Shown here piece after piece: positions 1-64,000 of a DNA stretch of 64,000 nt. The first letter of the stretch is position 1, and each line of letters begins with the position of its first letter. Source of the DNA: an uncultured virus (IMG/VR IMGVR_UViG_3300008108_000135) (Duplodnaviria; Heunggongvirae; Uroviricota; Caudoviricetes). The stretch lies in IMG/VR virus record IMGVR_UViG_3300008108_000135. One strand, written 5' to 3'. The position numbers and the translations under genes are program-made. The notes beneath the pieces were generated by a model. That model made no database searches and was not told where the DNA came from. It was given only the letters and a program-made list of their open reading frames with translations.

Positions 1-46
1 TTGTCAACAGGTCTATGAACTTAACGAGTTCACCTTTTCTTACCAC
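1..46 (-). ncRNA. 5' end of putative structured RNA, truncated by window edge; probable paralog of 302-524 RNA
   Basis: Minus strand starts TGGTAAGA...TAGACCT like the 302-524 element; TGAACT/AGTTCA hairpin; follows boxA-like 59-69 and promoter 75-82. Confidence 0.4.
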
Positions 47-58
47 CACATTTTTTAC

Positions 59-69
59 TTTCAAAGAAC
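59..69 (-). promoter_or_regulatory. boxA-like antitermination element (GTTCTTTGAAA)
   Basis: Variant of the GTTCTTTGACAT copies at 532, 837 and 4888; just downstream of TATCTTTG promoter motif (75-82). Confidence 0.5.
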
Positions 70-131
70 TTATTCAAAGATATGGGTTTCATTTTAAATT
101 GCCAAATCTTTTTTTAATTTTTTTTATTCCC

Positions 132-252
132 TCTGTACTCAATTGTAAATTACATGTGTTAGTATCATTACTCCATAGTTAAATACTTAGTGTTGCCTCT
201 TACAGTTACCACTCTGATGCGGAGCACATCAATTCATCACACGCTTTACAGA
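132..252 (-). ncRNA. putative structured ncRNA
   Basis: Closing stem TCTGTA/TACAGA, internal hairpins TGATG/CATCA, AGTG/CACT, AGTAT/ATACT; possible loop-loop pairing GCTCC/GGAGT; not covered by the ORF track. Confidence 0.4.
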
Positions 253-301
253 ATTTTTTCCTTGTTCTGTTAAAATAATTTACAACACAATATTTTAAAA
301 A

Positions 302-524
302 TGGTAAGACCTTAAGATTTACTCATTCGTGGGTCACCCCATCCTTACTACCTATACCTCGCCTTTAACATCCGTTCTACCCAAACCATCGTTTTTACCT
401 GTTAACCTCTCGGAAAACTTTGAGTACCTCCTCAACCTTTTAATCTGATAGGGGCTCCGTCTTGCTCGTTATTTCTAACTCCCTGTGGGATTCTGCTGAT
501 ATAGGTCTATCTGCTATCTTACCA
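302..524 (-). ncRNA. putative ~220-nt structured ncRNA
   Basis: Closing stem TGGTAAGAT/GTCTTACCA, long-range ACCTATA/TATAGGT, GNRA hairpins (GTTA-GAAA-TAAC, CC-GAGA-GG), TTGAG/CTCAA; starts 7 nt after boxA-like motif. Confidence 0.55.
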
Positions 525-531
525 ATCTAAT

Positions 532-543
532 ATGTCAAAGAAC
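532..543 (-). promoter_or_regulatory. boxA-like element GTTCTTTGACAT
   Basis: Identical 12-mer at 837-848 and 4888-4899, each just before stable-RNA genes; resembles rrn boxA. Confidence 0.6.
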
Positions 544-608
544 TTTTTCTTTTTGGGAGGACAGGTCCCACTCACATCATCAACCCTGTCCCCCCGTCTT
601 TCATATTA

Positions 609-616
609 CAAATCTA
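609..616 (-). promoter_or_regulatory. Bacteroidota-type promoter -7 element (TAGATTTG)
   Basis: TAnnTTTG match with upstream TTTG; followed by a GC-rich hairpin (555-594) and boxA. Confidence 0.55.
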
Positions 617-660
617 AGTATTCTATTTTAGACTGCCAAATGTTTTTTTACTTTTTTTTG

Positions 661-742
661 TACCCTCGGTGGGATTCGAACCCACACGCTCTTGGAGCAT
701 TAGTTCCTAAAACTAACGTGTCTACCATTCCACCACGAAGGC
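661..742 (-). tRNA. tRNA-Leu(TAG)
   Basis: Cloverleaf, anticodon arm TTAGT-TTTAGGA-ACTAA, long variable arm, TTCGAAT T-loop. Confidence 0.92.
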
Positions 743-749
743 ATTGTTG

Positions 750-822
750 AGGTCTCTAACGGATTCGAACCGTTATCTCTGGGTTACAAAACCAGAATAA
801 TAAGCCATTATACTAAGAGACC
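750..822 (-). tRNA. tRNA-Thr(TGT), atypical
   Basis: Acceptor GGTCTCT/AGAGACC, loop TTTGTAA, U31-C39 mismatch, TTCGAAT T-loop. Confidence 0.75.
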
Positions 823-836
823 TTATTTACACCGAT

Positions 837-848
837 ATGTCAAAGAAC
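837..848 (-). promoter_or_regulatory. boxA-like element GTTCTTTGACAT
   Basis: Exact repeat, 14 nt before tRNA-Thr. Confidence 0.6.
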
Positions 849-890
849 CGTTTGTTTTACAAATGTATAAAAAATAAACATACATAAAAC

Positions 891-919
891 AAAAAACCCC
901 TCTTTTTTGGAGAGGGGTT
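891..919 (-). terminator. intrinsic terminator / attenuator hairpin 2
   Basis: AACCCCTCT/AGAGGGGTT stem with U-tract, about 20 nt after leader ORF stop. Confidence 0.8.
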
Positions 920-940
920 CTTAAAATATTATTATTTAAG

Positions 941-1018
941 TTAACATACCTTCTCCGTTACAAAGGGCTTGTCCCCCTCCGTTCTCGCGTCTAAAAGTAT
1001 GTTAAGTAAATTTTTCAT
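941..1018 (-). CDS. putative attenuator leader peptide 2 (MKNLLNILLDARTEGDKPFVTEKVC)
   Basis: 25-codon ORF read by hand; its last codons and TAA are complementary to the 5' arm of the downstream terminator. Confidence 0.65.
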   Translation of the reverse strand: MKNLLNILLDARTEGDKPFVTEKVC

Positions 1019-1066
1019 TGTCTTTTTAATTAAATATATCAGAGTTTTTAAAAGTATCAAGGTTTT

Positions 1067-1399
1067 TTATTTTTTATAAAACCAAAAAGAGTTTTTACCA
1101 CAATTACCAAGTTTAAATAAACTACCTTCAAAGACATCATTTAATTTTTCAATAACTTCTTCGGCAATTTCTTCAGTATCCTCACCTGATTGTTTAAATT
1201 TGACCATAAATCTATCGTATGGTTTATCTGAGGATTCACGGTGACCACCAATCCATTCATCTTCACCAACGTAATCGTCCATAAGTTTGTTTAACTCAGA
1301 TTCAATTTTTTTATTTGATGGGTCTTTCTTACTTTCATTGATTACTCGTTTAACAAATCTTGTTAAATCCGATTCTGTTAGCCTAATTACTTTTTTCAT
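1067..1399 (-). CDS. hypothetical protein with MKKVIRLTESDL leader (putative virion internal protein)
   Basis: Start reassigned to ATG 1399 after ATATTTAT motif; leader shared with genes at 56904, 61858, 62649, 63197. Confidence 0.8.
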   Translation of the reverse strand: MKKVIRLTESDLTRFVKRVINESKKDPSNKKIESELNKLMDDYVGEDEWIGGHRESSDKPYDRFMVKFKQSGEDTEEIAEEVIEKLNDVFEGSLFKLGNCGKNSFWFYKK

Positions 1400-1433
1400 A
1401 TTAATAAATATTGCAATTGGTATAAAAAATAAT

Positions 1434-1552
1434 GTCCAGGTGTGGGAATCTAACCCACTTAGTCCATATTCGTTGCTTGTACGTCTGGGCAATTTATTGT
1501 TAGGACCGTCCCATTCGTCAATGGGGTGTGTAACACAATCCACCTACCTGAA
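1434..1552 (-). ncRNA. tRNA-like RNA (acceptor + T-arm, non-tRNA interior)
   Basis: TTCAGGT/ACCTGGA 7-bp stem plus GTGGG-TTAGATT-CCCAC T-arm; interior CCCATT/AATGGG hairpin; no anticodon arm. Confidence 0.5.
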
Positions 1553-1563
1553 GGTTTTATGTG

Positions 1564-1646
1564 TGGGATGTGATGGAGTCGAACCACCCGAGTCCGAAGA
1601 CAAACGATTTACAGTCGTTCCCGCTGCCCCTACGGTATAACATCCC
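1564..1646 (-). tRNA. tRNA-Tyr(GTA)
   Basis: Cloverleaf, loop CTGTAAA, long variable arm. Confidence 0.93.
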
Positions 1647-1651
1647 AAGTT

Positions 1652-1786
1652 TAGGAAATCAGAAGATGGTTGTGTGGACATCTGATTTTACGATTGGCAT
1701 TACTTTGGTGTATATCTCCCAACTCCGATGATACTGACCGATATACACTCTCGTGTCATTAGTATCACCCTTCCCCAATCAACCTA
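1652..1786 (-). ncRNA. putative pseudoknotted ncRNA between tRNA-Asn and tRNA-Tyr
   Basis: TAGG/CCTA closing stem, GATTGG/CCAATC, crossing helices TGATACT/AGTATCA and GTGTATATC/GATATACAC, AAATCAGA/TCTGATTT hairpin. Confidence 0.6.
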
Positions 1787-1789
1787 TTG

Positions 1790-1862
1790 CGACTCAGACA
1801 GGACTCGAACCTGTAACGTTCACATTAACAGTGTGATGCTCTCCCAATTGAGCTACTGAGTC
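1790..1862 (-). tRNA. tRNA-Asn(GTT)
   Basis: Cloverleaf, loop CTGTTAA, G73. Confidence 0.93.
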
Positions 1863-1868
1863 ATTTTG

Positions 1869-1940
1869 CGCGTCTCCAAGGACTCGAACCCTGACCAAGA
1901 GATTTGGAGTCACTTATGCTTGCCGTTACACCAAAGACGC
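1869..1940 (-). tRNA. tRNA-Trp(CCA)
   Basis: Cloverleaf, loop CTCCAAA, G73; one anticodon-stem mismatch. Confidence 0.88.
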
Positions 1941-1966
1941 AAATAATGAAATTAATTATTTCATTG

Positions 1967-2040
1967 AGGACAGAGAGGGATTTGAACCCCCGAATAATGG
2001 ATTTGCAGTCCACCCCTTTAAACCACTCAGGCATCTGTCC
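1967..2040 (-). tRNA. tRNA-Cys(GCA)
   Basis: Cloverleaf, loop CTGCAAA, U73. Confidence 0.93.
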
Positions 2041-2053
2041 TTGTTAATTTGTT

Positions 2054-2121
2054 TAGAGGTTGGTTTACATTCAGTGACCATGACTTGTACTTCGTCTCAA
2101 GGGGTAAACCCTATACCTCTA
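2054..2121 (-). ncRNA. putative small structured RNA
   Basis: TAGAGGT/ACCTCTA and GGTTTAC/GTAAACC nested stems in a tRNA spacer. Confidence 0.35.
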
Positions 2122-2124
2122 TTG

Positions 2125-2275
2125 TGACCCCAATGGGAATCGAACCCACCTTGTTAACTACATATAAGATGCTTTGACCTAAGTGACCCATATACTAGTA
2201 CTACGGGTGCCAACTACAAATTATCATCGTTAACCCACTCACCGCTTCGGTTGCGACCCTAACAGTTATGGAGTC
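2125..2275 (-). ncRNA. tRNA-like RNA with ~120-nt structured interior
   Basis: GACTCCA/TGGGGTC-A acceptor, GTGGG-TTCGATT-CCCAT T-arm, GTTAAC/GTTAAC helix enclosing ACCCGTA/TATGGGT hairpin. Confidence 0.6.
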
Positions 2276-2281
2276 GTATTG

Positions 2282-2353
2282 TAGCCCCTGTAGGACTCGA
2301 ACCTACACTATCTTGTATGTAAAACAAGCGCTTTTCCTTTAAGCTAAGGAGCT
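2282..2353 (-). tRNA. tRNA-Val(TAC)
   Basis: Cloverleaf, CTTGT-TTTACAT-ACAAG. Confidence 0.9.
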
Positions 2354-2360
2354 ATTTTTG

Positions 2361-2435
2361 TATCCCCGAAGAGATTCGAACTCTTGACCCCTCCATTAAA
2401 AGTGGAGTGCTCTAATCCTGCTGAGCTACGAAGAC
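2361..2435 (-). tRNA. tRNA-Lys(TTT)
   Basis: Cloverleaf, CTCCA-CTTTTAA-TGGAG. Confidence 0.92.
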
Positions 2436-2441
2436 ATTTTG

Positions 2442-2514
2442 TTGTGATGGAGGGATTCGAACCCCCGTAAACTATCGTATCAGGATAGCCCCTACACCGC
2501 TCGGGCACATCACA
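2442..2514 (-). tRNA. tRNA-Ile(GAT)
   Basis: Cloverleaf, CTATC-CTGATAC-GATAG. Confidence 0.88.
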
Positions 2515-2531
2515 GTTTTAGTTTCTTGGAA

Positions 2532-2539
2532 CAAATATA
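2532..2539 (-). promoter_or_regulatory. Bacteroidota-type promoter -7 element (TATATTTG) upstream of tRNA-Ile
   Basis: TAnnTTTG match 17 nt before the tRNA. Confidence 0.5.
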
Positions 2540-2570
2540 ACCGTTTTTTGGTATATACCGCAACATTATA

Positions 2571-3389
2571 CTAATTTTCTTTTTCTTTTTTTCTGTCTTT
2601 ATATGTTTTATTTACTTTATGTTTAGCAACCTCATCGTTAAAGTCAGATATTTCTTTATCAGTTATATTATTAATTCTGTTATTGGCGTTGATAATATAT
2701 TCCTCAGATATATCAATCCCAAAATAGTTATGCCCTAATAGTTTAGATGCAACCGCTGAAGTTCCACTACCCATATATGGGTCAATAATGTCACAACCTT
2801 CTTTATCATCCAATATTGAGTAAATACATCTTGTCGGTATTTCAATTGGAAATGGTGCGGGATGATTAGATACCGTAGATTTATTCATTTCAGGTCGTAA
2901 TCTCCAAACTGATGTCATTAATGCATGTTTAGATTTTAATTCCTCACCATTATCTTTTTTATTTATTGGTTTGTACAACCAATAAATTCTTTCCTCCACT
3001 TGCCAAAATCTCCAACCTCTAATATTTGCGGCAATTTGTCTATCCCAAATTATTTCTTGTTTAACTGTCCAATCAGTTTTTTTTAACCAATCCATCGGAT
3101 GAAACATTTCTCCTTTATCCCATCTAATTTTATGGTTATAAAAGAACGAACCTCCAGGTTTAATAACACGAAACAATTCGTTTAGTATTTCAATTTGCTC
3201 TATTTGGTATTCAGATTCATTTTTATTATCCGTAATATCCGAATATTTAATATCCTTAACCAAGACACCTTTTCTATTGTTTTGTTTATTATAAGGTGGG
3301 GATGTTACACCCATATCAAAAATGTTTTCATCAAGTGTTTTTAAAACATCATACACATCACCAAGTACTATATTGTTTTTAATTTCCAT
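2571..3389 (-). CDS. site-specific DNA methyltransferase (N4-C/N6-A, beta class)
   Basis: TSPPY catalytic motif, HPAPFP, DPYMGSGTS SAM-binding motif. Confidence 0.92.
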   Translation of the reverse strand: MEIKNNIVLGDVYDVLKTLDENIFDMGVTSPPYNKQNNRKGVLVKDIKYSDITDNKNESEYQIEQIEILNELFRVIKPGGSFFYNHKIRWDKGEMFHPMDWLKKTDWTVKQEIIWDRQIAANIRGWRFWQVEERIYWLYKPINKKDNGEELKSKHALMTSVWRLRPEMNKSTVSNHPAPFPIEIPTRCIYSILDDKEGCDIIDPYMGSGTSAVASKLLGHNYFGIDISEEYIINANNRINNITDKEISDFNDEVAKHKVNKTYKDRKKEKEN

Positions 3390-3987
3390 ATTCAATCAAC
3401 GATTTAAAAAACGGTTTTGTAAATTTATGTTCATATTCACTAATCATAGGTGAAATATATTCAAGTCTAAACGAATCTGAATTTTTAAAGTGTAAGTAAC
3501 TAAATTTAACACTTCTAACATATCTATTTAATTCATCACCGTTTGGTAAGTGTTTAGTTAATTGCCGTTCTATTTCATTTACAAAATCAACTGAGTTATA
3601 TTGGAAACTTACTAAAAACAATAATTTACCATCTAAAAACCCCGACACTACCATTTTAACTTTATCATCTTTATATTTTTTGTGTCTTTTCCATGTAAAG
3701 TCACTGAAATTACCTGAACCGTCAAACTTTTTAGTTGAATCTGATGATAAATTCTTTGGTTTAACTTCAATTGGGTATTCGTCAGAATCGTACCCTAATT
3801 TGTGAACACTTTGTTTTACCCCTAAAATCCCCAATGTCACCCCTTCTCTAAATAATGAGGAATTTTTATCATTAGACATCTCATTAAGTAACCCTAATAA
3901 TAACGTTTCTTTGGTTTTGTCATCAAGTTCTAATATTTTAGAATTATCTCCTAATGAATAGTTTAATTTTAATTCTGATAGATTCAT
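3379..3987 (-). CDS. putative type II restriction endonuclease
   Basis: Overlaps the MTase start; YDS..IEVK PD-(D/E)xK-like motif; about 200 aa. Confidence 0.6.
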   Translation of the reverse strand: MNLSELKLNYSLGDNSKILELDDKTKETLLLGLLNEMSNDKNSSLFREGVTLGILGVKQSVHKLGYDSDEYPIEVKPKNLSSDSTKKFDGSGNFSDFTWKRHKKYKDDKVKMVVSGFLDGKLLFLVSFQYNSVDFVNEIERQLTKHLPNGDELNRYVRSVKFSYLHFKNSDSFRLEYISPMISEYEHKFTKPFFKSLIEYGN

Positions 3988-4048
3988 ACAATACATTTTT
4001 AACAAAGTACGTAAATAAAATAAATTATTCAATACCATTAATTTTTTG

Positions 4049-4123
4049 TAGGGTAGACAGGACTCGAACCTGCACTATGTCCTCATCCCAAATGAGGCGG
4101 CCTACCAATTGGCCAACTACCCT
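4049..4123 (-). tRNA. tRNA-Pro(TGG)
   Basis: Cloverleaf, CCTCA-TTTGGGA-TGAGG. Confidence 0.9.
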
Positions 4124-4129
4124 ATATTG

Positions 4130-4199
4130 TACCGAGTATGGGGATTGAACCCACTTGACCATCCTTATGAGAGATAGTTCTTTACCACTAAGCCTCGGT
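4130..4199 (-). tRNA. tRNA-Met/Ile2(CAT), atypical short D-arm junction
   Basis: ACCGAG/CTCGGT acceptor, loop CTCATAA, T-arm present; positions 8-9 appear missing. Confidence 0.7.
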
Positions 4200-4206
4200 A
4201 TCTCAG

Positions 4207-4295
4207 CGGAGAATGTGGGATTCGAACCCACGCATCATGTTTCAGACCTATCACGTTAGCAATGTGACCCCTTAAACCATCTTGGGTAATTCTCC
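4207..4295 (-). tRNA. tRNA-Ser(GCT)
   Basis: Cloverleaf, loop TTGCTAA, long variable arm, G73. Confidence 0.9.
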
Positions 4296-4299
4296 GTAG

Positions 4300-4371
4300 A
4301 AGTCTCTGAAGGATTTGAACCTTCTCTAAAACATCCGTAGTGTTTCGTGCTGTCCGTTACACCAAGAGACC
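4300..4371 (-). tRNA. tRNA-Arg(ACG)
   Basis: Cloverleaf, AAACA-CTACGGA-TGTTT. Confidence 0.9.
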
Positions 4372-4377
4372 AAAGTG

Positions 4378-4451
4378 GGTAACTAATGGGAATCGAACCC
4401 ATGGCACAAGGAACCACAATCCTTTGCTCTACCTACTGAGCTATAGCTACC
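4378..4451 (-). tRNA. tRNA-His(GTG)
   Basis: G-1:C73 pair, loop TTGTGGT. Confidence 0.93.
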
Positions 4452-4471
4452 ATAAAATTTTATTTTCTATG

Positions 4472-4544
4472 TGGAGAGGGTGGGAATCGAACCCACATTG
4501 CTGGATTTTCAGTCCAGTGCCTTGACCAACTTGGCAACCTCTCC
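4472..4544 (-). tRNA. tRNA-Phe(GAA)
   Basis: Cloverleaf, CTGGA-CTGAAAA-TCCAG. Confidence 0.92.
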
Positions 4545-4550
4545 TTATTG

Positions 4551-4624
4551 TTGTCCTGGAAGGATTTGAACCTCCAATTTCCTCGTTCAAAGCGAGGTGA
4601 CTTTGCCAGTTCGTCTACAGGACA
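4551..4624 (-). tRNA. tRNA-Gln(TTG)
   Basis: Cloverleaf, CCTCG-CTTTGAA-CGAGG, U1-A72. Confidence 0.92.
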
Positions 4625-4630
4625 GTGAAC

Positions 4631-4768
4631 TCACTTTTTGAGTTTTTTTAAAATCTTTTTTAAAAGTTTTGATTTTACTTTAATTTTAATCCCTTCTTTT
4701 CTTAAATTTTCCTGACTTGAGTTGAAGGTCCCCTCAAGTACAATTTTAATAGTTTCTTTTTTTCCCAT
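4631..4768 (-). CDS. small basic hypothetical protein (45 aa, MGKKETIKIV...KKLKK)
   Basis: ORF fills the spacer between tRNA-Ser and tRNA-Gln. Confidence 0.4.
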   Translation of the reverse strand: MGKKETIKIVLEGTFNSSQENLRKEGIKIKVKSKLLKKILKKLKK

Positions 4769-4784
4769 AATTTATTTTTTAGCG

Positions 4785-4871
4785 AGGAGGGTGTGGGACT
4801 TGAACCCACAAGACCTATTACACGTCTTACTCGTTTTCAAGACGAGCTCTTCATCCAGCCAGATACCCTCC
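4785..4871 (-). tRNA. tRNA-Ser(TGA)
   Basis: CTCGT-CTTGAAA-ACGAG, long variable arm; short D-arm, U73. Confidence 0.82.
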
Positions 4872-4887
4872 GAATTTTTATACCAAT

Positions 4888-4899
4888 ATGTCAAAGAAC
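4888..4899 (-). promoter_or_regulatory. boxA-like element GTTCTTTGACAT
   Basis: Directly abuts the attenuator U-tract and precedes the first tRNA. Confidence 0.6.
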
Positions 4900-4930
4900 A
4901 AAAAACCCCCGAACTTGTGGTCCGAGGGCT
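4900..4930 (-). terminator. intrinsic terminator / attenuator hairpin 1
   Basis: AGCCCTCGGAC-CACAA-GTTCGGGGGTT plus U-tract. Confidence 0.82.
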
Positions 4931-4950
4931 TATATCATAGTTAATCTTTT

Positions 4951-5067
4951 TTAACTTATAAAACACTTCGGACTACCATATGACATGCTCGGATACCAAT
5001 TGCGGTTACACGAGATGACAATCTGTGATTGTTTAAAATTAATCATATGTTTACCAAATGTTTTCAT
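4951..5067 (-). CDS. putative attenuator leader peptide 1 (MKTFGKHMINFKQSQIVISCNRNWYPSMSYGSPKCFIS)
   Basis: 38-codon ORF between promoter 5087-5094 and terminator; 3' end complementary to terminator 5' arm. Confidence 0.75.
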   Translation of the reverse strand: MKTFGKHMINFKQSQIVISCNRNWYPSMSYGSPKCFIS

Positions 5068-5086
5068 TGTTTTTTAATAACTATTA

Positions 5087-5094
5087 CAAATATA
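5087..5094 (-). promoter_or_regulatory. Bacteroidota-type promoter -7 element (TATATTTG) driving leader 1 and the tRNA operon
   Basis: TAnnTTTG 19 nt before leader ATG. Confidence 0.6.
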
Positions 5095-5129
5095 GGAAAA
5101 ATCCTCGTTTAATCAATATTTCTTTAAAA

Positions 5130-5309
5130 TTATATTTTTTTCACTGAATAAATGTGACCTGAATCTGAATTTGTTTGAAATATCTCTTTCATCTTATCAG
5201 CCTCCTTTTCAGATTCAAACTCCCAAACTTCATTATCAGAATTTAAAATTATAACAGGTAACCATTTACCTGATTTTTTGTTTTTAATGCTTTTGATTAT
5301 TACATACAT
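5130..5309 (-). CDS. hypothetical protein (59 aa, MYVIIKSIK...)
   Basis: ORF read by hand, preceded by TACATTTG (5328-5335). Confidence 0.6.
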   Translation of the reverse strand: MYVIIKSIKNKKSGKWLPVIILNSDNEVWEFESEKEADKMKEIFQTNSDSGHIYSVKKI

Positions 5310-5359
5310 AGTTTTAGATTTTTTTTACAAATGTAACGTTTTTTTGGTTACGGTTCAAC

Positions 5360-8059
5360 TTAGTATTTGTTTTTTCTTGAAAATGGGTTATTTGAGTCGT
5401 CACGTTTTCTTTTTTGAGGGAAGAACTCCCTATTTTGAGCCGCCAAAGTACCCTTTTTAATTTCAATAAGTTTATTCCTGTCGTTTGGCACATGTTCTCT
5501 AACAGGTTTCACATTTTTTGATGGATGGTATATATCAGTTCTATTTAAAACTTGATTGATTAAATCATAATTTATTTTGGAATCAGAATTTTTTGGTTTA
5601 ACATTTAATTTAATAACGTCAGTTAATAGAGTATCTATTTTTTGTTTATTAATTATGAATTTTTCATACTCTTCATCAATAATCTTTTTATTAAAAATTT
5701 CATAAAAAGATTCGGTTACTAAATTTTCTATCGGTCCAAAAGTTTTTCTTTTTTTACTTAAATTATAATATTTACCTCTCATTTGAGAAGATAAATTAGT
5801 ATCGGGATGTTGAGTTAAACTATTTTTATGGACCCTTCTATAAAACCCTAAAGATTTGGTATGGATTAATTTGACATTATTTTTATATAATCTATTCATT
5901 AGGTCAGAATCCGCCGCACATCTCCACCCCTCAAAACCATTCATGTCTAAAAATAATTTTTTCTCAATTCCAAAAACACCTTCACCATATGTGTTTGCAT
6001 TTGATTTTTCCAAATTAATGTTTTTAACTTCTTCGTTGAAATCTATATACATAGGCTTTATTAGCTTATGTGTTGATTTATAACGAATGATGTCTTGGAC
6101 AAGTTCTTCTTTCATAATGTCATCAGAATCAAAAAACATTAAATAATCAGAATTTGAAATCAGTGATAAACTATTTTTAACAATATAAGGTCCGACATTT
6201 TGATTAAAGTAATAGAATCTAATTCTTGGGTCAAATTTACTGTCTTGAATATAAGATAGTGTTTTTTTGCACCCATCAATTCCAACTAATATCTCAACAT
6301 TTAAATCTTTAATTGATGTTAATACAGAATCTAAACATTCGGTTAAATAATTTAAAACATTATACGTTGGGATGATGATTGATATGTCCTTTTTATTGTT
6401 TTTTATATCAAATTCATTAACCATTTTATTTAACGTTAATAAATCTTTTAATACCAAAATATTCTCATTTTTATCGTTATTACCAATAACTAACCCTTTA
6501 TTACCAGGTATCCAATTAATTAAATTTTCTAATATTTGATGTGAGAAACTTTTTTTATTATTATCCACCGAAAATAAAATTTTACTATTAAGTTTTTCTT
6601 TAAAATTATTTTCTAAGTAAGTAAGATGGTGCATATACATTTGAGAAATATAATATTTTTTTTCGGGCATTTTTCTTGCAGGGTCAGAAAGAACTGAACT
6701 ACTTATATGTCTACCATATTTTCTTTCATCAATTTTATAAATTGATGGTACGTAAAGTTTGTCCTCAACAAAGTAATATTTATCACTTTTATAATATGAC
6801 ACGATTGGTGAATATAATGTGTCAATACCATTCTCATTCATGAATTTTATTTCATCAGTAACATATCTATCATTATAACATTCATCATTATCTAAAGTTA
6901 GAATATAATCACAATTCGCGTTTTTACATTTAGATAAACCAACATTTCGTTTGTCTATCATTCCGATAATCTTATCTACCACATCTTCATCATATAACAC
7001 CAATTCATCTATATAACCACAATCAACCAATTCTTGTAATAAAATATTATTTTCAATTGAGCCGATTTCACCCGAAAAACTTTTTTTCTGATGAACCACA
7101 CATATGTAATCAACAACATTAATAATTGATTCAATTGATTTTTTTAATACGTCAACATTATAAAAGGAATTATATGAAACCCCAACTTTTAAATTATTAA
7201 ATTGTTTAGTTTTAAACCTATGAGATATTGTTCTACTAAAATCTAACCATTTATTGTTAGTCAACAATTCAGTTAACTTTTTTTCTAAAGTTTCATAATT
7301 TTCAAATTCGTGGATTAAATCACCATAATAATTCTTTTTACTTAGTTCCGATACAACACATTTACTATTATTTAATAAATAAAATAACCTTACTTGTTCT
7401 TGTATTGACGATTCATAAAAATGTAAATTTAAAATAATTTTAGTTTCTGAAATTATATTATCTAACTTATCCGAAAAATCTTTAGGTAAAAATTTAATTC
7501 CCGAATTATTTAACTCAACGTTATCTACATCAAAATTGTCACCAATAACAACTAAATTAAATTTAGAATTTATTTTTTTTAAAATTTCAAATCGTTTTTT
7601 ATTTATTGCACCATAAAATAAAATGTCGTATTTAGGGTTTTGATTAACCTTTATGTTTTCTAAAGATTTAGAATATTTAAGTGGTACAAATTTTACTTTA
7701 TTGTAACCAAGAGTTTCTAAAAACCACTTATTAGATAAATCATATTCCCATATTTCATCACATTCATCCAACCATTTTTTAATGTGAGAGGTTCTATGTT
7801 TCACATGTTTTGAATTACTATTAGGGTTAAACCAATTTGGGTTATAATTAAAAAGTTGCTCTAATTGGTAAACTATTATTTTTTTATTAGGGTATTTTTC
7901 TCTATAGAAATTAATCTCTTTACCTAAATTATATCCTAATATAACCAGACAATTATGGTATTTAGAATTATCAGAATATAATTCTTCAACCATTGTCTTT
8001 ACATGTAAAAATGTACCAACATCACTATCTCTGTTGATTACACATTTAAGTTTCTCCAT
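5360..8059 (-). CDS. multidomain glycosyltransferase (C-terminal GT2 domain plus further GT-like domains)
   Basis: ISIIIPTYN...FFDSDD GT2 motifs; second LDNDE DxD-like region; N-terminal DILFYG..RLFYLL GT-B-like region. Confidence 0.8.
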   Translation of the reverse strand: MEKLKCVINRDSDVGTFLHVKTMVEELYSDNSKYHNCLVILGYNLGKEINFYREKYPNKKIIVYQLEQLFNYNPNWFNPNSNSKHVKHRTSHIKKWLDECDEIWEYDLSNKWFLETLGYNKVKFVPLKYSKSLENIKVNQNPKYDILFYGAINKKRFEILKKINSKFNLVVIGDNFDVDNVELNNSGIKFLPKDFSDKLDNIISETKIILNLHFYESSIQEQVRLFYLLNNSKCVVSELSKKNYYGDLIHEFENYETLEKKLTELLTNNKWLDFSRTISHRFKTKQFNNLKVGVSYNSFYNVDVLKKSIESIINVVDYICVVHQKKSFSGEIGSIENNILLQELVDCGYIDELVLYDEDVVDKIIGMIDKRNVGLSKCKNANCDYILTLDNDECYNDRYVTDEIKFMNENGIDTLYSPIVSYYKSDKYYFVEDKLYVPSIYKIDERKYGRHISSSVLSDPARKMPEKKYYISQMYMHHLTYLENNFKEKLNSKILFSVDNNKKSFSHQILENLINWIPGNKGLVIGNNDKNENILVLKDLLTLNKMVNEFDIKNNKKDISIIIPTYNVLNYLTECLDSVLTSIKDLNVEILVGIDGCKKTLSYIQDSKFDPRIRFYYFNQNVGPYIVKNSLSLISNSDYLMFFDSDDIMKEELVQDIIRYKSTHKLIKPMYIDFNEEVKNINLEKSNANTYGEGVFGIEKKLFLDMNGFEGWRCAADSDLMNRLYKNNVKLIHTKSLGFYRRVHKNSLTQHPDTNLSSQMRGKYYNLSKKRKTFGPIENLVTESFYEIFNKKIIDEEYEKFIINKQKIDTLLTDVIKLNVKPKNSDSKINYDLINQVLNRTDIYHPSKNVKPVREHVPNDRNKLIEIKKGTLAAQNREFFPQKRKRDDSNNPFSRKNKY

Positions 8060-8060
8060 A

Positions 8061-8591
8061 TTAAAATTTATAACAAAGTATTATTCGTTCAGATATTATT
8101 TCTGAATGATACGGAGTGTGACCCATAGTCCATTCTTTAATTATTTCATCATCAATCATGTGATGTTCAATATCGTCAGGGCAATCCCATTTATAGGGTA
8201 ATGAAATGATACAATATTTTGATATTCTTTTTATTTCATCAAAAACTAATTTTTGACTAGGACTTAAATGTTCTAAAACTTGTAAAGCAACAAATACATC
8301 GTATTCTTTATCAGGTATATCCCAAGGAGTTTTTGTTGCGTCAAAAATATAATTTTTATTTTTTATATTATCAGGGTCAACTGTGTCAATTTCTAACGCT
8401 ATAGTATCACTAAAACCCATTAAAGACATTCTATTAGTACCCATCTCTATTGCGGTCTTAGGATTTATTTTTTTTAACTCATTAACAACAATCTCACTAT
8501 ATTTCCATCTAAAATGTTTAGATTTATCCCAATATCTATCATTTAATCTTTTTACTTTGTTGTAATATTCAACTTTATCAACTATATTCAT
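8061..8591 (-). CDS. putative class I SAM-dependent methyltransferase
   Basis: IEMGT, DATKTPW, YDVFVALQVLEHL motifs. Confidence 0.6.
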   Translation of the reverse strand: MNIVDKVEYYNKVKRLNDRYWDKSKHFRWKYSEIVVNELKKINPKTAIEMGTNRMSLMGFSDTIALEIDTVDPDNIKNKNYIFDATKTPWDIPDKEYDVFVALQVLEHLSPSQKLVFDEIKRISKYCIISLPYKWDCPDDIEHHMIDDEIIKEWTMGHTPYHSEIISERIILCYKF

Positions 8592-8689
8592 ATTAAATAA
8601 ATATAACCAAAAAAAAATAATAGTGTATTTTACGTATAATCGTTTTTTACTCTTGAATGTTATTTAATTTTCTTATAATGTTATGAGCA

Positions 8690-9181
8690 ATGGATAAAGT
8701 ATTAGTATTAAATTCTGATTACACCCCAATAAATGTTACGACATTAATTAGGGGGTTTACATTAGTGGATAAAGGTAAAGCGGAAGTTTTAAAGTCAGGT
8801 GATAACCCTATAACATCAGGACATAAAAAATACGTTAGACCCCTTATCATACGTTTATTGAATTACGTTAGATTTAGAGTTAAACCTTTAAAAATTAATA
8901 GACAACGTATTTTTAAACGGGATGGTTTTAAATGTTCGTACTGTGGGATATCTAAAAATCTTACTATTGACCATATTTTACCTAAATCAAGGGGTGGTGG
9001 AAATACTTGGTTAAATCTAACAACTTGTTGTAAAAACTGTAATAGAATAAAAGATAATAAAACACCCGAAGAGGCTGGTATGAAATTGATTAATCGTCCT
9101 TTTGAACCTTCATTATTTTCAGAAGTTATTAATCCATCTATTTCAGAGATTTGGAATGAGTTTAAAAAATCTTATAGTTAA
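8690..9181 (+). CDS. HNH endonuclease
   Basis: RDGFKCSYCG..LTIDHILPKSRGG..W.NL..CC..CN..K. Confidence 0.92.
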   Translation: MDKVLVLNSDYTPINVTTLIRGFTLVDKGKAEVLKSGDNPITSGHKKYVRPLIIRLLNYVRFRVKPLKINRQRIFKRDGFKCSYCGISKNLTIDHILPKSRGGGNTWLNLTTCCKNCNRIKDNKTPEEAGMKLINRPFEPSLFSEVINPSISEIWNEFKKSYS

Positions 9182-9183
9182 AA

Positions 9184-9211
9184 CAAAAAGGTGTCAAACG
9201 ACACCTTTTTG
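9184..9211. terminator. bidirectional intrinsic terminator
   Basis: CAAAAAGGTGTC-AAAC-GACACCTTTTTG between convergent genes. Confidence 0.75.
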
Positions 9212-9270
9212 CTAGATTTGCTCTCCTTTCTTTTAAAATGTTAAGCCTTTTAGACAAATCTAAAAGATTT

Positions 9271-10794
9271 TTATGCCATCACTTTTTGTTTGATAGTTGA
9301 TGCTGCAGAACCTAATTTCTGACCAATACCACCCAATAAAGGACAAATAAATTCACTAACTTTTTGTTCAACTTTTTGACCAAATGAACTGTCTTCAGCC
9401 ATCTCAATTAATGCGTTACGTAAAATATCATAACCCGCACCCTCAAATCCTCTTTCAGCTTGTATTTTCTTAGTGGTACCCTCAACAATTGATTTTGATA
9501 TGATATTACTAACAAAACTACAATTAGTTAATTTTGGTAATTCACTTATCGGAACGTTACCTATTGCCGTTATAATTATTGACCCTAACCAACTATCAGA
9601 TTCTATTGGTGTAAATTTCTCAACAATCCAAGTTGCAAATTGCTCTTTGAAGTAACTGAAGATGCTTTCAGATGCGTTACCGAATAAACCTTTAACCATG
9701 TCAAATAACCCTTCTTGGATTAATTCAGGTCTATACCCTAATGAATTTAACTCGGCAGTTTCTTTAATTAGTTCATTAACAAATTCTCTAATTTCTTTTT
9801 CAGTTTTAATACTTTTACCTTCAGTTAATACTTCGTATCTATTTTTAATTACCGTAGTTTCACTAATAAGAATATTTTTTTTCTCAATTGATTTTTTAAT
9901 TAAATTTTCTTTAATTACACTTTTAATGCTTGTTGATTCTTTCATATTCATTTTATTAGTTAAAAATTCATTAATACCATACTTACTTGTATCACCTATT
10001 ATATTTTTCATTTCATCACCAACACCTAACGTACCCTCAATAAATTTTTCACCTTGTTCATAACAAGCAAAAACTCCACGTTTTAATGACATTAATTCGG
10101 CATCATCAACTTGTGCGTTAGTTTTTCTTAGATAATCTAAAGTTTTAATCATACTTCTACAATCTTTTTTAGATGTCTCACCACTCTTTACTCTTTTAAG
10201 AAGTTTTTTAGCTGATTTACTATCAATCTTACCTGTAATTTCGGAATCATCTGTCGGTCTACGTGTGATTCTATCCTTTAATGAATAGTTTTCAGGTGTT
10301 TCATCTTCCATTGGATATGCGTAAATAGGACCACCTGTCCCACCTAAATCTTTATAATAATCTTTATACTTACCACCCATCAGTAGTCTAATGTCCATTC
10401 TTTTGTCATATCTACCGTCAGTAATCTCAGGAGCAACTAAAGTATATCCAGCTTTATTTAAAACGTCCTCTACAACTTTATTGTCTGCAGTTATTTTAAG
10501 TTTTTCTTCGTCAGATTTAAGTTTTTCTTCGTCAGATTTTTTTTGTTCTACCGACTTAAACCCTTCGCAAGATATTTTACCCGTCTTCAATGTTTCTTTA
10601 GTAGATGGATTAATTGCCTCAATAGTTAAATCTTCATAAACAAAAATCCAATTCCCTTTTTCAGTTTTCTTGTATAAAGCAACTTTATTATTAATAGGGT
10701 TAGTTACAAACTTAAAATCATCGGTTACACATTTTTTCGCTTTGATTTCTTTTAAATTTGTTAATCCTGTATTTTGGTCTTCTTTTAATAACAT
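9271..10794 (-). CDS. hypothetical protein, probable virion protein
   Basis: 507-aa ORF with multiple (I/L)xE sites. Confidence 0.7.
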   Translation of the reverse strand: MLLKEDQNTGLTNLKEIKAKKCVTDDFKFVTNPINNKVALYKKTEKGNWIFVYEDLTIEAINPSTKETLKTGKISCEGFKSVEQKKSDEEKLKSDEEKLKITADNKVVEDVLNKAGYTLVAPEITDGRYDKRMDIRLLMGGKYKDYYKDLGGTGGPIYAYPMEDETPENYSLKDRITRRPTDDSEITGKIDSKSAKKLLKRVKSGETSKKDCRSMIKTLDYLRKTNAQVDDAELMSLKRGVFACYEQGEKFIEGTLGVGDEMKNIIGDTSKYGINEFLTNKMNMKESTSIKSVIKENLIKKSIEKKNILISETTVIKNRYEVLTEGKSIKTEKEIREFVNELIKETAELNSLGYRPELIQEGLFDMVKGLFGNASESIFSYFKEQFATWIVEKFTPIESDSWLGSIIITAIGNVPISELPKLTNCSFVSNIISKSIVEGTTKKIQAERGFEGAGYDILRNALIEMAEDSSFGQKVEQKVSEFICPLLGGIGQKLGSAASTIKQKVMA

Positions 10795-10820
10795 CGTATT
10801 TTATATTAATTTTATTTTAT

Positions 10821-12215
10821 TTAAATCCCTGCTAAAAAATCTTTAACATTAACTGATTCAGGTTCTATTGTTGTTGGTTCTGAAATAGGTTTAACAGTTG
10901 TAGTTGTGGTTGTTACATTTTGTGCAATACCACAAATTCCATCAACATCAGAATCACTAAAAATCAATTTACCAAGTTTAGACTGAACAGCCGCTTCTGT
11001 TTTAGGTCCAAATAAACCGTCCATTTTAACACCTAAACAACCTTGTACTTTTCTAATTACTTCAGATTTACATCCTTTATTATATGTTCCACTACAAGCT
11101 CTGTATGTTGGTTGGGTTGTTCCTCCACCACCATCTGTGTTAGAACCTCCACCTCCACCATCTGTGACTACAGGTGTTACTGAACCTTTAACAGGATAAT
11201 ATTCTTGACCATCAAATTCTAATACTAATTTTTCACCATCACATTCCCAAGTACCTTCAAATTGACCATTTTTTGCGGTTCCATCATTTCTAAAATAAGT
11301 ATATCCGTTCATGTCTAACGATTGTAAACCTGTTTTACCTTTAACAGATAAAATACCTGGTTTAATCTGAACCGCCTTTGAAAAATTGTTGTATCCAACA
11401 AAATCAATTAAACATTGACTCCATATCTTAGGTTTTGCGGAAAACCAGTTTCTCCAAAGATATATCGCCAACCATCCTGCTGCACCATACATAATTACCT
11501 TTTTCCAACCAAGTCTTTTAGCGTATTCAAGTACTTTCAACCCTTTCATTCGGGCCAATTTTTTAAAACCTTCCCATTTACCTTTTTGAGTATTTAAACT
11601 AAATAAATCTTTTTCAGATTTTATATTTTTACCTGCTTGAACGTCTTTACCTGATGTTTTAAGGATATCTTCACCTGTTTTTATTTTACCTCCAATGTTT
11701 TCAGTTTGTTTAACAATTGAAGTTATCGCCTCTTCGCTATATCCAGCGGCCTTTAACGCTTTTTCGTACTCAACTTGACCTTTAGCTAATGATGATGAAT
11801 ATTTGTTTATAAAACTTTTGTTTCTTGCTAAGTTACTAGCTGCAGCATCAATTAATGATTTATTAGTTGTTCTTGATTTTAATATAGCTAACTCAAGTTC
11901 ACCTTTTAGAAAACTATTTAGTTTACCTAATTTAATCGCACTTGCAAGTTCTTCAGCGGTTCTAACTCCCGTCCTCATTCCTTTAGCATCAGTTAAAGTC
12001 ACATTTTTAAGTTCATTAGCAACTTTACTATCTTTCATCATAGTTTTAAGTACACCCTCAAGTTCACGAGCCGCAACTCCACCACCTCTAACAATATCTT
12101 TTATAACACCTTGTTCTGAAATTACGGATTCAACACTTTCTAAATTTTCAGTTAATGTTGTACTCATATCGTATTTCATTAACAATAATTGTCTTTTTAA
12201 TAAATCTTCACTCAT
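10821..12215 (-). CDS. probable virion protein with TM segment and C-terminal peptidoglycan-binding-like domain
   Basis: VRKVQ-like..LGVKMDGLFGPKTEAAV motif; Gly/Thr linkers. Confidence 0.65.
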   Translation of the reverse strand: MSEDLLKRQLLLMKYDMSTTLTENLESVESVISEQGVIKDIVRGGGVAARELEGVLKTMMKDSKVANELKNVTLTDAKGMRTGVRTAEELASAIKLGKLNSFLKGELELAILKSRTTNKSLIDAAASNLARNKSFINKYSSSLAKGQVEYEKALKAAGYSEEAITSIVKQTENIGGKIKTGEDILKTSGKDVQAGKNIKSEKDLFSLNTQKGKWEGFKKLARMKGLKVLEYAKRLGWKKVIMYGAAGWLAIYLWRNWFSAKPKIWSQCLIDFVGYNNFSKAVQIKPGILSVKGKTGLQSLDMNGYTYFRNDGTAKNGQFEGTWECDGEKLVLEFDGQEYYPVKGSVTPVVTDGGGGGSNTDGGGGTTQPTYRACSGTYNKGCKSEVIRKVQGCLGVKMDGLFGPKTEAAVQSKLGKLIFSDSDVDGICGIAQNVTTTTTTVKPISEPTTIEPESVNVKDFLAGI

Positions 12216-12220
12216 AATAT

Positions 12221-13426
12221 TTATATTTTATTTATATTATATACCGACTTCACATCTGAGTCTGTTAGTGCGGATGCCAATTCCATCTCACCTTTTTCTT
12301 GTTTATACCCACTATAAGTTCCAATACCACCAACTAAAGCGGTTGTTCCAATCGCAGCTCTTGACCCTCTTGCCAATTTACCAGTTCCAGGTGCAATTGT
12401 ATGTAACGCCTTAGAAATAAAATTAGATATCCCTTTTAAAAATTTACCAATTTTACTTAAGATACCACCAATAAATTTAGCACCCATAGGGAATTTAGTT
12501 TTTAACCAATTAACGGCTCTTTCTAAAAGACCAGGGACTTTTTCAACGGCACCACCAATTTTAGTTAACAAGTTTTTTACGGTTGAGTTTTTAGCCGCAA
12601 CCACTCCCAACTCTTCAGCGGTTTTAACCCCTCTAACAGCACCTTCAAGGGCCACTCTTCCTGATTTAGCTACTGCCCCCGCAAAAACTAAACCTAAGAT
12701 ATCAACTCCTAAGAATAATAATCTTTGCCAAGTAGGTAAGTTTTCCTCATAATTACCTGTAACCATTTCATACACATCTAAAGCAACTATTATTGCCCAA
12801 GGAATCCACTGAACCGCTTTACCAATTCCTGTCGCAACTAAAATAGCGTCAAGAATCAACCCGACAGGATGATACAATGCACTTCTTAGTTTTCTCGCCA
12901 ACCATAAAACTCCTTTCCCTAATAATGAAAAAACTTCTTTCCATTCACCCTTAGATATTTTATCAACAATATCACCAATACCTTTAACACTTTTTTTAGC
13001 GAATTCTTTAAATCCGTCAATAGTGGATTTACCTGTTTCGTAAGCCCAATTTTTAAAACTACTCCATAATCCTTCATTTAACAGGACCTTGAAATCTGAT
13101 TTTAAATGTGAAATGTTTTTTGTACTTTCGGTTATAAGTTTACTACTTAGGATTAATTCTGCCTCTTCCTTTATTTGTTTGGGTAAAGTTGACACAGCAA
13201 ATGAGTGTGATAAGAAAGTTTTTAAATTATTAAAGTCTTCCCATATATTCCCAAGTTTGGTTTTGTTTTCAATGTCATATAACTCATCCAAAAATATGAT
13301 GTATTTTTCATCGGGAGATAACCAATCGGTAATAACAATTTCCTCACTAATGTTATTAGTTGCGGTTATATTGTATAAACCTAATATATTGTCTTTTTCC
13401 GATTCTGTAATCAACAGTTTCTTCAT
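12221..13426 (-). CDS. probable virion/ejected membrane-associated protein with LITE leader
   Basis: MKKLLITESEK start, hydrophobic Gly/Ala-rich helices, TATTTAT upstream. Confidence 0.65.
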   Translation of the reverse strand: MKKLLITESEKDNILGLYNITATNNISEEIVITDWLSPDEKYIIFLDELYDIENKTKLGNIWEDFNNLKTFLSHSFAVSTLPKQIKEEAELILSSKLITESTKNISHLKSDFKVLLNEGLWSSFKNWAYETGKSTIDGFKEFAKKSVKGIGDIVDKISKGEWKEVFSLLGKGVLWLARKLRSALYHPVGLILDAILVATGIGKAVQWIPWAIIVALDVYEMVTGNYEENLPTWQRLLFLGVDILGLVFAGAVAKSGRVALEGAVRGVKTAEELGVVAAKNSTVKNLLTKIGGAVEKVPGLLERAVNWLKTKFPMGAKFIGGILSKIGKFLKGISNFISKALHTIAPGTGKLARGSRAAIGTTALVGGIGTYSGYKQEKGEMELASALTDSDVKSVYNINKI

Positions 13427-13472
13427 ATCTTATTTTATCTTATAAATAGTTTATAATATAAAAAAGTAAATT

Positions 13473-13724
13473 TTACAATAAAGTATTAGCTTTACCTCTG
13501 TTAACTTTTACAATGTCCGCCCATTTAACTATCGCTATTTGATTGGCAGGTCCTCTAGCAACACCTGATTCCCATTTTGTCACTGTCGGATAATCTGGTT
13601 TTGTATCTCCACCAGTATCTCCTCCGCCCGCCGTAGTGGTATCTTGTTCACTTAATTCTGTGTCATATGATTTATTAATAACCATATTCATAACTGAGAT
13701 TATATTGTCAATTTCACTTCTCAT
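13473..13724 (-). CDS. hypothetical protein
   Basis: ORF preceded by ATATTTAT. Confidence 0.7.
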   Translation of the reverse strand: MRSEIDNIISVMNMVINKSYDTELSEQDTTTAGGGDTGGDTKPDYPTVTKWESGVARGPANQIAIVKWADIVKVNRGKANTLL

Positions 13725-13781
13725 AGTTATAAATATTAATGGAAATAAAAAACCCCCTAATTGAGGGGGTGGTTTTAAAAA

Positions 13782-14126
13782 CTATTTTTTAGATAGTATG
13801 AAGAAAAATTGAGACACTGAAATTACTATTAAATTTAACATCAGTAATGGAGATATAATAACAAATATAATAATATTAATGTCTTGATATGAATACCCGT
13901 AATTTCTACCAATGTAGTTGATGATATCACAGCATTTTTCAAATAAAGTCAGATTATTATCTTTTAAAAACAAAGTCGCGAACAAATCAAGATATGAATC
14001 GTATGAATATCCTTTTAAAAGGTACGGACTAACAACGTAAGATTCGTTACCACAAAGTAAAATAACTGAAAAAACGACTAACCAAAAAATAACACTACCC
14101 CAATAAATTGATTTTATGAATTTCAT
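13782..14126 (-). CDS. hypothetical membrane protein
   Basis: Two hydrophobic segments; TATCTTTG promoter at 14148-14155. Confidence 0.65.
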   Translation of the reverse strand: MKFIKSIYWGSVIFWLVVFSVILLCGNESYVVSPYLLKGYSYDSYLDLFATLFLKDNNLTLFEKCCDIINYIGRNYGYSYQDINIIIFVIISPLLMLNLIVISVSQFFFILSKK

Positions 14127-14169
14127 CTCTTTGTCTTTTTATTATTACAAAGATAATGGATTTTTTCAA

Positions 14170-15339
14170 TTACGCAACATTTTGAGGATAATCTATAGTA
14201 ATATTTACTTTTGGTTTATTATTAACATTGGTGTCAGGATGTTCTAAGTAAGCCAAATGTCTAATACAAGCGTACCACCCAGCCTTCGGGTTTTCATTTT
14301 TTATTTTTAATATTTTTTGCGGATATGTTAAGTTTTCAAGTTCCTTTAAATTTGTTTTAGCATCAGGAATAGGACTAAAGTCATAAATGTCGGTTACTTT
14401 TAGTTTACCATTTTCAATTTTATAAGTAAATCTACCTAAAGTTGTTGCTATCATAAATATAGGATTACTATTTAAAGTATTCAAAACCATATCTACAGAT
14501 TTTACACCACCAGGTCCGAACCATTTATCGGCATTTTCTTTACCATAATCAACATATTCGGTAGCGCCTAATTTAGTTTTACCAGTTCTTTTAACCGCAT
14601 TATTAACCGCAGTTTTAATGACCGCCAATTGGTCAGGTTTAAAGTCGGACTCGTCTAAATCCCTTGAATAAAATAACTGAATAACATTTGGAAATTGTTT
14701 TCTTAAAAACTTTTTAACTCCTCTGACCGCAGCATTTCCCGCTGTTTTAACACCAGAGTATGCTGGGGACGTAAAAGTTAAAAACGCATCTAACGCAACA
14801 CCCGCAACAGATGCTAAGTTTTTCACATCATCCCAAAGTGTCCCACTTTTTTTAGTTTCTTGTTTTAGAGCACTCACATAAGATTGTTTGTAAGTTTTCA
14901 TCGCATTTTTTGTTTCAGGACCATATGTCCCTAGATAATTGTTAGGTAACTTACCACCTTTAAACCAATTGGGTTTATTTTTATTCATCCATAATTGGAA
15001 CCCCATAATGAATTTTTGGTTATTCGCTTTTTGATATTTCTTATTTAAAGTTGATGATAATTGTCCGTATAATTTTTTTAATGCTACGGGGTATTTCTCT
15101 AAACTAACCCAATTGTTTGATTTATCTGTTTTTCTTTTAAAGAACCACTTCATATTCTCTAATTTGTAATCGTAAGACTTATCAAAATCTTTATAAACCC
15201 CATCATTCATTCTTTTCATTTTATCAATGACATTAGGGAACAATTTTGATTCCACCGATTTGTTTAAAAGTTGTTCATTTAAAACCTTTCTAATTGAGGT
15301 TTTTAATCCCCTTTCATTAATGTTAATTCTATTTTTCAT
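14170..15339 (-). CDS. hypothetical protein with PG-binding-like segment
   Basis: FQLWMN..GTYGPETKNAM; INE/LNE leader. Confidence 0.65.
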   Translation of the reverse strand: MKNRININERGLKTSIRKVLNEQLLNKSVESKLFPNVIDKMKRMNDGVYKDFDKSYDYKLENMKWFFKRKTDKSNNWVSLEKYPVALKKLYGQLSSTLNKKYQKANNQKFIMGFQLWMNKNKPNWFKGGKLPNNYLGTYGPETKNAMKTYKQSYVSALKQETKKSGTLWDDVKNLASVAGVALDAFLTFTSPAYSGVKTAGNAAVRGVKKFLRKQFPNVIQLFYSRDLDESDFKPDQLAVIKTAVNNAVKRTGKTKLGATEYVDYGKENADKWFGPGGVKSVDMVLNTLNSNPIFMIATTLGRFTYKIENGKLKVTDIYDFSPIPDAKTNLKELENLTYPQKILKIKNENPKAGWYACIRHLAYLEHPDTNVNNKPKVNITIDYPQNVA

Positions 15340-15343
15340 ATTT

Positions 15344-15661
15344 TTAAAAAAATTCGGCCTTAGGCAAGTTACCTGAATTTATTAAGTAATATTCATTTAA
15401 AAACGAAATTACGTCATCTTCTAATTCATCATCTTCAAAAAGTTCGTCAAAATCATCATATTCAAATTCGTCCTCATCTAACAAGTCTTCAAATTCATCA
15501 ATCCTATTAAGTAAAACATCATAACCAAAATTTTTAATTTCACTAAAATTTATTTGGTCAGTTCTAATTTCATCGTCAGTATCTAATAAAGTTCTAAAAG
15601 TTACGTCTAATGTTTGTGATGATTCATTAATGTAAAACGACACTAATTCCTTAATTTCCAT
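15344..15661 (-). CDS. acidic hypothetical protein
   Basis: ORF, start at MEIKEL. Confidence 0.7.
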   Translation of the reverse strand: MEIKELVSFYINESSQTLDVTFRTLLDTDDEIRTDQINFSEIKNFGYDVLLNRIDEFEDLLDEDEFEYDDFDELFEDDELEDDVISFLNEYYLINSGNLPKAEFF

Positions 15662-15662
15662 T

Positions 15663-16196
15663 TCAATATTTCTTAAATCTATTGAACATGTCAATAGTTC
15701 TATTTAATTGTTCTTGTAATGGTTCAACCATATCGTCGTCAAGTTCATCAAAGATACTATCGTCGTGGTGGTCACATTCACAGTCAATCATTCCACAAAT
15801 TGAACATACTTCCTCATTAAAGTCAACAGTTCCGTGTTCTAAATCCATGGGTCCATCACCAATTGTATCTAGTTGCATTTCATCTAACTCTTCAAATGTT
15901 TCTTCAGGTTCAAATCCGTGAGACCCTGAATAAACGTCCTCAGTTGCTTCATCGGAAAACAATCCAGTATCTTTACCATCATATTTCATTTCATTGATAT
16001 TCATATTTCTATACTCACCAACTTCACCTCTATTATTAACGGTAATACCGTTTTTATCATTTGCAAAATCTTGGGTATATAATGGTTGTTCATTTGGTTT
16101 TGAATATTGAGTCACATATCCGTCATAAATTTCTTTATGCTTGTCTAATATGTTATTTCTTTCCTCGTTTGTAATATTGAAAAAATAAGCGTTCAT
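15663..16196 (-). CDS. acidic hypothetical protein
   Basis: Start MNAYFF after ATATTTAT; CxxCxxxxCxC motif. Confidence 0.7.
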   Translation of the reverse strand: MNAYFFNITNEERNNILDKHKEIYDGYVTQYSKPNEQPLYTQDFANDKNGITVNNRGEVGEYRNMNINEMKYDGKDTGLFSDEATEDVYSGSHGFEPEETFEELDEMQLDTIGDGPMDLEHGTVDFNEEVCSICGMIDCECDHHDDSIFDELDDDMVEPLQEQLNRTIDMFNRFKKY

Positions 16197-16253
16197 AATT
16201 TTTTTATTTATAAATATGTTGATTAACAACAATATTAAATTTATCATTAAAAT

Positions 16254-16499
16254 ATGGATAAGGATTTGGAATTTTTCGCTGAAGGTGCTGTTATGTTGGA
16301 TGGTCTTGAAAGTGCGATTATTGGTATTGTTGAGGAGTTTGGTAACGGTCCTCGTATTCTTTATTCTAAAAGTAAAATAATTGATGTTTTAGTTGAAAGG
16401 GACGGAATGGATGAGATTGAGGCCATTGAGTTTTACGATTTTAATATTCTTGGTTTATATGCTGGTGAACAAAATCCTGTTTTTCTCACAATACCATAA
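16254..16499 (+). CDS. hypothetical phage protein
   Basis: DG..AIIG...A.EF..FNI.G.Y.G pattern recalled from large phages. Confidence 0.7.
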   Translation: MDKDLEFFAEGAVMLDGLESAIIGIVEEFGNGPRILYSKSKIIDVLVERDGMDEIEAIEFYDFNILGLYAGEQNPVFLTIP

Positions 16500-16502
16500 C
16501 AA

Positions 16503-17288
16503 TTAAAAACTTGTCATATAGATTCTTAATACTCTACTTGCCAAATCTTTAATATGTCTATTAGCCAATCTTAATATTTTACTTTGTTCCATAGAATCCT
16601 CGTCTTCATCATCACCTAATTTTTCTGAATCAATTTTGTACTTATCTTCAATTAGATTCATTGTGACCATAATCATTATATTTCTAGCATCATCTGCCAT
16701 ATCTAATACTTCCTCAAACGCTTCATCGTCACCTATCGTTCCATCACCATAGTGTCTATCAATATAATCTCTACCCATATATAAGAACGGAGAAGCTCCA
16801 AACATATTAACTATACCCGACTTTTTAATTAATTTTAAAAATCTAACTAATTCCAAGAGGTAATTTTTATTATTCATTTTAAAGTATTTAACGACATCGG
16901 CATTTTTAATAAAGGTATCCATATCACGGTCTTCATTTACCTTTCTTTTTTTTCTTCCTTGACAATGAGCTTTTTGAGAGAACCCTTTTGGGTTTTTACA
17001 ATCAATACTTTTTTTATATTTTTGAGACCATTTCTCTTCAATTGGGGATTTTGCTCTGTTAATTAACATCCATCTGTCTGTAGTTGAGAATAGATTATTG
17101 GTTGATATGATGTTACCAATATTTTCTTTATCACCATCATCCCAATTAACATAGTAAGCTTCAGAACCATCGTCAGGGTCTCTAAATACACCTCTAACTA
17201 CACCATAACAACCAGGGTAAGGATTGGTTTCACCTTCCATATTTAATAATCTAATTCTATCCTTTTCTTGTAATTTTGGTTTAAACAT
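16503..17288 (-). CDS. hypothetical modular protein
   Basis: Contains KWSQKYKKSIDCKNPKGFSQKAHC module flanked by xxE sites. Confidence 0.7.
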   Translation of the reverse strand: MFKPKLQEKDRIRLLNMEGETNPYPGCYGVVRGVFRDPDDGSEAYYVNWDDGDKENIGNIISTNNLFSTTDRWMLINRAKSPIEEKWSQKYKKSIDCKNPKGFSQKAHCQGRKKRKVNEDRDMDTFIKNADVVKYFKMNNKNYLLELVRFLKLIKKSGIVNMFGASPFLYMGRDYIDRHYGDGTIGDDEAFEEVLDMADDARNIMIMVTMNLIEDKYKIDSEKLGDDEDEDSMEQSKILRLANRHIKDLASRVLRIYMTSF

Positions 17289-17334
17289 GATATAAAATAT
17301 TTATTAATAAATATAACAAGATATTTATATTAAT

Positions 17335-17964
17335 ATGAAAACCACAATTTTAATTACTGAAGAACAAAAAAGAAAACTTATTGTTGAGTCTCTTAATAAC
17401 GAAATAGAAGATGATGTGAAACAAAACTATAATCTTTTTAAACGAATTACAGAATTTTCTAAAGATGAGTTTTCAAACAATCTTGGATTTTTAATTACTT
17501 GGGGAGCGGGTATTGGTGGTTTTATGAAACCAGTTAATGATTTTTTATCAGGCGAGTATCCTGAATTAAGTGATAGAGATACGACATTAATTTTATTAGG
17601 TATTGTAGGAACTATTTTTATGAATAATAGAACTTTTATTGGTGATATTATTGATAAAATTAAAGAAAAAGGTTTGTTTGATGTATTTAAAATCGCACTT
17701 AATAAATCTAAAAATTTAAAGAAAACTTTTATTTCATTTTTAAAATCAATTGATATTAATGTTGGTAGTATGGTGACAATGTTATCTTACGCCTTTATGA
17801 TACCATCACTAGGTCCAATTATAAACTTAGTACAAACAGGTCAAGTTACGTATGACGATACTATGTTATTTGTTTCGTCAATCGGGATGTCAAAATTAAT
17901 TACTTTATCAGGTAAAGTTTTAAGTGAATTTTTTAAGAAACTAATTAGTAAATTACAAAATTAA
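17335..17964 (+). CDS. hypothetical membrane protein with LITEEQ leader
   Basis: ATATTTAT upstream; hydrophobic helices. Confidence 0.7.
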   Translation: MKTTILITEEQKRKLIVESLNNEIEDDVKQNYNLFKRITEFSKDEFSNNLGFLITWGAGIGGFMKPVNDFLSGEYPELSDRDTTLILLGIVGTIFMNNRTFIGDIIDKIKEKGLFDVFKIALNKSKNLKKTFISFLKSIDINVGSMVTMLSYAFMIPSLGPIINLVQTGQVTYDDTMLFVSSIGMSKLITLSGKVLSEFFKKLISKLQN

Positions 17965-18962
17965 ACGTTTTGTAACAAAGTGTTTATCACTTTTTCCTTA
18001 TCTTTATTATTTAAATGGTGAATATCTTCATGAGTTTCAAACCAATTTCTAATTGTTGCATTTAAAGGTATCCTACGAATTTTTGATAATCGTTTAAACC
18101 CTTTTAATTGTGCTTTAATTTCTTCAGGTCTTGTGTAATATTCTAATGGGTCTTCAATATCCGCATTACCCCCTAACTCAAACTCTCCCGATTTATATTG
18201 TCTGTAGTGTTCTAATTCGTGAGCAAACAAATCATTTAGTTCGCCAATAATATCGTAAAGTAATTTATTAATATTTTCATCAGGATTAACAACAACTAAA
18301 ACTTCAATAACATCTTGGTCTTTAACATAATTTCCATTAACAGCAAATCTTTTTATGTCGTCATCTTTTCTAACGGTTAACTCAACTGAAATATCTTTAA
18401 CATTCGTAAAATTATATACCATTTCATCATTAATATCTTCAGGTAAATAAAATTCACCCTCTTGATTTTTCTTTAATATAGAAACAACGTCTTTAATCAT
18501 TTTTTGAATTGGTAATCTGTGTGCCTTAGTTTCATTAATACTCTCGGTTTCTTTGAATTGTATGTCGGTTTTAGTAACCGCGATAGTCCCCTCAAACCCT
18601 ATTGCAGACATCAAATATTCCCTGATTTCTCCTTTTATTTCCCATAATGTGGGTTTTGCAACAATATCTAAAAGTCCTTCCACATTATCAGAACCCCTTA
18701 ATGCCTTTAAAAGATTTTTAAAAGTATAATCCATTTCATCATCAAAATCAAAAAGCTCAACCTCCAAAAATATGACAGGTTTCCAATCACCAGTATGAAT
18801 CATCATTTTGATGTCGTTAACTTTTTTAACTCGGTATTTGAATTCATATGTAATACCTTCTTTTCTTGGGTTAGGGAATTGATAAAAATCACCTGAATAC
18901 TGAAACACTTTTCTTTTCAGTAATCTACTAATGAATTCAATTCTATAACCGTGTTCTTGCAT
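17961..18962 (-). CDS. hypothetical protein with zincin HExxH motif
   Basis: FAHELEH...YY..PEE..A. Confidence 0.65.
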   Translation of the reverse strand: MQEHGYRIEFISRLLKRKVFQYSGDFYQFPNPRKEGITYEFKYRVKKVNDIKMMIHTGDWKPVIFLEVELFDFDDEMDYTFKNLLKALRGSDNVEGLLDIVAKPTLWEIKGEIREYLMSAIGFEGTIAVTKTDIQFKETESINETKAHRLPIQKMIKDVVSILKKNQEGEFYLPEDINDEMVYNFTNVKDISVELTVRKDDDIKRFAVNGNYVKDQDVIEVLVVVNPDENINKLLYDIIGELNDLFAHELEHYRQYKSGEFELGGNADIEDPLEYYTRPEEIKAQLKGFKRLSKIRRIPLNATIRNWFETHEDIHHLNNKDKEKVINTLLQNV

Positions 18963-19006
18963 GGGAGACTCTTTATATACTAATAAATATGTTTTATTTT
19001 TACTTT

Positions 19007-19402
19007 ATGGAAATAATAAATATACGAAAAAATAAAAAACCTGACAATGTTGCCGATAATCCAGGTTTATTACCCTATGGTTCTAATGTGGGGGCCCCAA
19101 GTATTAGTATAGAAAATGTTGACGGATGGAAGGCATCTAAATTACAAAAAGTAAATCATCAGTTTAAATCAAAATTTGAGGAAATGAAAAAAGACTATGA
19201 TTTATTAATGGAGGAATTTTTATGGAACGAGATGATTTATAACTCTAAATTTACTTTTGAGCCAGTTGTTGGTGAAATATATCACCTTTACTATGGAAAT
19301 GATGAAAGTGTTTTCTTATCATTAATTGGTCCTAACGAATGGAATAAAAAATACGTAGGGAGTTTTAAGTTAAATAGCGATAATAAATGGTTAAAAATTT
19401 AG
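19007..19402 (+). CDS. DUF2452-like protein
   Basis: LLPYGSNVGAP..FEPVVGEIYHLY..FLSLI.P.EW pattern, recognised by eye. Confidence 0.6.
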   Translation: MEIINIRKNKKPDNVADNPGLLPYGSNVGAPSISIENVDGWKASKLQKVNHQFKSKFEEMKKDYDLLMEEFLWNEMIYNSKFTFEPVVGEIYHLYYGNDESVFLSLIGPNEWNKKYVGSFKLNSDNKWLKI

Positions 19403-19404
19403 AA

Positions 19405-19827
19405 ATGGAATTATTAAACACCCACCCTATTAAAAAATCTGATTTAGGATTTCACGGAAATTTGTTTGGTGGGAAACTTTTGGCGTGGTTAGATGCATCT
19501 GCTGTGGCCTACGCAATGCAATTATGTGACACCCCTAGAATGGTTACAGTATCTATAGATAAATGCGTTTTTGAAAAACCGTCAAAAGAAGGTCAGTTAT
19601 TAAAAATATTTGGGTGGCCATCATCTATTGGAACCACATCTGTGACTTTATATATTGAGGCCAGAGCGCATAATGTTAGAACAGGAAAACAATATATTGT
19701 ATTAAAAACTCACACTAAATTTGTGTATATTGATGAAGATGGAGCGCCATTACCATTAAAAGAAAAATCAATTAAACGTATAACAACTATGATTGACTCA
19801 ATTAAAAACGAAGAAACAAAAAACTAA
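19405..19827 (+). CDS. acyl-CoA thioesterase (hotdog fold)
   Basis: DL..HGNLFGGKLLAWLD..MVTVS..G.TS motifs. Confidence 0.85.
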   Translation: MELLNTHPIKKSDLGFHGNLFGGKLLAWLDASAVAYAMQLCDTPRMVTVSIDKCVFEKPSKEGQLLKIFGWPSSIGTTSVTLYIEARAHNVRTGKQYIVLKTHTKFVYIDEDGAPLPLKEKSIKRITTMIDSIKNEETKN

Positions 19828-19828
19828 T

Positions 19829-20851
19829 ATGGAACAAAAATTTGATTTTAAAGACATTACAATTATTCCAGAATCAATTTCATCAATAAATTCAAGAAGT
19901 GAGATTAATGTTAAAGATGAAAACAATAAATTACCAATTATTGTTTCCCCAATGGATACTGTAATTGATTACGATAATCAAGAAATTTTTACTAAAAATA
20001 ATTTAGTTGTTTGTTTACCTAGAGGTGTTAAAAGTGTTGACACTAATTCGTTTTTTTCACTGTCTTTGGATGAATTTGAGTGGTACTTAGAGTTATTACC
20101 TGAAAAGACCGAACCAAAAAATATTTTGGTGGACATTGCAAATGGTCATATGGAAAAAATCCACACTTTATCTAAAAGGTTTATTGAAATGAGACCGACC
20201 GATTCTCACAAACTTATGGTTGGGAATATTGCTAATCCTGAAACATTTAAACGTTTTTGTGAGATTGGTGTTGATTATGTTAGAGTTGGCATTGGTGGTG
20301 GTAGTGGTTGTTTAACCTCAGCAAATACAGGTGTTCATTATCCGATGGCATCATTAATAAGTGAATGTTTTTGGATTAAACAATTATCTAATTACACTAC
20401 AAACATAGTTGCCGATGGTGGGTTTAGGAATTACGATGACATAATTAAAGCGATTATGTTAGGTGCCGATTATGTTATGTTAGGAGGATTATTAAATCAA
20501 ACTTTAGAGTCTTGTTCTCAAACTAAACTATTCAAAAAAATCCCAATCAGTTATAAAACTTCAGTTAAAATTTGGGATAAGTGTCCGTACCTTAGAAAAC
20601 ACATGTATAAAAATTTTAGGGGTATGTCAACCAAAGAAGTTCAAAGAAAATGGAATAGACCAGTATTAAAAACTTCTGAAGGGATATCTAAATTTAATAA
20701 GGTTGAATATAAATTAAGTTCTTGGGTTGAAAACTTTGAGGATTATCTTAAATCAGCAATGTCCTACACTAATTCAAGGACTTTATCTGAGTTTAGAGAA
20801 TCCCAATATGTTTTTATCACTGAGAATGCGTTAAAAAGGTTTTCTAAATAA
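19829..20851 (+). CDS. guaC: GMP reductase / IMPDH family protein
   Basis: SPMDTV, VDIANGH, RVGIGGGSGCLT, ADGG, GADYVMLG, FRGMS, SEG; no CBS domain. Confidence 0.8.
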   Translation: MEQKFDFKDITIIPESISSINSRSEINVKDENNKLPIIVSPMDTVIDYDNQEIFTKNNLVVCLPRGVKSVDTNSFFSLSLDEFEWYLELLPEKTEPKNILVDIANGHMEKIHTLSKRFIEMRPTDSHKLMVGNIANPETFKRFCEIGVDYVRVGIGGGSGCLTSANTGVHYPMASLISECFWIKQLSNYTTNIVADGGFRNYDDIIKAIMLGADYVMLGGLLNQTLESCSQTKLFKKIPISYKTSVKIWDKCPYLRKHMYKNFRGMSTKEVQRKWNRPVLKTSEGISKFNKVEYKLSSWVENFEDYLKSAMSYTNSRTLSEFRESQYVFITENALKRFSK

Positions 20852-21431
20852 ATTCTATGGATACTTTTAAATTACCTTGTCCTTTAATTATTCTGTGATA
20901 TACACCTTCAGGTATTATATATTTTTGGCCTTTTGTAAGACTTTTTGGTAATTCGTTATCCATTTGTATTTCCCATCCTTGACCTTCAAGGACTGTGACT
21001 AATCTATCCTCTCTATCTCTGTGCCATTTTAATTCATCAGATTCGGTATTTTCACTAAACACACGAATTTTTTTATTACCCTCATTTATTTCGTCAAATG
21101 GTAAATCATTAACTTTTGATTTTTTCTTTTTAAATAGTTTCATTAATATTAAAAATATAGTACCACCAGGTAACAAAAATATACCCGCCATACCTAATTT
21201 AGTTAAAGTTCTTTTAAATACACTCTTAAGTTCATTACCAATTTTTTCACGTTCTTCTTCACTAATTGATTCCCCACTATTAACCAATTTAATTAAATTA
21301 GAATATGCTGATTTAGCATCATCACTTGAATTTTTAAGTTCTTCTAAGAATGTTTTTTTTATTGATTCTTTGTGTTTATTGAAAAATTCTTTGACTTTAT
21401 TTTCATTTAACACGTTTAAACGTTTGTTCAT
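20844..21431 (-). CDS. hypothetical protein with C-terminal cupin-like domain
   Basis: WHRDREDR...IPEGVYHRIIKG. Confidence 0.65.
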   Translation of the reverse strand: MNKRLNVLNENKVKEFFNKHKESIKKTFLEELKNSSDDAKSAYSNLIKLVNSGESISEEEREKIGNELKSVFKRTLTKLGMAGIFLLPGGTIFLILMKLFKKKKSKVNDLPFDEINEGNKKIRVFSENTESDELKWHRDREDRLVTVLEGQGWEIQMDNELPKSLTKGQKYIIPEGVYHRIIKGQGNLKVSIEFI

Positions 21432-21432
21432 A

Positions 21433-22056
21433 TTACCAGCTTCTTGACGATTTTAAACCTAATTTTTTTCTATATCTTGACACATTACAAGACCAATATC
21501 CAGCAGTTGTTCTATCTTTCTTTTGGTCACATTTGTGTCTCGCTCTAAATGATTTTGCCCTGCCTTTACTAGCATTTTTAATTCTTAAATTTGGGTCCCC
21601 AAATGTAACTTTTTTTACTGTACCTTTTGGGGTTTTAACATAAACTGCGAATTTTTTTGGTCCGCCAGGTGTTCTAAATGGACTACCTAATTTAACTTTT
21701 TTACCACGGTGTATCGCTTCATTTAAAACATCCTCAAGGTCATTTTCATAAATAGGTGCGTCCAAATAAACCTCATCCCCATTTTCAAGGATAACTTTTT
21801 TTCCTAAATCAGATTCAACTAACCATATATCATTTTCGTTTAATGATAACAAATTTTGATTATAAAGTTCTCTAGCTTCATTAATCAAATCAAAATATTT
21901 TGATGAATATATTCTAAAAACGTTTTCACTTAAACTAACTTTATTTTCTAAATGATATTTTAACTCAGGAGAAACGTCAACACCTCTTTTTAATTTCATA
22001 GGTGGGTTTTTATATTCACGTAAAACTGATTCTATTAATAAATCTAAATTTTTCAT
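21433..22056 (-). CDS. hypothetical protein with basic C-terminal module
   Basis: PFRTPGGPKKF.VYVK..VTFGDP..RAKSFRARHKC..AGYWSC after an LNE site. Confidence 0.75.
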   Translation of the reverse strand: MKNLDLLIESVLREYKNPPMKLKRGVDVSPELKYHLENKVSLSENVFRIYSSKYFDLINEARELYNQNLLSLNENDIWLVESDLGKKVILENGDEVYLDAPIYENDLEDVLNEAIHRGKKVKLGSPFRTPGGPKKFAVYVKTPKGTVKKVTFGDPNLRIKNASKGRAKSFRARHKCDQKKDRTTAGYWSCNVSRYRKKLGLKSSRSW

Positions 22057-22097
22057 AACTTCTTTTTTATTTAAATAAATATCCCTATATTTGTGTT

Positions 22098-22490
22098 ATG
22101 AATGAAAAAGTTTTATATATCGTTAGGGGAGTACCAGGTTCAGGTAAATCAACTTTTGCAAGACAATTAACCTCAAACGTATTTGAGGCGGACCAATATT
22201 TTATTGATGAAAATGGTGAATACAAATTTGATTTTACAAAAATCAAAGACGCTCATAAAGATTGTCAAGATAATGTAAAATACGCCATGGAATCATCTAT
22301 TCCAAAAATTGCCGTGTCAAATACATTCACCCAAGAATGGGAGATGGAATATTATTTCAACATTGCTAAAGAATTTGGGTATAAAGTTTTTACAATAATT
22401 GTGGAAAATAGACACGGTGGTAAGAATGTACACAATGTTCCTGATAATATTATTGACTCAATGAAAACCCGATTTGAATTTAACCTATGA
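22098..22490 (+). CDS. P-loop kinase (AAA_33 / polynucleotide-kinase-like)
   Basis: RGVPGSGKST, EAD.YF, VSNTF, HNVP; TATATTTG promoter 22086-22093. Confidence 0.85.
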   Translation: MNEKVLYIVRGVPGSGKSTFARQLTSNVFEADQYFIDENGEYKFDFTKIKDAHKDCQDNVKYAMESSIPKIAVSNTFTQEWEMEYYFNIAKEFGYKVFTIIVENRHGGKNVHNVPDNIIDSMKTRFEFNL

Positions 22491-22696
22491 AGTACTCCCC
22501 TTTACTAGCGGCATTAATCTTATTTTTTAGAATTTTTATAGTTTTAAAACTATTACTATTGTTTTTACAAACAAGTTTATATCCTGAGAAATATGATGTT
22601 TCATCATTAACTTGGTGGATTTATTTATTGATTTTTGATATTTGGGTTTTAACCCAAATACCAGCACCTGAAGAAAAATCGGATAGTGATGAATGA
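22487..22696 (+). CDS. small membrane protein
   Basis: Overlapping ATGA start/stop; two TM segments. Confidence 0.6.
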   Translation: MKYSPLLAALILFFRIFIVLKLLLLFLQTSLYPEKYDVSSLTWWIYLLIFDIWVLTQIPAPEEKSDSDE

Positions 22697-22699
22697 TTA

Positions 22700-22918
22700 T
22701 TATTTAGAGTATTTCCGAAATAAGAAATAAAGACCAAAAAATAGTCCCGATACGCAATACAAAATTAAATTTGCATAAAATAAACTCCCTGTCGTAACAA
22801 TCAGATAATATTGAACCGCATCGAATCCAAATGGATTGAAGAACATTGCTAACATAAGGAACTTTATTGAAAGATTCCCCAAAAATATTTGTCTCCACGT
22901 CTTGATTCGATTCATCAT
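22700..22918 (-). CDS. small membrane protein
   Basis: Hydrophobic; FFNPFGFD. Confidence 0.55.
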   Translation of the reverse strand: MMNRIKTWRQIFLGNLSIKFLMLAMFFNPFGFDAVQYYLIVTTGSLFYANLILYCVSGLFFGLYFLFRKYSK

Positions 22919-23034
22919 CGTCCATATATGTTAATTTAACATTTATGTAATAAAAAATTACGAATATTAATATAAACCAAATGTTGAGTTATTTTGATTT
23001 ATATTAATATTTATCTATATAAATAACATTTAGT

Positions 23035-23541
23035 ATGAAAAAATACATAATTGACGAAAATAAACTTCGTAAAGCAATTAGACAGCATATTCTTGAGTCA
23101 GACTCAACTCAAGAACCTAATGAAGGAAAACAAAGATGCCTTACAACTAACACAGTTAGTTTGGATGAAATTGTCGGTTTAAATGATGGGTTTAAAAACT
23201 ACACTTCAAAGTTGTATAAAAGAAGTGGTGGTATTAGAGGTATGGTAGACGCTTTGGATATTTTAAGAACCATAAGATTACACCCTGATGTTACAGATGC
23301 TGGTGAACATTTATCTTACGATTTAATGAATCATCTTAACACATTTCGTGGTAAAAATTATTTAGATGAGACAACAGGTAATTGTCACAGTGCCATGGAT
23401 AAAGTACTTGAGCTTTATAAAGAAAATGAACACGGTGAAGAATTAGTGAAAGATATTGAAAAAGTTCTTTCTCATCCTGACCCATCGTCAAGAGCCAAAG
23501 AATATTTAAAAAGATGTTTACAGTTAGTAAAAGAAAAATAA
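23035..23541 (+). CDS. hypothetical protein with IIDE/ILE leader
   Basis: ATATTTAT upstream. Confidence 0.75.
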   Translation: MKKYIIDENKLRKAIRQHILESDSTQEPNEGKQRCLTTNTVSLDEIVGLNDGFKNYTSKLYKRSGGIRGMVDALDILRTIRLHPDVTDAGEHLSYDLMNHLNTFRGKNYLDETTGNCHSAMDKVLELYKENEHGEELVKDIEKVLSHPDPSSRAKEYLKRCLQLVKEK

Positions 23542-23618
23542 TCCTCTTTACAGAGGACTTTTAGGACCGTTATCGTTATGGTAACAACTAAAGGGGAGGT
23601 TCGCTACCATCCCCTTTT

Positions 23619-24137
23619 TTATTTCAGATATTTCAGGATTTTATCCTTAACACCTGACTGTTTAATTCCCTCATTATAAGGTTTGGTTGTTCTTACAAAA
23701 TTCTCAAGTGATGACAAATTCAGGTCATCAACCGCAACCCAATGAGTTACTTCAGGATGATTCTTTAAGTATTCATTGACCTCATAAACACGGATACTTT
23801 CACTAAATCCCTTCCAATGTAACATAGCGTGGCCAGTCTCATCAAAGTCTTTCATATTGGGAGTGTAATCAATAGGAGGTTTAATACCACGAGTGATGTA
23901 CATTTCTTTCATTTGGTCTAAAGTCCCGTGTAATTTCCAATCAGATGATATAACAAGTTCACACCCTGTTTCATCAATAATTTCTTTAAGAATTTTAACC
24001 GCCTTCACATCAAAATTATCCATTCGGATATCCATTGGTGTTTCAGGGTTGCTATCAAACCCTTTCTTTTTATAACGACCACCCCAATTATTTGACAAAC
24101 AAATAACTCCATCGTGGTCTAAAAATAATACTTTCAT
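23619..24137 (-). CDS. HAD-family phosphatase (Swiss-army-knife RNA repair-like)
   Basis: FLDHDGV, VISSDW, WVAVDD. Confidence 0.8.
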   Translation of the reverse strand: MKVLFLDHDGVICLSNNWGGRYKKKGFDSNPETPMDIRMDNFDVKAVKILKEIIDETGCELVISSDWKLHGTLDQMKEMYITRGIKPPIDYTPNMKDFDETGHAMLHWKGFSESIRVYEVNEYLKNHPEVTHWVAVDDLNLSSLENFVRTTKPYNEGIKQSGVKDKILKYLK

Positions 24138-24140
24138 AAC

Positions 24141-24530
24141 TTATTTATTTAACACCTCTAAACAATTTTCTTTCCAAGAAAAGTGACCAACATTAAGTGG
24201 AACACAAGAATCTTTACTTTGCATTATTAAAATTAACTCATGTTCATCGTCATCTAAATGAAATTCAAACCCTTTATCTTTTAGAAAAACAATTTTATCT
24301 ATGTGTTCTGTAAAGACAATTTTATCTTTTACTACACCTACCGACTCAGCAACTTTGTATAACTCATCATTTTGTTTTTCAATCCAATACCACCCTTTTT
24401 CTAATGCGGGTTCCGTTGAAATCCTTGAGGTAACAATCCATACATCAATTCCTTTACCAATCAATTCTTTGGCAAAGTCCTGAACATCTTTTCGGGATAA
24501 TGTCCCATCAAAATCAAAACTTACTTTCAT
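24141..24530 (-). CDS. HAD-like hydrolase
   Basis: SFDFDGTL, IVTSR, K, HLDD. Confidence 0.8.
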   Translation of the reverse strand: MKVSFDFDGTLSRKDVQDFAKELIGKGIDVWIVTSRISTEPALEKGWYWIEKQNDELYKVAESVGVVKDKIVFTEHIDKIVFLKDKGFEFHLDDDEHELILIMQSKDSCVPLNVGHFSWKENCLEVLNK

Positions 24531-24533
24531 ATC

Positions 24534-25055
24534 TTATTTAATTTCAAACGCCGCTCTCATTGGTCGTCTCGCTTTAACCGCATCTTCAGGATTTCCAATT
24601 ACGACACCATCTTTGATTGTAAAGGCATGACCTTTAACCAATACAAAGAATGTTCCTTTTGGATTCTTTTTAACAAAAGTTCCTACGGTCATTTGTCTGT
24701 TAACAATTTTATATAGTTTATCAGTACCAGTAACTTTTACTTTAACAGGATAAGATAATGAATGAGGGAGTAAAGGATTTTTTGTGGGTGTCCCAACAGG
24801 ACAAACTTTTTTACCATTTACTTTGATATTACATTCTGACAACTTAACCATCTTAGATGCCGTGAAAAAAGTACCTCTTCTTGGTTGTCTTTTAAACTCC
24901 TCAGCAACAAACTTGTGAGCGTAATCATAAGAAATCTCAAATGAAGATGCAAATGCTCTTACAACACAATCATTTGTCTCACCTTTAGCAATTGCAGATT
25001 CAGTATATCCTTTAATTGCTCGTCCTGTTGTTTCGTATGGTAGTTTGTTTTTCAT
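24534..25055 (-). CDS. hypothetical phage protein
   Basis: NDCVVRA...GHA motif; TATATTTG promoter at 25060-25067. Confidence 0.7.
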   Translation of the reverse strand: MKNKLPYETTGRAIKGYTESAIAKGETNDCVVRAFASSFEISYDYAHKFVAEEFKRQPRRGTFFTASKMVKLSECNIKVNGKKVCPVGTPTKNPLLPHSLSYPVKVKVTGTDKLYKIVNRQMTVGTFVKKNPKGTFFVLVKGHAFTIKDGVVIGNPEDAVKARRPMRAAFEIK

Positions 25056-25125
25056 ATCACAAATATACACAAAAAATCTCAAACCATAAAAGGCCTGAGA
25101 TTTTTTTCACGGGAGTTATTAACAA

Positions 25126-26997
25126 TTACTTGACTTCTTCAAATTCTACATCTGAAAAATCAGTATCATTTGTTGATTCGTTGGTTGATTCATTATTAGA
25201 ATTCTCATACAAGTTTTGAGAAACTGATTGGAATTTATTGTTTAATGTTTCCATTTTAGATTCCAAAATAGTTAACTCTTTTTTATCTACAGATTCTTTT
25301 AAACTACTGATAAGTTCTGTTAATTCATTCTTATCAGTTTCTGATATTTTTTCCTCTAAGTCTTTTAAAGACCTTTCAGATTGAAATACTGTAGAATCCG
25401 CTTTGTTAATTAATTCAACTTCTTCTCTCGCCTTTTGGTCTGATTCAGCATTTGCTTCGGCATCTGCCTTCATTTTATCAATTTCTTCTTTGGATAAACC
25501 TGATGAAGACTCAATTCTAATTGATTGAACTTTATTTGTTCCTTTATCAACTGCCGATACATTAATAATACCATTAGCGTCAATGTCAAAAGTCACTTCA
25601 ATTTGAGGGACTCCTCTTTGTGATGGTGGAATATCGGTCAATTGGAATCTACCAATAGTTTTATTGTCTTTGGCCATCGCTCTTTCACCTTGTAATACAT
25701 GAATATCAACACTTGGTTGATTGTCAACTGCTGTTGAGAATACCTGAGATTTTTTAGTTGGGATTGTTGTGTTAGATTCAATTAACTTAGTAAACACCCC
25801 ACCCATAGTCTCAATACCTAATGAAAGTGGTGTAACGTCTAATAACAAGACATCTTTAACATCTCCAGCCAATACACCTCCTTGAATTGCCGCACCTAAC
25901 GCAACAACCTCATCAGGATTAACCCCTTTTGAAGGTTCTTTACCGAAGAAGTTTTTAACCGCCTCTTGAATTGCGGGAATTCTTGTTGTCCCCCCAACCA
26001 ATATAATTTCATCAATATCAGTTGTTTTAATACCCGCATTTTTCAACGCTGTTTTACAAGGTTCAATAGTTCTTTTAACCAAATCATCAACAAGTTGTTC
26101 AAATTTAGATTTTGTTAATGTTAACACTAAATGTTTTGGGATTCCATCAACAGGAATTAAATATGGTAAATTAATTTCGGTTGATGATGATGAAGACAAC
26201 TCAATTTTTGCTTTTTCAGCAGACTCTTTCAGTCTTTGTAATGCCATTGGGTCCTGACTTGGGTCAATATTATGTTCTTTTTTAAACTCTCCAACCAAAT
26301 AATCAATAATTGCTTGGTCAAAGTCATCACCACCCAAATGAGTATCACCATCAGTAGCCATTACCTCAAAAACACCATCACCTAACTCAAGGATAGAAAC
26401 GTCATGAGTTCCACCACCACAGTCAAATACAACGACAACGGCATCTTTTGATTTTTTATCAAGTCCGTAAGCCAATGCCGCCGCGGTTGGTTCATTGATA
26501 ATTCGTCTAACTTTTAATCCCGCAATTTCACCCGCTTCTTTAGTTGCTTGACGTTGAGCATCATTAAAGTACGCAGGAACAGTAATAACCGCCTCAGTAA
26601 CTGTAGTACCCAAATAGTCCTCAGCCGTCTTTTTCATTTTCTGAAGGATAGTTGCTGAAATTTCTTGTGGTGAGTATTCCTTACCATCAATTTTAACTCT
26701 AGGTGAGTTATTTTTACCTTTAATTACGGAATACGGAACTTTACCAACTTCATCTTTAGATTCGTCGTAGGTTGACCCCATAAATCTTTTAATTGAATAA
26801 ACAGTTTTAGTTGGGTTTGTCACAGATTGTCTTTTAGCGGGGTCACCCACTTTTCTTTCCCCTTCATTCACATACCCCACAATTGATGGTGTAGTTCTTT
26901 TACCTTCACTGTTTGGGATAACAATAGGTTCATTACCTTCCATTACCGCAACACACGAATTTGTTGTACCTAAATCAATTCCAATAATTTTACTCAT
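25126..26997 (-). CDS. dnaK: chaperone DnaK (Hsp70)
   Basis: [35 protein letters not shown]; full length. Confidence 0.98.
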
Positions 26998-27055
26998 AGT
27001 TTTTATTTTTATTTTTATTTATTTTCGTTATTTATATAATAAAAATTATACCAAA

Positions 27056-27100
27056 TGTCAAAACCTGACAAATTGTCAGTATAATTTTTTTTTGTGTCAG
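27056..27100. promoter_or_regulatory. TGACA/TGTCA inverted-repeat cluster upstream of dnaK
   Basis: TGTCA(27056) CTGACA-AAT-TGTCAG(27065-27079) TGTCAG(27095). Confidence 0.5.
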
Positions 27101-27135
27101 TATTGTTTTATTAAAAATATTATTAATTTTGTGAT

Positions 27136-27309
27136 ATGTCAAAGAAAAAGGTAGAAATAGAGCACAAAAAGTGGGAAAGAGTGTTTGAGGATGATGAAAC
27201 AATCATCACATTCAAGTATGATAGTAAAAAAAGTATGATTAATCCTTGTGAAGTTGAAATAAAATACAAGGTTGAAAGAAAAGGTGGTGTTAAGAGGAGT
27301 AAAATTTAA
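27136..27309 (+). CDS. hypothetical protein (57 aa, MSKKKVEIEH...)
   Basis: ORF read by hand. Confidence 0.55.
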   Translation: MSKKKVEIEHKKWERVFEDDETIITFKYDSKKSMINPCEVEIKYKVERKGGVKRSKI

Positions 27310-27805
27310 TTACTCCTCTTTAGATGCATATTTAATACCCATTATAGTACCTATAATTGAGAAAGCGTTAGTTAACAGTATACCAAACATATTTGACCAA
27401 GCGGCACTTATAACTTGTGTGTCTTTACCCATGAGCATAGTGAATACATAAACCCCTGTTGTAATAAACCCAACACCTACAATAATCCATATCTCTATTT
27501 TGGACTTCAAAAGTCAACCTTGATTCCTCAACTTCTCTTAAAGTTTCTTGTAATTCCCCAAGTATTCTTTCATTTTCATTATTGGCGTTAGTTAATTCGT
27601 CGTTTTGCTTTTGAATTTTTTTTGTCATTTCAAGACGTTTTTTTCTTTTTTCTTCATCTTTAGTTTGACAAGTTTTTAAATACTCTTTAAACTCTTCATC
27701 ATCCTCACCATCAATAAGTTTGGTAATATTACCCTCAAGACCTATACCCTTTTTATTATATAAGTCAATTAACGTTTTTTTAGTATTTAAATCTATTTTA
27801 ATCAT
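27310..27805 (-). pseudogene. coiled-coil + TM protein split by frameshift near 27495
   Basis: Coiled-coil frame (27805) degenerates after VQNR; TM C-terminus continues in another frame with no good start. Confidence 0.55.
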
Positions 27806-28239
27806 CTGTATATTTTAAATGGTGCGGTTCTATTTTTATACCCATCGTAATCATTTCTAAATTCTTCTAATCTAGGTTCTATCTCATCCGATTTAATAAT
27901 CCAAAATTGAGCTCCAGCATGTACTGCTTTAGCTTGCTCTTCAGACTCGTTAGATGAAGAGATTATCCCAATAACTACGTGGTTTCCATATTGAAAATTT
28001 ATTTTTCTAATGAGTTCAATACCATCAAATGAACTTCCTACTATGTTTAAATCAACAAACACACATTCAGGTTTGTCCTCGGTATTATTTTCTTCAAACC
28101 ATTTTTTAAACATTTTTTCGGCCTCGTCTGCGCTAGTAACTGATTGTAAAGATAAACTTATGTCCAAAAGAGAACACGCATCTTCAAATACTAAATGGAA
28201 TAAATCCTCATCATCCACTAACAAAATTGAATCAATCAT
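27802..28239 (-). CDS. response regulator receiver protein
   Basis: ILLVDDE, FVDLN, DGIEL, ISSS, IIK. Confidence 0.9.
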   Translation of the reverse strand: MIDSILLVDDEDLFHLVFEDACSLLDISLSLQSVTSADEAEKMFKKWFEENNTEDKPECVFVDLNIVGSSFDGIELIRKINFQYGNHVVIGIISSSNESEEQAKAVHAGAQFWIIKSDEIEPRLEEFRNDYDGYKNRTAPFKIYR

Positions 28240-28242
28240 TTT

Positions 28243-30003
28243 TTAATTTTTTATTTTTATTTTTATTTTGGTCCCTATTTTGTTCTTCTCACAAGATATC
28301 TCAAAACCATGTTCTTTAAGTATTGCAATACAAATATTTAAACCCAACCCTGTACCAGATTCTTTTTGTCCTTCCTTTCTAGTATACGGTTGAGATAATT
28401 TCTCAAAGTCTTTTTGGGTTATCCCTCTACCATTATCTTGGATGATAATGTGACTTTCTTCACTATAAATTTTTACAAATTTAGTATCACTATCATTATA
28501 TTTTAACCCGTTTCTAATTAGATTATCAACTGCGGTACAAAATAAAGATTCATTAACTTCTAATGTAGGTAACTCTTCTAATACGACTTGTGACTTATAA
28601 GATGTACTTGATAAGTAACTATCTAATATTTCTTTTACGTTACAAACAGTTTTTTCTAAAACAGCATCTTTCTTAACTAAATTAGTAAACTCATAAACCC
28701 CCTTATATACTTTTTGCGAATGTTTTAACCCTTCCCTCAACATTTTAAGAGGACCTTCAATTTTTAACCTTTCAATATCATCATTAGTTAATCGTCGTTC
28801 TAGTGAACTCAACCCTCTTGGGATGTAAGTATTTATCCCTGAGTGCATATCGTGTCTTAGTATTTTTGCCGCATGCTCTAAATAGGTGTTTTTTTTGTCA
28901 ATCTCTTTTAAAGTTTTCATTAACTCTGTTACATCATATCTTATTGACATAAATCCTGTAAGGTTATTGTCGCTATCAAATTCGGCCTTAATATATGAAT
29001 CAACCCAATACAATTCACCGTTTTTATTTTTATTAGTTACGACATTGTTCCATATTTTATTATCCACTAATATTGTTTTATACATATCGGACCAATATTT
29101 TTTTGGGTGAGCCCCTGAATTAACAATATTATGGTCTTGACCTAAAACTTCAGATAAAGACCAACCTGAAACTTCTTCAAACCTCTTATTAACATAAGTT
29201 ATTTTACCATTTTTATCCGCTTTACTAACCAATACTGAATAGTCAATAAATCCTTCAATGTCTTTAATATTTTTACTTACGTTATTTGATATTTTAACTG
29301 AATACGCAAATGAATAAAGTGATGATAAAATTTGCGCAAAATTAACTTCTAAGTTAGTCCACTCTCGTTTAGTTAGACTTTCAATACAGATAACGCCTAT
29401 AATATCACCCCCATATATTATGGGAACGTCTAACATAGACTTAATACCTAATGGTTTAAGGTAACTATCTTTAAAACAATTTGTCGCCTGATGAGTCTCA
29501 GCATCATTGGCAATTATTATTGGATTATATATTAATGACGTAAAATAAGACTCAAAATCTTTTTTAAATAATTCAGTTCCACTATACCATTTATTTTCAC
29601 TTTTAACGAATAATTGTTCACAAATTATTGATGTTTTATCCTCATTATATAACCATATGGAACATCTATCAGTGTTTATTGTTTCAGTCACTTCATTTGT
29701 TAATATTTTAGCACCATCAATAGTATTACCAACATAAAACAAAGGATTATGAGATTGGGATATTAAAACATCAATTAGTTTTTTAGTATATTCAGATTCT
29801 ATTTCAATAACCTTATTTCTTTTTAGGTATTCAATAATAAAAACTATTAAACAAAAAACAATGAACGCTTTAGAATAAAAACTAAACCTTAAAACACTCT
29901 CCGTAACTAACATTAATTCGGTATATATTAAGGTATGCATCGTTAAAAATGAAACTAAACCTATAATCCCAAAGAATAACGATATTTTTGATATTTTATT
30001 CAT
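28243..30003 (-). CDS. membrane sensor histidine kinase (GAF + PAS + HATPase)
   Basis: 2 TM; RCSIW..SMLDVPI GAF; YVN..F..SG PAS; RHD H-box; NLIRNGLKY, DNGRG, GTGLGL. Confidence 0.92.
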   Translation of the reverse strand: MNKISKISLFFGIIGLVSFLTMHTLIYTELMLVTESVLRFSFYSKAFIVFCLIVFIIEYLKRNKVIEIESEYTKKLIDVLISQSHNPLFYVGNTIDGAKILTNEVTETINTDRCSIWLYNEDKTSIICEQLFVKSENKWYSGTELFKKDFESYFTSLIYNPIIIANDAETHQATNCFKDSYLKPLGIKSMLDVPIIYGGDIIGVICIESLTKREWTNLEVNFAQILSSLYSFAYSVKISNNVSKNIKDIEGFIDYSVLVSKADKNGKITYVNKRFEEVSGWSLSEVLGQDHNIVNSGAHPKKYWSDMYKTILVDNKIWNNVVTNKNKNGELYWVDSYIKAEFDSDNNLTGFMSIRYDVTELMKTLKEIDKKNTYLEHAAKILRHDMHSGINTYIPRGLSSLERRLTNDDIERLKIEGPLKMLREGLKHSQKVYKGVYEFTNLVKKDAVLEKTVCNVKEILDSYLSSTSYKSQVVLEELPTLEVNESLFCTAVDNLIRNGLKYNDSDTKFVKIYSEESHIIIQDNGRGITQKDFEKLSQPYTRKEGQKESGTGLGLNICIAILKEHGFEISCEKNKIGTKIKIKIKN

Positions 30004-30091
30004 ACTTAATAAATACTATTTAATGAAAAAAAAACTAATTCAACCCCATTGTTACCCCGTTTAGGATATTTATTTAAAAATATAAATAGAT

Positions 30092-30910
30092 ATGTTAAAA
30101 ATTGGTTCAACAGGTGAGGATGTAAAAAAATTACAATCCAAACTAGGCTTAAAGGCCGATGGTGTATTTGGTCCTGGTACCGAAAAAGCAGTTAAAGAAT
30201 GGCAATCCAGTAATGGTCTAACTGCCGATGGAATTGTAGGTCAAAAAAGTTTGGAAAAACTATATGGGACCACAATAATTAAAGAAGATGTTGTTATACC
30301 GTCAACAAGTGGTTTAAACATTAGTAAATTAAAAGGTCACATACCTGATTCAGTATTGTCTCAGATTGACGAGACGGCAAAAAAATTTAATATTACATCT
30401 AATTTAAGATTGGCACATTTCTTAGCACAATGTGCTCACGAAAGTGGAAATTTTAGGGCGGTTTCAGAAAATCTACATTATTCTGCGGACGCACTTAAAA
30501 GAGTGTTCGGAAAATATTTTCCAGGTAACTTAGCTGAATCATATGCGAAACAACCTGAAAAAATTGCTTCAAGAGTTTATGGTGGAAGAATGGGTAATGG
30601 TGATGAATCAACAAAAGAAGGTTTTAAATTTAGAGGGAGAGGGTTTATACAATTAACAGGAAAAAATAACTATACAAACTTCAGTAAATTTGTTGGTGAA
30701 GATTGTGTGGCGAATCCTGATTTAGTTGCAACAAAATATCCATTAGCGTCCGCAGCTTATTTCTTTGATGCGAATGGTCTATGGGGTATTTGTGATAAAG
30801 GTGCCGATGATGCGGTTGTTAAATCGGTTACAAAACGAGTAAACGGTGGTGATAATGGTCTTGCTGATAGATTAAAACATTTTAAAGAATTTTATAATCT
30901 TTTAAAATAA
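30092..30910 (+). CDS. endolysin: PG-binding domain + GH19 lysozyme
   Basis: LKIGS.G.DVK.LQ..DG.FGPGT; FLAQ..HES, FRGRGFIQLTG.NNY, VNGG.NG..DR. Confidence 0.92.
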   Translation: MLKIGSTGEDVKKLQSKLGLKADGVFGPGTEKAVKEWQSSNGLTADGIVGQKSLEKLYGTTIIKEDVVIPSTSGLNISKLKGHIPDSVLSQIDETAKKFNITSNLRLAHFLAQCAHESGNFRAVSENLHYSADALKRVFGKYFPGNLAESYAKQPEKIASRVYGGRMGNGDESTKEGFKFRGRGFIQLTGKNNYTNFSKFVGEDCVANPDLVATKYPLASAAYFFDANGLWGICDKGADDAVVKSVTKRVNGGDNGLADRLKHFKEFYNLLK

Positions 30911-30938
30911 GAAAAACCCCTCCAAAGAGGGGTTTTTT
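30911..30938. terminator. bidirectional terminator
   Basis: AAAAACCCCTC-CAAA-GAGGGGTTTTT. Confidence 0.75.
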
Positions 30939-30939
30939 A

Positions 30940-31635
30940 CTACCAAAATATTTCATTTGTGATTGGGTCCCACTCAAAACTCCAAGGTGTGTGACCATAA
31001 AGATATTGCTCGTCAAGAACCGCAGCATTGAAGTAATGTGTAGTTCCGTCAAAATAGTGTCCGTGTCCTGAATGAATGTGACCACAAACAAAGATTTTAG
31101 GTTTTACTTGTTTGATTCTTTCAGCAAGTAATTCACATCCAAGGTGTTGTCCTCGTCGTCCTTCAACATCATCATTCATCCCCCAACTTGGTCCGTGAGT
31201 GATAAGAATGTCAATACCTTCAGGAATCATATCCCATTTTGATTTAAGTTCTTCACCATTGCGAGGAAGATTAAACGCCCAATTATAGAACTCAGGTTGC
31301 CAAGGACTACCCCAAATTTTTATTTCAGGTTTGTCACCATCTTGGTATCCAACAACCTCATCTTGGATGTAGTCAATTGTCTTATAACCAGTTAATAATC
31401 CTTTGATTTTCTCTGTGTTATTTTGAAACCCCCAATCGTGGTTACCAGCGATGAAACCTTTAAAATCGTAAATATTGATTTTATCATACCAATTTGCAAA
31501 CCCTTGGATTTCATGCTCATAACCCATAGAGGATATGTCGCCAGCATGGAGTAAGATATCACCACCAGGTAAGTCCCCATTCAACTTATTATGCTTATTA
31601 TGCGTGTCAGAAATTAATGTTAGTTTGTATTTCAT
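30940..31635 (-). CDS. calcineurin-like metallophosphoesterase
   Basis: SDTH, HAGD, AGNHD, THGP, GHIH. Confidence 0.9.
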   Translation of the reverse strand: MKYKLTLISDTHNKHNKLNGDLPGGDILLHAGDISSMGYEHEIQGFANWYDKINIYDFKGFIAGNHDWGFQNNTEKIKGLLTGYKTIDYIQDEVVGYQDGDKPEIKIWGSPWQPEFYNWAFNLPRNGEELKSKWDMIPEGIDILITHGPSWGMNDDVEGRRGQHLGCELLAERIKQVKPKIFVCGHIHSGHGHYFDGTTHYFNAAVLDEQYLYGHTPWSFEWDPITNEIFW

Positions 31636-31658
31636 ATTACAAATATAATAAAATTATT

Positions 31659-32249
31659 TTAATCCCACCAGCGAGAAATCTCACTTTCCATTATTTTAAA
31701 AATCAATTTTCTACAACGGTCTTGATTTCTATACGACATTTTCATAGCGATTTTACTTTTGGTTTCAACATCAACAAGTTCTTCATCAGAAAAATCTTCT
31801 TCAGACAACACCTCTTTGAAGATTCTTGGGTACTTTTTAAAGTAGTCATCGTAATTTTCAGAAATCAATGTGTTCTCCATTGTAAACCATTTTTTGGTTT
31901 CGTCGGTTGGTACAAACTCAAATTCACTTTTTTGATAATCCATATATTCCATATGATAGAAATCATCCTGTTGTAATTTGATTAACTTCGCAACCATTCT
32001 CATTTTCTCAGCATCTCTTTTTGCTGATACATGGATTCCACGACCTCCAATATATTTTGCCTGATTCTCCAATTTAACTCTGAGAATTTCAAATATAAAG
32101 GTATCATCCCAATCACGGTCTTTCCAAATCGTAGGAAACCATCTCCAAAGATTTTTTACGCCACGAGCAAATTCCTTGTGCATGTATTTCCCATCAAATT
32201 TCCACCAAAGTGATATCTTTTCAAATATGTTTAATTTCTCTGTTTCCAT
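31659..32249 (-). CDS. hypothetical phage protein
   Basis: IWKDRDWD...WWD; TATCTTTG promoter upstream. Confidence 0.75.
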   Translation of the reverse strand: METEKLNIFEKISLWWKFDGKYMHKEFARGVKNLWRWFPTIWKDRDWDDTFIFEILRVKLENQAKYIGGRGIHVSAKRDAEKMRMVAKLIKLQQDDFYHMEYMDYQKSEFEFVPTDETKKWFTMENTLISENYDDYFKKYPRIFKEVLSEEDFSDEELVDVETKSKIAMKMSYRNQDRCRKLIFKIMESEISRWWD

Positions 32250-32390
32250 GTGACAAAGATAATAAAGTTTTGTGGATAAAAAAAGGGATTGTAAAAAATT
32301 ACAATCCCCTCTTATATATAGGCACTCAGATGAGAGTGATAGTAATAATAAATATATGAGTCTTTAAAAAAATTAACTCTGTAATCTTAA

Positions 32391-32609
32391 TTAGGACAGA
32401 TTTTTTTGTATCTCATCAAGTCTTAACGATTTTTGTCGTTCATAATCAGAATTAATTGTCAACAACTTAATGTCGGATAACTCATAAGACCATTTTTGTT
32501 TATAAGTCTTAAATAATAAATCAGCAACTTTTAAATGAGTGATTGTTAAACAAGAATTTAACACTTTTAACACCCATTTGTATTCATTCTCAACGTGTAA
32601 AAAATCCAT
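32391..32609 (-). CDS. hypothetical protein
   Basis: ORF track. Confidence 0.6.
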   Translation of the reverse strand: MDFLHVENEYKWVLKVLNSCLTITHLKVADLLFKTYKQKWSYELSDIKLLTINSDYERQKSLRLDEIQKNLS

Positions 32610-32610
32610 A

Positions 32611-32796
32611 TTATTTTATTTTTTTCTTTAAAATTTCTTTAATGTCAATTTTTGGGTTGTTTTTTATACCCTTAATTTTTTTAAAATCTTTAAAATCAAT
32701 TTTTATGTGTTTCTTTATTTGTAAAAACATTAATACCATAAATATTAACGGTATAAAGATAACAATAAGTAAAACAATGATTAAAAATATTTTCAT
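32611..32796 (-). CDS. small membrane protein
   Basis: N-terminal TM, basic tail. Confidence 0.5.
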   Translation of the reverse strand: MKIFLIIVLLIVIFIPLIFMVLMFLQIKKHIKIDFKDFKKIKGIKNNPKIDIKEILKKKIK

Positions 32797-32889
32797 AATT
32801 CAAATGTAACAAATAATTTAATTAAAAACAAATTAAATAATTGACCATATACTCTCAACTATTTATATTAAAATATAAGACATTTTTTT

Positions 32890-33168
32890 ATGAAAAAAGC
32901 ATTAGAGGTTTTACTAAATAAAGTTTTTAAAAAAGACCTTGAGCTTTTATATGGTGAAGGATGTTATGTTCTTATTAATCGGATACATTTTTCCGAATAT
33001 CAAAAAAAATATATGATAGACTGTAAACTAATGATTCCAAAAGAGACTGTGCTAGAAGAGTTAAATGAGACATATCCTGACGGGTTAAATTACCTAATGA
33101 ATGAATCTTGGAAATTTATGGTGGTACCTGAAAATACTCAATTAATGTCAACTATTGATTTTTTTTAA
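32890..33168 (+). CDS. hypothetical protein
   Basis: ORF with TATTTAT upstream. Confidence 0.7.
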   Translation: MKKALEVLLNKVFKKDLELLYGEGCYVLINRIHFSEYQKKYMIDCKLMIPKETVLEELNETYPDGLNYLMNESWKFMVVPENTQLMSTIDFF

Positions 33169-33193
33169 TATATTTGTCAAAAAATAATATTCT

Positions 33194-33523
33194 ATGGCAA
33201 CAACCGCATTAATTAACATTTATAATGAAAAGGATGATTTACTTATAAGTATTCACATCCAACACGATGGGGGTAAGAGACTTAAAACCAAATTAGAAAG
33301 ATTTATTAATGATGGTAGATATATTGACGCCATATCATTTACCACACCAAGATTAGGAGATGCATTTTTGGGTATGGGGTGTTTTGCAGCAAGTTTAATT
33401 ACTAAATTAAAAACTGAGTGTGGTGATGTCTTTATTACTAAAAATACAAACGTCCTTAATTTATATGATTATGTTTATGACATTCGTTTTGATAATGAAA
33501 AGAATAAAATTGTGATGTATTAA
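33194..33523 (+). CDS. hypothetical phage protein
   Basis: HDG..GMGCFAA motif; TATATTTG upstream. Confidence 0.7.
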   Translation: MATTALINIYNEKDDLLISIHIQHDGGKRLKTKLERFINDGRYIDAISFTTPRLGDAFLGMGCFAASLITKLKTECGDVFITKNTNVLNLYDYVYDIRFDNEKNKIVMY

Positions 33524-33569
33524 GTTGATTCATTAAAGTTTTAACATATACTTATTAAAAAACTGATTT

Positions 33570-33995
33570 ATGAAAAAAGTACAAAATGGTGACACCGTTG
33601 TAGTTAATTACACGGGTAGATTAGAAGATGGGACTGTTTTTGATTCATCTTTAACTGAAGGTAGAGAACCTCTTAAAGCCCAATTAGGTCAAGGTCTTTT
33701 AATTAAAGGATTTGAGGACGGATTATTAGAAATGAATGAGGGTGACAAAAAAACGATTGAGATTGAGCCTACAAATGCTTACGGAGATATTAATCCAGAA
33801 ATGATTGTTGAGGTACCAAAGGAACAAATCCCTGAAGGTGTTTCTGTTGGGGATATGTTACAAGCTCAGGGACCTATGGGACCTGTTAATGTTAGGGTTG
33901 CAGAAATAAAGGAAGATGTTGTAATAATTGACGCAAATCATCCTTTGGCAGGTAAAAAATTAATTTTTGATTTAGAACTTGTCACGGTTGAGTAA
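33570..33995 (+). CDS. FKBP-type peptidyl-prolyl isomerase (SlyD/SlpA-like)
   Basis: YTGRLEDGTVFDSS..LI.GFE..AYG..DANHPLAGK.L.F. Confidence 0.93.
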   Translation: MKKVQNGDTVVVNYTGRLEDGTVFDSSLTEGREPLKAQLGQGLLIKGFEDGLLEMNEGDKKTIEIEPTNAYGDINPEMIVEVPKEQIPEGVSVGDMLQAQGPMGPVNVRVAEIKEDVVIIDANHPLAGKKLIFDLELVTVE

Positions 33996-34130
33996 AACAA
34001 AAAAATTAAAAAGTCAAGAGACCACCAATTAAAAACTGGTGGTTCTTTTTTTTTACGGGGTTTCATTGAACATTTCCCGTTTTTTGATTAACATTTGTAT
34101 AGAGTTATTAACAATTTAAATTTAAAAATT

Positions 34131-34472
34131 ATGGAAGAGAATGTAGAAAAGAGAAAAGTAACGGCTAAAGAAGTTGTTAAAAACGCAATGGTTTATGGTA
34201 TTATTGTTATTTCGGTGGTAGCATCATTTATTGTAGGTTTTACATATCACAAATTAACTAACAAAACTGTGATTTCTAAAAAAGAAATTGTTAAAGTTAG
34301 GAAAAATGATGTAACAATCGCCATTGATGAAAGTCATCATTTAATTATCATCAATAATAATACAGGTGATTACACTGTGTACCAAGATTCAATCGGTAAT
34401 ACAATCTTTAAACTATACGCAGCAAATGTTTGGGGTCAACATAGTCCTGTGATTAATAAAATTAAACCTTAA
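34131..34472 (+). CDS. hypothetical membrane protein
   Basis: Single TM; start at MEENV. Confidence 0.65.
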   Translation: MEENVEKRKVTAKEVVKNAMVYGIIVISVVASFIVGFTYHKLTNKTVISKKEIVKVRKNDVTIAIDESHHLIIINNNTGDYTVYQDSIGNTIFKLYAANVWGQHSPVINKIKP

Positions 34473-34475
34473 ATT

Positions 34476-35033
34476 ATGAATACAAAAAATTTAATTTTAA
34501 CGTCATTGTTTACAATATCGTTATTGATTGTTTTAACTTCTTTGGGTTCATTTAAAACAACAATTCAGTTTAAAAAAGAAGTTGAGTTATTCAAAAGTAA
34601 TAATGAAATTGTTTCACCAATACCTATGTATATGTACGAAAATATTGAGAAATATTCTACCGAATACAATATACCCAAGTATATAGCGTACAACATATCT
34701 TATTTGGAGACAAGGTATCAAGGACCATTTCATTGGGGTTACAATCCAAGTCAGATTTCTTGTGTTGGAGCGTTGGGTCCCATGCAAATAATGCCAGGTA
34801 CCGCTAAACTAATACAGAAACGTAGAGTGCCAAATGAAATTTTAAAAAATGATATCAGACTAAACATTGAAATTAGTATGAAATTATTACGAAAACTATA
34901 TAACAAGTATCATGATTGGGGAATAGTATGCGGATGTTATAATACAGGTAGACCAATGATTAACGATTACGCTAGGTATTGTGTTAAAAATCATGACTAT
35001 CAAAACAAATGGATACGACCGACTATATTATAG
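34476..35033 (+). CDS. lytic transglycosylase (SLT domain) with N-terminal anchor
   Basis: ET catalytic Glu, GALGPMQIMP.TA, YN.G. Confidence 0.85.
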   Translation: MNTKNLILTSLFTISLLIVLTSLGSFKTTIQFKKEVELFKSNNEIVSPIPMYMYENIEKYSTEYNIPKYIAYNISYLETRYQGPFHWGYNPSQISCVGALGPMQIMPGTAKLIQKRRVPNEILKNDIRLNIEISMKLLRKLYNKYHDWGIVCGCYNTGRPMINDYARYCVKNHDYQNKWIRPTIL

Positions 35034-35420
35034 TTAATCGTAAAGCTTATCTTCAGAATCAGGAACGTCTCTCTCAAATTTTTTCATAATGGCACCTGAT
35101 TCTGAATTTGCTTCATCCTCAATTTTACCACCAATATCAGGACCCATTTCCTTTTTTTCTACCTCCATTTGATATTCATGAACCCACTCGTGAGCCAAAG
35201 TTCTTAAAATATCACGATTCATTCTGTTCTTAGATAAAACTCTAATTTCTTGAGGTAATCTACTACCTGTAGTCATTTTACCGTTTCTCTCACCTAAAAA
35301 TATAACTTTTAAATCCCGATTCAAAGGAAATTTATCTTGAAGATAATTAATGAATTTATTATATAATTCATATTCATTCTTATCAATACCCGAATTTTTA
35401 TGTATAATGGTTACTTTCAC
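35034..35420 (-). CDS. hypothetical protein with HExxH motif (GTG start)
   Basis: LRTLAHEWVH..EDEAN. Confidence 0.65.
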   Translation of the reverse strand: MKVTIIHKNSGIDKNEYELYNKFINYLQDKFPLNRDLKVIFLGERNGKMTTGSRLPQEIRVLSKNRMNRDILRTLAHEWVHEYQMEVEKKEMGPDIGGKIEDEANSESGAIMKKFERDVPDSEDKLYD

Positions 35421-35486
35421 GTCTTTTATAAATATCTTATATAAACTTTAATGATAGGGAAGTATTTATATAAAAAGATAAAAAAA

Positions 35487-36326
35487 ATGAAATTAGTTAT
35501 AACTGAGAGTCAAAAAAAGTTTTTAATTAGACAGTCTTTAATTGAATCCGATTTTATTGATACAGATAGAGATACAGGAAGTGTTATTGGTAACTTAATA
35601 CTAAAAGGTATAAAGAACGCAAAAACAACGGAACCTACCGATTCATCATCCACCGACAATTCAGATGAACCTGTTGATAGTACTGAAAATGTTCAGGGTT
35701 CAGGGTCATTTGGTAAAGTTAAACTTTTAGGTAACTTTGATAGTATTCAAAAAAATAATATTTCTTTATTAATTGATGAAATGAAAAAAAAGGGAATAAC
35801 CGACCCTTTAGCTCAAATAGGTATGTTATCTGTCGTTAAAAAAGAATCCAATTTTAAACCTAAAGGTGAGGTTTCATACGCTAATACAGATAATTCAAGA
35901 ATTAGAAAAATTTTTGGTTCAAGAGTTAGTAAATTTTCCGATGGTGAACTAAATAAGTTAAAAAGTAACGCAAAAGAGTTCTTTAATTTAGTTTACGCAA
36001 AAATTGCGGGTAATCAAGGAGGTGGTGATGGGTGGAATTTTAGAGGTAGAGGATTTAATCAGTTGACTGGAAGAGGTAATTACAGAAAATACGGTCAACT
36101 TTCAGGGGTGAGTCTTGAGTCAAATCCTGAAATGCTAAATAGAAACGACATTGCTGCAAAAATTGCGGTTACATTTTTATTAGATGGTCAATCACCATCA
36201 AGTATACCTAAATTTTCAAGTAAAGAAGATGCCGCAAGTTATTTTGCCGACAAAAACGCAAGAAAAAAACGAAGTGGTCATAGAAATAAAGCCATTGAGG
36301 CATCAAAATCATTTGGAGTAGCATAA
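35487..36326 (+). CDS. GH19-like lysozyme with VITESQ leader (putative virion-associated)
   Basis: KES, DGWNFRGRGFNQLTGRGNY..NPE. Confidence 0.8.
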   Translation: MKLVITESQKKFLIRQSLIESDFIDTDRDTGSVIGNLILKGIKNAKTTEPTDSSSTDNSDEPVDSTENVQGSGSFGKVKLLGNFDSIQKNNISLLIDEMKKKGITDPLAQIGMLSVVKKESNFKPKGEVSYANTDNSRIRKIFGSRVSKFSDGELNKLKSNAKEFFNLVYAKIAGNQGGGDGWNFRGRGFNQLTGRGNYRKYGQLSGVSLESNPEMLNRNDIAAKIAVTFLLDGQSPSSIPKFSSKEDAASYFADKNARKKRSGHRNKAIEASKSFGVA

Positions 36327-37483
36327 TGAAAAAATATATATTAGAGGCGTTAGGTGTTCCTGAAAACATTTTGTTGTCAGGTGAGAAATTATATAAAGAT
36401 TTATTAAAACAATTATCGTATGAATCAAATGAAACATTTGACGAGGATAGTAAATTTGATATAGGGTTCAGTACTAATTTACAAATCAATGAACTTAATA
36501 TTAAAAAAGTTCATGCTCGGATTGAGTTGGATTTTGTTGATACCGATAAAATTTTAATGGCAGGTATGGGTTTTTCGCCAAGATATACTCATAACATTAA
36601 AAAATTTGTGAGTATGTCTTTACAAGATTTTTCAGAATTATACATTTCCGTTTCTCTTTATTTACCTGAAAGGGATGTTAATATGTCTGAAATAATTAAA
36701 TTTTTAAAAGATGAAAAAACAGAGATTTTACCTTCGTTATCTCACGAATTAAAACACGCATATGACAATTTTAAAGAACCTGAAAAACCATTGACACATA
36801 TTGTTGACTATGGTACAACATCCAATTTCGGGGCATTTGGTATTAAACCTTTAAGAATATTTTTCCATTATCTTTATTTGGCAACATTAACTGAGACTTT
36901 AGTTAAACCAACTGAAGTTGCCTCAAGAATGATATTATCCGATGTCAATAAAACTCAATTTTTAGAATTCCTTTTAAATGATAAAACTTTTAAAGAATTT
37001 ATGGTTTTAAAAAACTATACGTTTGAGGACTTAGTGTCAGAGTTGAAATCTGATATTGAAACTATTAAAACTCGTTTACGTGACAGTGATATTGATGTCC
37101 CTGAAAGTGATGATGAGATTATTAATCTAATCTTAGAGTTGGGTTATATAAACTTAACTAACGATAAGGGTGAGATGTTAAAACATTTATTAATATCGGG
37201 GGAAGAGGACAGTCTTTTAAAATTTATGGAATTCATGGGAGGGATTGACCCTGAAAGTGATAAAGGTAAATATTTTTATAAAAACTTATCAAAATTTTCA
37301 AAGTATCAAAATAACCCATTAAATTTTTATAAAAATGAAATTAAATTGTTTAATTTTGTAGGAGAAAAAATGGCGAAAAAGATTGGTAAACTTTATGAAA
37401 TGGCCCAAGACCCTGAAGATACTCATTCAAACATCATTAGAAAAATTTATGTTAAATCTAATACAAATGAAAAAAGAACCTAA
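36326..37483 (+). CDS. hypothetical protein with HExxH motif
   Basis: LSHELKHAYD. Confidence 0.65.
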   Translation: MKKYILEALGVPENILLSGEKLYKDLLKQLSYESNETFDEDSKFDIGFSTNLQINELNIKKVHARIELDFVDTDKILMAGMGFSPRYTHNIKKFVSMSLQDFSELYISVSLYLPERDVNMSEIIKFLKDEKTEILPSLSHELKHAYDNFKEPEKPLTHIVDYGTTSNFGAFGIKPLRIFFHYLYLATLTETLVKPTEVASRMILSDVNKTQFLEFLLNDKTFKEFMVLKNYTFEDLVSELKSDIETIKTRLRDSDIDVPESDDEIINLILELGYINLTNDKGEMLKHLLISGEEDSLLKFMEFMGGIDPESDKGKYFYKNLSKFSKYQNNPLNFYKNEIKLFNFVGEKMAKKIGKLYEMAQDPEDTHSNIIRKIYVKSNTNEKRT

Positions 37484-37634
37484 ATACAAAACAGAGTGGA
37501 TAATAGACCCATTAATAAGTCCCACAGATAATTGGGAACTTTATCAGAAGATAATGGAAAGTAAACCGTTACCTAAAATTGAGACTGATTATAAATACAA
37601 AATAAAACCCCCTAAAAAATAAGGGGGTTTTTTG

Positions 37635-38603
37635 TTATTTACCAAATCCTACTTCTTTTTTGTCTTTAACCGTAGGGGTCTTTTTCATACCCTCAAGGTT
37701 ATCAATTGTTTCATCAAAATCCCTACCCATAATAATAGTTGAGATAACAACTTCTTTTAGATGAGACAATGACATTCCTTTTGTTTTCTTAACCCACTCA
37801 TTAATGTTAATTGTTGCCAAGTCTTCATCATTAAGTTTATTAACAATATATGATTTTCTAATTTCGTCACTTGGTAACTCAACTTTATAACGTCTGTCAA
37901 AACGAGAAGGTCTATTTGTGATTCTCTCCTGTAGTTTCTCAGGGTAATTGGTTGTTGCTATGTAAACAACGTTTTCAATCTGTTTAACACCATCTAAAAT
38001 GTTTAATAATCTTGACGTTGAATATCTATTCTCCCCAGCGATTGAGTCAATGTCTTCAAGTAACACAGTTAACGGTCTTTTAGGTTCAACCTTTCTAAAG
38101 GTGGGTATAAATGATGTGAATTTTTCTAAATCTTCTTCATCTTTTATATTAATAACAATACCGTTTCTTTGCATCAATTGTTTTGATAGTAACTGAATTA
38201 TACCTGATTTACCACACCCTGGTTCTCCGTACAATAAAATACCTCGTTTGTGTACAAAGTTGTATTTTTTATATACATCAACTCTATTCCAAAAGTTTTC
38301 AATATCGGTAATAATATCAGTTATTTCAGGTGATGGTAATTCATACAACTCATCGGTATTGAATGGTTGTTTCTTCAGTGTATGAGTCCCAAGTTGACCG
38401 TTCCAAGCAATTTCATAAACACCAGATGGTACTTGTGGTGTTGTAAGATAAGCGGGAGAATATTCATCATTCTTTAAACTACTCCAACAACAAGGTGTAT
38501 CATAATCACTTACTTCATCAGTATCCTCAATCCTCTTGTACCCATCAACAGTTCTTAATGCCATTATTGTCGTTGGCAATTCTTCTTCTAAATCTCTATT
38601 CAT
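37635..38603 (-). CDS. AAA+ ATPase
   Basis: GEPGCGKS, LLEDID, LLNILDG, TTNYPE, RPSRFD. Confidence 0.9.
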   Translation of the reverse strand: MNRDLEEELPTTIMALRTVDGYKRIEDTDEVSDYDTPCCWSSLKNDEYSPAYLTTPQVPSGVYEIAWNGQLGTHTLKKQPFNTDELYELPSPEITDIITDIENFWNRVDVYKKYNFVHKRGILLYGEPGCGKSGIIQLLSKQLMQRNGIVINIKDEEDLEKFTSFIPTFRKVEPKRPLTVLLEDIDSIAGENRYSTSRLLNILDGVKQIENVVYIATTNYPEKLQERITNRPSRFDRRYKVELPSDEIRKSYIVNKLNDEDLATININEWVKKTKGMSLSHLKEVVISTIIMGRDFDETIDNLEGMKKTPTVKDKKEVGFGK

Positions 38604-38619
38604 TTTTTTTTTAATTAAA

Positions 38620-39279
38620 TTAATCAATTTCTTTTTTCCACAAGTCATACGGATAAAAGGCCTCCATATACTTTATATACCCTGTTTCACCCCTCGGTAT
38701 TGATTTTTCCCAATTGTTATATTTGATAGTATAGTACCACAATTCTTTTCTATCCCAACCTAATTTATCCTGAACATATTTTGCCACTTGATATCCTGTT
38801 CTATCAGCACCGTGAGCACAATGTATCAATACGTTTCCTTTATGTAAATAAGGTTGTAATGTATCTAACGATTTAGTATATCCCTTACCTTTAACATATC
38901 CAAGATGTGCGTTAACCCAAACATATTTTTTACCCATACCCTCAACCAACTGTTTTTCAGATGAGGTAGAAACACCAGTACCTTCCTCAGCATTCATGCG
39001 TATAACCACGTCAATGTCGTAATTGTTAAGAATGTCTCTTAATTGTGATACAGATGGTTGACTTGACCTAAATACGTTATTAGCGCCAGGTACAGTATCA
39101 AAATTATGCGGTAAATTGTTAATCCTAACAAATTCTTGTTTAGGTTTTAATGTATCCTTTATTGTATCGTTAATAGTAATCTTATTACTATTTCTAATCT
39201 CAAATTGGTTGGTCGGTTCTAAAAAATAGTGTAGAACACCAAACAACACCAAACATAATAAAAAAAACCCTGTTCTCAT
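38620..39279 (-). CDS. protein-tyrosine/dual-specificity phosphatase family, N-terminal anchor
   Basis: FRSSQP, IHCAHGADRTG (CX5R). Confidence 0.85.
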   Translation of the reverse strand: MRTGFFLLCLVLFGVLHYFLEPTNQFEIRNSNKITINDTIKDTLKPKQEFVRINNLPHNFDTVPGANNVFRSSQPSVSQLRDILNNYDIDVVIRMNAEEGTGVSTSSEKQLVEGMGKKYVWVNAHLGYVKGKGYTKSLDTLQPYLHKGNVLIHCAHGADRTGYQVAKYVQDKLGWDRKELWYYTIKYNNWEKSIPRGETGYIKYMEAFYPYDLWKKEID

Positions 39280-39633
39280 TTTAATACCATATATTTGACA
39301 CCATCCACAATCTTTACCACATACTTCCCATCAACTTTGTTATTTGCTCTTTTAGTTGATTTTGCAGTTTTAACATTTTTTTCGGATTCACCGAATTTGT
39401 CTTTAATCACTTGGTTCATTGAAAATTTTTCCATATCTCTTAATTTTTTATCAAAGATAATCAAAAAACCCAATATTACGATAGAGGGATGATTTATTTT
39501 TTAACTGAGATGTATATATCCCCATACCACCCAAATATTTGGTCATCAAATTCCTTTTCAGGTTTGAATTGTGACATATCCATATCAATCTCAATGAAAT
39601 AACTTTCATTTGGAAATCTTACCATTACTTTTT

Positions 39634-39948
39634 TCATAAATCTCCGATTGATACTCCCACACCAATGGTAAAAACTAACGCACCTGAAACAATTGCTGCC
39701 GCTCTACCCCCCTGTTTATAGAAGGGCTGTTTTTGAGTTGTTGACCCTCCGACCATTAATGGAGGTGTTAACAAACCTGCGGTTGTTAAAATTGCACCAC
39801 CAATCATCATAGCAGGTCCCATACCTATTTTTGGGGTCGTATTATTAATAGGTGGTAAATTAAGTTTTATCTGTTGTTTTGGTGGTGCAATCTGAGAATG
39901 ACCAACAAATAAAAATAATAAAAATAAAAGACTAATTAACTTTTTCAT
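39634..39948 (-). CDS. secreted/membrane hypothetical protein
   Basis: Signal peptide MKKLISLL.., two Gly-rich TM segments. Confidence 0.6.
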   Translation of the reverse strand: MKKLISLLFLLFLFVGHSQIAPPKQQIKLNLPPINNTTPKIGMGPAMMIGGAILTTAGLLTPPLMVGGSTTQKQPFYKQGGRAAAIVSGALVFTIGVGVSIGDL

Positions 39949-39958
39949 AACCTTTAAA

Positions 39959-40327
39959 TTATTCTCCACCCCAAGCCGAGACGATTGTTATTGTGTATAA
40001 TGGAAAGTTTTTTTCTTTAATGTAATAAATGTCACTAATAAAACCATTTTCTTGTTCTACACTCCAATAGGGGTCACCATCAACATCTTTATCGTTTGGT
40101 AACTCAATATCCATATCAAATTGACCTAATAAATTCTCAAGTGTGTAGACCGCCAAATCTTCATTCTCAAATGTAATGTAGATATTATTTTCTCTATCTT
40201 TTTCATGGATAGTGTACCACATATTAAGTGGAACAGTTTGATTTTTCTTTATGGTTATAACACCAATTTGAGCATTTGACACTAATGTGGTCAACAACAT
40301 TATTAAAGTTAGGATAAGTTTTTTCAT
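39959..40327 (-). CDS. secreted hypothetical protein
   Basis: Signal peptide ending SNA-Q. Confidence 0.65.
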   Translation of the reverse strand: MKKLILTLIMLLTTLVSNAQIGVITIKKNQTVPLNMWYTIHEKDRENNIYITFENEDLAVYTLENLLGQFDMDIELPNDKDVDGDPYWSVEQENGFISDIYYIKEKNFPLYTITIVSAWGGE

Positions 40328-40331
40328 TTGT

Positions 40332-40754
40332 TTAATTTATTACATCAGCTAAGTATTGTCCAGAACCTAAAGTTATTTTTTCACAACCCTCTTGGTCCTC
40401 CATCTCTTTCATCCAATTATCCCAATTATTATTTAATAAGTCAACAAATGTGTCATTATTTCCTCTGTCTTTATATCGTTGGATATATTCGTCCTTAATG
40501 TTTTTGTCAGGATAAACAAGAACATAAGGTATTCCTCTTTTTACAAGAGCGTCTCTTACATCTTTATGGGATGAAACCAAAATCTTGTCAACCTTGGGGT
40601 CTTGAATGTTTCTTTCAATATGTTCAATGTAATTTGCGGGGAAGTTCTTTTTATCAAACTTTGAGCTGTCACTATCCAAAACATTTTTATCTGTTGTTTT
40701 GAAATAAGTTGTTTTCCCTACACCAGGGAATGCTGAATATACTTTTGTTTTCAT
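40332..40754 (-). CDS. P-loop NTPase/kinase-like phage protein
   Basis: AFPGVGKT, DSDSS. Confidence 0.7.
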   Translation of the reverse strand: MKTKVYSAFPGVGKTTYFKTTDKNVLDSDSSKFDKKNFPANYIEHIERNIQDPKVDKILVSSHKDVRDALVKRGIPYVLVYPDKNIKDEYIQRYKDRGNNDTFVDLLNNNWDNWMKEMEDQEGCEKITLGSGQYLADVIN

Positions 40755-40756
40755 AA

Positions 40757-41074
40757 TTATTCAGATATTGATATTGTATATTTTTTATGATATGCACCCG
40801 TATCTGTTTTAACCAACACACCTAATACAGGCATAAAGTTTTCAGGGTTATACATAATCGGAGTTATAATAACATTTTCATTATAAGTTTCATCAAATGA
40901 TTTTTTTATTTTTCTCATTATATCAGTAACAATTTTATTGTCCTCCGCAATGGAATCAGCTATACACCCCATTTTGTCTTTAATTTCCTGTGGTAATTCA
41001 TTTCTGATTTCCTCGTGTTTTTTTGCTAATTCTTCACCCTTTTTGATTAGGTCATTTATTTTTTTACTTTTCAT
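40757..41074 (-). CDS. hypothetical protein
   Basis: ORF track. Confidence 0.6.
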   Translation of the reverse strand: MKSKKINDLIKKGEELAKKHEEIRNELPQEIKDKMGCIADSIAEDNKIVTDIMRKIKKSFDETYNENVIITPIMYNPENFMPVLGVLVKTDTGAYHKKYTISISE

Positions 41075-41577
41075 AATTCATAATTTATTTTATCCCCATT
41101 TGCCATAGAATAAACAACATGGGTTGGTTCCAATTTGAATTGAATACCTTTTAGTTTATTTGCGTATTTTCTACCCATACCTGGTTTTAAATACCCGATT
41201 GTTAAATGTGGATGGTAGTCAGGAAATGATGTCGTGTGTGGAAACTTTGTAAGTTCCTTATTTGTTTCGTGAAGGTTTGGTCCACTTGTATCAAACTTTA
41301 ATACATCATACATTTCATTTTCAAATAATGATGGATTTGTGATTCTACAAGTTCCATAATCAAAATTATCAATAACCCCTTTTACATCATCTTCAGTTAC
41401 ATCATTGTGTAACCCATAAAGTAATGTAGTGTGTGGTTCATCTTCTAAACCAAAACTTCTATCACCTTCTTCGGTGTAGATATCATCTTCATCAATTAGT
41501 GAATGTAGATTTTTAATTTCGGGGAAATCAAAATATAACATTACACATCCGTAGTCGTATGTTTGTTTATCACTCAT
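41071..41577 (-). CDS. 2H phosphoesterase, Acb1/gp57B-like
   Basis: Two HxT motifs: PHTTLLYG and FPDYHPHLTIGY. Confidence 0.75.
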   Translation of the reverse strand: MSDKQTYDYGCVMLYFDFPEIKNLHSLIDEDDIYTEEGDRSFGLEDEPHTTLLYGLHNDVTEDDVKGVIDNFDYGTCRITNPSLFENEMYDVLKFDTSGPNLHETNKELTKFPHTTSFPDYHPHLTIGYLKPGMGRKYANKLKGIQFKLEPTHVVYSMANGDKINYEL

Positions 41578-41581
41578 AATA

Positions 41582-42127
41582 TTATAAATAATTTGACATA
41601 TTTTTAGCGGCATCAAACGCCTCTTCCATTGTTTCAATAATTTTTGAACCTCTTAATCTAAATGGTATGACATATGATATACCATCGTCATCCATCCACT
41701 TTTTACCAAGTTCATCTTCATCTTCATATAATTCATTGAATCTTGTTTCATATCCATTCCATTCATCTTCAGGATAATCTTCTTTAACTGGTTTATATTT
41801 TGAATCGAACAATCTGTCACCAATTCTAAACATACTACCACCTCTGTGAGTATAACCATACATCCCTTCAATAATAGGGTTATCAGTTCCATAAGTTTCT
41901 TTAGTGATTACGGCAGCCACACCGTGTGGATATTCTTCATCTACCATCATTTCATTATTAACATACCATCTAGCTTCCTCAATACTACCGATATATGTAC
42001 CATCGGGTGATAAAAATGAATTCTCTAATGTATGTTCGTTGTTTGGTCCAAATGTGTGTGTCCCAATCTTCCCACCAGTTAATCTTTCAATCTCTTGGAT
42101 TTCTTCTTGTGTGATTTCTTTTGTCAT
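41582..42127 (-). CDS. hypothetical phage protein
   Basis: YGYTHRG..F.IGD.LF. Confidence 0.7.
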   Translation of the reverse strand: MTKEITQEEIQEIERLTGGKIGTHTFGPNNEHTLENSFLSPDGTYIGSIEEARWYVNNEMMVDEEYPHGVAAVITKETYGTDNPIIEGMYGYTHRGGSMFRIGDRLFDSKYKPVKEDYPEDEWNGYETRFNELYEDEDELGKKWMDDDGISYVIPFRLRGSKIIETMEEAFDAAKNMSNYL

Positions 42128-42179
42128 AACTTTAATTACTTTTTACATTTTTATGTGTTTTTGTCAAAACTATTTTACA

Positions 42180-42434
42180 TTAATAGGAATAACTATAATA
42201 TTCAAATGTGTAATAACTACCATATCTTTTACATATTCCGTGTCCCGTATAATGTTTAAACAGATATTGTTCCGCTTCATCATAACTACTATGTGTTACC
42301 TCAACGTGTTTAGGGCCTTCATTACGATATATTTGTCTCCAACCCCAAAACTTCTTTTCCTCAATAACCCACTCAATCTTCCTGTCGTTTGAATGTGAAT
42401 CGTGACATAACTGAACTATTCTAAATTTTAACAT
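42180..42434 (-). CDS. hypothetical protein
   Basis: ORF track. Confidence 0.6.
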   Translation of the reverse strand: MLKFRIVQLCHDSHSNDRKIEWVIEEKKFWGWRQIYRNEGPKHVEVTHSSYDEAEQYLFKHYTGHGICKRYGSYYTFEYYSYSY

Positions 42435-42440
42435 AGTTTT

Positions 42441-42650
42441 TTAATTTGACATTATACTCTTTAATACATTTTTTTGTAGTGTTAATTCAAATTCATAGTG
42501 ACTTGAGTCGTCCACTCCACAACTTAATTTATACATTAATTCACCTTTATTGTAAATCGTTATTCCACAAACAATTCGTTCTTCTTGGTCCTTGTCTGTT
42601 TTTAAATAAACAATATCTCCGATATTAAACTTATTATCAATTTTAATCAT
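42441..42650 (-). CDS. hypothetical protein
   Basis: KFNIGDIVYLKTD pattern. Confidence 0.65.
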   Translation of the reverse strand: MIKIDNKFNIGDIVYLKTDKDQEERIVCGITIYNKGELMYKLSCGVDDSSHYEFELTLQKNVLKSIMSN

Positions 42651-42657
42651 AACTTAA

Positions 42658-43956
42658 TTAATTACTTAATGGTGCCTTAATACTTGGGTGTGATTGATAA
42701 TCTATTAATTTAATTAAACTATAATCTAATTCATCAAATGGAACTTTAAATCCATCAGTTCTTCTCATATCCTCACATATCATTAATTTTGGTAACGGAT
42801 ATGGTTCTCTTGTATGTCCAATTATTATTTGTTTTTTAATACCTTCATTCATAGGACCATTTGGATATAGTGTCAGTGATTCTTCAAATATAGGTTGACC
42901 AATCTGTTCCTTTGCTTGCTCAATGTGATTCAAGTACAAGTGAGTATCACCTAAATTACCAATCAATTCATCAGGAACCATATTAACTTCTTTTGCAATT
43001 ATTTCAAGTAGTAAACCATAAGAAGCAATGTTGAATGGTAAACCTAAGAATGTATCCACTGAACGTTGGTTCCACATTAATGAGATTGCTCGTTTAGGTA
43101 TTGATGAAAAACATTCAAGTTCAATTAAAGGCTTACCTGTGTATGGGTCTTTATTATTTTGCCACCCATTGACAAATATTTGATTAGCTGATTCTATAGT
43201 GTCAGTTTTAATGTCTCCAGCATATCCACCAGAACTTTTTGCTAAACTCCAATTAACATAGATTTCTTTAATTTTATCTAAGTCATCGTACCAACTCAAC
43301 TCTCTTGTATAAACTTGAAATCCATAATGACAAGGTGGAAGTGTCATTTGGTCCAATTCACCTACATTCCAAGCTGAAACCATTAGTCGTCTTGAGTCTG
43401 GGTTTGTTTTAAGGTCGTTGATTAAATTTTGGATTTGGTCTATCGGGTTTCTTTCCCAACTTCCCCATTCAGTTCCAATACTATTTTCTATTTTACCTCT
43501 TTCTATTGTTAGAATTTTAGGTACATCCCACTTTCTCCATTGCTTCCCATACACGGGACCTAATTCACCCCACTTATTAGCAAACTCATCATTTGTTTTG
43601 ATTTTGTTAATGAATTCTTCTTGTGTGTAGTAATCTGGTACTCCACCTAATTCTTCATTTAGTTTAGCACCTTTGGTAAGATAATTCTTATACGCATCGC
43701 CATCCCAAATATGACAATCATTATCAACAAGGTATTTGATGTTTGTATCACCACTCAAGAACCATAACAATTCTGTTACAATTCCTTTGAAATACATTTT
43801 CTTTGTTGTGAGTAAAGGAAATCCTTCTGACATCTTGTGTCTGATTTGTCTTCCGAATACTGATAGTGTTCCTGTACCCGTTCTATCCTCCTTGCGAATG
43901 CCATTATCTAGGATGTCTTGTAGGAGCGCTTGGTAAGATTTATCTAACGTGTTCAT
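42658..43956 (-). CDS. thyA: thymidylate synthase with insertions
   Basis: DRTGTGT, FPLLTTKK, ELLWF, LGPVYG.QWR, LPPCH, QRSVD.FLGLPFN, GDTHLY.NH. Confidence 0.96.
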   Translation of the reverse strand: MNTLDKSYQALLQDILDNGIRKEDRTGTGTLSVFGRQIRHKMSEGFPLLTTKKMYFKGIVTELLWFLSGDTNIKYLVDNDCHIWDGDAYKNYLTKGAKLNEELGGVPDYYTQEEFINKIKTNDEFANKWGELGPVYGKQWRKWDVPKILTIERGKIENSIGTEWGSWERNPIDQIQNLINDLKTNPDSRRLMVSAWNVGELDQMTLPPCHYGFQVYTRELSWYDDLDKIKEIYVNWSLAKSSGGYAGDIKTDTIESANQIFVNGWQNNKDPYTGKPLIELECFSSIPKRAISLMWNQRSVDTFLGLPFNIASYGLLLEIIAKEVNMVPDELIGNLGDTHLYLNHIEQAKEQIGQPIFEESLTLYPNGPMNEGIKKQIIIGHTREPYPLPKLMICEDMRRTDGFKVPFDELDYSLIKLIDYQSHPSIKAPLSN

Positions 43957-44150
43957 TTTTGTTCTATTTTAATTTCAAAATTTAGAGTCACCCAAGAACT
44001 TAGTAAAGTTGGTAAAGTAACCCACCATATCCATTCAGTATTAAAATCCACAATTTTATAAATTTTCAAAATAATATATGTTATTGCGGGTATAGACCAA
44101 ACAAATGATGTCATTATAGGTTTGGCCAATTTTCTTTTAATCAATTTCAT
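43953..44150 (-). CDS. small membrane protein
   Basis: Two TM segments. Confidence 0.5.
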   Translation of the reverse strand: MKLIKRKLAKPIMTSFVWSIPAITYIILKIYKIVDFNTEWIWWVTLPTLLSSWVTLNFEIKIEQK

Positions 44151-44156
44151 AACGTT

Positions 44157-44363
44157 TTATTTTAAACTTAAAACTCTGTCAATTTCTAAAGTATCTGACG
44201 GAAATTCATAACATTCCCACTTATTATTGAATCTTGAGTGGATGTGTTGTTCATCAAAAATAATTGTGTCACACACAGTCACCATTCCATAGGCGTCACA
44301 TTCAGCTTTCTTAGTTGTTTTACAGGAGATAAGTAACGGTAAAATTAGTAATAGTTTTTTCAT
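44157..44363 (-). CDS. putative lipoprotein
   Basis: LLIS-C lipobox; CDAYG. Confidence 0.6.
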   Translation of the reverse strand: MKKLLLILPLLISCKTTKKAECDAYGMVTVCDTIIFDEQHIHSRFNNKWECYEFPSDTLEIDRVLSLK

Positions 44364-44367
44364 TTAA

Positions 44368-44613
44368 TTATATTTCGTGGATTATTGTTTCGGTTACACT
44401 TGGGTAAGTATTTAATTGGTATTCCTTTTCCCTTTCAATTGACGAAAGAGCTAAATTATAACTATCACAATAATCATGCTTTTCAGCGGGGTACCATTTT
44501 TTTAGGATATATTCTTCATTCCAATAAGAAATATTATCCTGTATTTTTTTAATCGGATAGTATCTACTTTTTCCGTTATCAAGCTTTTCTTCTTTAATAT
44601 AAAATGTTTCCAT
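44368..44613 (-). CDS. hypothetical protein
   Basis: ORF track. Confidence 0.6.
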   Translation of the reverse strand: METFYIKEEKLDNGKSRYYPIKKIQDNISYWNEEYILKKWYPAEKHDYCDSYNLALSSIEREKEYQLNTYPSVTETIIHEI

Positions 44614-44727
44614 AATTTATTTATTTTATTTATTTAAATAACACCCAACCAATGGTTATACCAGCCATTATCCCAACCAGTGTACCGAGAAAATACCATT
44701 TCTCGTTATAATCTTCTATAAATTTTT

Positions 44728-45114
44728 TCATACTTTTTCTATTTTATTCTTAAGTTTATAATGTTCATCACACAAAGTCAAATGCCAACCAATATCTCGT
44801 CTTACTTCACCTTCTTTTCCACAGGTTTCACAAGTACGGTAACTATTTATTTCCGCATCCATAATTCTTTTATGCATTTCATCAGAACCTTCATCAATAT
44901 AAAATCTAAGACCCCCAAATTTTTCTTTACACTGAATTAAATTCTTATCCCAACCCATACCAATCAGGTCGTTAATAAGGTCTTTTATTATTGGGTACCA
45001 ACCAGAATTGACACTAAAAAATTTACAATTATCAACTGTTCTTTCATAAACACCCCACGCATTTTTTAAACCACCTATAGATTTTAGGTAATCATTCATT
45101 TCTTGTTCTGTCAT
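44728..45114 (-). CDS. hypothetical phage protein
   Basis: GW...Q.KEKFGGLRFY..CETCG..W..TLC..H. Confidence 0.75.
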   Translation of the reverse strand: MTEQEMNDYLKSIGGLKNAWGVYERTVDNCKFFSVNSGWYPIIKDLINDLIGMGWDKNLIQCKEKFGGLRFYIDEGSDEMHKRIMDAEINSYRTCETCGKEGEVRRDIGWHLTLCDEHYKLKNKIEKV

Positions 45115-45225
45115 AATTTATTTTATATAAAAAATGTAATAATTCCAATAATTGAAACCGAAATGAAGTATAACAGGATAAAGATTTTATCATCATTATC
45201 CATATTGTTCATTATCTTTTCAAGA

Positions 45226-46419
45226 TTATTCATTCTCAATTTTAAAGATAATTTTATTAAAATTCAATAGATAAATTCCTTTATCAAAATTTTCCAACTT
45301 TATGTTGAAGTAGTTACTTCCCATAGATATATTAATTTCTTCTTGATGTAATACTTTCCCCATTAAATCGGTAATACAGATTATTTGTGGTCCTCGGATA
45401 TCCGAATCAAACATTATATTAATATTATCACTAAAAGGGTTTGGTGTGACTGTTATATTTTTAATTTCATCAATTATATTAACCGAATACCAATCAGTTA
45501 TCGTGTTTTTACCATCAATATCCGTCTGTTTTAATCTATAGTAGATTACTGAAGAATTTAAATCATAATCAAATGAGTTATAATCGGATATTGTCTGACT
45601 GTTTCCGACCGCATCTACAGTATCTATGGTTTCATAACTAACCCCATTGATTGTTTTTTCAATAGTAAAATAGTCATTATTTTTTTCAGATGCAGTAACC
45701 CATTTAATGTTAACCACCCCATTTTTATATGTTGGTTTAAAGTCTAACAATTCAATTGGTAATGCCGATGTTGTACAAAATTTAATGTCGGGTCTTGCAT
45801 ATAACCTTGTACCTGACGTAGGTCCCATTGAGCCGTCTTGGGCTCCGTACTTCATTGTTCTTGTTGAGGTTGCGGTATTATAGTTGGTGTAGTGAAATAT
45901 TGGGTATCCTGAAGCATATGAACCGTCATTATTGTCAACATGTACAATTAGATTTGTCGCACCATCATAACTAAACGGGGATGTTAAAGTTATGGTTTTC
46001 CAAGCATCTGAGGCATTGAATGTAAATGAACCGTCAAACACTTTTGTCCAAGAGGTGATTCCTTGAGCCACATTCACTCCTGTTAGTCTATTAACCCCCG
46101 ATACATTATTTGTACTAGCCCAACCTGATAAAGTGGTATACGCAAAATATATTTGAACATTATTGAAGGTATACGGACCTGTTTGTGAATACCCTGATTG
46201 GAACCCATCAACATACCATGCAATGGAACCTATTGTTTTGGCCGCACCAATATCCGCAGCCCGATATATACTTGAGGACCAACTATAATCGTATAAACCA
46301 TATATTGGTGCTAGTGGTGTTGTTTGTGAATTACCATATGTTCCATCAGATATGGTTACACAAGTTTGTGATATTAACCAATATGGGAATATCAACAACA
46401 TAAATAAACCTAACTTCAT
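45226..46419 (-). CDS. T9SS type A sorting domain-containing secreted protein
   Basis: Signal peptide; LPIELLDF..W.TASEKNNDYF.IE..YYRLKQTD.DG; C-terminal PNPF..I.DL.GK..GIYLL. Confidence 0.85.
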   Translation of the reverse strand: MKLGLFMLLIFPYWLISQTCVTISDGTYGNSQTTPLAPIYGLYDYSWSSSIYRAADIGAAKTIGSIAWYVDGFQSGYSQTGPYTFNNVQIYFAYTTLSGWASTNNVSGVNRLTGVNVAQGITSWTKVFDGSFTFNASDAWKTITLTSPFSYDGATNLIVHVDNNDGSYASGYPIFHYTNYNTATSTRTMKYGAQDGSMGPTSGTRLYARPDIKFCTTSALPIELLDFKPTYKNGVVNIKWVTASEKNNDYFTIEKTINGVSYETIDTVDAVGNSQTISDYNSFDYDLNSSVIYYRLKQTDIDGKNTITDWYSVNIIDEIKNITVTPNPFSDNINIMFDSDIRGPQIICITDLMGKVLHQEEINISMGSNYFNIKLENFDKGIYLLNFNKIIFKIENE

Positions 46420-46429
46420 ATAAATCTCC

Positions 46430-46705
46430 TTACTCTAAAATAACTCGTTTTGGTATATTAAAATTGTTAAGATGTAAAGTAATGTAAGCCTCTCCGTACT
46501 TCTGAACTTTATTAATCCTAACATTTTCAATTGATTCTGCAATTCTATACCTTTCATCAAAAGTTAATTCTCTTGTTGACCCATTGGCCCATTCGGTATT
46601 AAATGCGTCATCATTAATTAATAAATTTTTAAATTCCCCTATTGTCAAATCGGTTACGACTTGTGTTAAATAATTAGCGTATGCCGTTTCTACTAATGTT
46701 CCCAT
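46430..46705 (-). CDS. hypothetical protein
   Basis: ORF track. Confidence 0.6.
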   Translation of the reverse strand: MGTLVETAYANYLTQVVTDLTIGEFKNLLINDDAFNTEWANGSTRELTFDERYRIAESIENVRINKVQKYGEAYITLHLNNFNIPKRVILE

Positions 46706-46711
46706 TTTTGT

Positions 46712-46945
46712 TTATATAAAATTAATTCTGAACTCAAATCCCGTGAACTTTTCCAACATTCCTGTTATTTCATAGTTATTTTCCACACCTGAAATTCTCA
46801 TATCAATAAATATCGCAGATTCCCCTTCAACAAACTGTCCTGAATCATTAAAATCAAATCTAGACATTTTTTCGTAACTAACAATATTAAATTCACTGTC
46901 AGGGTACATTTTTTTTATAAATACCTCAACTAACTCTTGTCTCAT
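46712..46945 (-). CDS. hypothetical protein
   Basis: ORF track. Confidence 0.6.
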   Translation of the reverse strand: MRQELVEVFIKKMYPDSEFNIVSYEKMSRFDFNDSGQFVEGESAIFIDMRISGVENNYEITGMLEKFTGFEFRINFI

Positions 46946-46982
46946 ACATAAAATTAAGGGAAATGAAGCGGAATATCAAATA

Positions 46983-47465
46983 TTATTCGTTTGAGTAGTC
47001 AATGCTACCAACATATATATCAATACCCGTTTTTGTGGTTACTAACTCATATAAATCACTGCCTACTTGGTCATTAATATAGTCACTGAAATCAAAATAC
47101 TCGGACATATCCATATCTTTAACCGTATCTTGAACATTTTTACCAAAAACAACAATATCAATTCCAAAAGATGTTGTAAATACTCTATTTACCTGAACAT
47201 ATTTCCATTTTGATAGGATATCGTCCGTATCAAGGTCAATTGGGGGTAGGTTTTCTAACATTTTTATTGTTTTCTTAATCGCAACCTCATAACCGCCCAA
47301 ATACTCAACTAAAAAGTCCTGTAAATCAGGTAAATCGTTATGTTCTACATGGAATAATGACAATACAGTATCACCAATAGATGGTTCCTTACCTTGTGAG
47401 GATAACTTATCCCAATATTTCTTAATTATGGAGAATTTTTGGTCTTCGGTGATGATTAATTTCAT
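46983..47465 (-). CDS. hypothetical protein, IITE leader family
   Basis: MKLIITEDQ; ATATTTAT upstream. Confidence 0.75.
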   Translation of the reverse strand: MKLIITEDQKFSIIKKYWDKLSSQGKEPSIGDTVLSLFHVEHNDLPDLQDFLVEYLGGYEVAIKKTIKMLENLPPIDLDTDDILSKWKYVQVNRVFTTSFGIDIVVFGKNVQDTVKDMDMSEYFDFSDYINDQVGSDLYELVTTKTGIDIYVGSIDYSNE

Positions 47466-47476
47466 AATGATAAATA

Positions 47477-47845
47477 TTACGCCGAATATATTTCTCTACC
47501 ATTGGATATTAATGTACTGAATGTGAAATTATCTGCATCATCTCCGTCATACACCCAATGTGGTCTGATTCTTGGGTTATAAGATACCGATTTACCCCCA
47601 AGATGAGGTTTTGGTGAGTTAATTATAACATTATCACAAATTATCCAAGAACACACGGTCTTATTTGCCCCTTCATATATCCTCTGTGCCGTCTTTTTAT
47701 AGTTTTTTAGTAGACAACCTTCCATAATAAGATTAACCTCATCAGGGTTAAGGTATTTTAGTTCAGAATTGGGGTACTCTATCTTCCATTTACGATAATT
47801 TTTACCCCTACCTAAATTAAACCTGACTTTTATCTTGTCCTTCAT
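47477..47845 (-). CDS. hypothetical phage protein
   Basis: VRFNLGRG.NY.KW..KTVC.W..YNPR. Confidence 0.7.
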   Translation of the reverse strand: MKDKIKVRFNLGRGKNYRKWKIEYPNSELKYLNPDEVNLIMEGCLLKNYKKTAQRIYEGANKTVCSWIICDNVIINSPKPHLGGKSVSYNPRIRPHWVYDGDDADNFTFSTLISNGREIYSA

Positions 47846-47999
47846 CTGAGATTGTTTCCTTTGGATTTTTTAATTCCTCCAATTGGACGTGTAGCTCTTT
47901 AACATAATTTTCAATATGTTTATTTGTCTCACCCAAGTCACTATAGAATTTAATTAGTTTTTGAATGTCATTAATTTGTCTTTCAGTTACGTTGTCCAT
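47817..47999 (-). CDS. hypothetical protein
   Basis: ORF with TATTTAT upstream. Confidence 0.5.
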   Translation of the reverse strand: MDNVTERQINDIQKLIKFYSDLGETNKHIENYVKELHVQLEELKNPKETISDEGQDKSQV

Positions 48000-48026
48000 A
48001 ATCTTTGAAGTATTTTTTATAAATAG

Positions 48027-48350
48027 TTAGTAGTTTATAAATGATGATTGAGCAATTAAACTATTAAAATTGACCCTGGTTTTTATATAATCATTTGGGT
48101 ATATCATCTTTATAAGTAAAAAAATAGTGTTACCTATATCCGTTAGTAAGTTTGGTATGAATTTCATATTTTCATCAAATTGGACATCAAAAACCAAAAT
48201 ATCCTCATACTCCGTCCCATGTGTGGTGACCCATGGTCTTAAGATAACCCCAGGACGATGTTCACACGTCACATTTACATTTTTAATTTGCGGAAACTTT
48301 GGTATAACCAACTTATTAATCTTAATATATATGTCTGAAATCCCATCCAT
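48027..48350 (-). CDS. hypothetical protein
   Basis: ORF track; start at MDGIS. Confidence 0.6.
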   Translation of the reverse strand: MDGISDIYIKINKLVIPKFPQIKNVNVTCEHRPGVILRPWVTTHGTEYEDILVFDVQFDENMKFIPNLLTDIGNTIFLLIKMIYPNDYIKTRVNFNSLIAQSSFINY

Positions 48351-48380
48351 ACATAAGATTAACAAAAAACCCCTTTGTTA

Positions 48381-48659
48381 TCAAGGGGTTTCTTTAGGTT
48401 TTTTACAAATAGGTGTCCCTTTATCATCATTAAAAATAATAAACTCACCTTTTTCTTCACCTTTAATTAATTTACCATCAGATTTAAATCCTGAACATCT
48501 TTTTAACCCATCAAGGTCTATTTTTTGTGGAATTGTGGTTGTTTGTGTTGTGGTGTCACCTGTAGTACCACCACTAGTTGGTGTTGTTTGTTCACTTATC
48601 ACAACACCCTTCTTATACCCAAACAAATATTTTATTTTATCTAATTCTTCGTTAATCAT
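48381..48659 (-). CDS. hypothetical protein, INEE/ISEQ leader
   Basis: MINEELDKIKYLFGY..VISEQ. Confidence 0.7.
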   Translation of the reverse strand: MINEELDKIKYLFGYKKGVVISEQTTPTSGGTTGDTTTQTTTIPQKIDLDGLKRCSGFKSDGKLIKGEEKGEFIIFNDDKGTPICKKPKETP

Positions 48660-48667
48660 ACTTATAA

Positions 48668-49159
48668 TTATCTTCTTAATTCGGGAATTACCTCGTCTTG
48701 AAAGAAAACCCCAATCTCATGTTCTAACCCTTTTGTCTCATCATTGAAACTGTAGTCATTTAGTTCGTCACTTACGTTATAGAAATCATACCCTGTCAAA
48801 AACCCTCTCTTATCCGTTATAATAACCCCCAAATACTCCTCACCTTCAAATTGAATCTCCCCGAAGTATTGAATCTCATTTTCATTTTTTAATTCTTCCG
48901 AAAAAGTAAATTTAATCATGGGTAAATTAGGAAAGCTTGATTCAAACACTCGTCCTTCTCTTTCATCATATTCAGGTTCAGGACATTTAAATTCATCAGG
49001 ATTACCACCGTTTCTCATATGTTCAGAGTAAGCGTCCAAACATTTCTTTTCATCAATGAATAACTTTTCTTTTCTAGAAATTTTATCTAATATAGCGTCA
49101 ATTACTTCATTATTCTCCATTAATCTCAAATATTGTGTTTCAGATATTATTATTTTCAT
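48668..49159 (-). CDS. hypothetical protein, IISE leader family
   Basis: MKIIISETQ; TATTTAT upstream. Confidence 0.75.
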   Translation of the reverse strand: MKIIISETQYLRLMENNEVIDAILDKISRKEKLFIDEKKCLDAYSEHMRNGGNPDEFKCPEPEYDEREGRVFESSFPNLPMIKFTFSEELKNENEIQYFGEIQFEGEEYLGVIITDKRGFLTGYDFYNVSDELNDYSFNDETKGLEHEIGVFFQDEVIPELRR

Positions 49160-49160
49160 A

Positions 49161-49544
49161 TTAATAAATAGCGATATTTGCTGAATAAACTCTTTTAACT
49201 TCATAATCAGGAAAGAATTTTTTAAAGGATTCATAGATTAAAAATTTTCCATGAACATACCAAATTGGATGTGGTAATATTTTCTCAAATAATTCAGATA
49301 TGGACCTATCATAGTACAAAATTTTAGATTCAGGATGATAACTGATTAAAGCCTCACCATCCTTACCACCAAAAAGTAATATTTTACCTTCTTTTGTTTT
49401 TCCGTAAGATTTAAACAATTTCATAACCTTTGGGACTAATCTGTCTTTAACCCTGTCAAATTGTTCTTCATCTTCAACTTCATCCCAAGTCCTTTCCAAC
49501 TCACAGATTTGTTTATATTGATTCTCACTGATTATAAGTTTCAT
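49161..49544 (-). CDS. hypothetical protein, IISE leader family
   Basis: MKLIISENQ; ATATTTAT upstream. Confidence 0.75.
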   Translation of the reverse strand: MKLIISENQYKQICELERTWDEVEDEEQFDRVKDRLVPKVMKLFKSYGKTKEGKILLFGGKDGEALISYHPESKILYYDRSISELFEKILPHPIWYVHGKFLIYESFKKFFPDYEVKRVYSANIAIY

Positions 49545-49594
49545 ATCAATAAATATTCGTGAAATAAAAAACCCCCGAATTCGGGGGTTTTAAC

Positions 49595-49780
49595 CTAACT
49601 TAATAAACGATTTATCTCGTTCATTACCTTCAATTGTCTTTGTTGTAATTCTTTTATCTTGTTTAACTGTTGTTGATTCAAGTCAATAGATTCTCCTTTA
49701 ATTGAAGCGATTTGATTTTGCAACCTCGTATGTTCATTTAGAAGTTGTCCGTAATATGCGGCTTTTTGGTCATTATTCAT
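49595..49780 (-). CDS. small coiled-coil protein
   Basis: ORF followed by terminator 49566-49591. Confidence 0.65.
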   Translation of the reverse strand: MNNDQKAAYYGQLLNEHTRLQNQIASIKGESIDLNQQQLNKIKELQQRQLKVMNEINRLLS

Positions 49781-49807
49781 ATTATAATAATAATATAAGT
49801 TTATTTT

Positions 49808-50056
49808 TTATAAACCATAAATAACCACTTTATCACCTAAAAGGGACTTTGCAACATCAACCGCCTCATCTTTGGTTTTATATCCTTTCTCAACCAATTT
49901 CTTAGCGTGGTATACATTATATACCGTAGATGCGACATCTGGTTTGGTAAATTTAAACTTAGATTCTTTTTTAGGTTTAAATGAATCCTTAGCGTAGATA
50001 TCATAGAATCCTACTTTGCAAATGTAACGTCCTTTTTGTCCTGATTTTGTTGCCAT
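49808..50056 (-). CDS. hypothetical protein
   Basis: TATATTTG promoter 50093-50100. Confidence 0.7.
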   Translation of the reverse strand: MATKSGQKGRYICKVGFYDIYAKDSFKPKKESKFKFTKPDVASTVYNVYHAKKLVEKGYKTKDEAVDVAKSLLGDKVVIYGL

Positions 50057-50113
50057 AACTTACTTTTATTTTTTAGATGATTAATAATGATACAAATATA
50101 ATTAATTTTTTTA

Positions 50114-50503
50114 TTATTCCAAACTTCCCCAAGTTTTTTCAAATCTATTTTTATATGGGTCTTTAATTCTTGACACTATCCCATAATTCTCAATACGAAT
50201 TTGGTCGGGTGTGACTATAACTCTATCTCTATTATTAATGAATGTGTACACCAATATATAACCGCCTATATTAGGTGCAAAGTGTCTAAGAGTAAATGCG
50301 AAATCATCTTCACTATATGTGTTATTAGTCCCATCAAATTCAAATTCAGGTACAAAACTATGTTGTCCGTAGAATGCCCTCTTTATATTGGTTAGTTTAA
50401 TGTTATACAGATATTTTAAACTTAGTTCTGGTTCAATTACGTATTCTACACCCTTAAAAAAGGTTTCAAAAATTCTTTGTATTAAAACTTCGTGAGGTAT
50501 CAT
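50114..50503 (-). CDS. hypothetical protein
   Basis: ORF track. Confidence 0.6.
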   Translation of the reverse strand: MIPHEVLIQRIFETFFKGVEYVIEPELSLKYLYNIKLTNIKRAFYGQHSFVPEFEFDGTNNTYSEDDFAFTLRHFAPNIGGYILVYTFINNRDRVIVTPDQIRIENYGIVSRIKDPYKNRFEKTWGSLE

Positions 50504-50732
50504 AATCAAATGATAATAAATAAAAAATCCCCAATCAATAGATTGGGGTCAAGATTAAAAAATTACCCACCCTACGGGGTGAAGTAACTTTAATTATTTA
50601 TAATAATTTCTTCTATCTCTTATTACGGTAATAACTAAGAAAGAACCCGATAAAATTAAAAACAATGGTATCATATCAATAGGTATAATAAAATAACTAA
50701 AAGGATGTTATGTAATCTTTAAGAAATTGTTA

Positions 50733-51041
50733 TTAATTTTTTCTTGGTAATAACACTCCATCAATTTCCATATTATATTTTTTGGTAAACCATTTCTCTA
50801 TTACCTTATCAAACATATAATTACTAATAGGCATCATTCGTTGGATGGAGTCTCGGTCTTTTTTACGATACTGCAGGTAATTTTTACCATAATGTTCTCT
50901 AACTTGTAATCTGATATTATCCTGACTGTAATAATTCATATATCTATCAAGATTACTGTCACTAATACGGTCAATATCTGAATATACAGTATCAAACACT
51001 GAATCAACGGCCTTGATTAGATGTTCTTTATTAATTTTCAT
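50733..51041 (-). CDS. hypothetical protein
   Basis: C-terminal IEKWF..Y motif shared with 58350, 62223, 63559. Confidence 0.65.
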   Translation of the reverse strand: MKINKEHLIKAVDSVFDTVYSDIDRISDSNLDRYMNYYSQDNIRLQVREHYGKNYLQYRKKDRDSIQRMMPISNYMFDKVIEKWFTKKYNMEIDGVLLPRKN

Positions 51042-51399
51042 TATCTAAAAATTTTTTAATGGACTTTTTAACTTTAACCTCAAGTTTATCCAAATATTCA
51101 TTCCATAAGTTTTCGGCCTTTTTTGGTTCCTCGTCCATATCAACACCCACTAACATAAAGAAACTTTTTAAATTATATCTAGCGGGTGAGGTGAAAGTAA
51201 ACTCGTTAGGGTTATTAAACGCTAAATTATAAAAATTATCGGTATATGGGAATTTCATATGGGCAGCATAACTATATTTATTATAATCATATTTCATAAA
51301 ACCAAAAATTTCAGTATCCCTAACAAGCATATCAATAAACTTATCATATATTTTATATTTCGCCTTATTGTATTGCTCTTCAGTTAAAATCACTTTCAT
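51031..51399 (-). CDS. hypothetical protein, ILTE leader family
   Basis: MKVILTEEQ; ATATTTAT upstream. Confidence 0.75.
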   Translation of the reverse strand: MKVILTEEQYNKAKYKIYDKFIDMLVRDTEIFGFMKYDYNKYSYAAHMKFPYTDNFYNLAFNNPNEFTFTSPARYNLKSFFMLVGVDMDEEPKKAENLWNEYLDKLEVKVKKSIKKFLDNEN

Positions 51400-51475
51400 T
51401 ATTTATAAATATCTTGTATTTGTTTTCAAATATAAGAACTATTTTTATTATATTTGTTTTATAAAACTAATGGAT

Positions 51476-52018
51476 ATGAAAAATGTAATTGTAATATTGG
51501 TAATGGTGTTGGGTCTGAATGTTTTTGGTCAAAACAGTTTGCTTGAAATTAATCACTACCCAAATGTATCTACCGATACAATACCATTTGCTGACAGTCT
51601 TCACACTAAGACTTTTTACAATATGGATACATATGTAAAATTGGTCCTCCTTTATATTAACGAGGAAAGAAAATCTCACGGTCTTAATCCATTAGTTATG
51701 GATAAAAAACTAATGGGTATAGCTCAAAAACATAGTGATTATATGGCCAGATGGGCGAACTACAAACACTCAGGATTAAATTATGTTGAGGTAATAAATC
51801 GCATAAATAGTATTGAGGTTTGTTCACATAAAGAAAATGCGGGATGTGCGGTTAAACAATGGATGCACTCTGAAGCGCATAGAAATGCGTTATTGGACCC
51901 TAAACTTAAAACATTTGGTATCGGAGTCCAAGAAAATACGTCAGGAATATATGTTCATGGAGGTGAAAAATATAACGTAGTTAACAACACTTATTTCACC
52001 GTTATCTTTCAATACTAA
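51476..52018 (+). CDS. secreted CAP (SCP-like) domain protein
   Basis: Signal peptide; INEER..GL.PL..A..HS.YM..H; W..S..HR..LL..GIG; TATATTTG upstream. Confidence 0.85.
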   Translation: MKNVIVILVMVLGLNVFGQNSLLEINHYPNVSTDTIPFADSLHTKTFYNMDTYVKLVLLYINEERKSHGLNPLVMDKKLMGIAQKHSDYMARWANYKHSGLNYVEVINRINSIEVCSHKENAGCAVKQWMHSEAHRNALLDPKLKTFGIGVQENTSGIYVHGGEKYNVVNNTYFTVIFQY

Positions 52019-53253
52019 TCTCTCTGAACCCATTTATCTGCAGGTACCCGATTACCATATGTGTGGTCGGGTACTTTTGTCCCTTCAGGTAAACGATTAG
52101 TAGCATTATCGGAACTCGCATATCCACTGATGTTTGCTCCTAACTCAACTAAACGAAAATCCTCAATTTTTTTAGCTTTCATTAAATTATTAATACCATC
52201 AAATAATTGTTTATACGTTTCAGGTTTAATTGAAATCATATTATCCTTAAAAAAATTGTCATCCAATTTATATGAACCCAAGTCAAACCATTCTTCAGTA
52301 GAACCAGATTTAACGGCTCCTGGTACAACACCCTCAACACTTGGCTCCATTCGTTTAATTACAATATCAGTACCATTAGGGTTATTTACCGATAATATTT
52401 TACCTTTTCTACCCGTACCTAAATCACCAAATATGTAATTACCCGCACCACCTGTAGAGCTTGTGAAGTTGTGTTGTCTTGCATTTGGGTTCTTTAATGA
52501 TTCGTCGGTCCTGAAATCATCCGCAGTATAATCGGCGATAAAGTTAGCCATCTCTTTAAATTTATCCACATTATTGGCGTCAAAATGAACTCTACTTTTT
52601 TCTCTAGCGGTGTAACCAAATTTTTCTTGGGTAATCGGAATCATAATCCCATATATCGTTTCAGCTCTATTAGGACCTTCGGCACTTCCACCTCCGACAG
52701 TTTGATTAACAATCTTCGCATTATACTCGGCTGGTATTTTTTCTAAATATTTATTAAATCTGTTTACCCACGTTGTACTACCTTTAGTAGAATCAAGTTT
52801 TTCAGGAGAACCTTTACCTAGTTGTGTTACCAATATGTGTGGAACTCCCCCAATCTCATAAAAATTATAAAGTATTGTATAAGGGTACATCTCTTGTTTT
52901 TCAGGTTCCTTTTTCATTTTACCATAAAAAGTCCCAATAACATATTGGTTCGCATCACCAGCACCTAAAACTTTTGTTTCATTAACTCTAACATTTTGTT
53001 CTTCAATACTCCCTTTAAATTGAGATAAAAGGTAATTTTTTAATGAAATGGCTCTATTAGATGCTAACCATTCATTGCCACCATCAATTCTGATATAACC
53101 TATAGATGGATTATAATTTGCAATGCCTGCGGGTAATGCATCTAACTTAAACGTTAAGTTTGAGAACTTTTTAAAAGCGGGATTTGTTTGCTCTTGCAAA
53201 CCCATCATATTTTTAATACGTCTAATTTCTTCGTTTAATAAATTTTGTTTCAT
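52015..53253 (-). CDS. hypothetical protein, LNEE leader (probable virion protein)
   Basis: MKQNLLNEEIRRIKNMMGLQEQ. Confidence 0.75.
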   Translation of the reverse strand: MKQNLLNEEIRRIKNMMGLQEQTNPAFKKFSNLTFKLDALPAGIANYNPSIGYIRIDGGNEWLASNRAISLKNYLLSQFKGSIEEQNVRVNETKVLGAGDANQYVIGTFYGKMKKEPEKQEMYPYTILYNFYEIGGVPHILVTQLGKGSPEKLDSTKGSTTWVNRFNKYLEKIPAEYNAKIVNQTVGGGSAEGPNRAETIYGIMIPITQEKFGYTAREKSRVHFDANNVDKFKEMANFIADYTADDFRTDESLKNPNARQHNFTSSTGGAGNYIFGDLGTGRKGKILSVNNPNGTDIVIKRMEPSVEGVVPGAVKSGSTEEWFDLGSYKLDDNFFKDNMISIKPETYKQLFDGINNLMKAKKIEDFRLVELGANISGYASSDNATNRLPEGTKVPDHTYGNRVPADKWVQRD

Positions 53254-53256
53254 CGC

Positions 53257-53523
53257 TTAATTTAAATGTTTCATTATATCCGCCTTTTTAGCCAAACACA
53301 TCTTTTTATCACCCAAAGAAGATGATTTTATCACCATTAGTTCTTTATCTGATAAAGCATTAATATCAATACTTAAAGGATTCCCACCTTCATATGAGTC
53401 TCTAATTTTTTTAAGGTCAAATAATGAACACTCCTCAAGAGGTAGTTGGTCTTCTTTTATTATAGAGTATTTTTCCAAAATGGATTTTTTCTCATCTTGA
53501 GATATTTCAACTATTCTTTTCAT
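53257..53523 (-). CDS. hypothetical protein
   Basis: ISQDEKKSILE..IIKE leader variant. Confidence 0.65.
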   Translation of the reverse strand: MKRIVEISQDEKKSILEKYSIIKEDQLPLEECSLFDLKKIRDSYEGGNPLSIDINALSDKELMVIKSSSLGDKKMCLAKKADIMKHLN

Positions 53524-53623
53524 AATTCTGAATTAATTTTATGTTATTTTTTATAATATCCAATCTTTTTTTAAGATTTCGTCTATTTTTCTTACCTTTA
53601 CCTTCTTTTCTAGCCTTTGCCAT
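53507..53623 (-). CDS. small basic protein (MAKARKEGKGKKNRR...)
   Basis: Start after ATATTTAT; overlaps next gene. Confidence 0.5.
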   Translation of the reverse strand: MAKARKEGKGKKNRRNLKKRLDIIKNNIKLIQNYEKNS

Positions 53624-53651
53624 AACTATATATTTATTTCTAATAAATATC

Positions 53652-53945
53652 TCAATTATCAATAGTTCCCCAACCAATACTATATATTTTCCTAAAAATA
53701 AACTCATCGTAATTAGATTGGAATACCATGTTGGACAAATCTCTTATATTATCTTCTATTTCGTTTTCTAATTCTAAATCAATTATTTCAATATTATATT
53801 TCCCCGTAACAATCATAATACTATAATAAAACGCCTCATTATCAATATTATCTGAGTTAACTACGATTTTATCAATAAATGGATATTTCTTAATAATAAT
53901 TGTATTAAGTATCTTACTAAGTTGTGGGACTAAATCGTTTTTCAT
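53652..53945 (-). CDS. hypothetical protein
   Basis: ORF track. Confidence 0.6.
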   Translation of the reverse strand: MKNDLVPQLSKILNTIIIKKYPFIDKIVVNSDNIDNEAFYYSIMIVTGKYNIEIIDLELENEIEDNIRDLSNMVFQSNYDEFIFRKIYSIGWGTIDN

Positions 53946-53951
53946 ATAACA

Positions 53952-54515
53952 TTAAAATTCAGTCTCCAAGTCATACCCCATTTTATCGGTATATTTCTCT
54001 TGTAATACTTTATTAACAATTGATATTACTTCATCCCTATAATCCTCAACAAGGTTAAAGAACTCATCGTCATAGTTTGGGTCATCGTCATATAAATCAT
54101 CATAAATACTTCTACCATTCTCAGTAATTGAGTCCAAGTCAATCTCCATTCTCATATGAACATATTGATTTGGAACGCTAACCTCAATTTCCCATAGTGT
54201 TACCAAAAAAGAAATATTATTCCACTCAAATCGTAATTTTCTACCACTATCAGTTTCGTCTGTTAAATATAAACCAGGTCTTACCTCAAATAATGTAAAA
54301 TCAGCTTTTAGGTATTTAAGGGGGTCAACACCATTTTTTTTGTTCCATTCTAATACCCAATGTTGTATTGTTGTGTATTGGTGAAAAAATAATCCAAATA
54401 ATTTGATTTTAGTCATATCGTAATTGGCGTACCCCTGTTTATCCCAAAGTCTAAACAACATATTTTTTTGAGCTTCAATAACCGAATTTTGATTTTCTCT
54501 TATAATTACTTTCAT
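53952..54515 (-). CDS. hypothetical protein, IIRE leader family
   Basis: MKVIIRENQ; resembles the 46983 gene. Confidence 0.75.
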   Translation of the reverse strand: MKVIIRENQNSVIEAQKNMLFRLWDKQGYANYDMTKIKLFGLFFHQYTTIQHWVLEWNKKNGVDPLKYLKADFTLFEVRPGLYLTDETDSGRKLRFEWNNISFLVTLWEIEVSVPNQYVHMRMEIDLDSITENGRSIYDDLYDDDPNYDDEFFNLVEDYRDEVISIVNKVLQEKYTDKMGYDLETEF

Positions 54516-54829
54516 CATTCAACAGGTATTACTGTAGGTTTACCAAATGGTTCTAAGACATGTGTAAAATACTCGTTAACAAATCTCAAATGGTCGGAAT
54601 CAACTCGGTTACCATAAACATCAACAAAAATTAATACTCGGTGTGACATAACTTTAACCATTGTGACTTTGATTCTATCTATTACATTTATATATGATAA
54701 ATACCAATTACCCGAAGACACTTCTTCATCTTTATATCTTTGTTTTAACACATTCCATTCATCATCAATTTTATTTTGATAAAATGAATGTAATTTATTC
54801 TCGGTATTTTCATTAATTATAACTTTCAC
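54515..54829 (-). CDS. hypothetical protein, IINE leader family
   Basis: GTG start, KVIINEN. Confidence 0.7.
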   Translation of the reverse strand: MKVIINENTENKLHSFYQNKIDDEWNVLKQRYKDEEVSSGNWYLSYINVIDRIKVTMVKVMSHRVLIFVDVYGNRVDSDHLRFVNEYFTHVLEPFGKPTVIPVE

Positions 54830-55308
54830 GATAAATAATTATTCACTAACATTTCAAATAGTTTATTTAAGTATTTAGTTTCCAATTTGTTAACACGAAC
54901 ATCATAATCATCAAAATATTCGTCATACATCTGACCATCTTCATCAAATTCCCATACCGTAACATGGGCGAATAAGTTGTCATTATAATTCTCAATAAAA
55001 TCAATATAAGATTCAAATGTGTGGCCATCATCACCATCAAATTCGTCATACAAAATATCGGAATCTACTTCAGATAAATAGATTCTACCCCCGCCACCAT
55101 AAACAGGATGTTGTTCATCAAGTCCAATTATTTCTTTAATTAAATCTATCTTACTTTCTCTTGAATCAAAGTAATCGGGTAAAAGAGTTATGAAATTATC
55201 GTACCCTCCCATGAACTTAATGGTATTTAATAATCCATTATTATCAATCATACCCATTAGTTTATGACTAATACCTTTTTTTTGTTCTTCTGTGACTACT
55301 ATTCTCAT
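54826..55308 (-). CDS. hypothetical protein, VVTE leader family
   Basis: MRIVVTEEQ. Confidence 0.75.
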   Translation of the reverse strand: MRIVVTEEQKKGISHKLMGMIDNNGLLNTIKFMGGYDNFITLLPDYFDSRESKIDLIKEIIGLDEQHPVYGGGGRIYLSEVDSDILYDEFDGDDGHTFESYIDFIENYNDNLFAHVTVWEFDEDGQMYDEYFDDYDVRVNKLETKYLNKLFEMLVNNYLS

Positions 55309-55694
55309 TACCATTGGGGATTTTCATTTTTTAGGTCCACATTGTCTTCTATTATTTTAAGTTTGACACCCCTATCTCTTCCAAATGTAAGTCCCTTAAC
55401 ATAATACTCTAAATGAAACAATAGATTAGATGTGTCAAAAAATTTAATTGAGTCCAAAACTATATTAACATGAATGTTAACCACCATAATATTTGCACCA
55501 GGGTAAGTTTCATCGTAAATATCAACATTAGTAACCTTAATACTATCAACACTTTCAATATCATCTAAAACACGAGGGTCAACCCAATCAGGAACATTAT
55601 CAGGACCATCAATACTAATCAATTCAGACACACACTTATCAATTAATGATTGATATAGATTAACCATTTTATTTTCGGTAATTAATACTTTCAT
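55308..55694 (-). CDS. hypothetical protein, LITE leader family
   Basis: MKVLITENK. Confidence 0.75.
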   Translation of the reverse strand: MKVLITENKMVNLYQSLIDKCVSELISIDGPDNVPDWVDPRVLDDIESVDSIKVTNVDIYDETYPGANIMVVNIHVNIVLDSIKFFDTSNLLFHLEYYVKGLTFGRDRGVKLKIIEDNVDLKNENPQW

Positions 55695-56023
55695 TATGCC
55701 TCAACCCTTTTTAAAACGTATATTCTAACCTCCCATTTACTTCCATATTCTTGCAAACCTAAACCAAACATAGAATCAAGACCAACCTTGATACTCCCTT
55801 TTAACTTCGCAACAACATCATAATTAACCGATTCACCTCCTGTTAAAATATTATGAGGGTCCATTGTAATCTCAATAGTTTTCCTTTGTATTATTTCATC
55901 ATTACGGCTAGCCAGCATAACAGGTTTGGTATTAAAGGAAACGGTAATTACTTCAGGAAATGAAGTTTTAATGAATCGCTCAATTGTCCCTTCTAATCTG
56001 TCTTCAGTTATAAGATATTTCAT
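55694..56023 (-). CDS. hypothetical protein, LITE leader family
   Basis: MKYLITEDR; ATATTTAT at 56029-56036. Confidence 0.75.
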   Translation of the reverse strand: MKYLITEDRLEGTIERFIKTSFPEVITVSFNTKPVMLASRNDEIIQRKTIEITMDPHNILTGGESVNYDVVAKLKGSIKVGLDSMFGLGLQEYGSKWEVRIYVLKRVEA

Positions 56024-56096
56024 ATTACATAAATATAATGAAAATAAAAAACCCACCTGTTTGGGGGGTGGGTAAATTAAATCATTTTATGTTTTT

Positions 56097-56825
56097 TTAG
56101 GGTGTAATAAGTTTTAAACCATCGGTTGGTAATATAAGTCTATGACTACCACTTTGATTGGTGATACCATCAATTGTAGAGGTACCTCCATTAATCGTGA
56201 TTGTTAATTTAGTACCGTCATTTACATATCCTAAAATTGTTTTTTTAAGTTCTTGATATTCGTTAGGATTTATTTTGTGAGTTATTACTTTATCAGTAGA
56301 TGCCGTTCCTGTAGTCACAGGAGTTGCGGGAACATTTTTATTATCCCCTGTTGTAGGGAATTGATGCTGTTCTCTTACTACCCCACCACTTTGGACTTTT
56401 TTAGGTAAAATCCATCCTAATTGTCCTAAACAAACGTTTTTGGGCATATTAACACCAATGTAATTTAAATGACCACAAAATTTTTCAGTTGATGGGACAT
56501 CACTAAAGTCACCTTTAAATAAAGTTGCAATATCTTCACCTTTTGATTTTGCGATAGCATCAATTCTACCATACTCATTTTTGTCTTTAATAGAATATAG
56601 AGCCTTAAAAAACGCATCTTCATTAGTTCCAGCACCTTTAACGGATTGGTATAACAAGTTATATTTTTGTTCGTCGTAATTTTCATTCAGTAACGGTTTA
56701 ACGTTACCCAACTCAGACTCCATTAATGATTTAAAACGTTCAGCATTAATTTTTATTTCCGCACCATATTGTTCAAGAATACCATTCTTTTCTTCATCAC
56801 TTAAACCGTTTAATATATGTTTCAT
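56097..56825 (-). CDS. hypothetical protein with annexin-like repeat
   Basis: LYQSVKGAGTNEDAF...LFKGDFS. Confidence 0.7.
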   Translation of the reverse strand: MKHILNGLSDEEKNGILEQYGAEIKINAERFKSLMESELGNVKPLLNENYDEQKYNLLYQSVKGAGTNEDAFFKALYSIKDKNEYGRIDAIAKSKGEDIATLFKGDFSDVPSTEKFCGHLNYIGVNMPKNVCLGQLGWILPKKVQSGGVVREQHQFPTTGDNKNVPATPVTTGTASTDKVITHKINPNEYQELKKTILGYVNDGTKLTITINGGTSTIDGITNQSGSHRLILPTDGLKLITP

Positions 56826-56903
56826 AATATTTTTTTTATATAAATATCATTTAAAATAAAAAACCCACCTAAAAAGATGGGGTTAACATAATTTGTTTCG
56901 GTA

Positions 56904-57218
56904 TTACATACCTCTTCTTGTTCTTACTTTAAATGGTCTTTGTTTAACTTCTCTATATTTGTCAAACATTTTTTTACCGTGTTCTCCACGACCAAACCAT
57001 TTAGTGTCTTCTCCGTGCTTAGATTCAAAATCTTCAAAGTCCTCAAACTTTTCTTCATCAAAGTCTTCATCACCCATATCATCAAAGCTAGCTCTTCTAT
57101 CTGATTCATCGTACCATTCCTCATCGTCAAATGAACCAAATTTTTTACCTTCATTGATAACTCGTTTAACGATTCTCATCAAATCAGATTCTGTTAATCT
57201 TATAACTCTTTTTGCCAT
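56904..57218 (-). CDS. acidic protein with RLTESDL leader
   Basis: MAKRVIRLTESDLMRIVKRVINE. Confidence 0.8.
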   Translation of the reverse strand: MAKRVIRLTESDLMRIVKRVINEGKKFGSFDDEEWYDESDRRASFDDMGDEDFDEEKFEDFEDFESKHGEDTKWFGRGEHGKKMFDKYREVKQRPFKVRTRRGM

Positions 57219-57287
57219 GTTCTATTTTTTATTTATAAATATTATATAAAAATAAAAAACCCACCTGATGAGGTGGGAATTAATACA

Positions 57288-57512
57288 TCATAAGAAATAT
57301 AACCATTTATCCTCAAAATGAGGGTAATACTTGGTAAAATTACGATGTCTGTCAATCATGTCATTCAAATCAACACATAAAATGAATGACCACAACAAAA
57401 CACCAAGATAATCTACCTCAATCACAGATTTAATGGTAAACTCCAAACTAATACCAAGTAAGATGAGACCCATAACCCCATACACAAAATATAAAATCAA
57501 ACTATTTTTCAT
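57288..57512 (-). CDS. small membrane protein
   Basis: Two TM; TATATTTG at 57517-57524. Confidence 0.6.
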   Translation of the reverse strand: MKNSLILYFVYGVMGLILLGISLEFTIKSVIEVDYLGVLLWSFILCVDLNDMIDRHRNFTKYYPHFEDKWLYFL

Positions 57513-57535
57513 AAGACAAATATATACAAAATATT

Positions 57536-58039
57536 TTAACCAAACAAAGATTTTAATATTTCTTTGTCTTCATCACTCAAAGCATTCCACCATTCATCAT
57601 TATCAATATCAGGTAAACCACCAAAATAAGAGTCATCAGTCATTCCTGATTCCTTACAAATTTTTGTTCCAACACTTTTTAGAATTATATATTCGTCACA
57701 TTTATGTTTGTACGGATTTCTAACATTATTAAACACCACACTATAATTTAAATCAATGTAGTTAGCCGCACTTGTTAGTATTTCTTCAAGATGAGACGGG
57801 ACATCATACCTACCTTCATCCCACATTGTATCATCATAACTTAAATCTTTAATCAAAAAAGGTACCTTATCCCCAATAGCATTTACACGAATAACATAAT
57901 CAGTGGTGTCTCTTGATTTGAAGTGGTGTTCATTTACTTTATCAACCTCAAACTTCAAGTCAAGACCATATCTGTCTTTGATAATCTTACTACCAAGAGT
58001 ATTAAGTATTTTTTCAATTGCCGCGATTGGGTGTTCCAT
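57536..58039 (-). CDS. hypothetical protein
   Basis: ATATTTAT upstream. Confidence 0.7.
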   Translation of the reverse strand: MEHPIAAIEKILNTLGSKIIKDRYGLDLKFEVDKVNEHHFKSRDTTDYVIRVNAIGDKVPFLIKDLSYDDTMWDEGRYDVPSHLEEILTSAANYIDLNYSVVFNNVRNPYKHKCDEYIILKSVGTKICKESGMTDDSYFGGLPDIDNDEWWNALSDEDKEILKSLFG

Positions 58040-58115
58040 ATATGATAAATATATTATAAATAAAAAACCCCACCTGTGAAGATGGGGAGTAATAAAGTTT
58101 TAATGAATAAAATGC

Positions 58116-58328
58116 TTACTTCGGACTTTCTACCGTAAGTTGTGATAATGTTGCGGTAACCCCGCCAACCGCGATTAAATAACCACCCAAAGTAACAAGT
58201 GCCGCTGGTAATGCAACAGGTGCCGCTACCAAAGCCGCTCCAAGAGCTCCCGCAGTTAACCCTACTTTCTGAACTTTTTTCCAAAAGTCAGGGGTCTTAG
58301 CATTCCATCTTTCAAATAAATTTTTCAT
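58116..58328 (-). CDS. small two-TM protein, possible holin
   Basis: RW.AKTP.FWKKVQ then Ala/Gly-rich TM helices. Confidence 0.6.
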   Translation of the reverse strand: MKNLFERWNAKTPDFWKKVQKVGLTAGALGAALVAAPVALPAALVTLGGYLIAVGGVTATLSQLTVESPK

Positions 58329-58349
58329 AGTTGTTTTTATTAATAAATA

Positions 58350-58709
58350 TCAATAATCTTTAAAATGTCGTTCACCGTTAATATAGTAATAAACTCTACC
58401 CACATTAAGTCGGGTATTATGAGTAAACCACTCAACAAATATATCAACCCAATTTGCACCAAAAGTTTGAGTTAAGGTATTTGACACCCTACCAAAAATC
58501 CATAATGTGTCCTCCTCATTATTATTCTTATTCAAAGACCAATATTCATAAGCACCATCCCCATCAATATCAAAGTCAATTGCCCCGAATTTATCCATCA
58601 TATTACGATAATCAATTGCCTTTTCAAAACCACCATCAGGGGTATATAGACTATCAAGATAAGATTTGACAGCTAAAGTATATTTGGATTCTGTTATTAT
58701 TAATTTCAT
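58350..58709 (-). CDS. hypothetical protein, IITE leader family
   Basis: MKLIITESKY; paralog of 62223. Confidence 0.75.
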   Translation of the reverse strand: MKLIITESKYTLAVKSYLDSLYTPDGGFEKAIDYRNMMDKFGAIDFDIDGDGAYEYWSLNKNNNEEDTLWIFGRVSNTLTQTFGANWVDIFVEWFTHNTRLNVGRVYYYINGERHFKDY

Positions 58710-58720
58710 ACTAATATATA

Positions 58721-59509
58721 TTATACAAAGGCGGATATAATATCATCTATTGATAATCCAATAGGGGGTAATCCCAAAAGTTCAATTACTTTTGATTCCG
58801 AATAAGTTCTATTCATATAATCACCAATAACTTTATTACCATCTCTATTTTGATATAGTAGGTTTTTTTCATTGGTTTTGATTAGATATAATGGTCCATA
58901 CTTATTAATATAGACATCCAAAATACGAGGATTTATTAGATTATCAAATTCTATTGGTAAATCATATCTATCATTAATTCTTTCAATCATACCTGTTAAG
59001 TCAACACCCAACCTGTCAATGATAAGATTTTTTAATTTTGATTCAATTAAAAAACTTTCTTTAATGTTCTTTTTCTTCTTAACATTATATTTGTTCGTTT
59101 TACTAGTATAAAAAGCATTTTCATCATCGCTTTGGCCAGGGTCATGAATAAAGTCATAATCATACTGAACACAATCGCATTTAATACCAAGTTCATCGTA
59201 TACATACTGAACCAAAACCTTTGAGAATAACTTTGTTTTAAACAACGGAATAAATCTCTCCAACATATGAGAAAACTCACCATCCAAAGTTAAATCTCTT
59301 TTACATCCTTCGTTTGCCATGGTGGGAGGAAACCATATTGTCATTGGTGAAATATCGTCAAGGATATTACTTTTACCATAAATATATATTGATTGTATCG
59401 TTCTTTCATCATTTTCATACATATTCTCGTATCTTAACTCACCCAAAATAGTTTTTAGGAGTTTATACGCCACATTCTTATATTGTTTTTTTGTAATTAC
59501 GACTTTCAC
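58721..59509 (-). CDS. two-module hypothetical protein, leader family
   Basis: KVVITKKQ (GTG start); internal IKESFLIE junction. Confidence 0.7.
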   Translation of the reverse strand: MKVVITKKQYKNVAYKLLKTILGELRYENMYENDERTIQSIYIYGKSNILDDISPMTIWFPPTMANEGCKRDLTLDGEFSHMLERFIPLFKTKLFSKVLVQYVYDELGIKCDCVQYDYDFIHDPGQSDDENAFYTSKTNKYNVKKKKNIKESFLIESKLKNLIIDRLGVDLTGMIERINDRYDLPIEFDNLINPRILDVYINKYGPLYLIKTNEKNLLYQNRDGNKVIGDYMNRTYSESKVIELLGLPPIGLSIDDIISAFV

Positions 59510-59526
59510 AATAATAAATATCTCCG

Positions 59527-59877
59527 TTACCTAAACTTATCTTGAATTCTATTGACGAGATGTTTCCTTGCAACATTCATAAAATAATCTTGCACAATAT
59601 CGGGGGGAACCATATTAAATGGTGTTATGTCGTGTGGACTAGGCCAAGATACATTAATTCCTTTCTCAGGGATATTACCTTTTTTATCAATATAAAAGAC
59701 ATATTCAATCCTTCTTTTACGGCCTTCAATATTAAACCAAAGATACACCACATAGTATTCTCTACGCATTGTATCTTCGTTCTTATATCCATACTCAGGT
59801 GTGACCTCAATATTACCAATCTCTAGTAACCTGTCAATGATTTCTTTAGATGTTTTTTCTGTAATTAGGACTTTCAT
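59527..59877 (-). CDS. hypothetical protein, LITE leader family
   Basis: MKVLITEK; paralog of N-domain of 60328. Confidence 0.75.
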   Translation of the reverse strand: MKVLITEKTSKEIIDRLLEIGNIEVTPEYGYKNEDTMRREYYVVYLWFNIEGRKRRIEYVFYIDKKGNIPEKGINVSWPSPHDITPFNMVPPDIVQDYFMNVARKHLVNRIQDKFR

Positions 59878-59898
59878 ATATGATAAATACAATCTTTA

Positions 59899-60267
59899 TC
59901 AAAAATTACCTTCGTATGTAAAATTGGTTGTTAGATTTTTTTCTTTCACGCTAACAACAAAATCAAGATGGGCCATAAACTGACATAACAAATCTCTAAT
60001 TGATGATAGGTCCTCCTCAATGACATGTGTTAATTTTTCTTCACCGTCCACAATTTTATAGAATTTGTATCTTGGAGTAAAATCCATTGGACTGTAAAAT
60101 ATCTTCCATTCTTCGTTAATTTGGACATCATATATTACCCTATTATCTATTTTGGTAACTGAATTATAAAGAAGGTGGTTATAGTCGGACTTTGTAACGG
60201 TGCAGGTCAATCCCTTATAAAGAGATTCAAACAACTTCTTAATCATTGGTATGTTTTTATCTTCCAT
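59899..60267 (-). CDS. hypothetical protein
   Basis: TATCTTTG promoter 60272-60279. Confidence 0.65.
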   Translation of the reverse strand: MEDKNIPMIKKLFESLYKGLTCTVTKSDYNHLLYNSVTKIDNRVIYDVQINEEWKIFYSPMDFTPRYKFYKIVDGEEKLTHVIEEDLSSIRDLLCQFMAHLDFVVSVKEKNLTTNFTYEGNF

Positions 60268-60327
60268 AAAACAAAGATATAAAATTAATATGAAATAAAA
60301 AACCCACCTGATGAGATGGGATATTTT

Positions 60328-61680
60328 TTATAATGCAATTTTAACCTGTGATTTTAAATAATCAGATTGTTGTACAATTTTTGTTAACAATTTTTTATAC
60401 TCGGTTGGGTTTTTTGAAGATAGAATGTCAAAATGTTCTTTCACGAATTTTTCATCATAACCCAAAAGTTTTTTCATGTTAGGTGTTATATCTTTTTTAA
60501 CACCTTTACCCCAATTAATTATATCGTCCAAAGTTTTAATGGTCACCTCTTTACCTAAACTTTTCATATATTTTTTTGTATTAGTACTAATACCATTTAA
60601 TATTTTGGAGGTATTAGCAACAAGTTCTCTTGGGTGAAAATAATATGAGTTAGAAAAATATTCATCACTATATCTTTTAGTACCTGATTTATATTTTTTC
60701 ATTAATTTTGAACTAACGGATGATGGGTCTTTAATATGTGCCAATTCATGATAGAACAATTGGTCAATATCGGTAGGTGACATTTTCTTTACGTTATCTA
60801 TACTAAACAATAAATAATCATCCACCGCAAACCCGTAGCTACTACGGTAATTTTCACCCCACCATCTAACGGCATCATCAGATGTTATAAATAATACAGG
60901 GACATTTTTAACACCCGTCTTTGTTGTAACCTTTACTGAATGTCGTAATGGTTTAATATATTTCCTTAAAGTTAATGCTTTAGTTGCGGATGATGGTATA
61001 TTTTTTACTTGTGAAGTTATTTTATGAATTTGAGATATTTCATCTTTAGTAAATTTAACCCCAAATTTAGAAACAAAATTCGCCATATTAGGTTTTGCGG
61101 TTTTTGAGGACTCTAAAGAACTCAAAAATTTCTTCCTATCAATTTTTTTACTTAAAAAACTTTGCACAAGTTTATCATATGATTCTTTACCAAATCTTTT
61201 AATATAAATCGGTTTTAACGTATTAACATAACTTAATATTGGTTTTGTTTCTTTAGTACCTCTAGAAAATAATTTTAAGAAATCCCCCAATACACCTTCG
61301 TTAATATTATCATCGGTAACCCACCATTTTGGGTTGCGACGCCTTTCCTCATACATATCCTCAAGAAATTGTCTTGTTTTCTTAATAAAATAACCATTGA
61401 CAATATCTTTAGGGAGAAATGAAAACTCATCTATTGTCCGAACATCATCATAATAATCAAGTTTACCAATATTATCCACACCACGAACAACATACCAATA
61501 ACGAAATGGCAATTTAAATTTACGACCATTAATGGTGAACCAAATATTAACACCATCATAAACTCTCCCGACAACATCATAAGTTTTTGCGCCATATTCA
61601 ATTTCGTACTCAATGTTCTTCATCTTCAGGAGTTTCTCCATCGCACCACTTGTCTGTTCTTCTGAGATAATAATCTTCAT
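60328..61680 (-). CDS. modular protein, IISE leader, C-terminal zincin HExxH
   Basis: MKIIISEEQ; internal NINE-G; FYHELAH..YY.HPRE. Confidence 0.75.
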   Translation of the reverse strand: MKIIISEEQTSGAMEKLLKMKNIEYEIEYGAKTYDVVGRVYDGVNIWFTINGRKFKLPFRYWYVVRGVDNIGKLDYYDDVRTIDEFSFLPKDIVNGYFIKKTRQFLEDMYEERRRNPKWWVTDDNINEGVLGDFLKLFSRGTKETKPILSYVNTLKPIYIKRFGKESYDKLVQSFLSKKIDRKKFLSSLESSKTAKPNMANFVSKFGVKFTKDEISQIHKITSQVKNIPSSATKALTLRKYIKPLRHSVKVTTKTGVKNVPVLFITSDDAVRWWGENYRSSYGFAVDDYLLFSIDNVKKMSPTDIDQLFYHELAHIKDPSSVSSKLMKKYKSGTKRYSDEYFSNSYYFHPRELVANTSKILNGISTNTKKYMKSLGKEVTIKTLDDIINWGKGVKKDITPNMKKLLGYDEKFVKEHFDILSSKNPTEYKKLLTKIVQQSDYLKSQVKIAL

Positions 61681-61857
61681 ACCAATAAATATATCATAAA
61701 ATAAATCGCGGCGGGCGGGGACCAAAAGAAAAACGACCGAAGGTCGGACACGGTGAACGAAAATTTATCTTTTTTCTCCTTTTTTATTCCAAAATTATAT
61801 AAGCATAAAAAACCCCACTTATGATGAGGTGGGGATTTAATTTAATTCAAAAATTAT

Positions 61858-62169
61858 TTAAAATTCATCTTCATTACCAAGAATATCCTGAATATCGGCC
61901 CCATAATAATCAGTAATATAGTTTGCCAATAGCTCAGGTAAATCAAATCGTTTTAATCTACCCAAAATTTCTTCGGACAAATCCATTGCCATGTCTCTCA
62001 TAGATTCATCATAACCATCATAATCGTTAAGAACGTCCTTAACCTCTCTAAATATATCTTGTACAGTAATGGTTATAGATGAGCCTCCCATTTCATCATC
62101 ATCTTCTTTAATAACTCGTTTAACGATTCTTTTTAAATCTGATTCTGTTAATCTTACAACTTTTTTCAT
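61858..62169 (-). CDS. acidic protein with RLTESDL leader
   Basis: MKKVVRLTESDLKRIVKRVIKE. Confidence 0.8.
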   Translation of the reverse strand: MKKVVRLTESDLKRIVKRVIKEDDDEMGGSSITITVQDIFREVKDVLNDYDGYDESMRDMAMDLSEEILGRLKRFDLPELLANYITDYYGADIQDILGNEDEF

Positions 62170-62222
62170 AATATCTTTTTTAATAATAAATATATTGTAT
62201 TAATAAAAACTCCCACATTATA

Positions 62223-62576
62223 TCAATCATTCTTAAATGCATCAGCTTTTAAATCGTCATCATAATAACTTGTCCAATCAACCTTAAGTCCCGTGTTTTG
62301 TTCAAACCATTTTGTAACCACGGGAACCCACTTATTGTGAAACAATCTATTAAGGTCTTGACTCATTTCATTAAATACCATTAATGATTTTCCATCACCC
62401 CAATCTGTGTAATAATACATCCGTTCATCATTAACATAAAAATTAATATCCCCATGTTTATTAACTTCTTCTCTATAATAATCATCACCAACCCAATTAT
62501 AGTCGGGGTAAAATTTTAAATCAAGATATCTAATGATTCCTTGTTCGTACTTAGATTCAGAGATGATTACTTTCAT
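62223..62576 (-). CDS. hypothetical protein, IISE leader family
   Basis: MKVIISESKY; ATATTTAT at 62581-62588. Confidence 0.75.
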   Translation of the reverse strand: MKVIISESKYEQGIIRYLDLKFYPDYNWVGDDYYREEVNKHGDINFYVNDERMYYYTDWGDGKSLMVFNEMSQDLNRLFHNKWVPVVTKWFEQNTGLKVDWTSYYDDDLKADAFKND

Positions 62577-62648
62577 AATGATAAATATACTAAAAATAAA
62601 AAACCCCACCTGTTAGGGTGGGGTTTCAAAGAATATCTTATAAAACAT

Positions 62649-63200
62649 TTAACGAATATTTCTTATCTCACCAGTGGTGGCGTTATATTCATATTTATTT
62701 TTATTATCAATGGTCACAATAACATATGGTGGTTCAATTTGGGTACTATAATTATAAGAGTCCAATTCTGGATTAATTTCCTCAATTTTTTTCAATATAT
62801 AATTTTCCATCCATTCTTCCAATTCCCCATGCAAGATTTCCCTTTGTATTGTATTTTTTATGGAATTACCAATTTTTTTAAATGGTTTTTTAACAGCATC
62901 CCATATTTTACCTTCACCAAGCTCTGATTCAAGGTCTTTTGAGTTTATCTTATTTAAAGCCCATTTCTTTAAATTATGTGCAACATCTTCATCAGCGGTT
63001 GCTCGTGAATAATTGCTAACAAATCTAATTTGTTTGTCCTCATCCATGGAATTAAAGTCAATGTCTTTACCAAGTTCAGTTCTAAGAACATCATTCATAA
63101 AATCAGAGACCTCCTCATCAGACCAAATATTTGATTCTTTAATAACCCTTCTAACAATACGAGTTAACTCTGATTCTGTTAATCTTACAATCTTTTTCAT
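62649..63200 (-). CDS. protein with RLTESEL leader
   Basis: MKKIVRLTESELTRIVRRVIKE. Confidence 0.8.
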   Translation of the reverse strand: MKKIVRLTESELTRIVRRVIKESNIWSDEEVSDFMNDVLRTELGKDIDFNSMDEDKQIRFVSNYSRATADEDVAHNLKKWALNKINSKDLESELGEGKIWDAVKKPFKKIGNSIKNTIQREILHGELEEWMENYILKKIEEINPELDSYNYSTQIEPPYVIVTIDNKNKYEYNATTGEIRNIR

Positions 63201-63508
63201 TTTTTACATTTATTTTTTTTAAATCTTCTTATTTTTGCGCCACAAAGATTAAATTCGTCAGACCTTTCAGCATCTTCTTGAGCGGAAAAAGCTCTATTTA
63301 ATAAATTCCATTTGTCTTCCATATTATTTATTTTACCACATTCAGAATCTTTAATATTTTCAACCTCTTTATATAAAGATTTAATTTCACCCATAAATTC
63401 ACCGTGATTCATTTTAGCATATTTATGATGAGGTTTTTCATTTTCACTAATCACTCGTTTAACGATTTTCATCAAATCTGATTCGGTTAATCTTATAACT
63501 TTTTTCAT
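63197..63508 (-). CDS. protein with RLTESDL leader
   Basis: MKKVIRLTESDLMKIVKRVISE. Confidence 0.8.
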   Translation of the reverse strand: MKKVIRLTESDLMKIVKRVISENEKPHHKYAKMNHGEFMGEIKSLYKEVENIKDSECGKINNMEDKWNLLNRAFSAQEDAERSDEFNLCGAKIRRFKKNKCKK

Positions 63509-63558
63509 ATTAATTTTTATTTATAAATATTAGGTAAAAACAAAAAACGGGGGACTAA

Positions 63559-63975
63559 TTAACTACGAACAAACTTATCGGTAGAATAATCATCAATCAC
63601 TTGTTTAATGGGATAATCATATGTTGATTCAAACCAAACCTTTAATAAATCATTAAACTTAGAACCAAACATTTCCAACATAGATTTAAAAGAATATTTA
63701 GAATAAATTAATAGCGGTGTTTGGAAACCATCAACAGGTTCGTTGTATGGGGGGTTCTCAGCATACTGAAATACCCAATCGTCATCTTCCCACCAACTAT
63801 TATTATCATCATTATCATCAATATTATAAAAATTAAGCGGGGAGTAATCAATATAAGTATTCTTATTATAATCATAATAGTCATAATCCCTTTCATGTTC
63901 ATATAAATTAGCAAACTCTAACATCATACTGTTGAATAGGGACTGTAATTTATCTTCCGTAATTAATACTTTCAT
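63559..63975 (-). CDS. hypothetical protein, LITE leader family
   Basis: MKVLITEDK. Confidence 0.75.
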   Translation of the reverse strand: MKVLITEDKLQSLFNSMMLEFANLYEHERDYDYYDYNKNTYIDYSPLNFYNIDDNDDNNSWWEDDDWVFQYAENPPYNEPVDGFQTPLLIYSKYSFKSMLEMFGSKFNDLLKVWFESTYDYPIKQVIDDYSTDKFVRS

Positions 63976-64000
63976 CTCAATCGTCAAAATTTATTATTGG

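What the first reader, a model, noticed from the sequence alone, without database searches (positions are those of the whole stretch)
837..1040. Second leader attenuator carrying the complementary amino-acid set (L,D,A,T,E,G)
Seen: 25-codon ORF 1018-941 (MKNLLNILLDARTEGDKPFVTEKVC), then terminator 919-891, boxA 848-837, tRNA-Thr and tRNA-Leu. Its core LL-N-I(ATA)-LL-D-A-R(AGA)-T-E-G-D contains all six amino acids missing from the first tRNA block, plus the ATA and AGA codon boxes. The ORF end GGAGAAGG..TTAA is complementary to TTAA..CCCCTCTCC in the terminator 5' arm, the same layout as leader 1 with unrelated sequence. Inference: the two leaders divide the 20 amino acids between two tRNA transcription units. 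Only Thr and Leu are visible here, so Ala, Asp, Glu, Gly and Arg(TCT) tRNAs are predicted beyond position 1 or at this locus in relatives. Caveats: the antiterminator pairing is weaker, and a TACATTTG motif at 860-867 could bypass the terminator.
Basis: partly seen in the sequence, partly recalled or inferred. Interest (0 to 1): 0.85.

Follow-up and report, generated by a model that had tools for sequence, protein, structure and literature searches.

The report
Leader-peptide attenuator before phage tRNA genes
A freshwater phage carries a tiny translated leader, a terminator hairpin and an rRNA-type boxA in front of its second tRNA block, built like the classic trp attenuator but apparently sensing the very tRNAs it controls.

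Summary

The unit is a conserved module, not chance. I found 40 distinct homologous loci in uncultured large phages. All 40 keep a 22-25 codon ORF, and 39 keep the terminator.

- **Antiterminator pairing:** the last ORF codons pair with the terminator 5' arm. 95.5% of cells are paired and 4 of 8 pairs show compensatory changes.
- **Codon match:** the middle codons are 67% codons read by the downstream tRNA set, against 22-24% in the other two frames and 32% in the phage's own genes.
- **Tracking of tRNA moves:** leader codons follow tRNA genes that moved between blocks (Thr/Leu-tag in this phage, Arg-tct in relatives).
- **Prediction met:** a contig 100% identical to window 1-5300 shows Asp, Glu, Leu(taa), Gly and Ala tRNAs beyond position 1.

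Best reading is a ribosome-mediated transcription attenuator feeding tRNA genes (confidence about 0.65).

Caveats:
- This phage has a conserved internal promoter after the terminator.
- No RNA data cover this leader.
- Folding energetics are ambiguous.

I found no prior report in three full-text searches.

The parts
1031..1060 (-). Promoter-like element of the leader: TTG (1060-1058), 19-nt spacer, TATATTTA (1038-1031)
   Evidence: Read. The same cTTGAyACTTTTnAAAAGT...TATATTTA stands before every homologous leader printed. The search pattern itself required TATATTTA.
941..1018 (-). Leader ORF, 25 codons plus TAA: MKNLLNILLDARTEGDKPFVTEKVC
   Evidence: All 40 distinct homologous loci keep a 22-25 codon ORF ending at the same place. 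The two length differences between subtypes are 3-nt indels.
971..1009 (-). Proposed sensor codons 4-16: TTA CTT AAC ATA CTT TTA GAC GCG AGA ACG GAG GGG GAC
   Evidence: The best 10-codon window holds 8 block-2 codons (P=0.011), or 9 if Thr and Leu(tag) codons are counted (P=0.005). The enrichment is frame-specific.
949..956 (-). Region 2: GGAGAAGG, inside codons 21-24, five bases upstream of the stop codon. Candidate antiterminator strand
   Evidence: Alignment columns 75-82 pair with columns 121-128 in 95.5% of cells, and 4 of 8 pairs show changes on both sides. Constrained folds pair it with the terminator arm when a ribosome is placed at codon 7 or 12.
973..980 (-). Second G-rich stretch, GGAGGGGG (codons 14-15), also complementary to the terminator 5' arm
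   Evidence: It gives the best ORF:arm duplex, -14.2 kcal/mol, matched by 1% of shuffles. Its role is unclear.
891..922 (-). Intrinsic terminator: 5' arm 922-909 (its core CCCUCUCC, 916-909, is the antiterminator partner), 3' arm about 903-897, T-run 896-891
   Evidence: The hairpin is the RNAalifold consensus of 36 leaders. 94.2% of cells are paired and 3 of 11 pairs are compensatory.
860..867 (-). TAcaTTTG, a Bacteroidota-type -7 promoter motif between terminator and boxA (an internal promoter)
   Evidence: A TAnnTTTG motif sits at this position in 14 of 40 homologous loci. In four relatives printed I read a TTG about 20 nt upstream of it.
835..848 (-). boxA-like GTTCTTTGACATAT
   Evidence: Three exact copies in the window. 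The 17-mer GTTCTTTGACATATTGG occurs in at least 122 bacterial genome loci, mostly titled as Bacteroidota. In 51 of the 122 a 16S 3' end lies 270-880 nt upstream, which places the motif in the 16S-23S spacer.
749..822 (-). tRNA-Thr (anticodon tgt)
   Evidence: 58.7 bits.
660..742 (-). tRNA-Leu (anticodon tag)
   Evidence: 57.5 bits.

Best explanation
This is a ribosome-mediated (leader-peptide) transcription attenuator at the head of the phage's second tRNA block.

**Proposed mechanism.** A promoter at about 1060-1031 starts a short transcript whose first feature is a 25-codon ORF.
- If the ribosome runs quickly to the end of the ORF, it covers GGAGAAGG (956-949), which sits just before the stop codon. 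The terminator hairpin (922-897) then forms and transcription stops at the T-run.
- If the ribosome stalls earlier, on TTA, ATA, CTT, GAC, GCG, AGA, ACG, GAG or GGG, the GGAGAAGG stretch stays free. It pairs with the terminator 5' arm (CCCUCUCC, 916-909) and the terminator cannot form.
- RNA polymerase then runs on through boxA (848-835) into tRNA-Thr, tRNA-Leu(tag) and probably further, to Asp, Glu, Leu(taa), Gly and Ala.

The stall codons are read by the tRNAs encoded downstream, so the loop would raise tRNA transcription when those tRNAs are short and lower it when they suffice. The first leader (5067-4951) does the same for the other amino acids.

**Shown:** the anatomy, its conservation, covariation of the alternative pairing, frame-specific codon bias, and codons that track relocated tRNA genes.

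**Inferred:** that the ORF is translated, that the hairpin terminates, and that stalling gives read-through.

In this phage the internal promoter at 867-860 would add transcription that the attenuator does not control.
For: 1. **Conserved module.** 40 distinct homologous loci in IMG/VR contigs carry the module. All 40 keep a 22-25 codon ORF and 39 keep a hairpin plus U-run. The other 18 pattern hits were unrelated genes.
2. **Antiterminator helix,** alignment columns 75-82 with 121-128.
   - 95.5% of cells are paired, against 46-68% when the partner is slid by 1-3 columns.
   - 4 of 8 pairs show changes on both sides.
   - The covariation score is 0.239 against 0.146 in shuffles, and 0 of 500 shuffles reach it.
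   - In L126 the arm change at column 126 is compensated in the ORF (A to G at column 77), while the terminator pair 126-135 is left broken.
3. **Position of region 2.** It overlaps the last sense codons of the ORF in all 36 aligned leaders.
4. **Constrained folds of the window leader, cut before the 3' arm.**
   - Free RNA: the arm is unpaired.
   - Ribosome at codon 7 or 12: region 2 pairs with the arm.
   - Ribosome at codon 18: the arm is free again.
   - The probability that the arm is paired is 0.28 for free RNA and about 0.8 for stalls at codons 2-14.
5. **No room for a separate promoter in some relatives.** In 12 of 40 loci the terminator is followed directly by boxA (11 of the 12) and tRNA-Leu(taa) at 79-86 nt, with no TAnnTTTG between them. 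There the tRNA can only be reached by read-through.
6. **Frame-specific codon bias.** Codons 4-17 of 32 distinct ORFs are 67% block-2 codons in frame 0. Frames +1 and +2 give 24% and 22%, and phage genes give 32%.
7. **The two leaders differ in codon content.** Fisher p = 0.0003-0.004 in each of 9 contigs that carry both.
8. **Codons track relocated tRNA genes.**
   - In 8 contigs with Thr(tgt) and Leu(tag) in block 1, leader 1 has 2-4 Thr codons and 1-3 CTN codons, and leader 2 has no CTN.
   - In this phage the two tRNAs sit behind leader 2. Leader 1 has 1 Thr codon and no CTN, and leader 2 has ACG twice and CTT twice.
   - AGA in the 5' or middle part of leader 1 goes with Arg(tct) in block 1: 4 with both, 4 with neither, 1 exception, 9 contigs in all.
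Against: - **Internal promoter.** In this phage, and in 14 of 40 loci overall, a conserved promoter motif lies between terminator and boxA. The tRNAs need not depend on read-through there.
- **Next gene is not always a tRNA.** In 13 of 40 loci the next gene after terminator and boxA is a protein gene behind its own promoter.
- **Full-length folds favour the terminator.** Its probability stays at 0.88-0.95 at most stall positions. It falls only at codons 11-13 in the window leader (0.79, 0.11, 0.69) and hardly at all in G002 or L137.
- **Most relatives do not need a stall in the model.** In their cut transcripts the arm is already paired without any ribosome (0.6-0.8).
- **Ribosome at the stop codon.** The window model then pairs GGAGGGGG with the arm, which would work against termination.
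- **Single-sequence duplex test is weak.** ORF 3' end against arm gives a median z of -1.2, and only 2 of 39 leaders fall below -2. The window leader gives -2.47.
- **No conserved 1:2 helix.** RNAalifold finds only the terminator.
- **Tracking has exceptions.** L082 has Arg(tct) in block 1 but no AGA in leader 1. L142 and L194 have Arg(acg) but no CGN codon. L124 lacks several tRNAs whose codons remain in its leader.
- **Not all codons are strictly cognate.** GGC, GCT and CTT are not read by the encoded anticodons under strict wobble rules.
- **Counts are not independent.** The rows are related sequences, and part of the covariation could come from recombination of region 2 and the terminator as one unit (L184).
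Confidence: 0.65

Rival explanations
1. In this phage the small ORF and its terminator are a separate short transcription unit, or simply the end of the upstream gene's transcript. tRNA-Thr and tRNA-Leu are then transcribed from the internal promoter at 867-860 followed by boxA, with no regulatory link between the two.
For: TAcaTTTG at 867-860 is a perfect -7 motif. A TAnnTTTG motif sits at the same position in 14 of 40 loci, and a TTG lies about 20 nt upstream in four relatives. 13 of 40 loci have a protein gene next. The full-length terminator is very stable (-16.6 kcal/mol).
Against: It does not explain three results: the last ORF codons covary with the terminator 5' arm, the codon content is frame-specific and matches the downstream tRNAs, and codons follow relocated tRNA genes. 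In 12 of 40 loci no promoter separates the terminator from the tRNA.
Confidence: 0.15
2. The switch is coupled to translation but senses general translation capacity (free ribosomes, overall elongation rate), not particular tRNAs. The codon content would be incidental or serve another purpose.
For: Region 2 lies at the ORF end, so any slowing of translation would free it. Each sensor codon occurs only once to four times, unlike the long codon runs of the his or pheA leaders.
Against: Block-2 codons make up 67% in frame against 32% in phage genes. The two leaders are complementary in codon content. Codons track tRNA relocation.
Confidence: 0.1
3. The ORF encodes a small functional peptide and the hairpin is its ordinary terminator. 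Standing beside tRNA genes is just conserved gene order.
For: The ORF is intact in all 40 distinct loci, and parts of the peptide recur (MKNLHI..., AED.F).
Against: Variable columns are spread over all three codon positions (10/15/15 and 5/5/8 for positions 1/2/3). Selection on a peptide sequence would concentrate variation at position 3. The window peptide differs from its relatives through most of its length yet keeps region 2. The MKNL start was imposed by my search pattern.
Confidence: 0.05
4. The hairpin is not mainly a terminator. It would be the boxB-like half of a boxB-boxA antitermination or processing module, as in rRNA leaders.
For: Another promoter in the window (about 640-610) is followed by a G+C-rich hairpin (597-553) and then boxA (543-530) without a U-run. 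In 25 of 40 loci boxA follows the hairpin's U-run at once.
Against: A 6-7 U run follows the hairpin in all 36 aligned leaders, which is the signature of an intrinsic terminator. It also does not explain the competing pairing with the ORF end.
Confidence: 0.05

Closest known systems
Leader-peptide transcription attenuators of amino-acid biosynthesis operons (trp, his, leu, thr, ilv, pheA of Enterobacteria) and of pheST. Recalled from textbook knowledge.
   Same: A short translated leader ORF carries codons tied to the regulated product. An intrinsic terminator follows. The strand at the ORF's 3' end, near the stop codon, can pair with the terminator 5' arm. A ribosome at the ORF end masks that strand.
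   Different: - The regulated genes are tRNA genes, so the sensor and the product are the same molecules.
- The sensor is a mix of 7-9 different codon types, each used 1-4 times, not a run of one codon.
- Two leaders split the code between them.
- A boxA follows the terminator.
- The element is on a phage.
- There is no sequence similarity to known leaders: Rfam Phe_leader scores 25.6 bits against a cut-off of 55.
rRNA-operon boxA / Nus-factor antitermination. The mechanism is recalled. The motif's place in Bacteroidota rRNA spacers was tested here.
   Same: GTTCTTTGACATAT(TGG) is identical to the motif found between 16S and 23S rRNA genes of Bacteroidota. It stands after a promoter and before structured-RNA genes.
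   Different: Here it precedes phage tRNA and unknown RNA genes, and in most relatives it lies directly after a terminator. Binding of Nus factors was not tested.
T-box riboswitches, which sense tRNA directly and control aminoacyl-tRNA synthetase and amino-acid genes. Recalled.
   Same: A terminator/antiterminator decision that depends on tRNA status.
   Different: No T-box family match in Rfam. A T-box reads one tRNA through a specifier codon without translation. This element has a conserved ORF and many codon types.

Membership tests
Leader-peptide (ribosome-mediated) transcription attenuator | Short ORF with its own start codon in the leader, upstream of the regulated genes | tested here: met
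   25 codons at 1018-941. Intact in all 40 distinct homologous loci.
Leader-peptide (ribosome-mediated) transcription attenuator | Regulatory codons in the ORF correspond to the regulated product | tested here: met
   67% block-2 codons in frame, against 22-24% out of frame and 32% in phage genes. Codons track relocated tRNA genes, with exceptions.
Leader-peptide (ribosome-mediated) transcription attenuator | Intrinsic terminator between the leader ORF and the regulated genes | tested here: met
   922-891. Present in 39 of 40 loci; L183 lacks it. Termination activity itself was not tested.
Leader-peptide (ribosome-mediated) transcription attenuator | Antiterminator pairing between the ORF's 3' region and the terminator 5' arm, mutually exclusive with the terminator | tested here: met
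   95.5% of cells paired, 4 of 8 pairs compensatory, 0 of 500 shuffles reach the covariation score.
Leader-peptide (ribosome-mediated) transcription attenuator | Upstream 1:2 hairpin (anti-antiterminator and pause site) | tested here: inconclusive
   Strong in the window's minimum-energy fold. It is not conserved in register across the family: RNAalifold returns only the terminator.
Leader-peptide (ribosome-mediated) transcription attenuator | Regulated genes have no promoter of their own after the terminator | tested here: not met
   The window has TAcaTTTG at 867-860. The feature is met in 12 of 40 relatives, where boxA and tRNA-Leu(taa) follow directly.
Leader-peptide (ribosome-mediated) transcription attenuator | Translation of the leader and read-through that depends on stalling | not testable with these tools
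   Needs Term-seq, ribosome profiling or reporters.
Rfam leader families (Phe_leader RF01859 and others) | Score at or above the family's gathering threshold | tested here: not met
   Phe_leader scores 25.6 bits against 55 (E=0.61) on 889-1031. No other leader family reaches E<=1.
boxA (rRNA-type antitermination signal) | Sequence identical or close to the host phylum's rRNA-operon boxA, placed between a promoter and stable-RNA genes | tested here: met
   The 17-mer was found in at least 122 genome loci, mostly titled as Bacteroidota. 51 of the 122 have a 16S 3' end 270-880 nt upstream. That this motif is a NusB/NusE site is recalled, not tested.
T-box riboswitch | Match to the T-box covariance model | tested here: not met
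   No T-box hit at E<=1 in window 1-7000.

The most novel reading that the evidence does not exclude
A lineage of large freshwater phages of Bacteroidota regulates its own tRNA gene arrays through two leader peptides that split the genetic code between them. Each leader stalls ribosomes on the codons read by the tRNAs behind it and lets polymerase through only when those tRNAs are scarce. This would be a self-measuring feedback on tRNA supply, and the first case of tRNA genes under leader-peptide attenuation.
Probability: 0.55. Interest if true: 0.9.

Novelty: new variant of a known kind. Interest (0 to 1): 0.8.

Why it matters
Many large phages carry tRNA arrays, and how those arrays are regulated is hardly known. 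If this reading holds, the leader is a direct read-out of which codons the phage finds limiting in its host. It would also give tRNA genes a feedback control of a kind so far described, as I recall, only for amino-acid synthesis and tRNA-synthetase genes.

The idea can be tested directly with reporters. It would extend leader-peptide attenuation to a new class of targets, and it offers a compact multi-codon sensor design.

Three full-text searches found no paper describing such a system (search listings and abstract starts only). Subscription journals are mostly outside that library.

Tried and rejected
- **Whole genome:** none is held for this window.
- **Cultured relatives:** a search of GenBank phage records with window 1-5200 matched only tRNA genes of unrelated phages.
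- **RNA evidence for leader 2:** in the two RNA-labelled runs X19 and X20, no contig covered bins 871-1218. This says nothing either way. X17 and X18 are probably DNA.
- **Rfam:** no family above threshold on the leader or on the unknown RNAs.
- **Full-length equilibrium folds with a placed ribosome:** the terminator mostly wins. I therefore also folded transcripts cut before the 3' arm. Neither is a kinetic model.
- **Single-sequence duplex test against shuffles:** weak. My script also mislocated the terminator in 5 rows (L137, L140, L156, L169, L173), so those rows are not informative.
- **Upstream protein family (LTESDLTR...):** no Pfam family above its cut-off and no PHROG match, so it gives no clue to function.
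- **T-box and stand-alone peptide readings:** considered and rejected. See the rival explanations and the membership table.

Full report
**What is there**

All features lie on the minus strand, in this order.
- The upstream gene ends with its stop at 1067.
- A promoter-like element follows: TTG at 1060-1058, a 19-nt spacer, then TATATTTA at 1038-1031.
- Next is a 25-codon ORF at 1018-941 (MKNLLNILLDARTEGDKPFVTEKVC).
- An intrinsic terminator lies at 922-892 with a T-run to 891.
- A TAcaTTTG motif sits at 867-860.
- GTTCTTTGACATAT is at 848-835.
- tRNA-Thr(tgt) is at 822-749 and tRNA-Leu(tag) at 742-660.

A first tRNA block (Ser, Gln, Phe, His, Arg-acg, Ser, Pro, then Ile, Lys, Val, Cys, Trp, Asn, Tyr) lies at 4871-1563. 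It sits behind a second unit of the same design: ORF 5067-4951, terminator 4931-4903, the same 14-mer at 4899-4886. The one correction is that Met is also missing from block 1.

**Where it comes from**

No genome is held for the window. The sequence is an uncultured phage, and 16 DNA runs from about a dozen studies hold at least 97% of its sampled words. Most of those runs are labelled freshwater or lake, and four are labelled fungus metagenome.

The promoter motifs (TTG-N19/20-TAnnTTTG) are of the Bacteroidota type, which I recall rather than tested. The 17-mer GTTCTTTGACATATTGG occurs in at least 122 bacterial genome loci. Most are titled as Bacteroidota: Pedobacter, Mucilaginibacter, Chitinophagaceae and others. 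In 51 of the 122 a 16S 3' end lies 270-880 nt upstream, which places the motif in the 16S-23S spacer. That is where rRNA operons carry a boxA (recalled). So the 'boxA' label is well founded as a sequence identity, and the host is probably a member of Bacteroidota.

L199 is a metagenome contig 100% identical to window 1-5300, and it runs 1251 nt beyond position 1. After tRNA-Leu(tag) it carries:
- tRNA-Asp(gtc) and tRNA-Glu(ttc);
- another boxA with an unknown RNA;
- tRNA-Leu(taa);
- an inserted ORF;
- tRNA-Gly(tcc) and tRNA-Ala(tgc), after which the contig ends.

In a 304-kb relative (G002) the second block reads Leu(taa), an odd tRNA-like gene, Met, Ile(tat), Gly(tcc), Glu, Asp, Arg(tct). Asp, Glu, Gly and Ala are therefore confirmed in this phage. 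Arg(tct) and Ile(tat) are seen only in relatives.

**A conserved module**

A pattern search (TATATTTA, a gap, then AATGAAAAATTTAC) gave 81 IMG/VR loci. Together with loci fetched earlier, they contain 40 distinct homologous leader loci. All 40 have an intact ORF of 22-25 codons, and 39 have a hairpin plus U-run. The other 18 hits were unrelated genes. L183 lacks the terminator.

The pattern fixed the start of the ORF, so conservation of MKNL carries no weight. Intactness of the rest, the common stop position and the two 3-nt indels between subtypes were not imposed by the search.

What follows the terminator varies:

| Arrangement after the terminator | Loci (of 40) |
|---|---|
| tRNA-Leu(taa) at 79-86 nt, no promoter motif between (boxA present in 11 of these) | 12 |
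| TAnnTTTG motif, then boxA, as in the window (a tRNA called right after in 11 of these) | 14 |
| boxA, then a promoter and a protein gene | 13 |
| No terminator (L183) | 1 |

**The alternative pairing**

In the alignment of 36 distinct leaders, the eight bases at the end of the ORF (window GGAGAAGG, 956-949) pair with the terminator 5' arm (CCCUCUCC, 916-909).
- 95.5% of cells form a pair, against 46-68% when the partner is slid by 1-3 columns.
- 4 of 8 pairs show changes on both sides.
- No shuffle out of 500 reaches the covariation score.
- The terminator itself scores no better: 94.2% paired and 3 of 11 pairs compensatory.

Separate double changes are visible:
- U-A to G-C at columns 80/123;
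- G-C to A-U at columns 76/127, in both L118 and L127;
- A-U to G-C at columns 77/126 in L126.

In L126 the arm mutation is matched in the ORF while the terminator pair 126-135 is left broken. Two strands competing for one arm is the anatomy of an attenuator. Some of these counts may reflect recombination of region 2 and the terminator as one unit, as L184 suggests. The rows are related sequences, not independent trials.

**Folding**

The window leader folds well below its shuffles (-42.2 kcal/mol, z = -4.75). With the transcript cut before the 3' arm, the results are as follows.
- Free RNA sequesters region 2 in a long stem with codons 5-9, and the arm is unpaired (probability paired 0.28).
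- With a ribosome at codon 7 or 12, region 2 pairs with the arm (about 0.8 for stalls at codons 2-14).
- With a ribosome at codon 18 the arm is free again.

This is the behaviour expected of a trp-type attenuator. The picture is not clean, however.
- In full-length folds the terminator stays formed at most stall positions.
- Most relatives pair the arm even without a ribosome, at 0.6-0.8, and lose the pairing only when the ribosome covers the last codons.
- With the ribosome at the stop codon, the window model pairs a second G-run (980-973) with the arm.
- Single-sequence duplex energies rarely beat shuffles: 2 of 39 leaders have z below -2, and the window gives -2.47.
- RNAalifold recovers only the terminator.

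**Codons and tRNAs**

I defined two codon sets.
- Block-2 codons are those read, under standard wobble, by Leu(taa), Met, Ile(tat), Gly(tcc), Ala(tgc), Glu, Asp and Arg(tct).
- Block-1 codons are those read by the tRNAs of the first block.

| Measure | Result |
|---|---|
| Block-2 share in 45 long ORFs of the window | 32% |
| Block-1 share in the same ORFs | 50% |
| Window leader 2, best 10-codon stretch | 8 block-2 codons (P=0.011); 9 if Thr(tgt) and Leu(tag) codons count (P=0.005) |
| Window leader 2, whole ORF | 10 of 24, not significant (P=0.22) |
| Codons 4-17 of 32 distinct leader-2 ORFs | 67% block-2 in frame; 24% and 22% in the other frames |
| Codons 4-30 of leader 1 | 76% block-1 in frame; 52% and 44% in the other frames |
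| Leader 1 against leader 2, each of 9 contigs with both | Fisher p = 0.0003-0.004 |

The out-of-frame control shows the bias is not a base-composition effect.

The leaders also follow tRNA genes that have moved.
- **Thr(tgt) and Leu(tag).**
  - In the 8 contigs where they are in block 1, leader 1 has 2-4 Thr codons (always including ACG) and 1-3 CTN codons. Leader 2 there has no CTN.
  - In this phage the two genes sit behind leader 2. Leader 1 keeps only one Thr codon and no Leu codon at all, and leader 2 has ACG twice and CTT twice.
- **Leu TTA/TTG.** These codons are absent from all 9 leader-1 ORFs and occur 2-4 times in every leader 2.
- **Arg(tct).** AGA in the 5' or middle part of leader 1 goes with Arg(tct) in block 1 in 4 contigs. 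Both are absent in 4 more, and there is 1 exception. That gives a one-sided Fisher p of about 0.04 by my hand calculation, uncorrected for relatedness. AGA in the core of leader 2 occurs only in the window, G002 and L118, and the latter two carry Arg(tct) in block 2.

Exceptions exist in L082, L142, L194 and L124. Variation among the leaders shows no third-position excess (10/15/15 and 5/5/8 variable columns at positions 1/2/3). That argues against a peptide selected for its sequence and fits a leader whose codon content is what matters.

**RNA data**

Two metatranscriptome runs hold contigs that bridge the first leader's terminator into tRNA-Ser: X20 covers 4734-5064 at depth 17, and X19 covers 4866-5063. 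This is a weak hint that read-through precursors exist at leader 1. Contigs cannot prove a single transcript, and DNA carry-over is possible.

**Verdict**

The most likely mechanism is leader-peptide attenuation of read-through into tRNA genes, followed by boxA-dependent processive transcription (confidence about 0.65). For this particular phage the conserved internal promoter means the attenuator can control only part of the transcription of tRNA-Thr and tRNA-Leu.

It works like the trp, his or leu attenuators. It is not a sequence member of any Rfam leader family. It fails one classical feature in the window: the regulated genes do have a promoter of their own.

Three full-text searches gave no report of tRNA genes under leader-peptide control (search listings and abstract starts only).

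Noticed in passing
window 300-640 (minus strand): A strong promoter-like site (TTTGgca-N17-TAgaTTTG, about 640-610), a G+C-rich hairpin without a U-run (597-553) and a third exact boxA (543-530) precede a stretch with no ORF and no Rfam match. In metatranscriptome run X19 this stretch has the highest contig depth of the region (38.7 in bin 349-522). It is probably an unknown, expressed, structured RNA.
   Followed up: partly
window 1-105 (minus strand) and L199 6162-6275; L033 11500-11610: Another promoter (TTTGgca-N17-TAtcTTTG) with GTTCTTTGAAAG is followed by a conserved RNA-like segment (ggtgaaacgag...) that runs off the window's start. Its counterpart in the 304-kb relative lies just before an odd tRNA-like gene that ARAGORN reports with a 2-base anticodon.
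   Followed up: no
window 4886-5094 (minus strand): The first leader: promoter TAtaTTTG, 38-codon ORF 5067-4951, terminator 4931-4903, boxA 4899-4886, then tRNA-Ser. There are 11 distinct homologues. In the 10 relatives tRNA-Thr begins 65-80 nt after the leader's stop codon, just past the terminator, which leaves no room for a promoter. Only 0.9% of 37-residue windows in phage proteins hold all 13 block-1 amino acids. RNA-library contigs of two runs bridge this terminator.
   Followed up: partly
window 1067-1393 (minus strand); L008 9995-10679; L033 10564-10884: The gene just upstream of leader 2 belongs to a multi-copy family with a conserved N-terminus (K.TESDLTRIVKRVI.E). At least 546 stretches in IMG/VR were confirmed by tblastn, often on 200-326 kb contigs. 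It has no PHROG match and no Pfam family above its cut-off.
   Followed up: partly
L183 about 465-560: One relative keeps the leader ORF but has lost the terminator. boxA follows 20 nt after the stop codon. This is a natural 'terminator deletion' variant.
   Followed up: no
window 4130-4199 (minus strand): A tRNA-like match just under the Rfam cut-off (28 bits against 29) lies between tRNA-Pro and tRNA-Ser(gct). ARAGORN did not call it. It may be a decayed or unusual tRNA.
   Followed up: no
L199 about 6689-7129: An ORF is inserted between tRNA-Leu(taa) and tRNA-Gly(tcc) in the same phage. From the DNA I read what looks like a Cys-x2-Cys...His motif, as in homing endonucleases, but it was neither translated nor searched.
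   Followed up: no
window 2571-3395 and 3379-4038 (minus strand): Two protein genes split the first tRNA block: an N6/N4 DNA methyltransferase (PF01555, E=5e-30) and a protein of PHROG 3210 (unknown function).
   Followed up: partly

Follow-up and report, generated by a model that had tools for sequence, protein, structure and literature searches.

An ORF of 38 codons that stands between a promoter and an intrinsic terminator, ahead of a phage tRNA array, is probably the leader peptide of a ribosome-mediated transcription attenuator gating the first block of that array. The ORF (5067-4951, minus strand) lies in a 64,000-nucleotide stretch of an uncultured Caudoviricetes virus (IMG/VR record IMGVR_UViG_3300008108_000135), referred to here as the window. 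Attenuation by a leader whose codons match the downstream tRNAs had been proposed in a first-pass annotation of this DNA, and this reading is strongly supported by comparisons of codon content, predicted RNA folds, and homologous sequences across phage contigs.

Two modules in front of two tRNA blocks

The first module is ordered promoter, short ORF, antiterminator/terminator, rRNA-type boxA motif, and tRNA genes (Table 1). These elements are real. The promoter, ORF, terminator, boxA, and tRNAs listed by the first-pass annotation were all located on the minus strand; the ORF encodes the peptide as written there, the terminator stem is followed by its T run, and the 18-mer called boxA is the same as a motif of Bacteroidota rRNA operons. 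We take this 18-mer to resemble the boxA consensus, the NusB/S10 antitermination signal. The promoter had been described as host type on account of its -7 box, to which a -35-like hexamer can now be added. The -7 box, called with what we take to be the Bacteroidota promoter consensus, lies 19 nt 5' of the ATG; among 48 related modules, 32 have a comparable box in the 60 nt preceding the ATG. Six of the 12 pairs of the terminator stem are G-C. The terminator stands 20 nt past the leader stop and 28 nt ahead of the first tRNA, its end falling 1 nt short of the boxA-type motif, and the predicted antiterminator hairpin encloses the stop codon and the spacer of the leader ORF.

Table 1. Features of the two modules and their tRNA blocks in the window
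Feature	Positions	Strand	Description
Leader 1 promoter	5087..5116	-	-35-like hexamer 5116-5111 and Bacteroidota-type -7 box 5094-5087; consensus scan
Leader ORF 1	4951..5067	-	38 codons plus stop, ATG start
Region 1 (5' end of ORF 1), candidate anti-antiterminator	5054..5064	-	Pairs with 4971-4960 in the full-length MFE fold
Antiterminator hairpin (predicted)	4918..4977	-	5' strand in codons 31-35, core 4973-4968; 3' strand is the terminator 5' arm, core 4925-4920
Intrinsic terminator (attenuator)	4900..4931	-	12-pair stem 4931-4903, 5-nt loop, T run; -15.8 kcal/mol
boxA-type 18-mer	4881..4898	-	Identical to motif in Bacteroidota rRNA spacer
tRNA sub-array 1	1563..4871	-	Ser(TGA), Gln, Phe, His, Arg(ACG), Ser(GCT), weak CAT tRNA, Pro, Ile, Lys, Val, Cys, Trp, Asn, Tyr
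Internal promoter-like -7 box	2532..2539	-	17 nt ahead of tRNA-Ile; mapped from position 9192 of contig L004
Leader 2 promoter-like -7 box	1031..1038	-	Last base off consensus
Leader ORF 2	941..1018	-	25 codons plus stop; contains L, D, A, R(AGA), T, E, G
Module 2 terminator	892..922	-	Antiterminator and terminator helices covary in alignment A2
Second promoter-like -7 box of module 2	860..867	-	Between terminator 2 and boxA 2
Module 2 boxA-type motif	830..847	-	2 mismatches
Start of tRNA sub-array 2	660..822	-	Thr(TGT), Leu(TAG)

Fifteen tRNAs had been assigned to the first sub-array. ARAGORN recovers 14 of them in 4871-1563; the fifteenth (Met, anticodon CAT, 4199-4130) is a weak Rfam match of 28.0 bits, below the gathering score of 29. 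Three ORFs are interspersed among the tRNAs. The internal promoter that had been raised as a caveat is present as a -7 box, and the distal tRNAs could be driven from it.

A second module, at 1038-830, stands ahead of a second tRNA block. In contig L004, which derives from the same phage, this block runs on past the window edge with tRNAs for Asp, Glu, Leu(TAA), Gly, Ala, and Arg(TCT). Homologues of its leader ORF were found in contigs L300 and L276 and in a family of 15 sequences. The stretch itself belongs to a large freshwater phage of Bacteroidota type.

The same layout turns up in many phages whose leader peptides are unrelated, 50 distinct ones among the IMG/VR phage contigs. A terminator lies no more than 110 nt upstream in 65 of the 126 distinct boxA contexts collected from phage contigs, and a small ORF ends 8-37 nt ahead of that terminator in 62 of these 65. 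Of 64 modules, 62 have an ATG ORF of 20-70 codons that ends 8-40 nt ahead of the terminator, compared with 9.3% of shuffles. Distances from stop to terminator range from 20 to 37 nt (median, 25 nt) across modules, and a boxA-type motif precedes the first array tRNA by 3-11 nt in 32 of 47 modules. The homologues of leader ORF 1 in contigs L300/L275 and L276/L028 have 37 and 39 codons.

An 801-nt query of the region returned no relative from the INPHARED phage collection, only two weak tRNA-Ser matches, and a search with the neighboring glycosyltransferase protein returned identical contigs only. An alignment-based metagenome scan yielded mostly distant homologues of this glycosyltransferase, and the four of these loci that were scanned (L006, L008, L031, and L032) have no tRNAs. 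No cultured model phage with such a module was found with a 64-nt query spanning terminator and boxA. Two weak matches to this query were rejected: in Bacillus phage Grass the terminator precedes a sigma-factor gene and there is no tRNA, and Prevotella phage Lak-A2, which has promoter and boxA-like motifs, lacks both a leader and a neighboring tRNA.

Leader codons track the tRNAs behind them

Codons 7-28 of leader 1 specify exactly the 14 amino acids that the first-pass annotation had named as those of the downstream tRNAs, within a run of 25 residues that stays inside that set. The annotation had suggested estimating the chance of such a match. Of 993 open 38-codon pieces of the window, one has a run of this kind with all 14 amino acids covered; the pieces were counted, not named, and this one is presumably the leader. 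Among 200,000 random-codon peptides there are two. The claimed identity is exact for these codons and for the first sub-array, and it depends on the choice of codons 7-28 and on where the window ends. It is limited to the first sub-array because tRNAs for Thr and Leu (822-660) and then for Asp, Glu, Leu, Gly, Ala, and Arg(TCT) follow, the last six in L004. Leu, Ala, Asp, and Glu are indeed absent from the leader 1 peptide, and the second leader (1018-941) explains why, since it carries those residues and fronts their tRNAs. Thirty of the 37 codons after the start of leader 1 are readable by array 1 and one by array 2. Leader 2 covers all seven amino acids of array 2, with 11 of its 24 codons readable by that array; its residues divide about half and half, 13 of 24 matching its own array and 12 of 24 the other.

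The proposal that leader codon content should covary with tRNA content in related phages holds at both the amino-acid and the codon levels. In 27 family representatives, leaders cover a fraction of 0.940 of the amino acids of their arrays, compared with 0.786 ± 0.027 when arrays are permuted, and the share of leader residues falling within the array set is 0.540, compared with 0.415 ± 0.017. None of 20,000 permutations reached either value, although leaders and arrays are partly kin by descent, so that the permutation p-values overstate independence. Individual residues follow the same pattern. Trp appears in the leader of 15 of 16 modules with tRNA-Trp and 3 of 11 without it; the corresponding counts with and without the cognate tRNA are 15/16 and 4/11 for Tyr, 14/15 and 4/12 for Pro, and 12/12 and 3/15 for Glu. 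Codon choice tracks the anticodon as well: leaders of arrays with Arg(ACG) only have 12 CGN and 2 AGR codons, those of arrays with Arg(TCT) only have 1 CGN and 3 AGR codons, and those of arrays with Leu(TAA) only have no CTN and 18 TTR codons. In five phages with two modules, 168 of 310 leader codons are readable by the leader's own array and 46 of 310 by the other array.

Leaders also contain residues without a matching tRNA in their own array. Array-matching residues are more frequent upstream of the last eight codons (373 of 647 positions) than within them (91 of 216; p = 8e-5).

Competing folds, proposed switch, and alternatives

The full-length leader 1 RNA folds unusually well (MFE, -49.3 kcal/mol; z, -3.47; none of 200 shuffles as good). 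In this fold, region 1 pairs with 4971-4960, which may correspond to the 1:2 pairing that synchronizes ribosome and polymerase in trp, but most modules favor the antiterminator when no ribosome is modeled. The antiterminator pairing put forward by the first-pass annotation, between the end of the ORF and the 5' arm of the terminator, is the minimum-energy fold of the nascent RNA that has reached the terminator loop. When the whole ORF is free to fold, the signal of this pairing is weaker and mixed across modules (mean z, -1.1), and window leader 1 is indistinguishable from shuffles (z, -0.44), because upstream pairings compete. The antiterminator gain was thus computed on the last 13 codons plus the spacer, and then with masking of a ribosome footprint, in place of whole-ORF folding. 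Pairing of the terminator 5' arm with the ORF end then gains on average -10.5 kcal/mol, compared with -3.3 kcal/mol in shuffles, and is significant in 40 of 50 modules, whereas 31 control terminators gain -1.2 kcal/mol on average, with significance in a single one. For window leader 1 taken alone, the gain is marginal (-7.8 versus -3.6 kcal/mol in shuffles; 14 of 200 shuffles as low).

Compensatory changes, the second comparative check proposed at the outset, were found in two comparisons. In the 15-sequence family, the antiterminator helix is 94.2% paired, compared with 42-65% when the partner columns are slid, and includes two compensatory pairs; its covariation score is 0.160, compared with 0.075, and none of 500 shuffles scores as high. 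Between the window and L276, three of the six antiterminator core pairs have changed on both sides. No Rfam leader or riboswitch family matches modules 1 and 2 at or near its gathering score: a scan of 4872-5085 returned only NsiR1 (21.2 bits; gathering score, 39; E, 0.91), and the match near module 2 is to Phe_leader (25.6 bits; gathering score, 55; E, 0.52).

Footprint masking suggests how a ribosome might operate this pairing. Only a ribosome on the stop or within the final ~8 codons removes the antiterminator: the mean gain falls to between -1.6 and -3.2 kcal/mol when the footprint is on the stop or 6-8 codons upstream of it, and is -6.7 kcal/mol for a footprint 12 codons upstream of the stop, where 33 of 48 modules are at or below -5 kcal/mol. 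For the window leader, equilibrium folds contain the terminator whichever state is masked, so that the model depends on kinetics.

We infer a mechanism in which the leader ORF is translated. Transcription would start at the Bacteroidota-type promoter, with a ribosome trailing the polymerase through the leader. A ribosome reaching the last ~8 codons or the stop would cover the 5' strand of the antiterminator, so that the terminator (4931-4900) would form and the transcript would end 1 nt before boxA. If the ribosome were delayed at least 10 codons earlier, at any codon read by the array, the antiterminator would capture the 5' arm of the terminator, and the polymerase would pass the boxA-type motif into the tRNA genes. 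Accumulating phage tRNAs would then speed the reading of the leader, and the array would turn itself down. Such a supply-and-demand loop would be multiplexed over 13-14 amino acids, and module 2 (1038-830) would exert the same control on the Thr/Leu/Asp/Glu/Gly/Ala/Arg(TCT) block.

Two alternatives to this attenuator are about equally improbable in our estimation. Promoter, ORF, and terminator could instead form a self-contained mini-gene or small RNA, with the tRNAs transcribed from promoters of their own and the terminator acting as an insulator. The equilibrium stability of the window terminator in all masked states would fit this arrangement, as would the additional promoter-like box that 7 of the 11 modules with a gap of at least 35 nt have between the terminator and boxA, window module 2 and module 1 of L276 included. 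Because some modules have this box before boxA, attenuation is perhaps only part of the control. A mini-gene, however, accounts neither for leader content that tracks the tRNAs at the amino-acid and codon levels nor for a competing helix that is conserved at these terminators and not at the controls. Moreover, the T run comes within 4 nt of boxA in 9 of 23 modules of an unbiased scan, as it also does in window module 1, and a separate promoter has no space where the two abut. Variable sites within leader families are distributed 16/18/25 over the three codon positions, and 16 of 41 variable codons are synonymous only. This distribution was dropped as evidence of coding, as it gives no good sign of selection on the peptide; the little selection that it suggests also speaks against a mini-gene.

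RNA-library contigs that span the leader, the terminator, and the first tRNA are a further argument against a self-contained unit. A contig of 331 nt (depth, 17) covers 4734-5064 and bridges the terminator, and two others cover 4735-5014 and 4866-5063; transcript ends are beyond what such contigs can show, and DNA may be present in RNA libraries. That contigs from two studies end at 5063/5064 is a weak hint of a 5' end at this point. Positions 5100-6000 have no cover in these three libraries, which is not evidence of silence.

The same parts might also work by another logic, in which translation of the leader promotes read-through, the ribosome pushing the polymerase or melting the terminator, or in which the leader acts on RNA stability or processing and not on termination. 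Thermodynamic folds with a masked footprint are the only basis for the direction of the switch, and with no ribosome modeled, 29 of 48 modules favor the antiterminator (at or below -5 kcal/mol), so that untranslated transcripts would read through, unlike those of the trp attenuator. Against this logic, the stop lies too far ahead of the terminator stem (20-37 nt) for a terminating ribosome to cover the terminator, and what such a ribosome would cover is the helix competing with the terminator. The enrichment of matching codons upstream of the last eight is likewise as expected if a stall gives read-through. Least probable is an untranslated structured RNA at the head or tail of the tRNA transcript that ends in the terminator, with the ORF as a chance open frame: the low folding energy of the full leader and a short nucleotide motif that some modules keep ~15 nt after the ATG in differing reading frames would suit it, but it offers no reason for the translated content to covary with tRNA identity or for the ORF to recur in nearly all modules far above the shuffled rate, and the one MAFFT gap inside the ORF between the window and L300 (alignment A3) is 3 bases long.

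Relation to known attenuators and to host rRNA operons

Leader-peptide attenuators are known from amino-acid operons such as trp, his, leu, and pheA, and the thr and ilvGMEDA leaders of enterobacteria are multivalent. With these, the phage modules share a short 5' leader ORF, cognate regulatory codons, and an intrinsic terminator ahead of the regulated genes, as well as a predicted antiterminator that uses the 5' arm of the terminator and becomes inaccessible once a ribosome sits at the ORF end. The thr and ilvGMEDA leaders already sense more than one amino acid. Unlike all of these systems, the phage element is phage-borne, is followed by a boxA-type motif after the terminator, and would regulate tRNA genes, that is, decoders rather than biosynthetic enzymes. 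Its leaders are a near-census of up to 17 amino acids with one to three codons each, whereas an amino-acid operon leader has a run of one codon, and no sequence or Rfam similarity to the latter was found.

Aminoacyl-tRNA synthetase genes are controlled by the pheST attenuator, with its pheM leader, and by T-box riboswitches. These likewise tie genes of the translation apparatus to tRNA supply or charging through transcription attenuation. T-boxes bind uncharged tRNA directly and without a ribosome, whereas the sensor of the phage module is a putatively translated ORF; pheM senses one amino acid and controls a synthetase, whereas the phage module would control tRNA genes.

Why phages carry tRNAs has been argued for decades, with compensation for codon usage, decay of host tRNAs, and evasion of immunity that cleaves tRNAs as the contending explanations. 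To our knowledge, the regulation of phage tRNA arrays has barely been addressed. Phage tRNAs can replace host tRNAs cleaved by defense nucleases (PMC10264068, PMC11555353, PMC12409363), and the genes behind the present modules are of the same kind as those counterdefense tRNAs; the portions of these three reports that we consulted do not describe regulation of the arrays. No published account of a codon-matched attenuator before phage tRNA genes was found in the literature searched.

Tentatively, and with the odds somewhat against so broad a statement, phages of Bacteroidota and perhaps of other hosts may possess a general multiplexed sensor of codon hunger. Each sub-array would have a leader that is a census of its codons and acts as an OR gate, a shortage of any of up to 17 tRNA species turning the whole block on until decoding is restored. 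The arrays would then be inducible, self-limiting modules of counterdefense and translation autonomy rather than constitutive cargo. The shortage could arise from a mismatch in codon usage, from decay of host tRNAs during infection, or from cleavage by tRNA-targeting immune nucleases. If this is true, the phage gauges decoding capacity directly and makes tRNA on demand, and leader-peptide attenuation extends from amino-acid biosynthesis to tRNA genes, with a near-complete census of amino acids in place of one or a few. For annotation, the rule would be to read the amino acids of a small ORF ahead of a terminator as a forecast of the tRNA block that follows. The module is also a candidate for a compact natural sensor of tRNA supply usable in Bacteroidota.

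An 18-mer identical to the phage boxA-type motif separates tRNA-Ala from 23S in Bacteroidota, where it was found ahead of the 23S 5' end in all five loci scanned with Rfam and downstream of tRNA-Ile/Ala in 23 of 80 genome loci; unlike in rRNA operons, in the phage it stands directly after an attenuator and before a tRNA array. Judged by its resemblance to the boxA consensus, the motif probably recruits the host rRNA antitermination factors. Its distance of 12-23 nt from the 23S 5' end would alternatively suit a processing signal. Phages have adopted a boxA-type signal of host rRNA for their tRNA operons. Fusion of the T run to boxA occurs in 72 phage stretches, and its 24-mer version in none of 185,579 species genomes. 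With up to three mismatches allowed, the 18-mer has three matches in the window, against 0.20 expected.

Two leaders ahead of two tRNA blocks

The ORF preceding tRNA block 1 (leader 1) is probably a codon-matched leader-peptide attenuator, a reading that is well supported by comparative evidence. The promoter box, 38-codon ORF, terminator, and boxA listed by the first-pass annotation are all present where it had put them on the minus strand. Its count of 15 tRNAs stood for the 14 that ARAGORN finds within 4871-1563; the remaining one, with anticodon CAT (4199-4130), is a weak Rfam match below threshold (28.0 bits versus a gathering score of 29). The leader region matches no Rfam family, and its 214-nt fold (z of -3.47) is better than those of 200/200 shuffles.

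Features of the two leader modules and the first tRNA block
Feature	Window coordinates	Strand	Source or remark
-7 promoter box, leader 1	5094-5087	-	sequence
Leader ORF 1, ATG, 38 codons	5067-4951	-	ORF search
Intrinsic terminator 1, strong, 12 pairs then T run	4931-4903	-	terminator scan
boxA-type 18-mer	4898-4881	-	starts one base past the T run of terminator 1
tRNA-Ser(TGA)	4871-4784	-	ARAGORN
Promoter-like box before tRNA-Ile	2539-2532	-	box scan
Promoter-like box, leader 2	within 1038-830, upstream of ORF	-	box scan
Leader ORF 2, 25 codons	1018-941	-	
Terminator 2	922-892	-	
Second promoter-like box	867-860	-	between terminator 2 and boxA-type motif
boxA-type motif, module 2, 2 mismatches	847-830	-	

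As annotated, codons 7-28 of leader 1 specify the 14 amino acids served by the tRNAs at 4871-1563 and no others. The match is limited to block 1, since the array continues. ARAGORN places Thr and Leu tRNAs at 822-660, and L004, a metagenome contig of the same phage that runs past the window edge, adds Asp, Glu, Leu(TAA), Gly, Ala, and Arg(TCT) tRNAs; thus, the phage has a tRNA for nearly every amino acid. The run confined to the 14-amino-acid set spans 25 residues. Among the 993 open 38-codon pieces in the window's six frames, one, presumably leader 1 itself, has such a run of 22 or more residues with all 14 amino acids represented; so do 2 of 200,000 random-codon peptides at the strand base composition.

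The module 1 layout is repeated at 1038-830 (minus strand), followed by tRNA-Thr (and tRNA-Leu). The four residues reported as absent from leader 1 (L, A, D, and E) are indeed missing there and are all present in this second leader, whose residues include L, D, A, R (as AGA), T, E, and G, i.e., all seven amino acids of block 2. Block 1 can read 30/37 codons of leader 1 and block 2 only 1/37; for leader 2, block 2 reads 11/24 and block 1 reads 9/24. Downstream of tRNA-Leu, at 525-542 (minus strand), is a third boxA-type motif with 3 mismatches; in L004 it is preceded by a promoter-like box, with no leader ORF or terminator, and followed by Asp, Glu, and further tRNAs.

The window is part of a large AT-rich phage, the nearest virus record being 61 kb long and an estimated 22% complete. 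Bacteroidota hallmarks are the promoter type (we take the boxes to fit the Bacteroidota consensus), a Por-secretion C-terminal domain protein, and the boxA-type motif. Runs with window DNA are mostly labeled freshwater or lake water, and three are labeled fungus metagenome. A very basic 45-codon ORF (4631-4768, minus strand) lies between tRNA-Ser(TGA) and tRNA-Gln, with a similar small basic ORF at the same position in the relative L028. The array also holds two protein genes (2571-4038, minus strand), an N6/N4 DNA methyltransferase (PF01555) and a 219-aa protein of PHROG 3210 with no assigned function; in the relative L275 the array is contiguous, without them. Four further minus-strand genes (25126-26997, 28243-30003, 42658-43956, and 45226-46419) together encode a full-length Hsp70/DnaK homologue (850 bits), a GAF-PAS histidine-kinase-like protein, a 432-aa thymidylate synthase whose match falls into two parts, suggesting an insertion, and a protein ending in a Por-secretion C-terminal sorting domain.

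Leader codons and tRNA content among related modules

Loci from two phage scans and longer stretches of five contigs yielded 126 distinct boxA contexts, 65 of them with an intrinsic terminator at most 110 nt upstream. Among these 65, 62 have an ATG ORF of 15-70 codons whose stop lies 8-37 nt before the terminator stem, giving 50 distinct peptides. Two of the 50 (15- and 43-codon ORFs lacking an antiterminator) are probably not members. Across 48 modules, the leader ORF measures 22-65 codons (median 29.5) and the stop-to-terminator distance 20-37 nt (median 25); 36/48 leaders open with ATG followed by AA. An ORF of 20-70 codons occupies the leader position in 62/64 distinct modules versus 9.3% when the upstream 200 nt are shuffled.

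The peptides form many families with no similarity detectable between them. Leader 1 has a close relative of 37 codons (L300/L275), the sole MAFFT gap inside the ORF being of 3 bases, and a distant one of 39 codons (L276/L028). Variation within leader families, 16/18/25 by codon position, has a weak third-position bias, which fits a leader whose peptide is itself unselected but does not independently establish coding. Many leaders share a short A/T-rich hexamer about 15 nt (~11 to 22 nt) after the ATG; in L093, L095, L102, and L113 it falls in a different reading frame, so its action may be on the RNA or DNA.

Leader content tracks array content in related phages, the co-variation that the annotation had proposed to test for. 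One representative per peptide family (similarity ratio <0.6) with at least four tRNAs in its locus left 27 of the 50 modules, the remaining 23 being near-duplicates or having too few tRNAs. The fraction of array amino acids found in the own leader was 0.940 versus 0.786 ± 0.027 with arrays permuted among modules, and that of leader residues within the array set was 0.540 versus 0.415 ± 0.017. On both measures, 0/20,000 permutations were as high, although this and the p-values below overstate independence because shared descent partly links leaders and arrays; arrays cut at locus ends and tRNAs missed by ARAGORN add noise, not signal. By residue, leaders contain Trp in 15/16 modules with the cognate tRNA versus 3/11 without, Tyr in 15/16 versus 4/11, Pro in 14/15 versus 4/12, Glu in 12/12 versus 3/15, and His in 9/9 versus 9/18; for Cys, Met, and Ser, leader presence was not associated with tRNA presence among the 27 representatives.

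The match extends to codon boxes. Leaders of Arg(ACG)-only arrays use 12 CGN and 2 AGR codons, and those of Arg(TCT)-only arrays 1 and 3 (Fisher p = 0.04); with Leu(TAA)-only arrays the counts are 0 CTN and 18 TTR, and with four-box-Leu-only arrays 23 and 15 (Fisher p = 6e-6). In five two-module contigs, the own array serves 196/310 leader residues and 168/310 codons, and the other array 69/310 and 46/310. Nine of the ten leaders in these phages cover their own array completely. One leader, the first of L329, whose array holds only Lys/Met/Tyr, does not favor its own array.

Antiterminator pairing and ribosome position

Folding the nascent RNA as far as the terminator loop gives, as its minimum-energy structure, the antiterminator pairing proposed earlier for leader 1: codons 31-35 pair with the terminator 5' arm, and the hairpin encloses the stop codon and spacer. 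Once the 3' arm is present, the terminator wins at equilibrium in every state; therefore, the switch must be kinetic, like classical attenuators. Between the window and L276, 3/6 core antiterminator pairs are altered on both sides, i.e., compensatory changes of the kind that the annotation had proposed to look for, and in our reading of the alignment the terminator accommodates all three through G-U pairs.

Family-wide, the terminator 5' arm was left free to pair anywhere in the 13 final codons and the spacer, with shuffles as the null. The mean energy gain was -10.5 kcal/mol versus -3.3 in shuffles, with an empirical p ≤ 0.05 in 40/50 modules; leader 1 itself is marginal (-7.8 versus -3.6 kcal/mol, 14/200 shuffles as low). 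For 31 control strong terminators in the same DNA away from boxA, the gain was -1.2 versus -1.8 shuffled, with 1/31 significant. In an alignment of the 15-sequence family that includes leader 2, 94.2% of antiterminator cells are paired versus 42-65% with the partner slid, two pairs are changed on both sides, and covariation is 0.160 versus 0.075 ± 0.017 (0/500 shuffles as high), close to the values for the terminator (98.0% paired; covariation 0.201 versus 0.099).

A ribosome covers about 30 nt, and a footprint of this size was masked in the 48 modules. The mean antiterminator gain was -3.0 kcal/mol for a ribosome positioned on the stop codon; six, eight, ten, and twelve codons upstream of the stop it was -1.6, -3.2, -5.0, and -6.7, respectively, with 33/48 modules at or below -5 in the last case. 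In line with this profile, array-matching residues are enriched upstream of the last eight codons (373/647 versus 91/216 within them; p = 8e-5).

Control inputs, known systems, and the boxA-type motif

At least half of the sampled words of the window are present in 14 of the 24 listed runs, each of the 14 probably DNA; the RNA runs X16 to X18 hold 15-21%, and X15 (29%) is probably DNA. When contigs of the runs were mapped onto 500-6000, the metatranscriptome X16 gave a 331-nt contig (depth 17) covering 4734-5064, from the first leader codons through the terminator and boxA-type motif to tRNA-Ser. X18, from the same study, covers 4735-5014, and X17, from another, 4866-5063; none of the three covers 5100-6000. 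These contigs fit transcription that begins close to the leader and continues past the terminator, with the qualification that they show neither ends nor strand and that RNA libraries can carry DNA. Strain variants in these libraries (substitutions and 1- and 2-base insertions) cluster at 4932-4957, the spacer between stop codon and terminator; the terminator and boxA-type motif are constant except for one substitution at 4885.

The internal promoter-like box raised as a caveat in the annotation is present upstream of tRNA-Ile. In addition, 7/11 modules with a terminator-boxA gap of at least 35 nt, including module 2 of the window and module 1 of L276, carry such a box in that gap. Given these boxes, attenuation may be one control input among several. 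Candidate natural triggers are routine supply-and-demand feedback, host tRNA decay, and defense nucleases.

The leader-peptide attenuators of amino acid operons have the same parts and geometry, and in logic the census-like phage leaders come closest to the multivalent thr and ilv leaders. In contrast to those operons, the phage modules target tRNA genes, are carried by a phage, match a census-like leader block by block, and fuse a boxA-type motif to the attenuator. Full-text literature searches turned up no account of tRNA genes, or of phage tRNA arrays, being controlled by a leader peptide. Phage tRNAs as counter-defense are the subject of PMC10264068, PMC11555353, and PMC12409363, whose abstract openings make a sensor responding to defense nucleases plausible and contain nothing on regulation of the arrays.

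The 18-mer resembles the boxA consensus and by that likeness would bind NusB/S10; given its position near the 23S end, it may instead have a role in RNA processing. It occurs exactly in at least 112 IMG/VR stretches and at least 121 genome stretches. In cellular genomes it follows tRNA-Ile/tRNA-Ala in 23/80 loci examined, and an Rfam scan of Bacteroidota loci placed it in the rRNA spacer between tRNA-Ala and the 23S rRNA 5' end in 5/5. Many other genome matches are Clostridia contigs sharing a context with no tRNA close by, which from its flanks looks like a coding region. In phage modules, the 18-mer lies 3-11 nt upstream of a tRNA in 32/47. It is joined to the T run in 72 phage stretches, and the 24-mer form of this fusion occurs in 0/185,579 species genomes.

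Another setting of the 18-mer, highly conserved and unrelated to tRNAs, is seen in L042, L044, L046, about 30 more viral loci, and L215. It is common to numerous viral contigs from gut metagenomes and to one Bacteroides genome contig (L215), and may represent either a further structured RNA or the leader of an rRNA operon. L310, L345, and L346, IMG/VR contigs labeled as giant-virus bins, have the T run/boxA fusion typical of phage tRNA modules and may be misbinned large phages. In Prevotella phage Lak-A2 (L353), 1460-1630 holds two promoter-like boxes, each followed by a boxA-like motif, with no leader ORF, terminator, or adjacent tRNA; thus, megaphages use the boxA-type signal in other contexts too.
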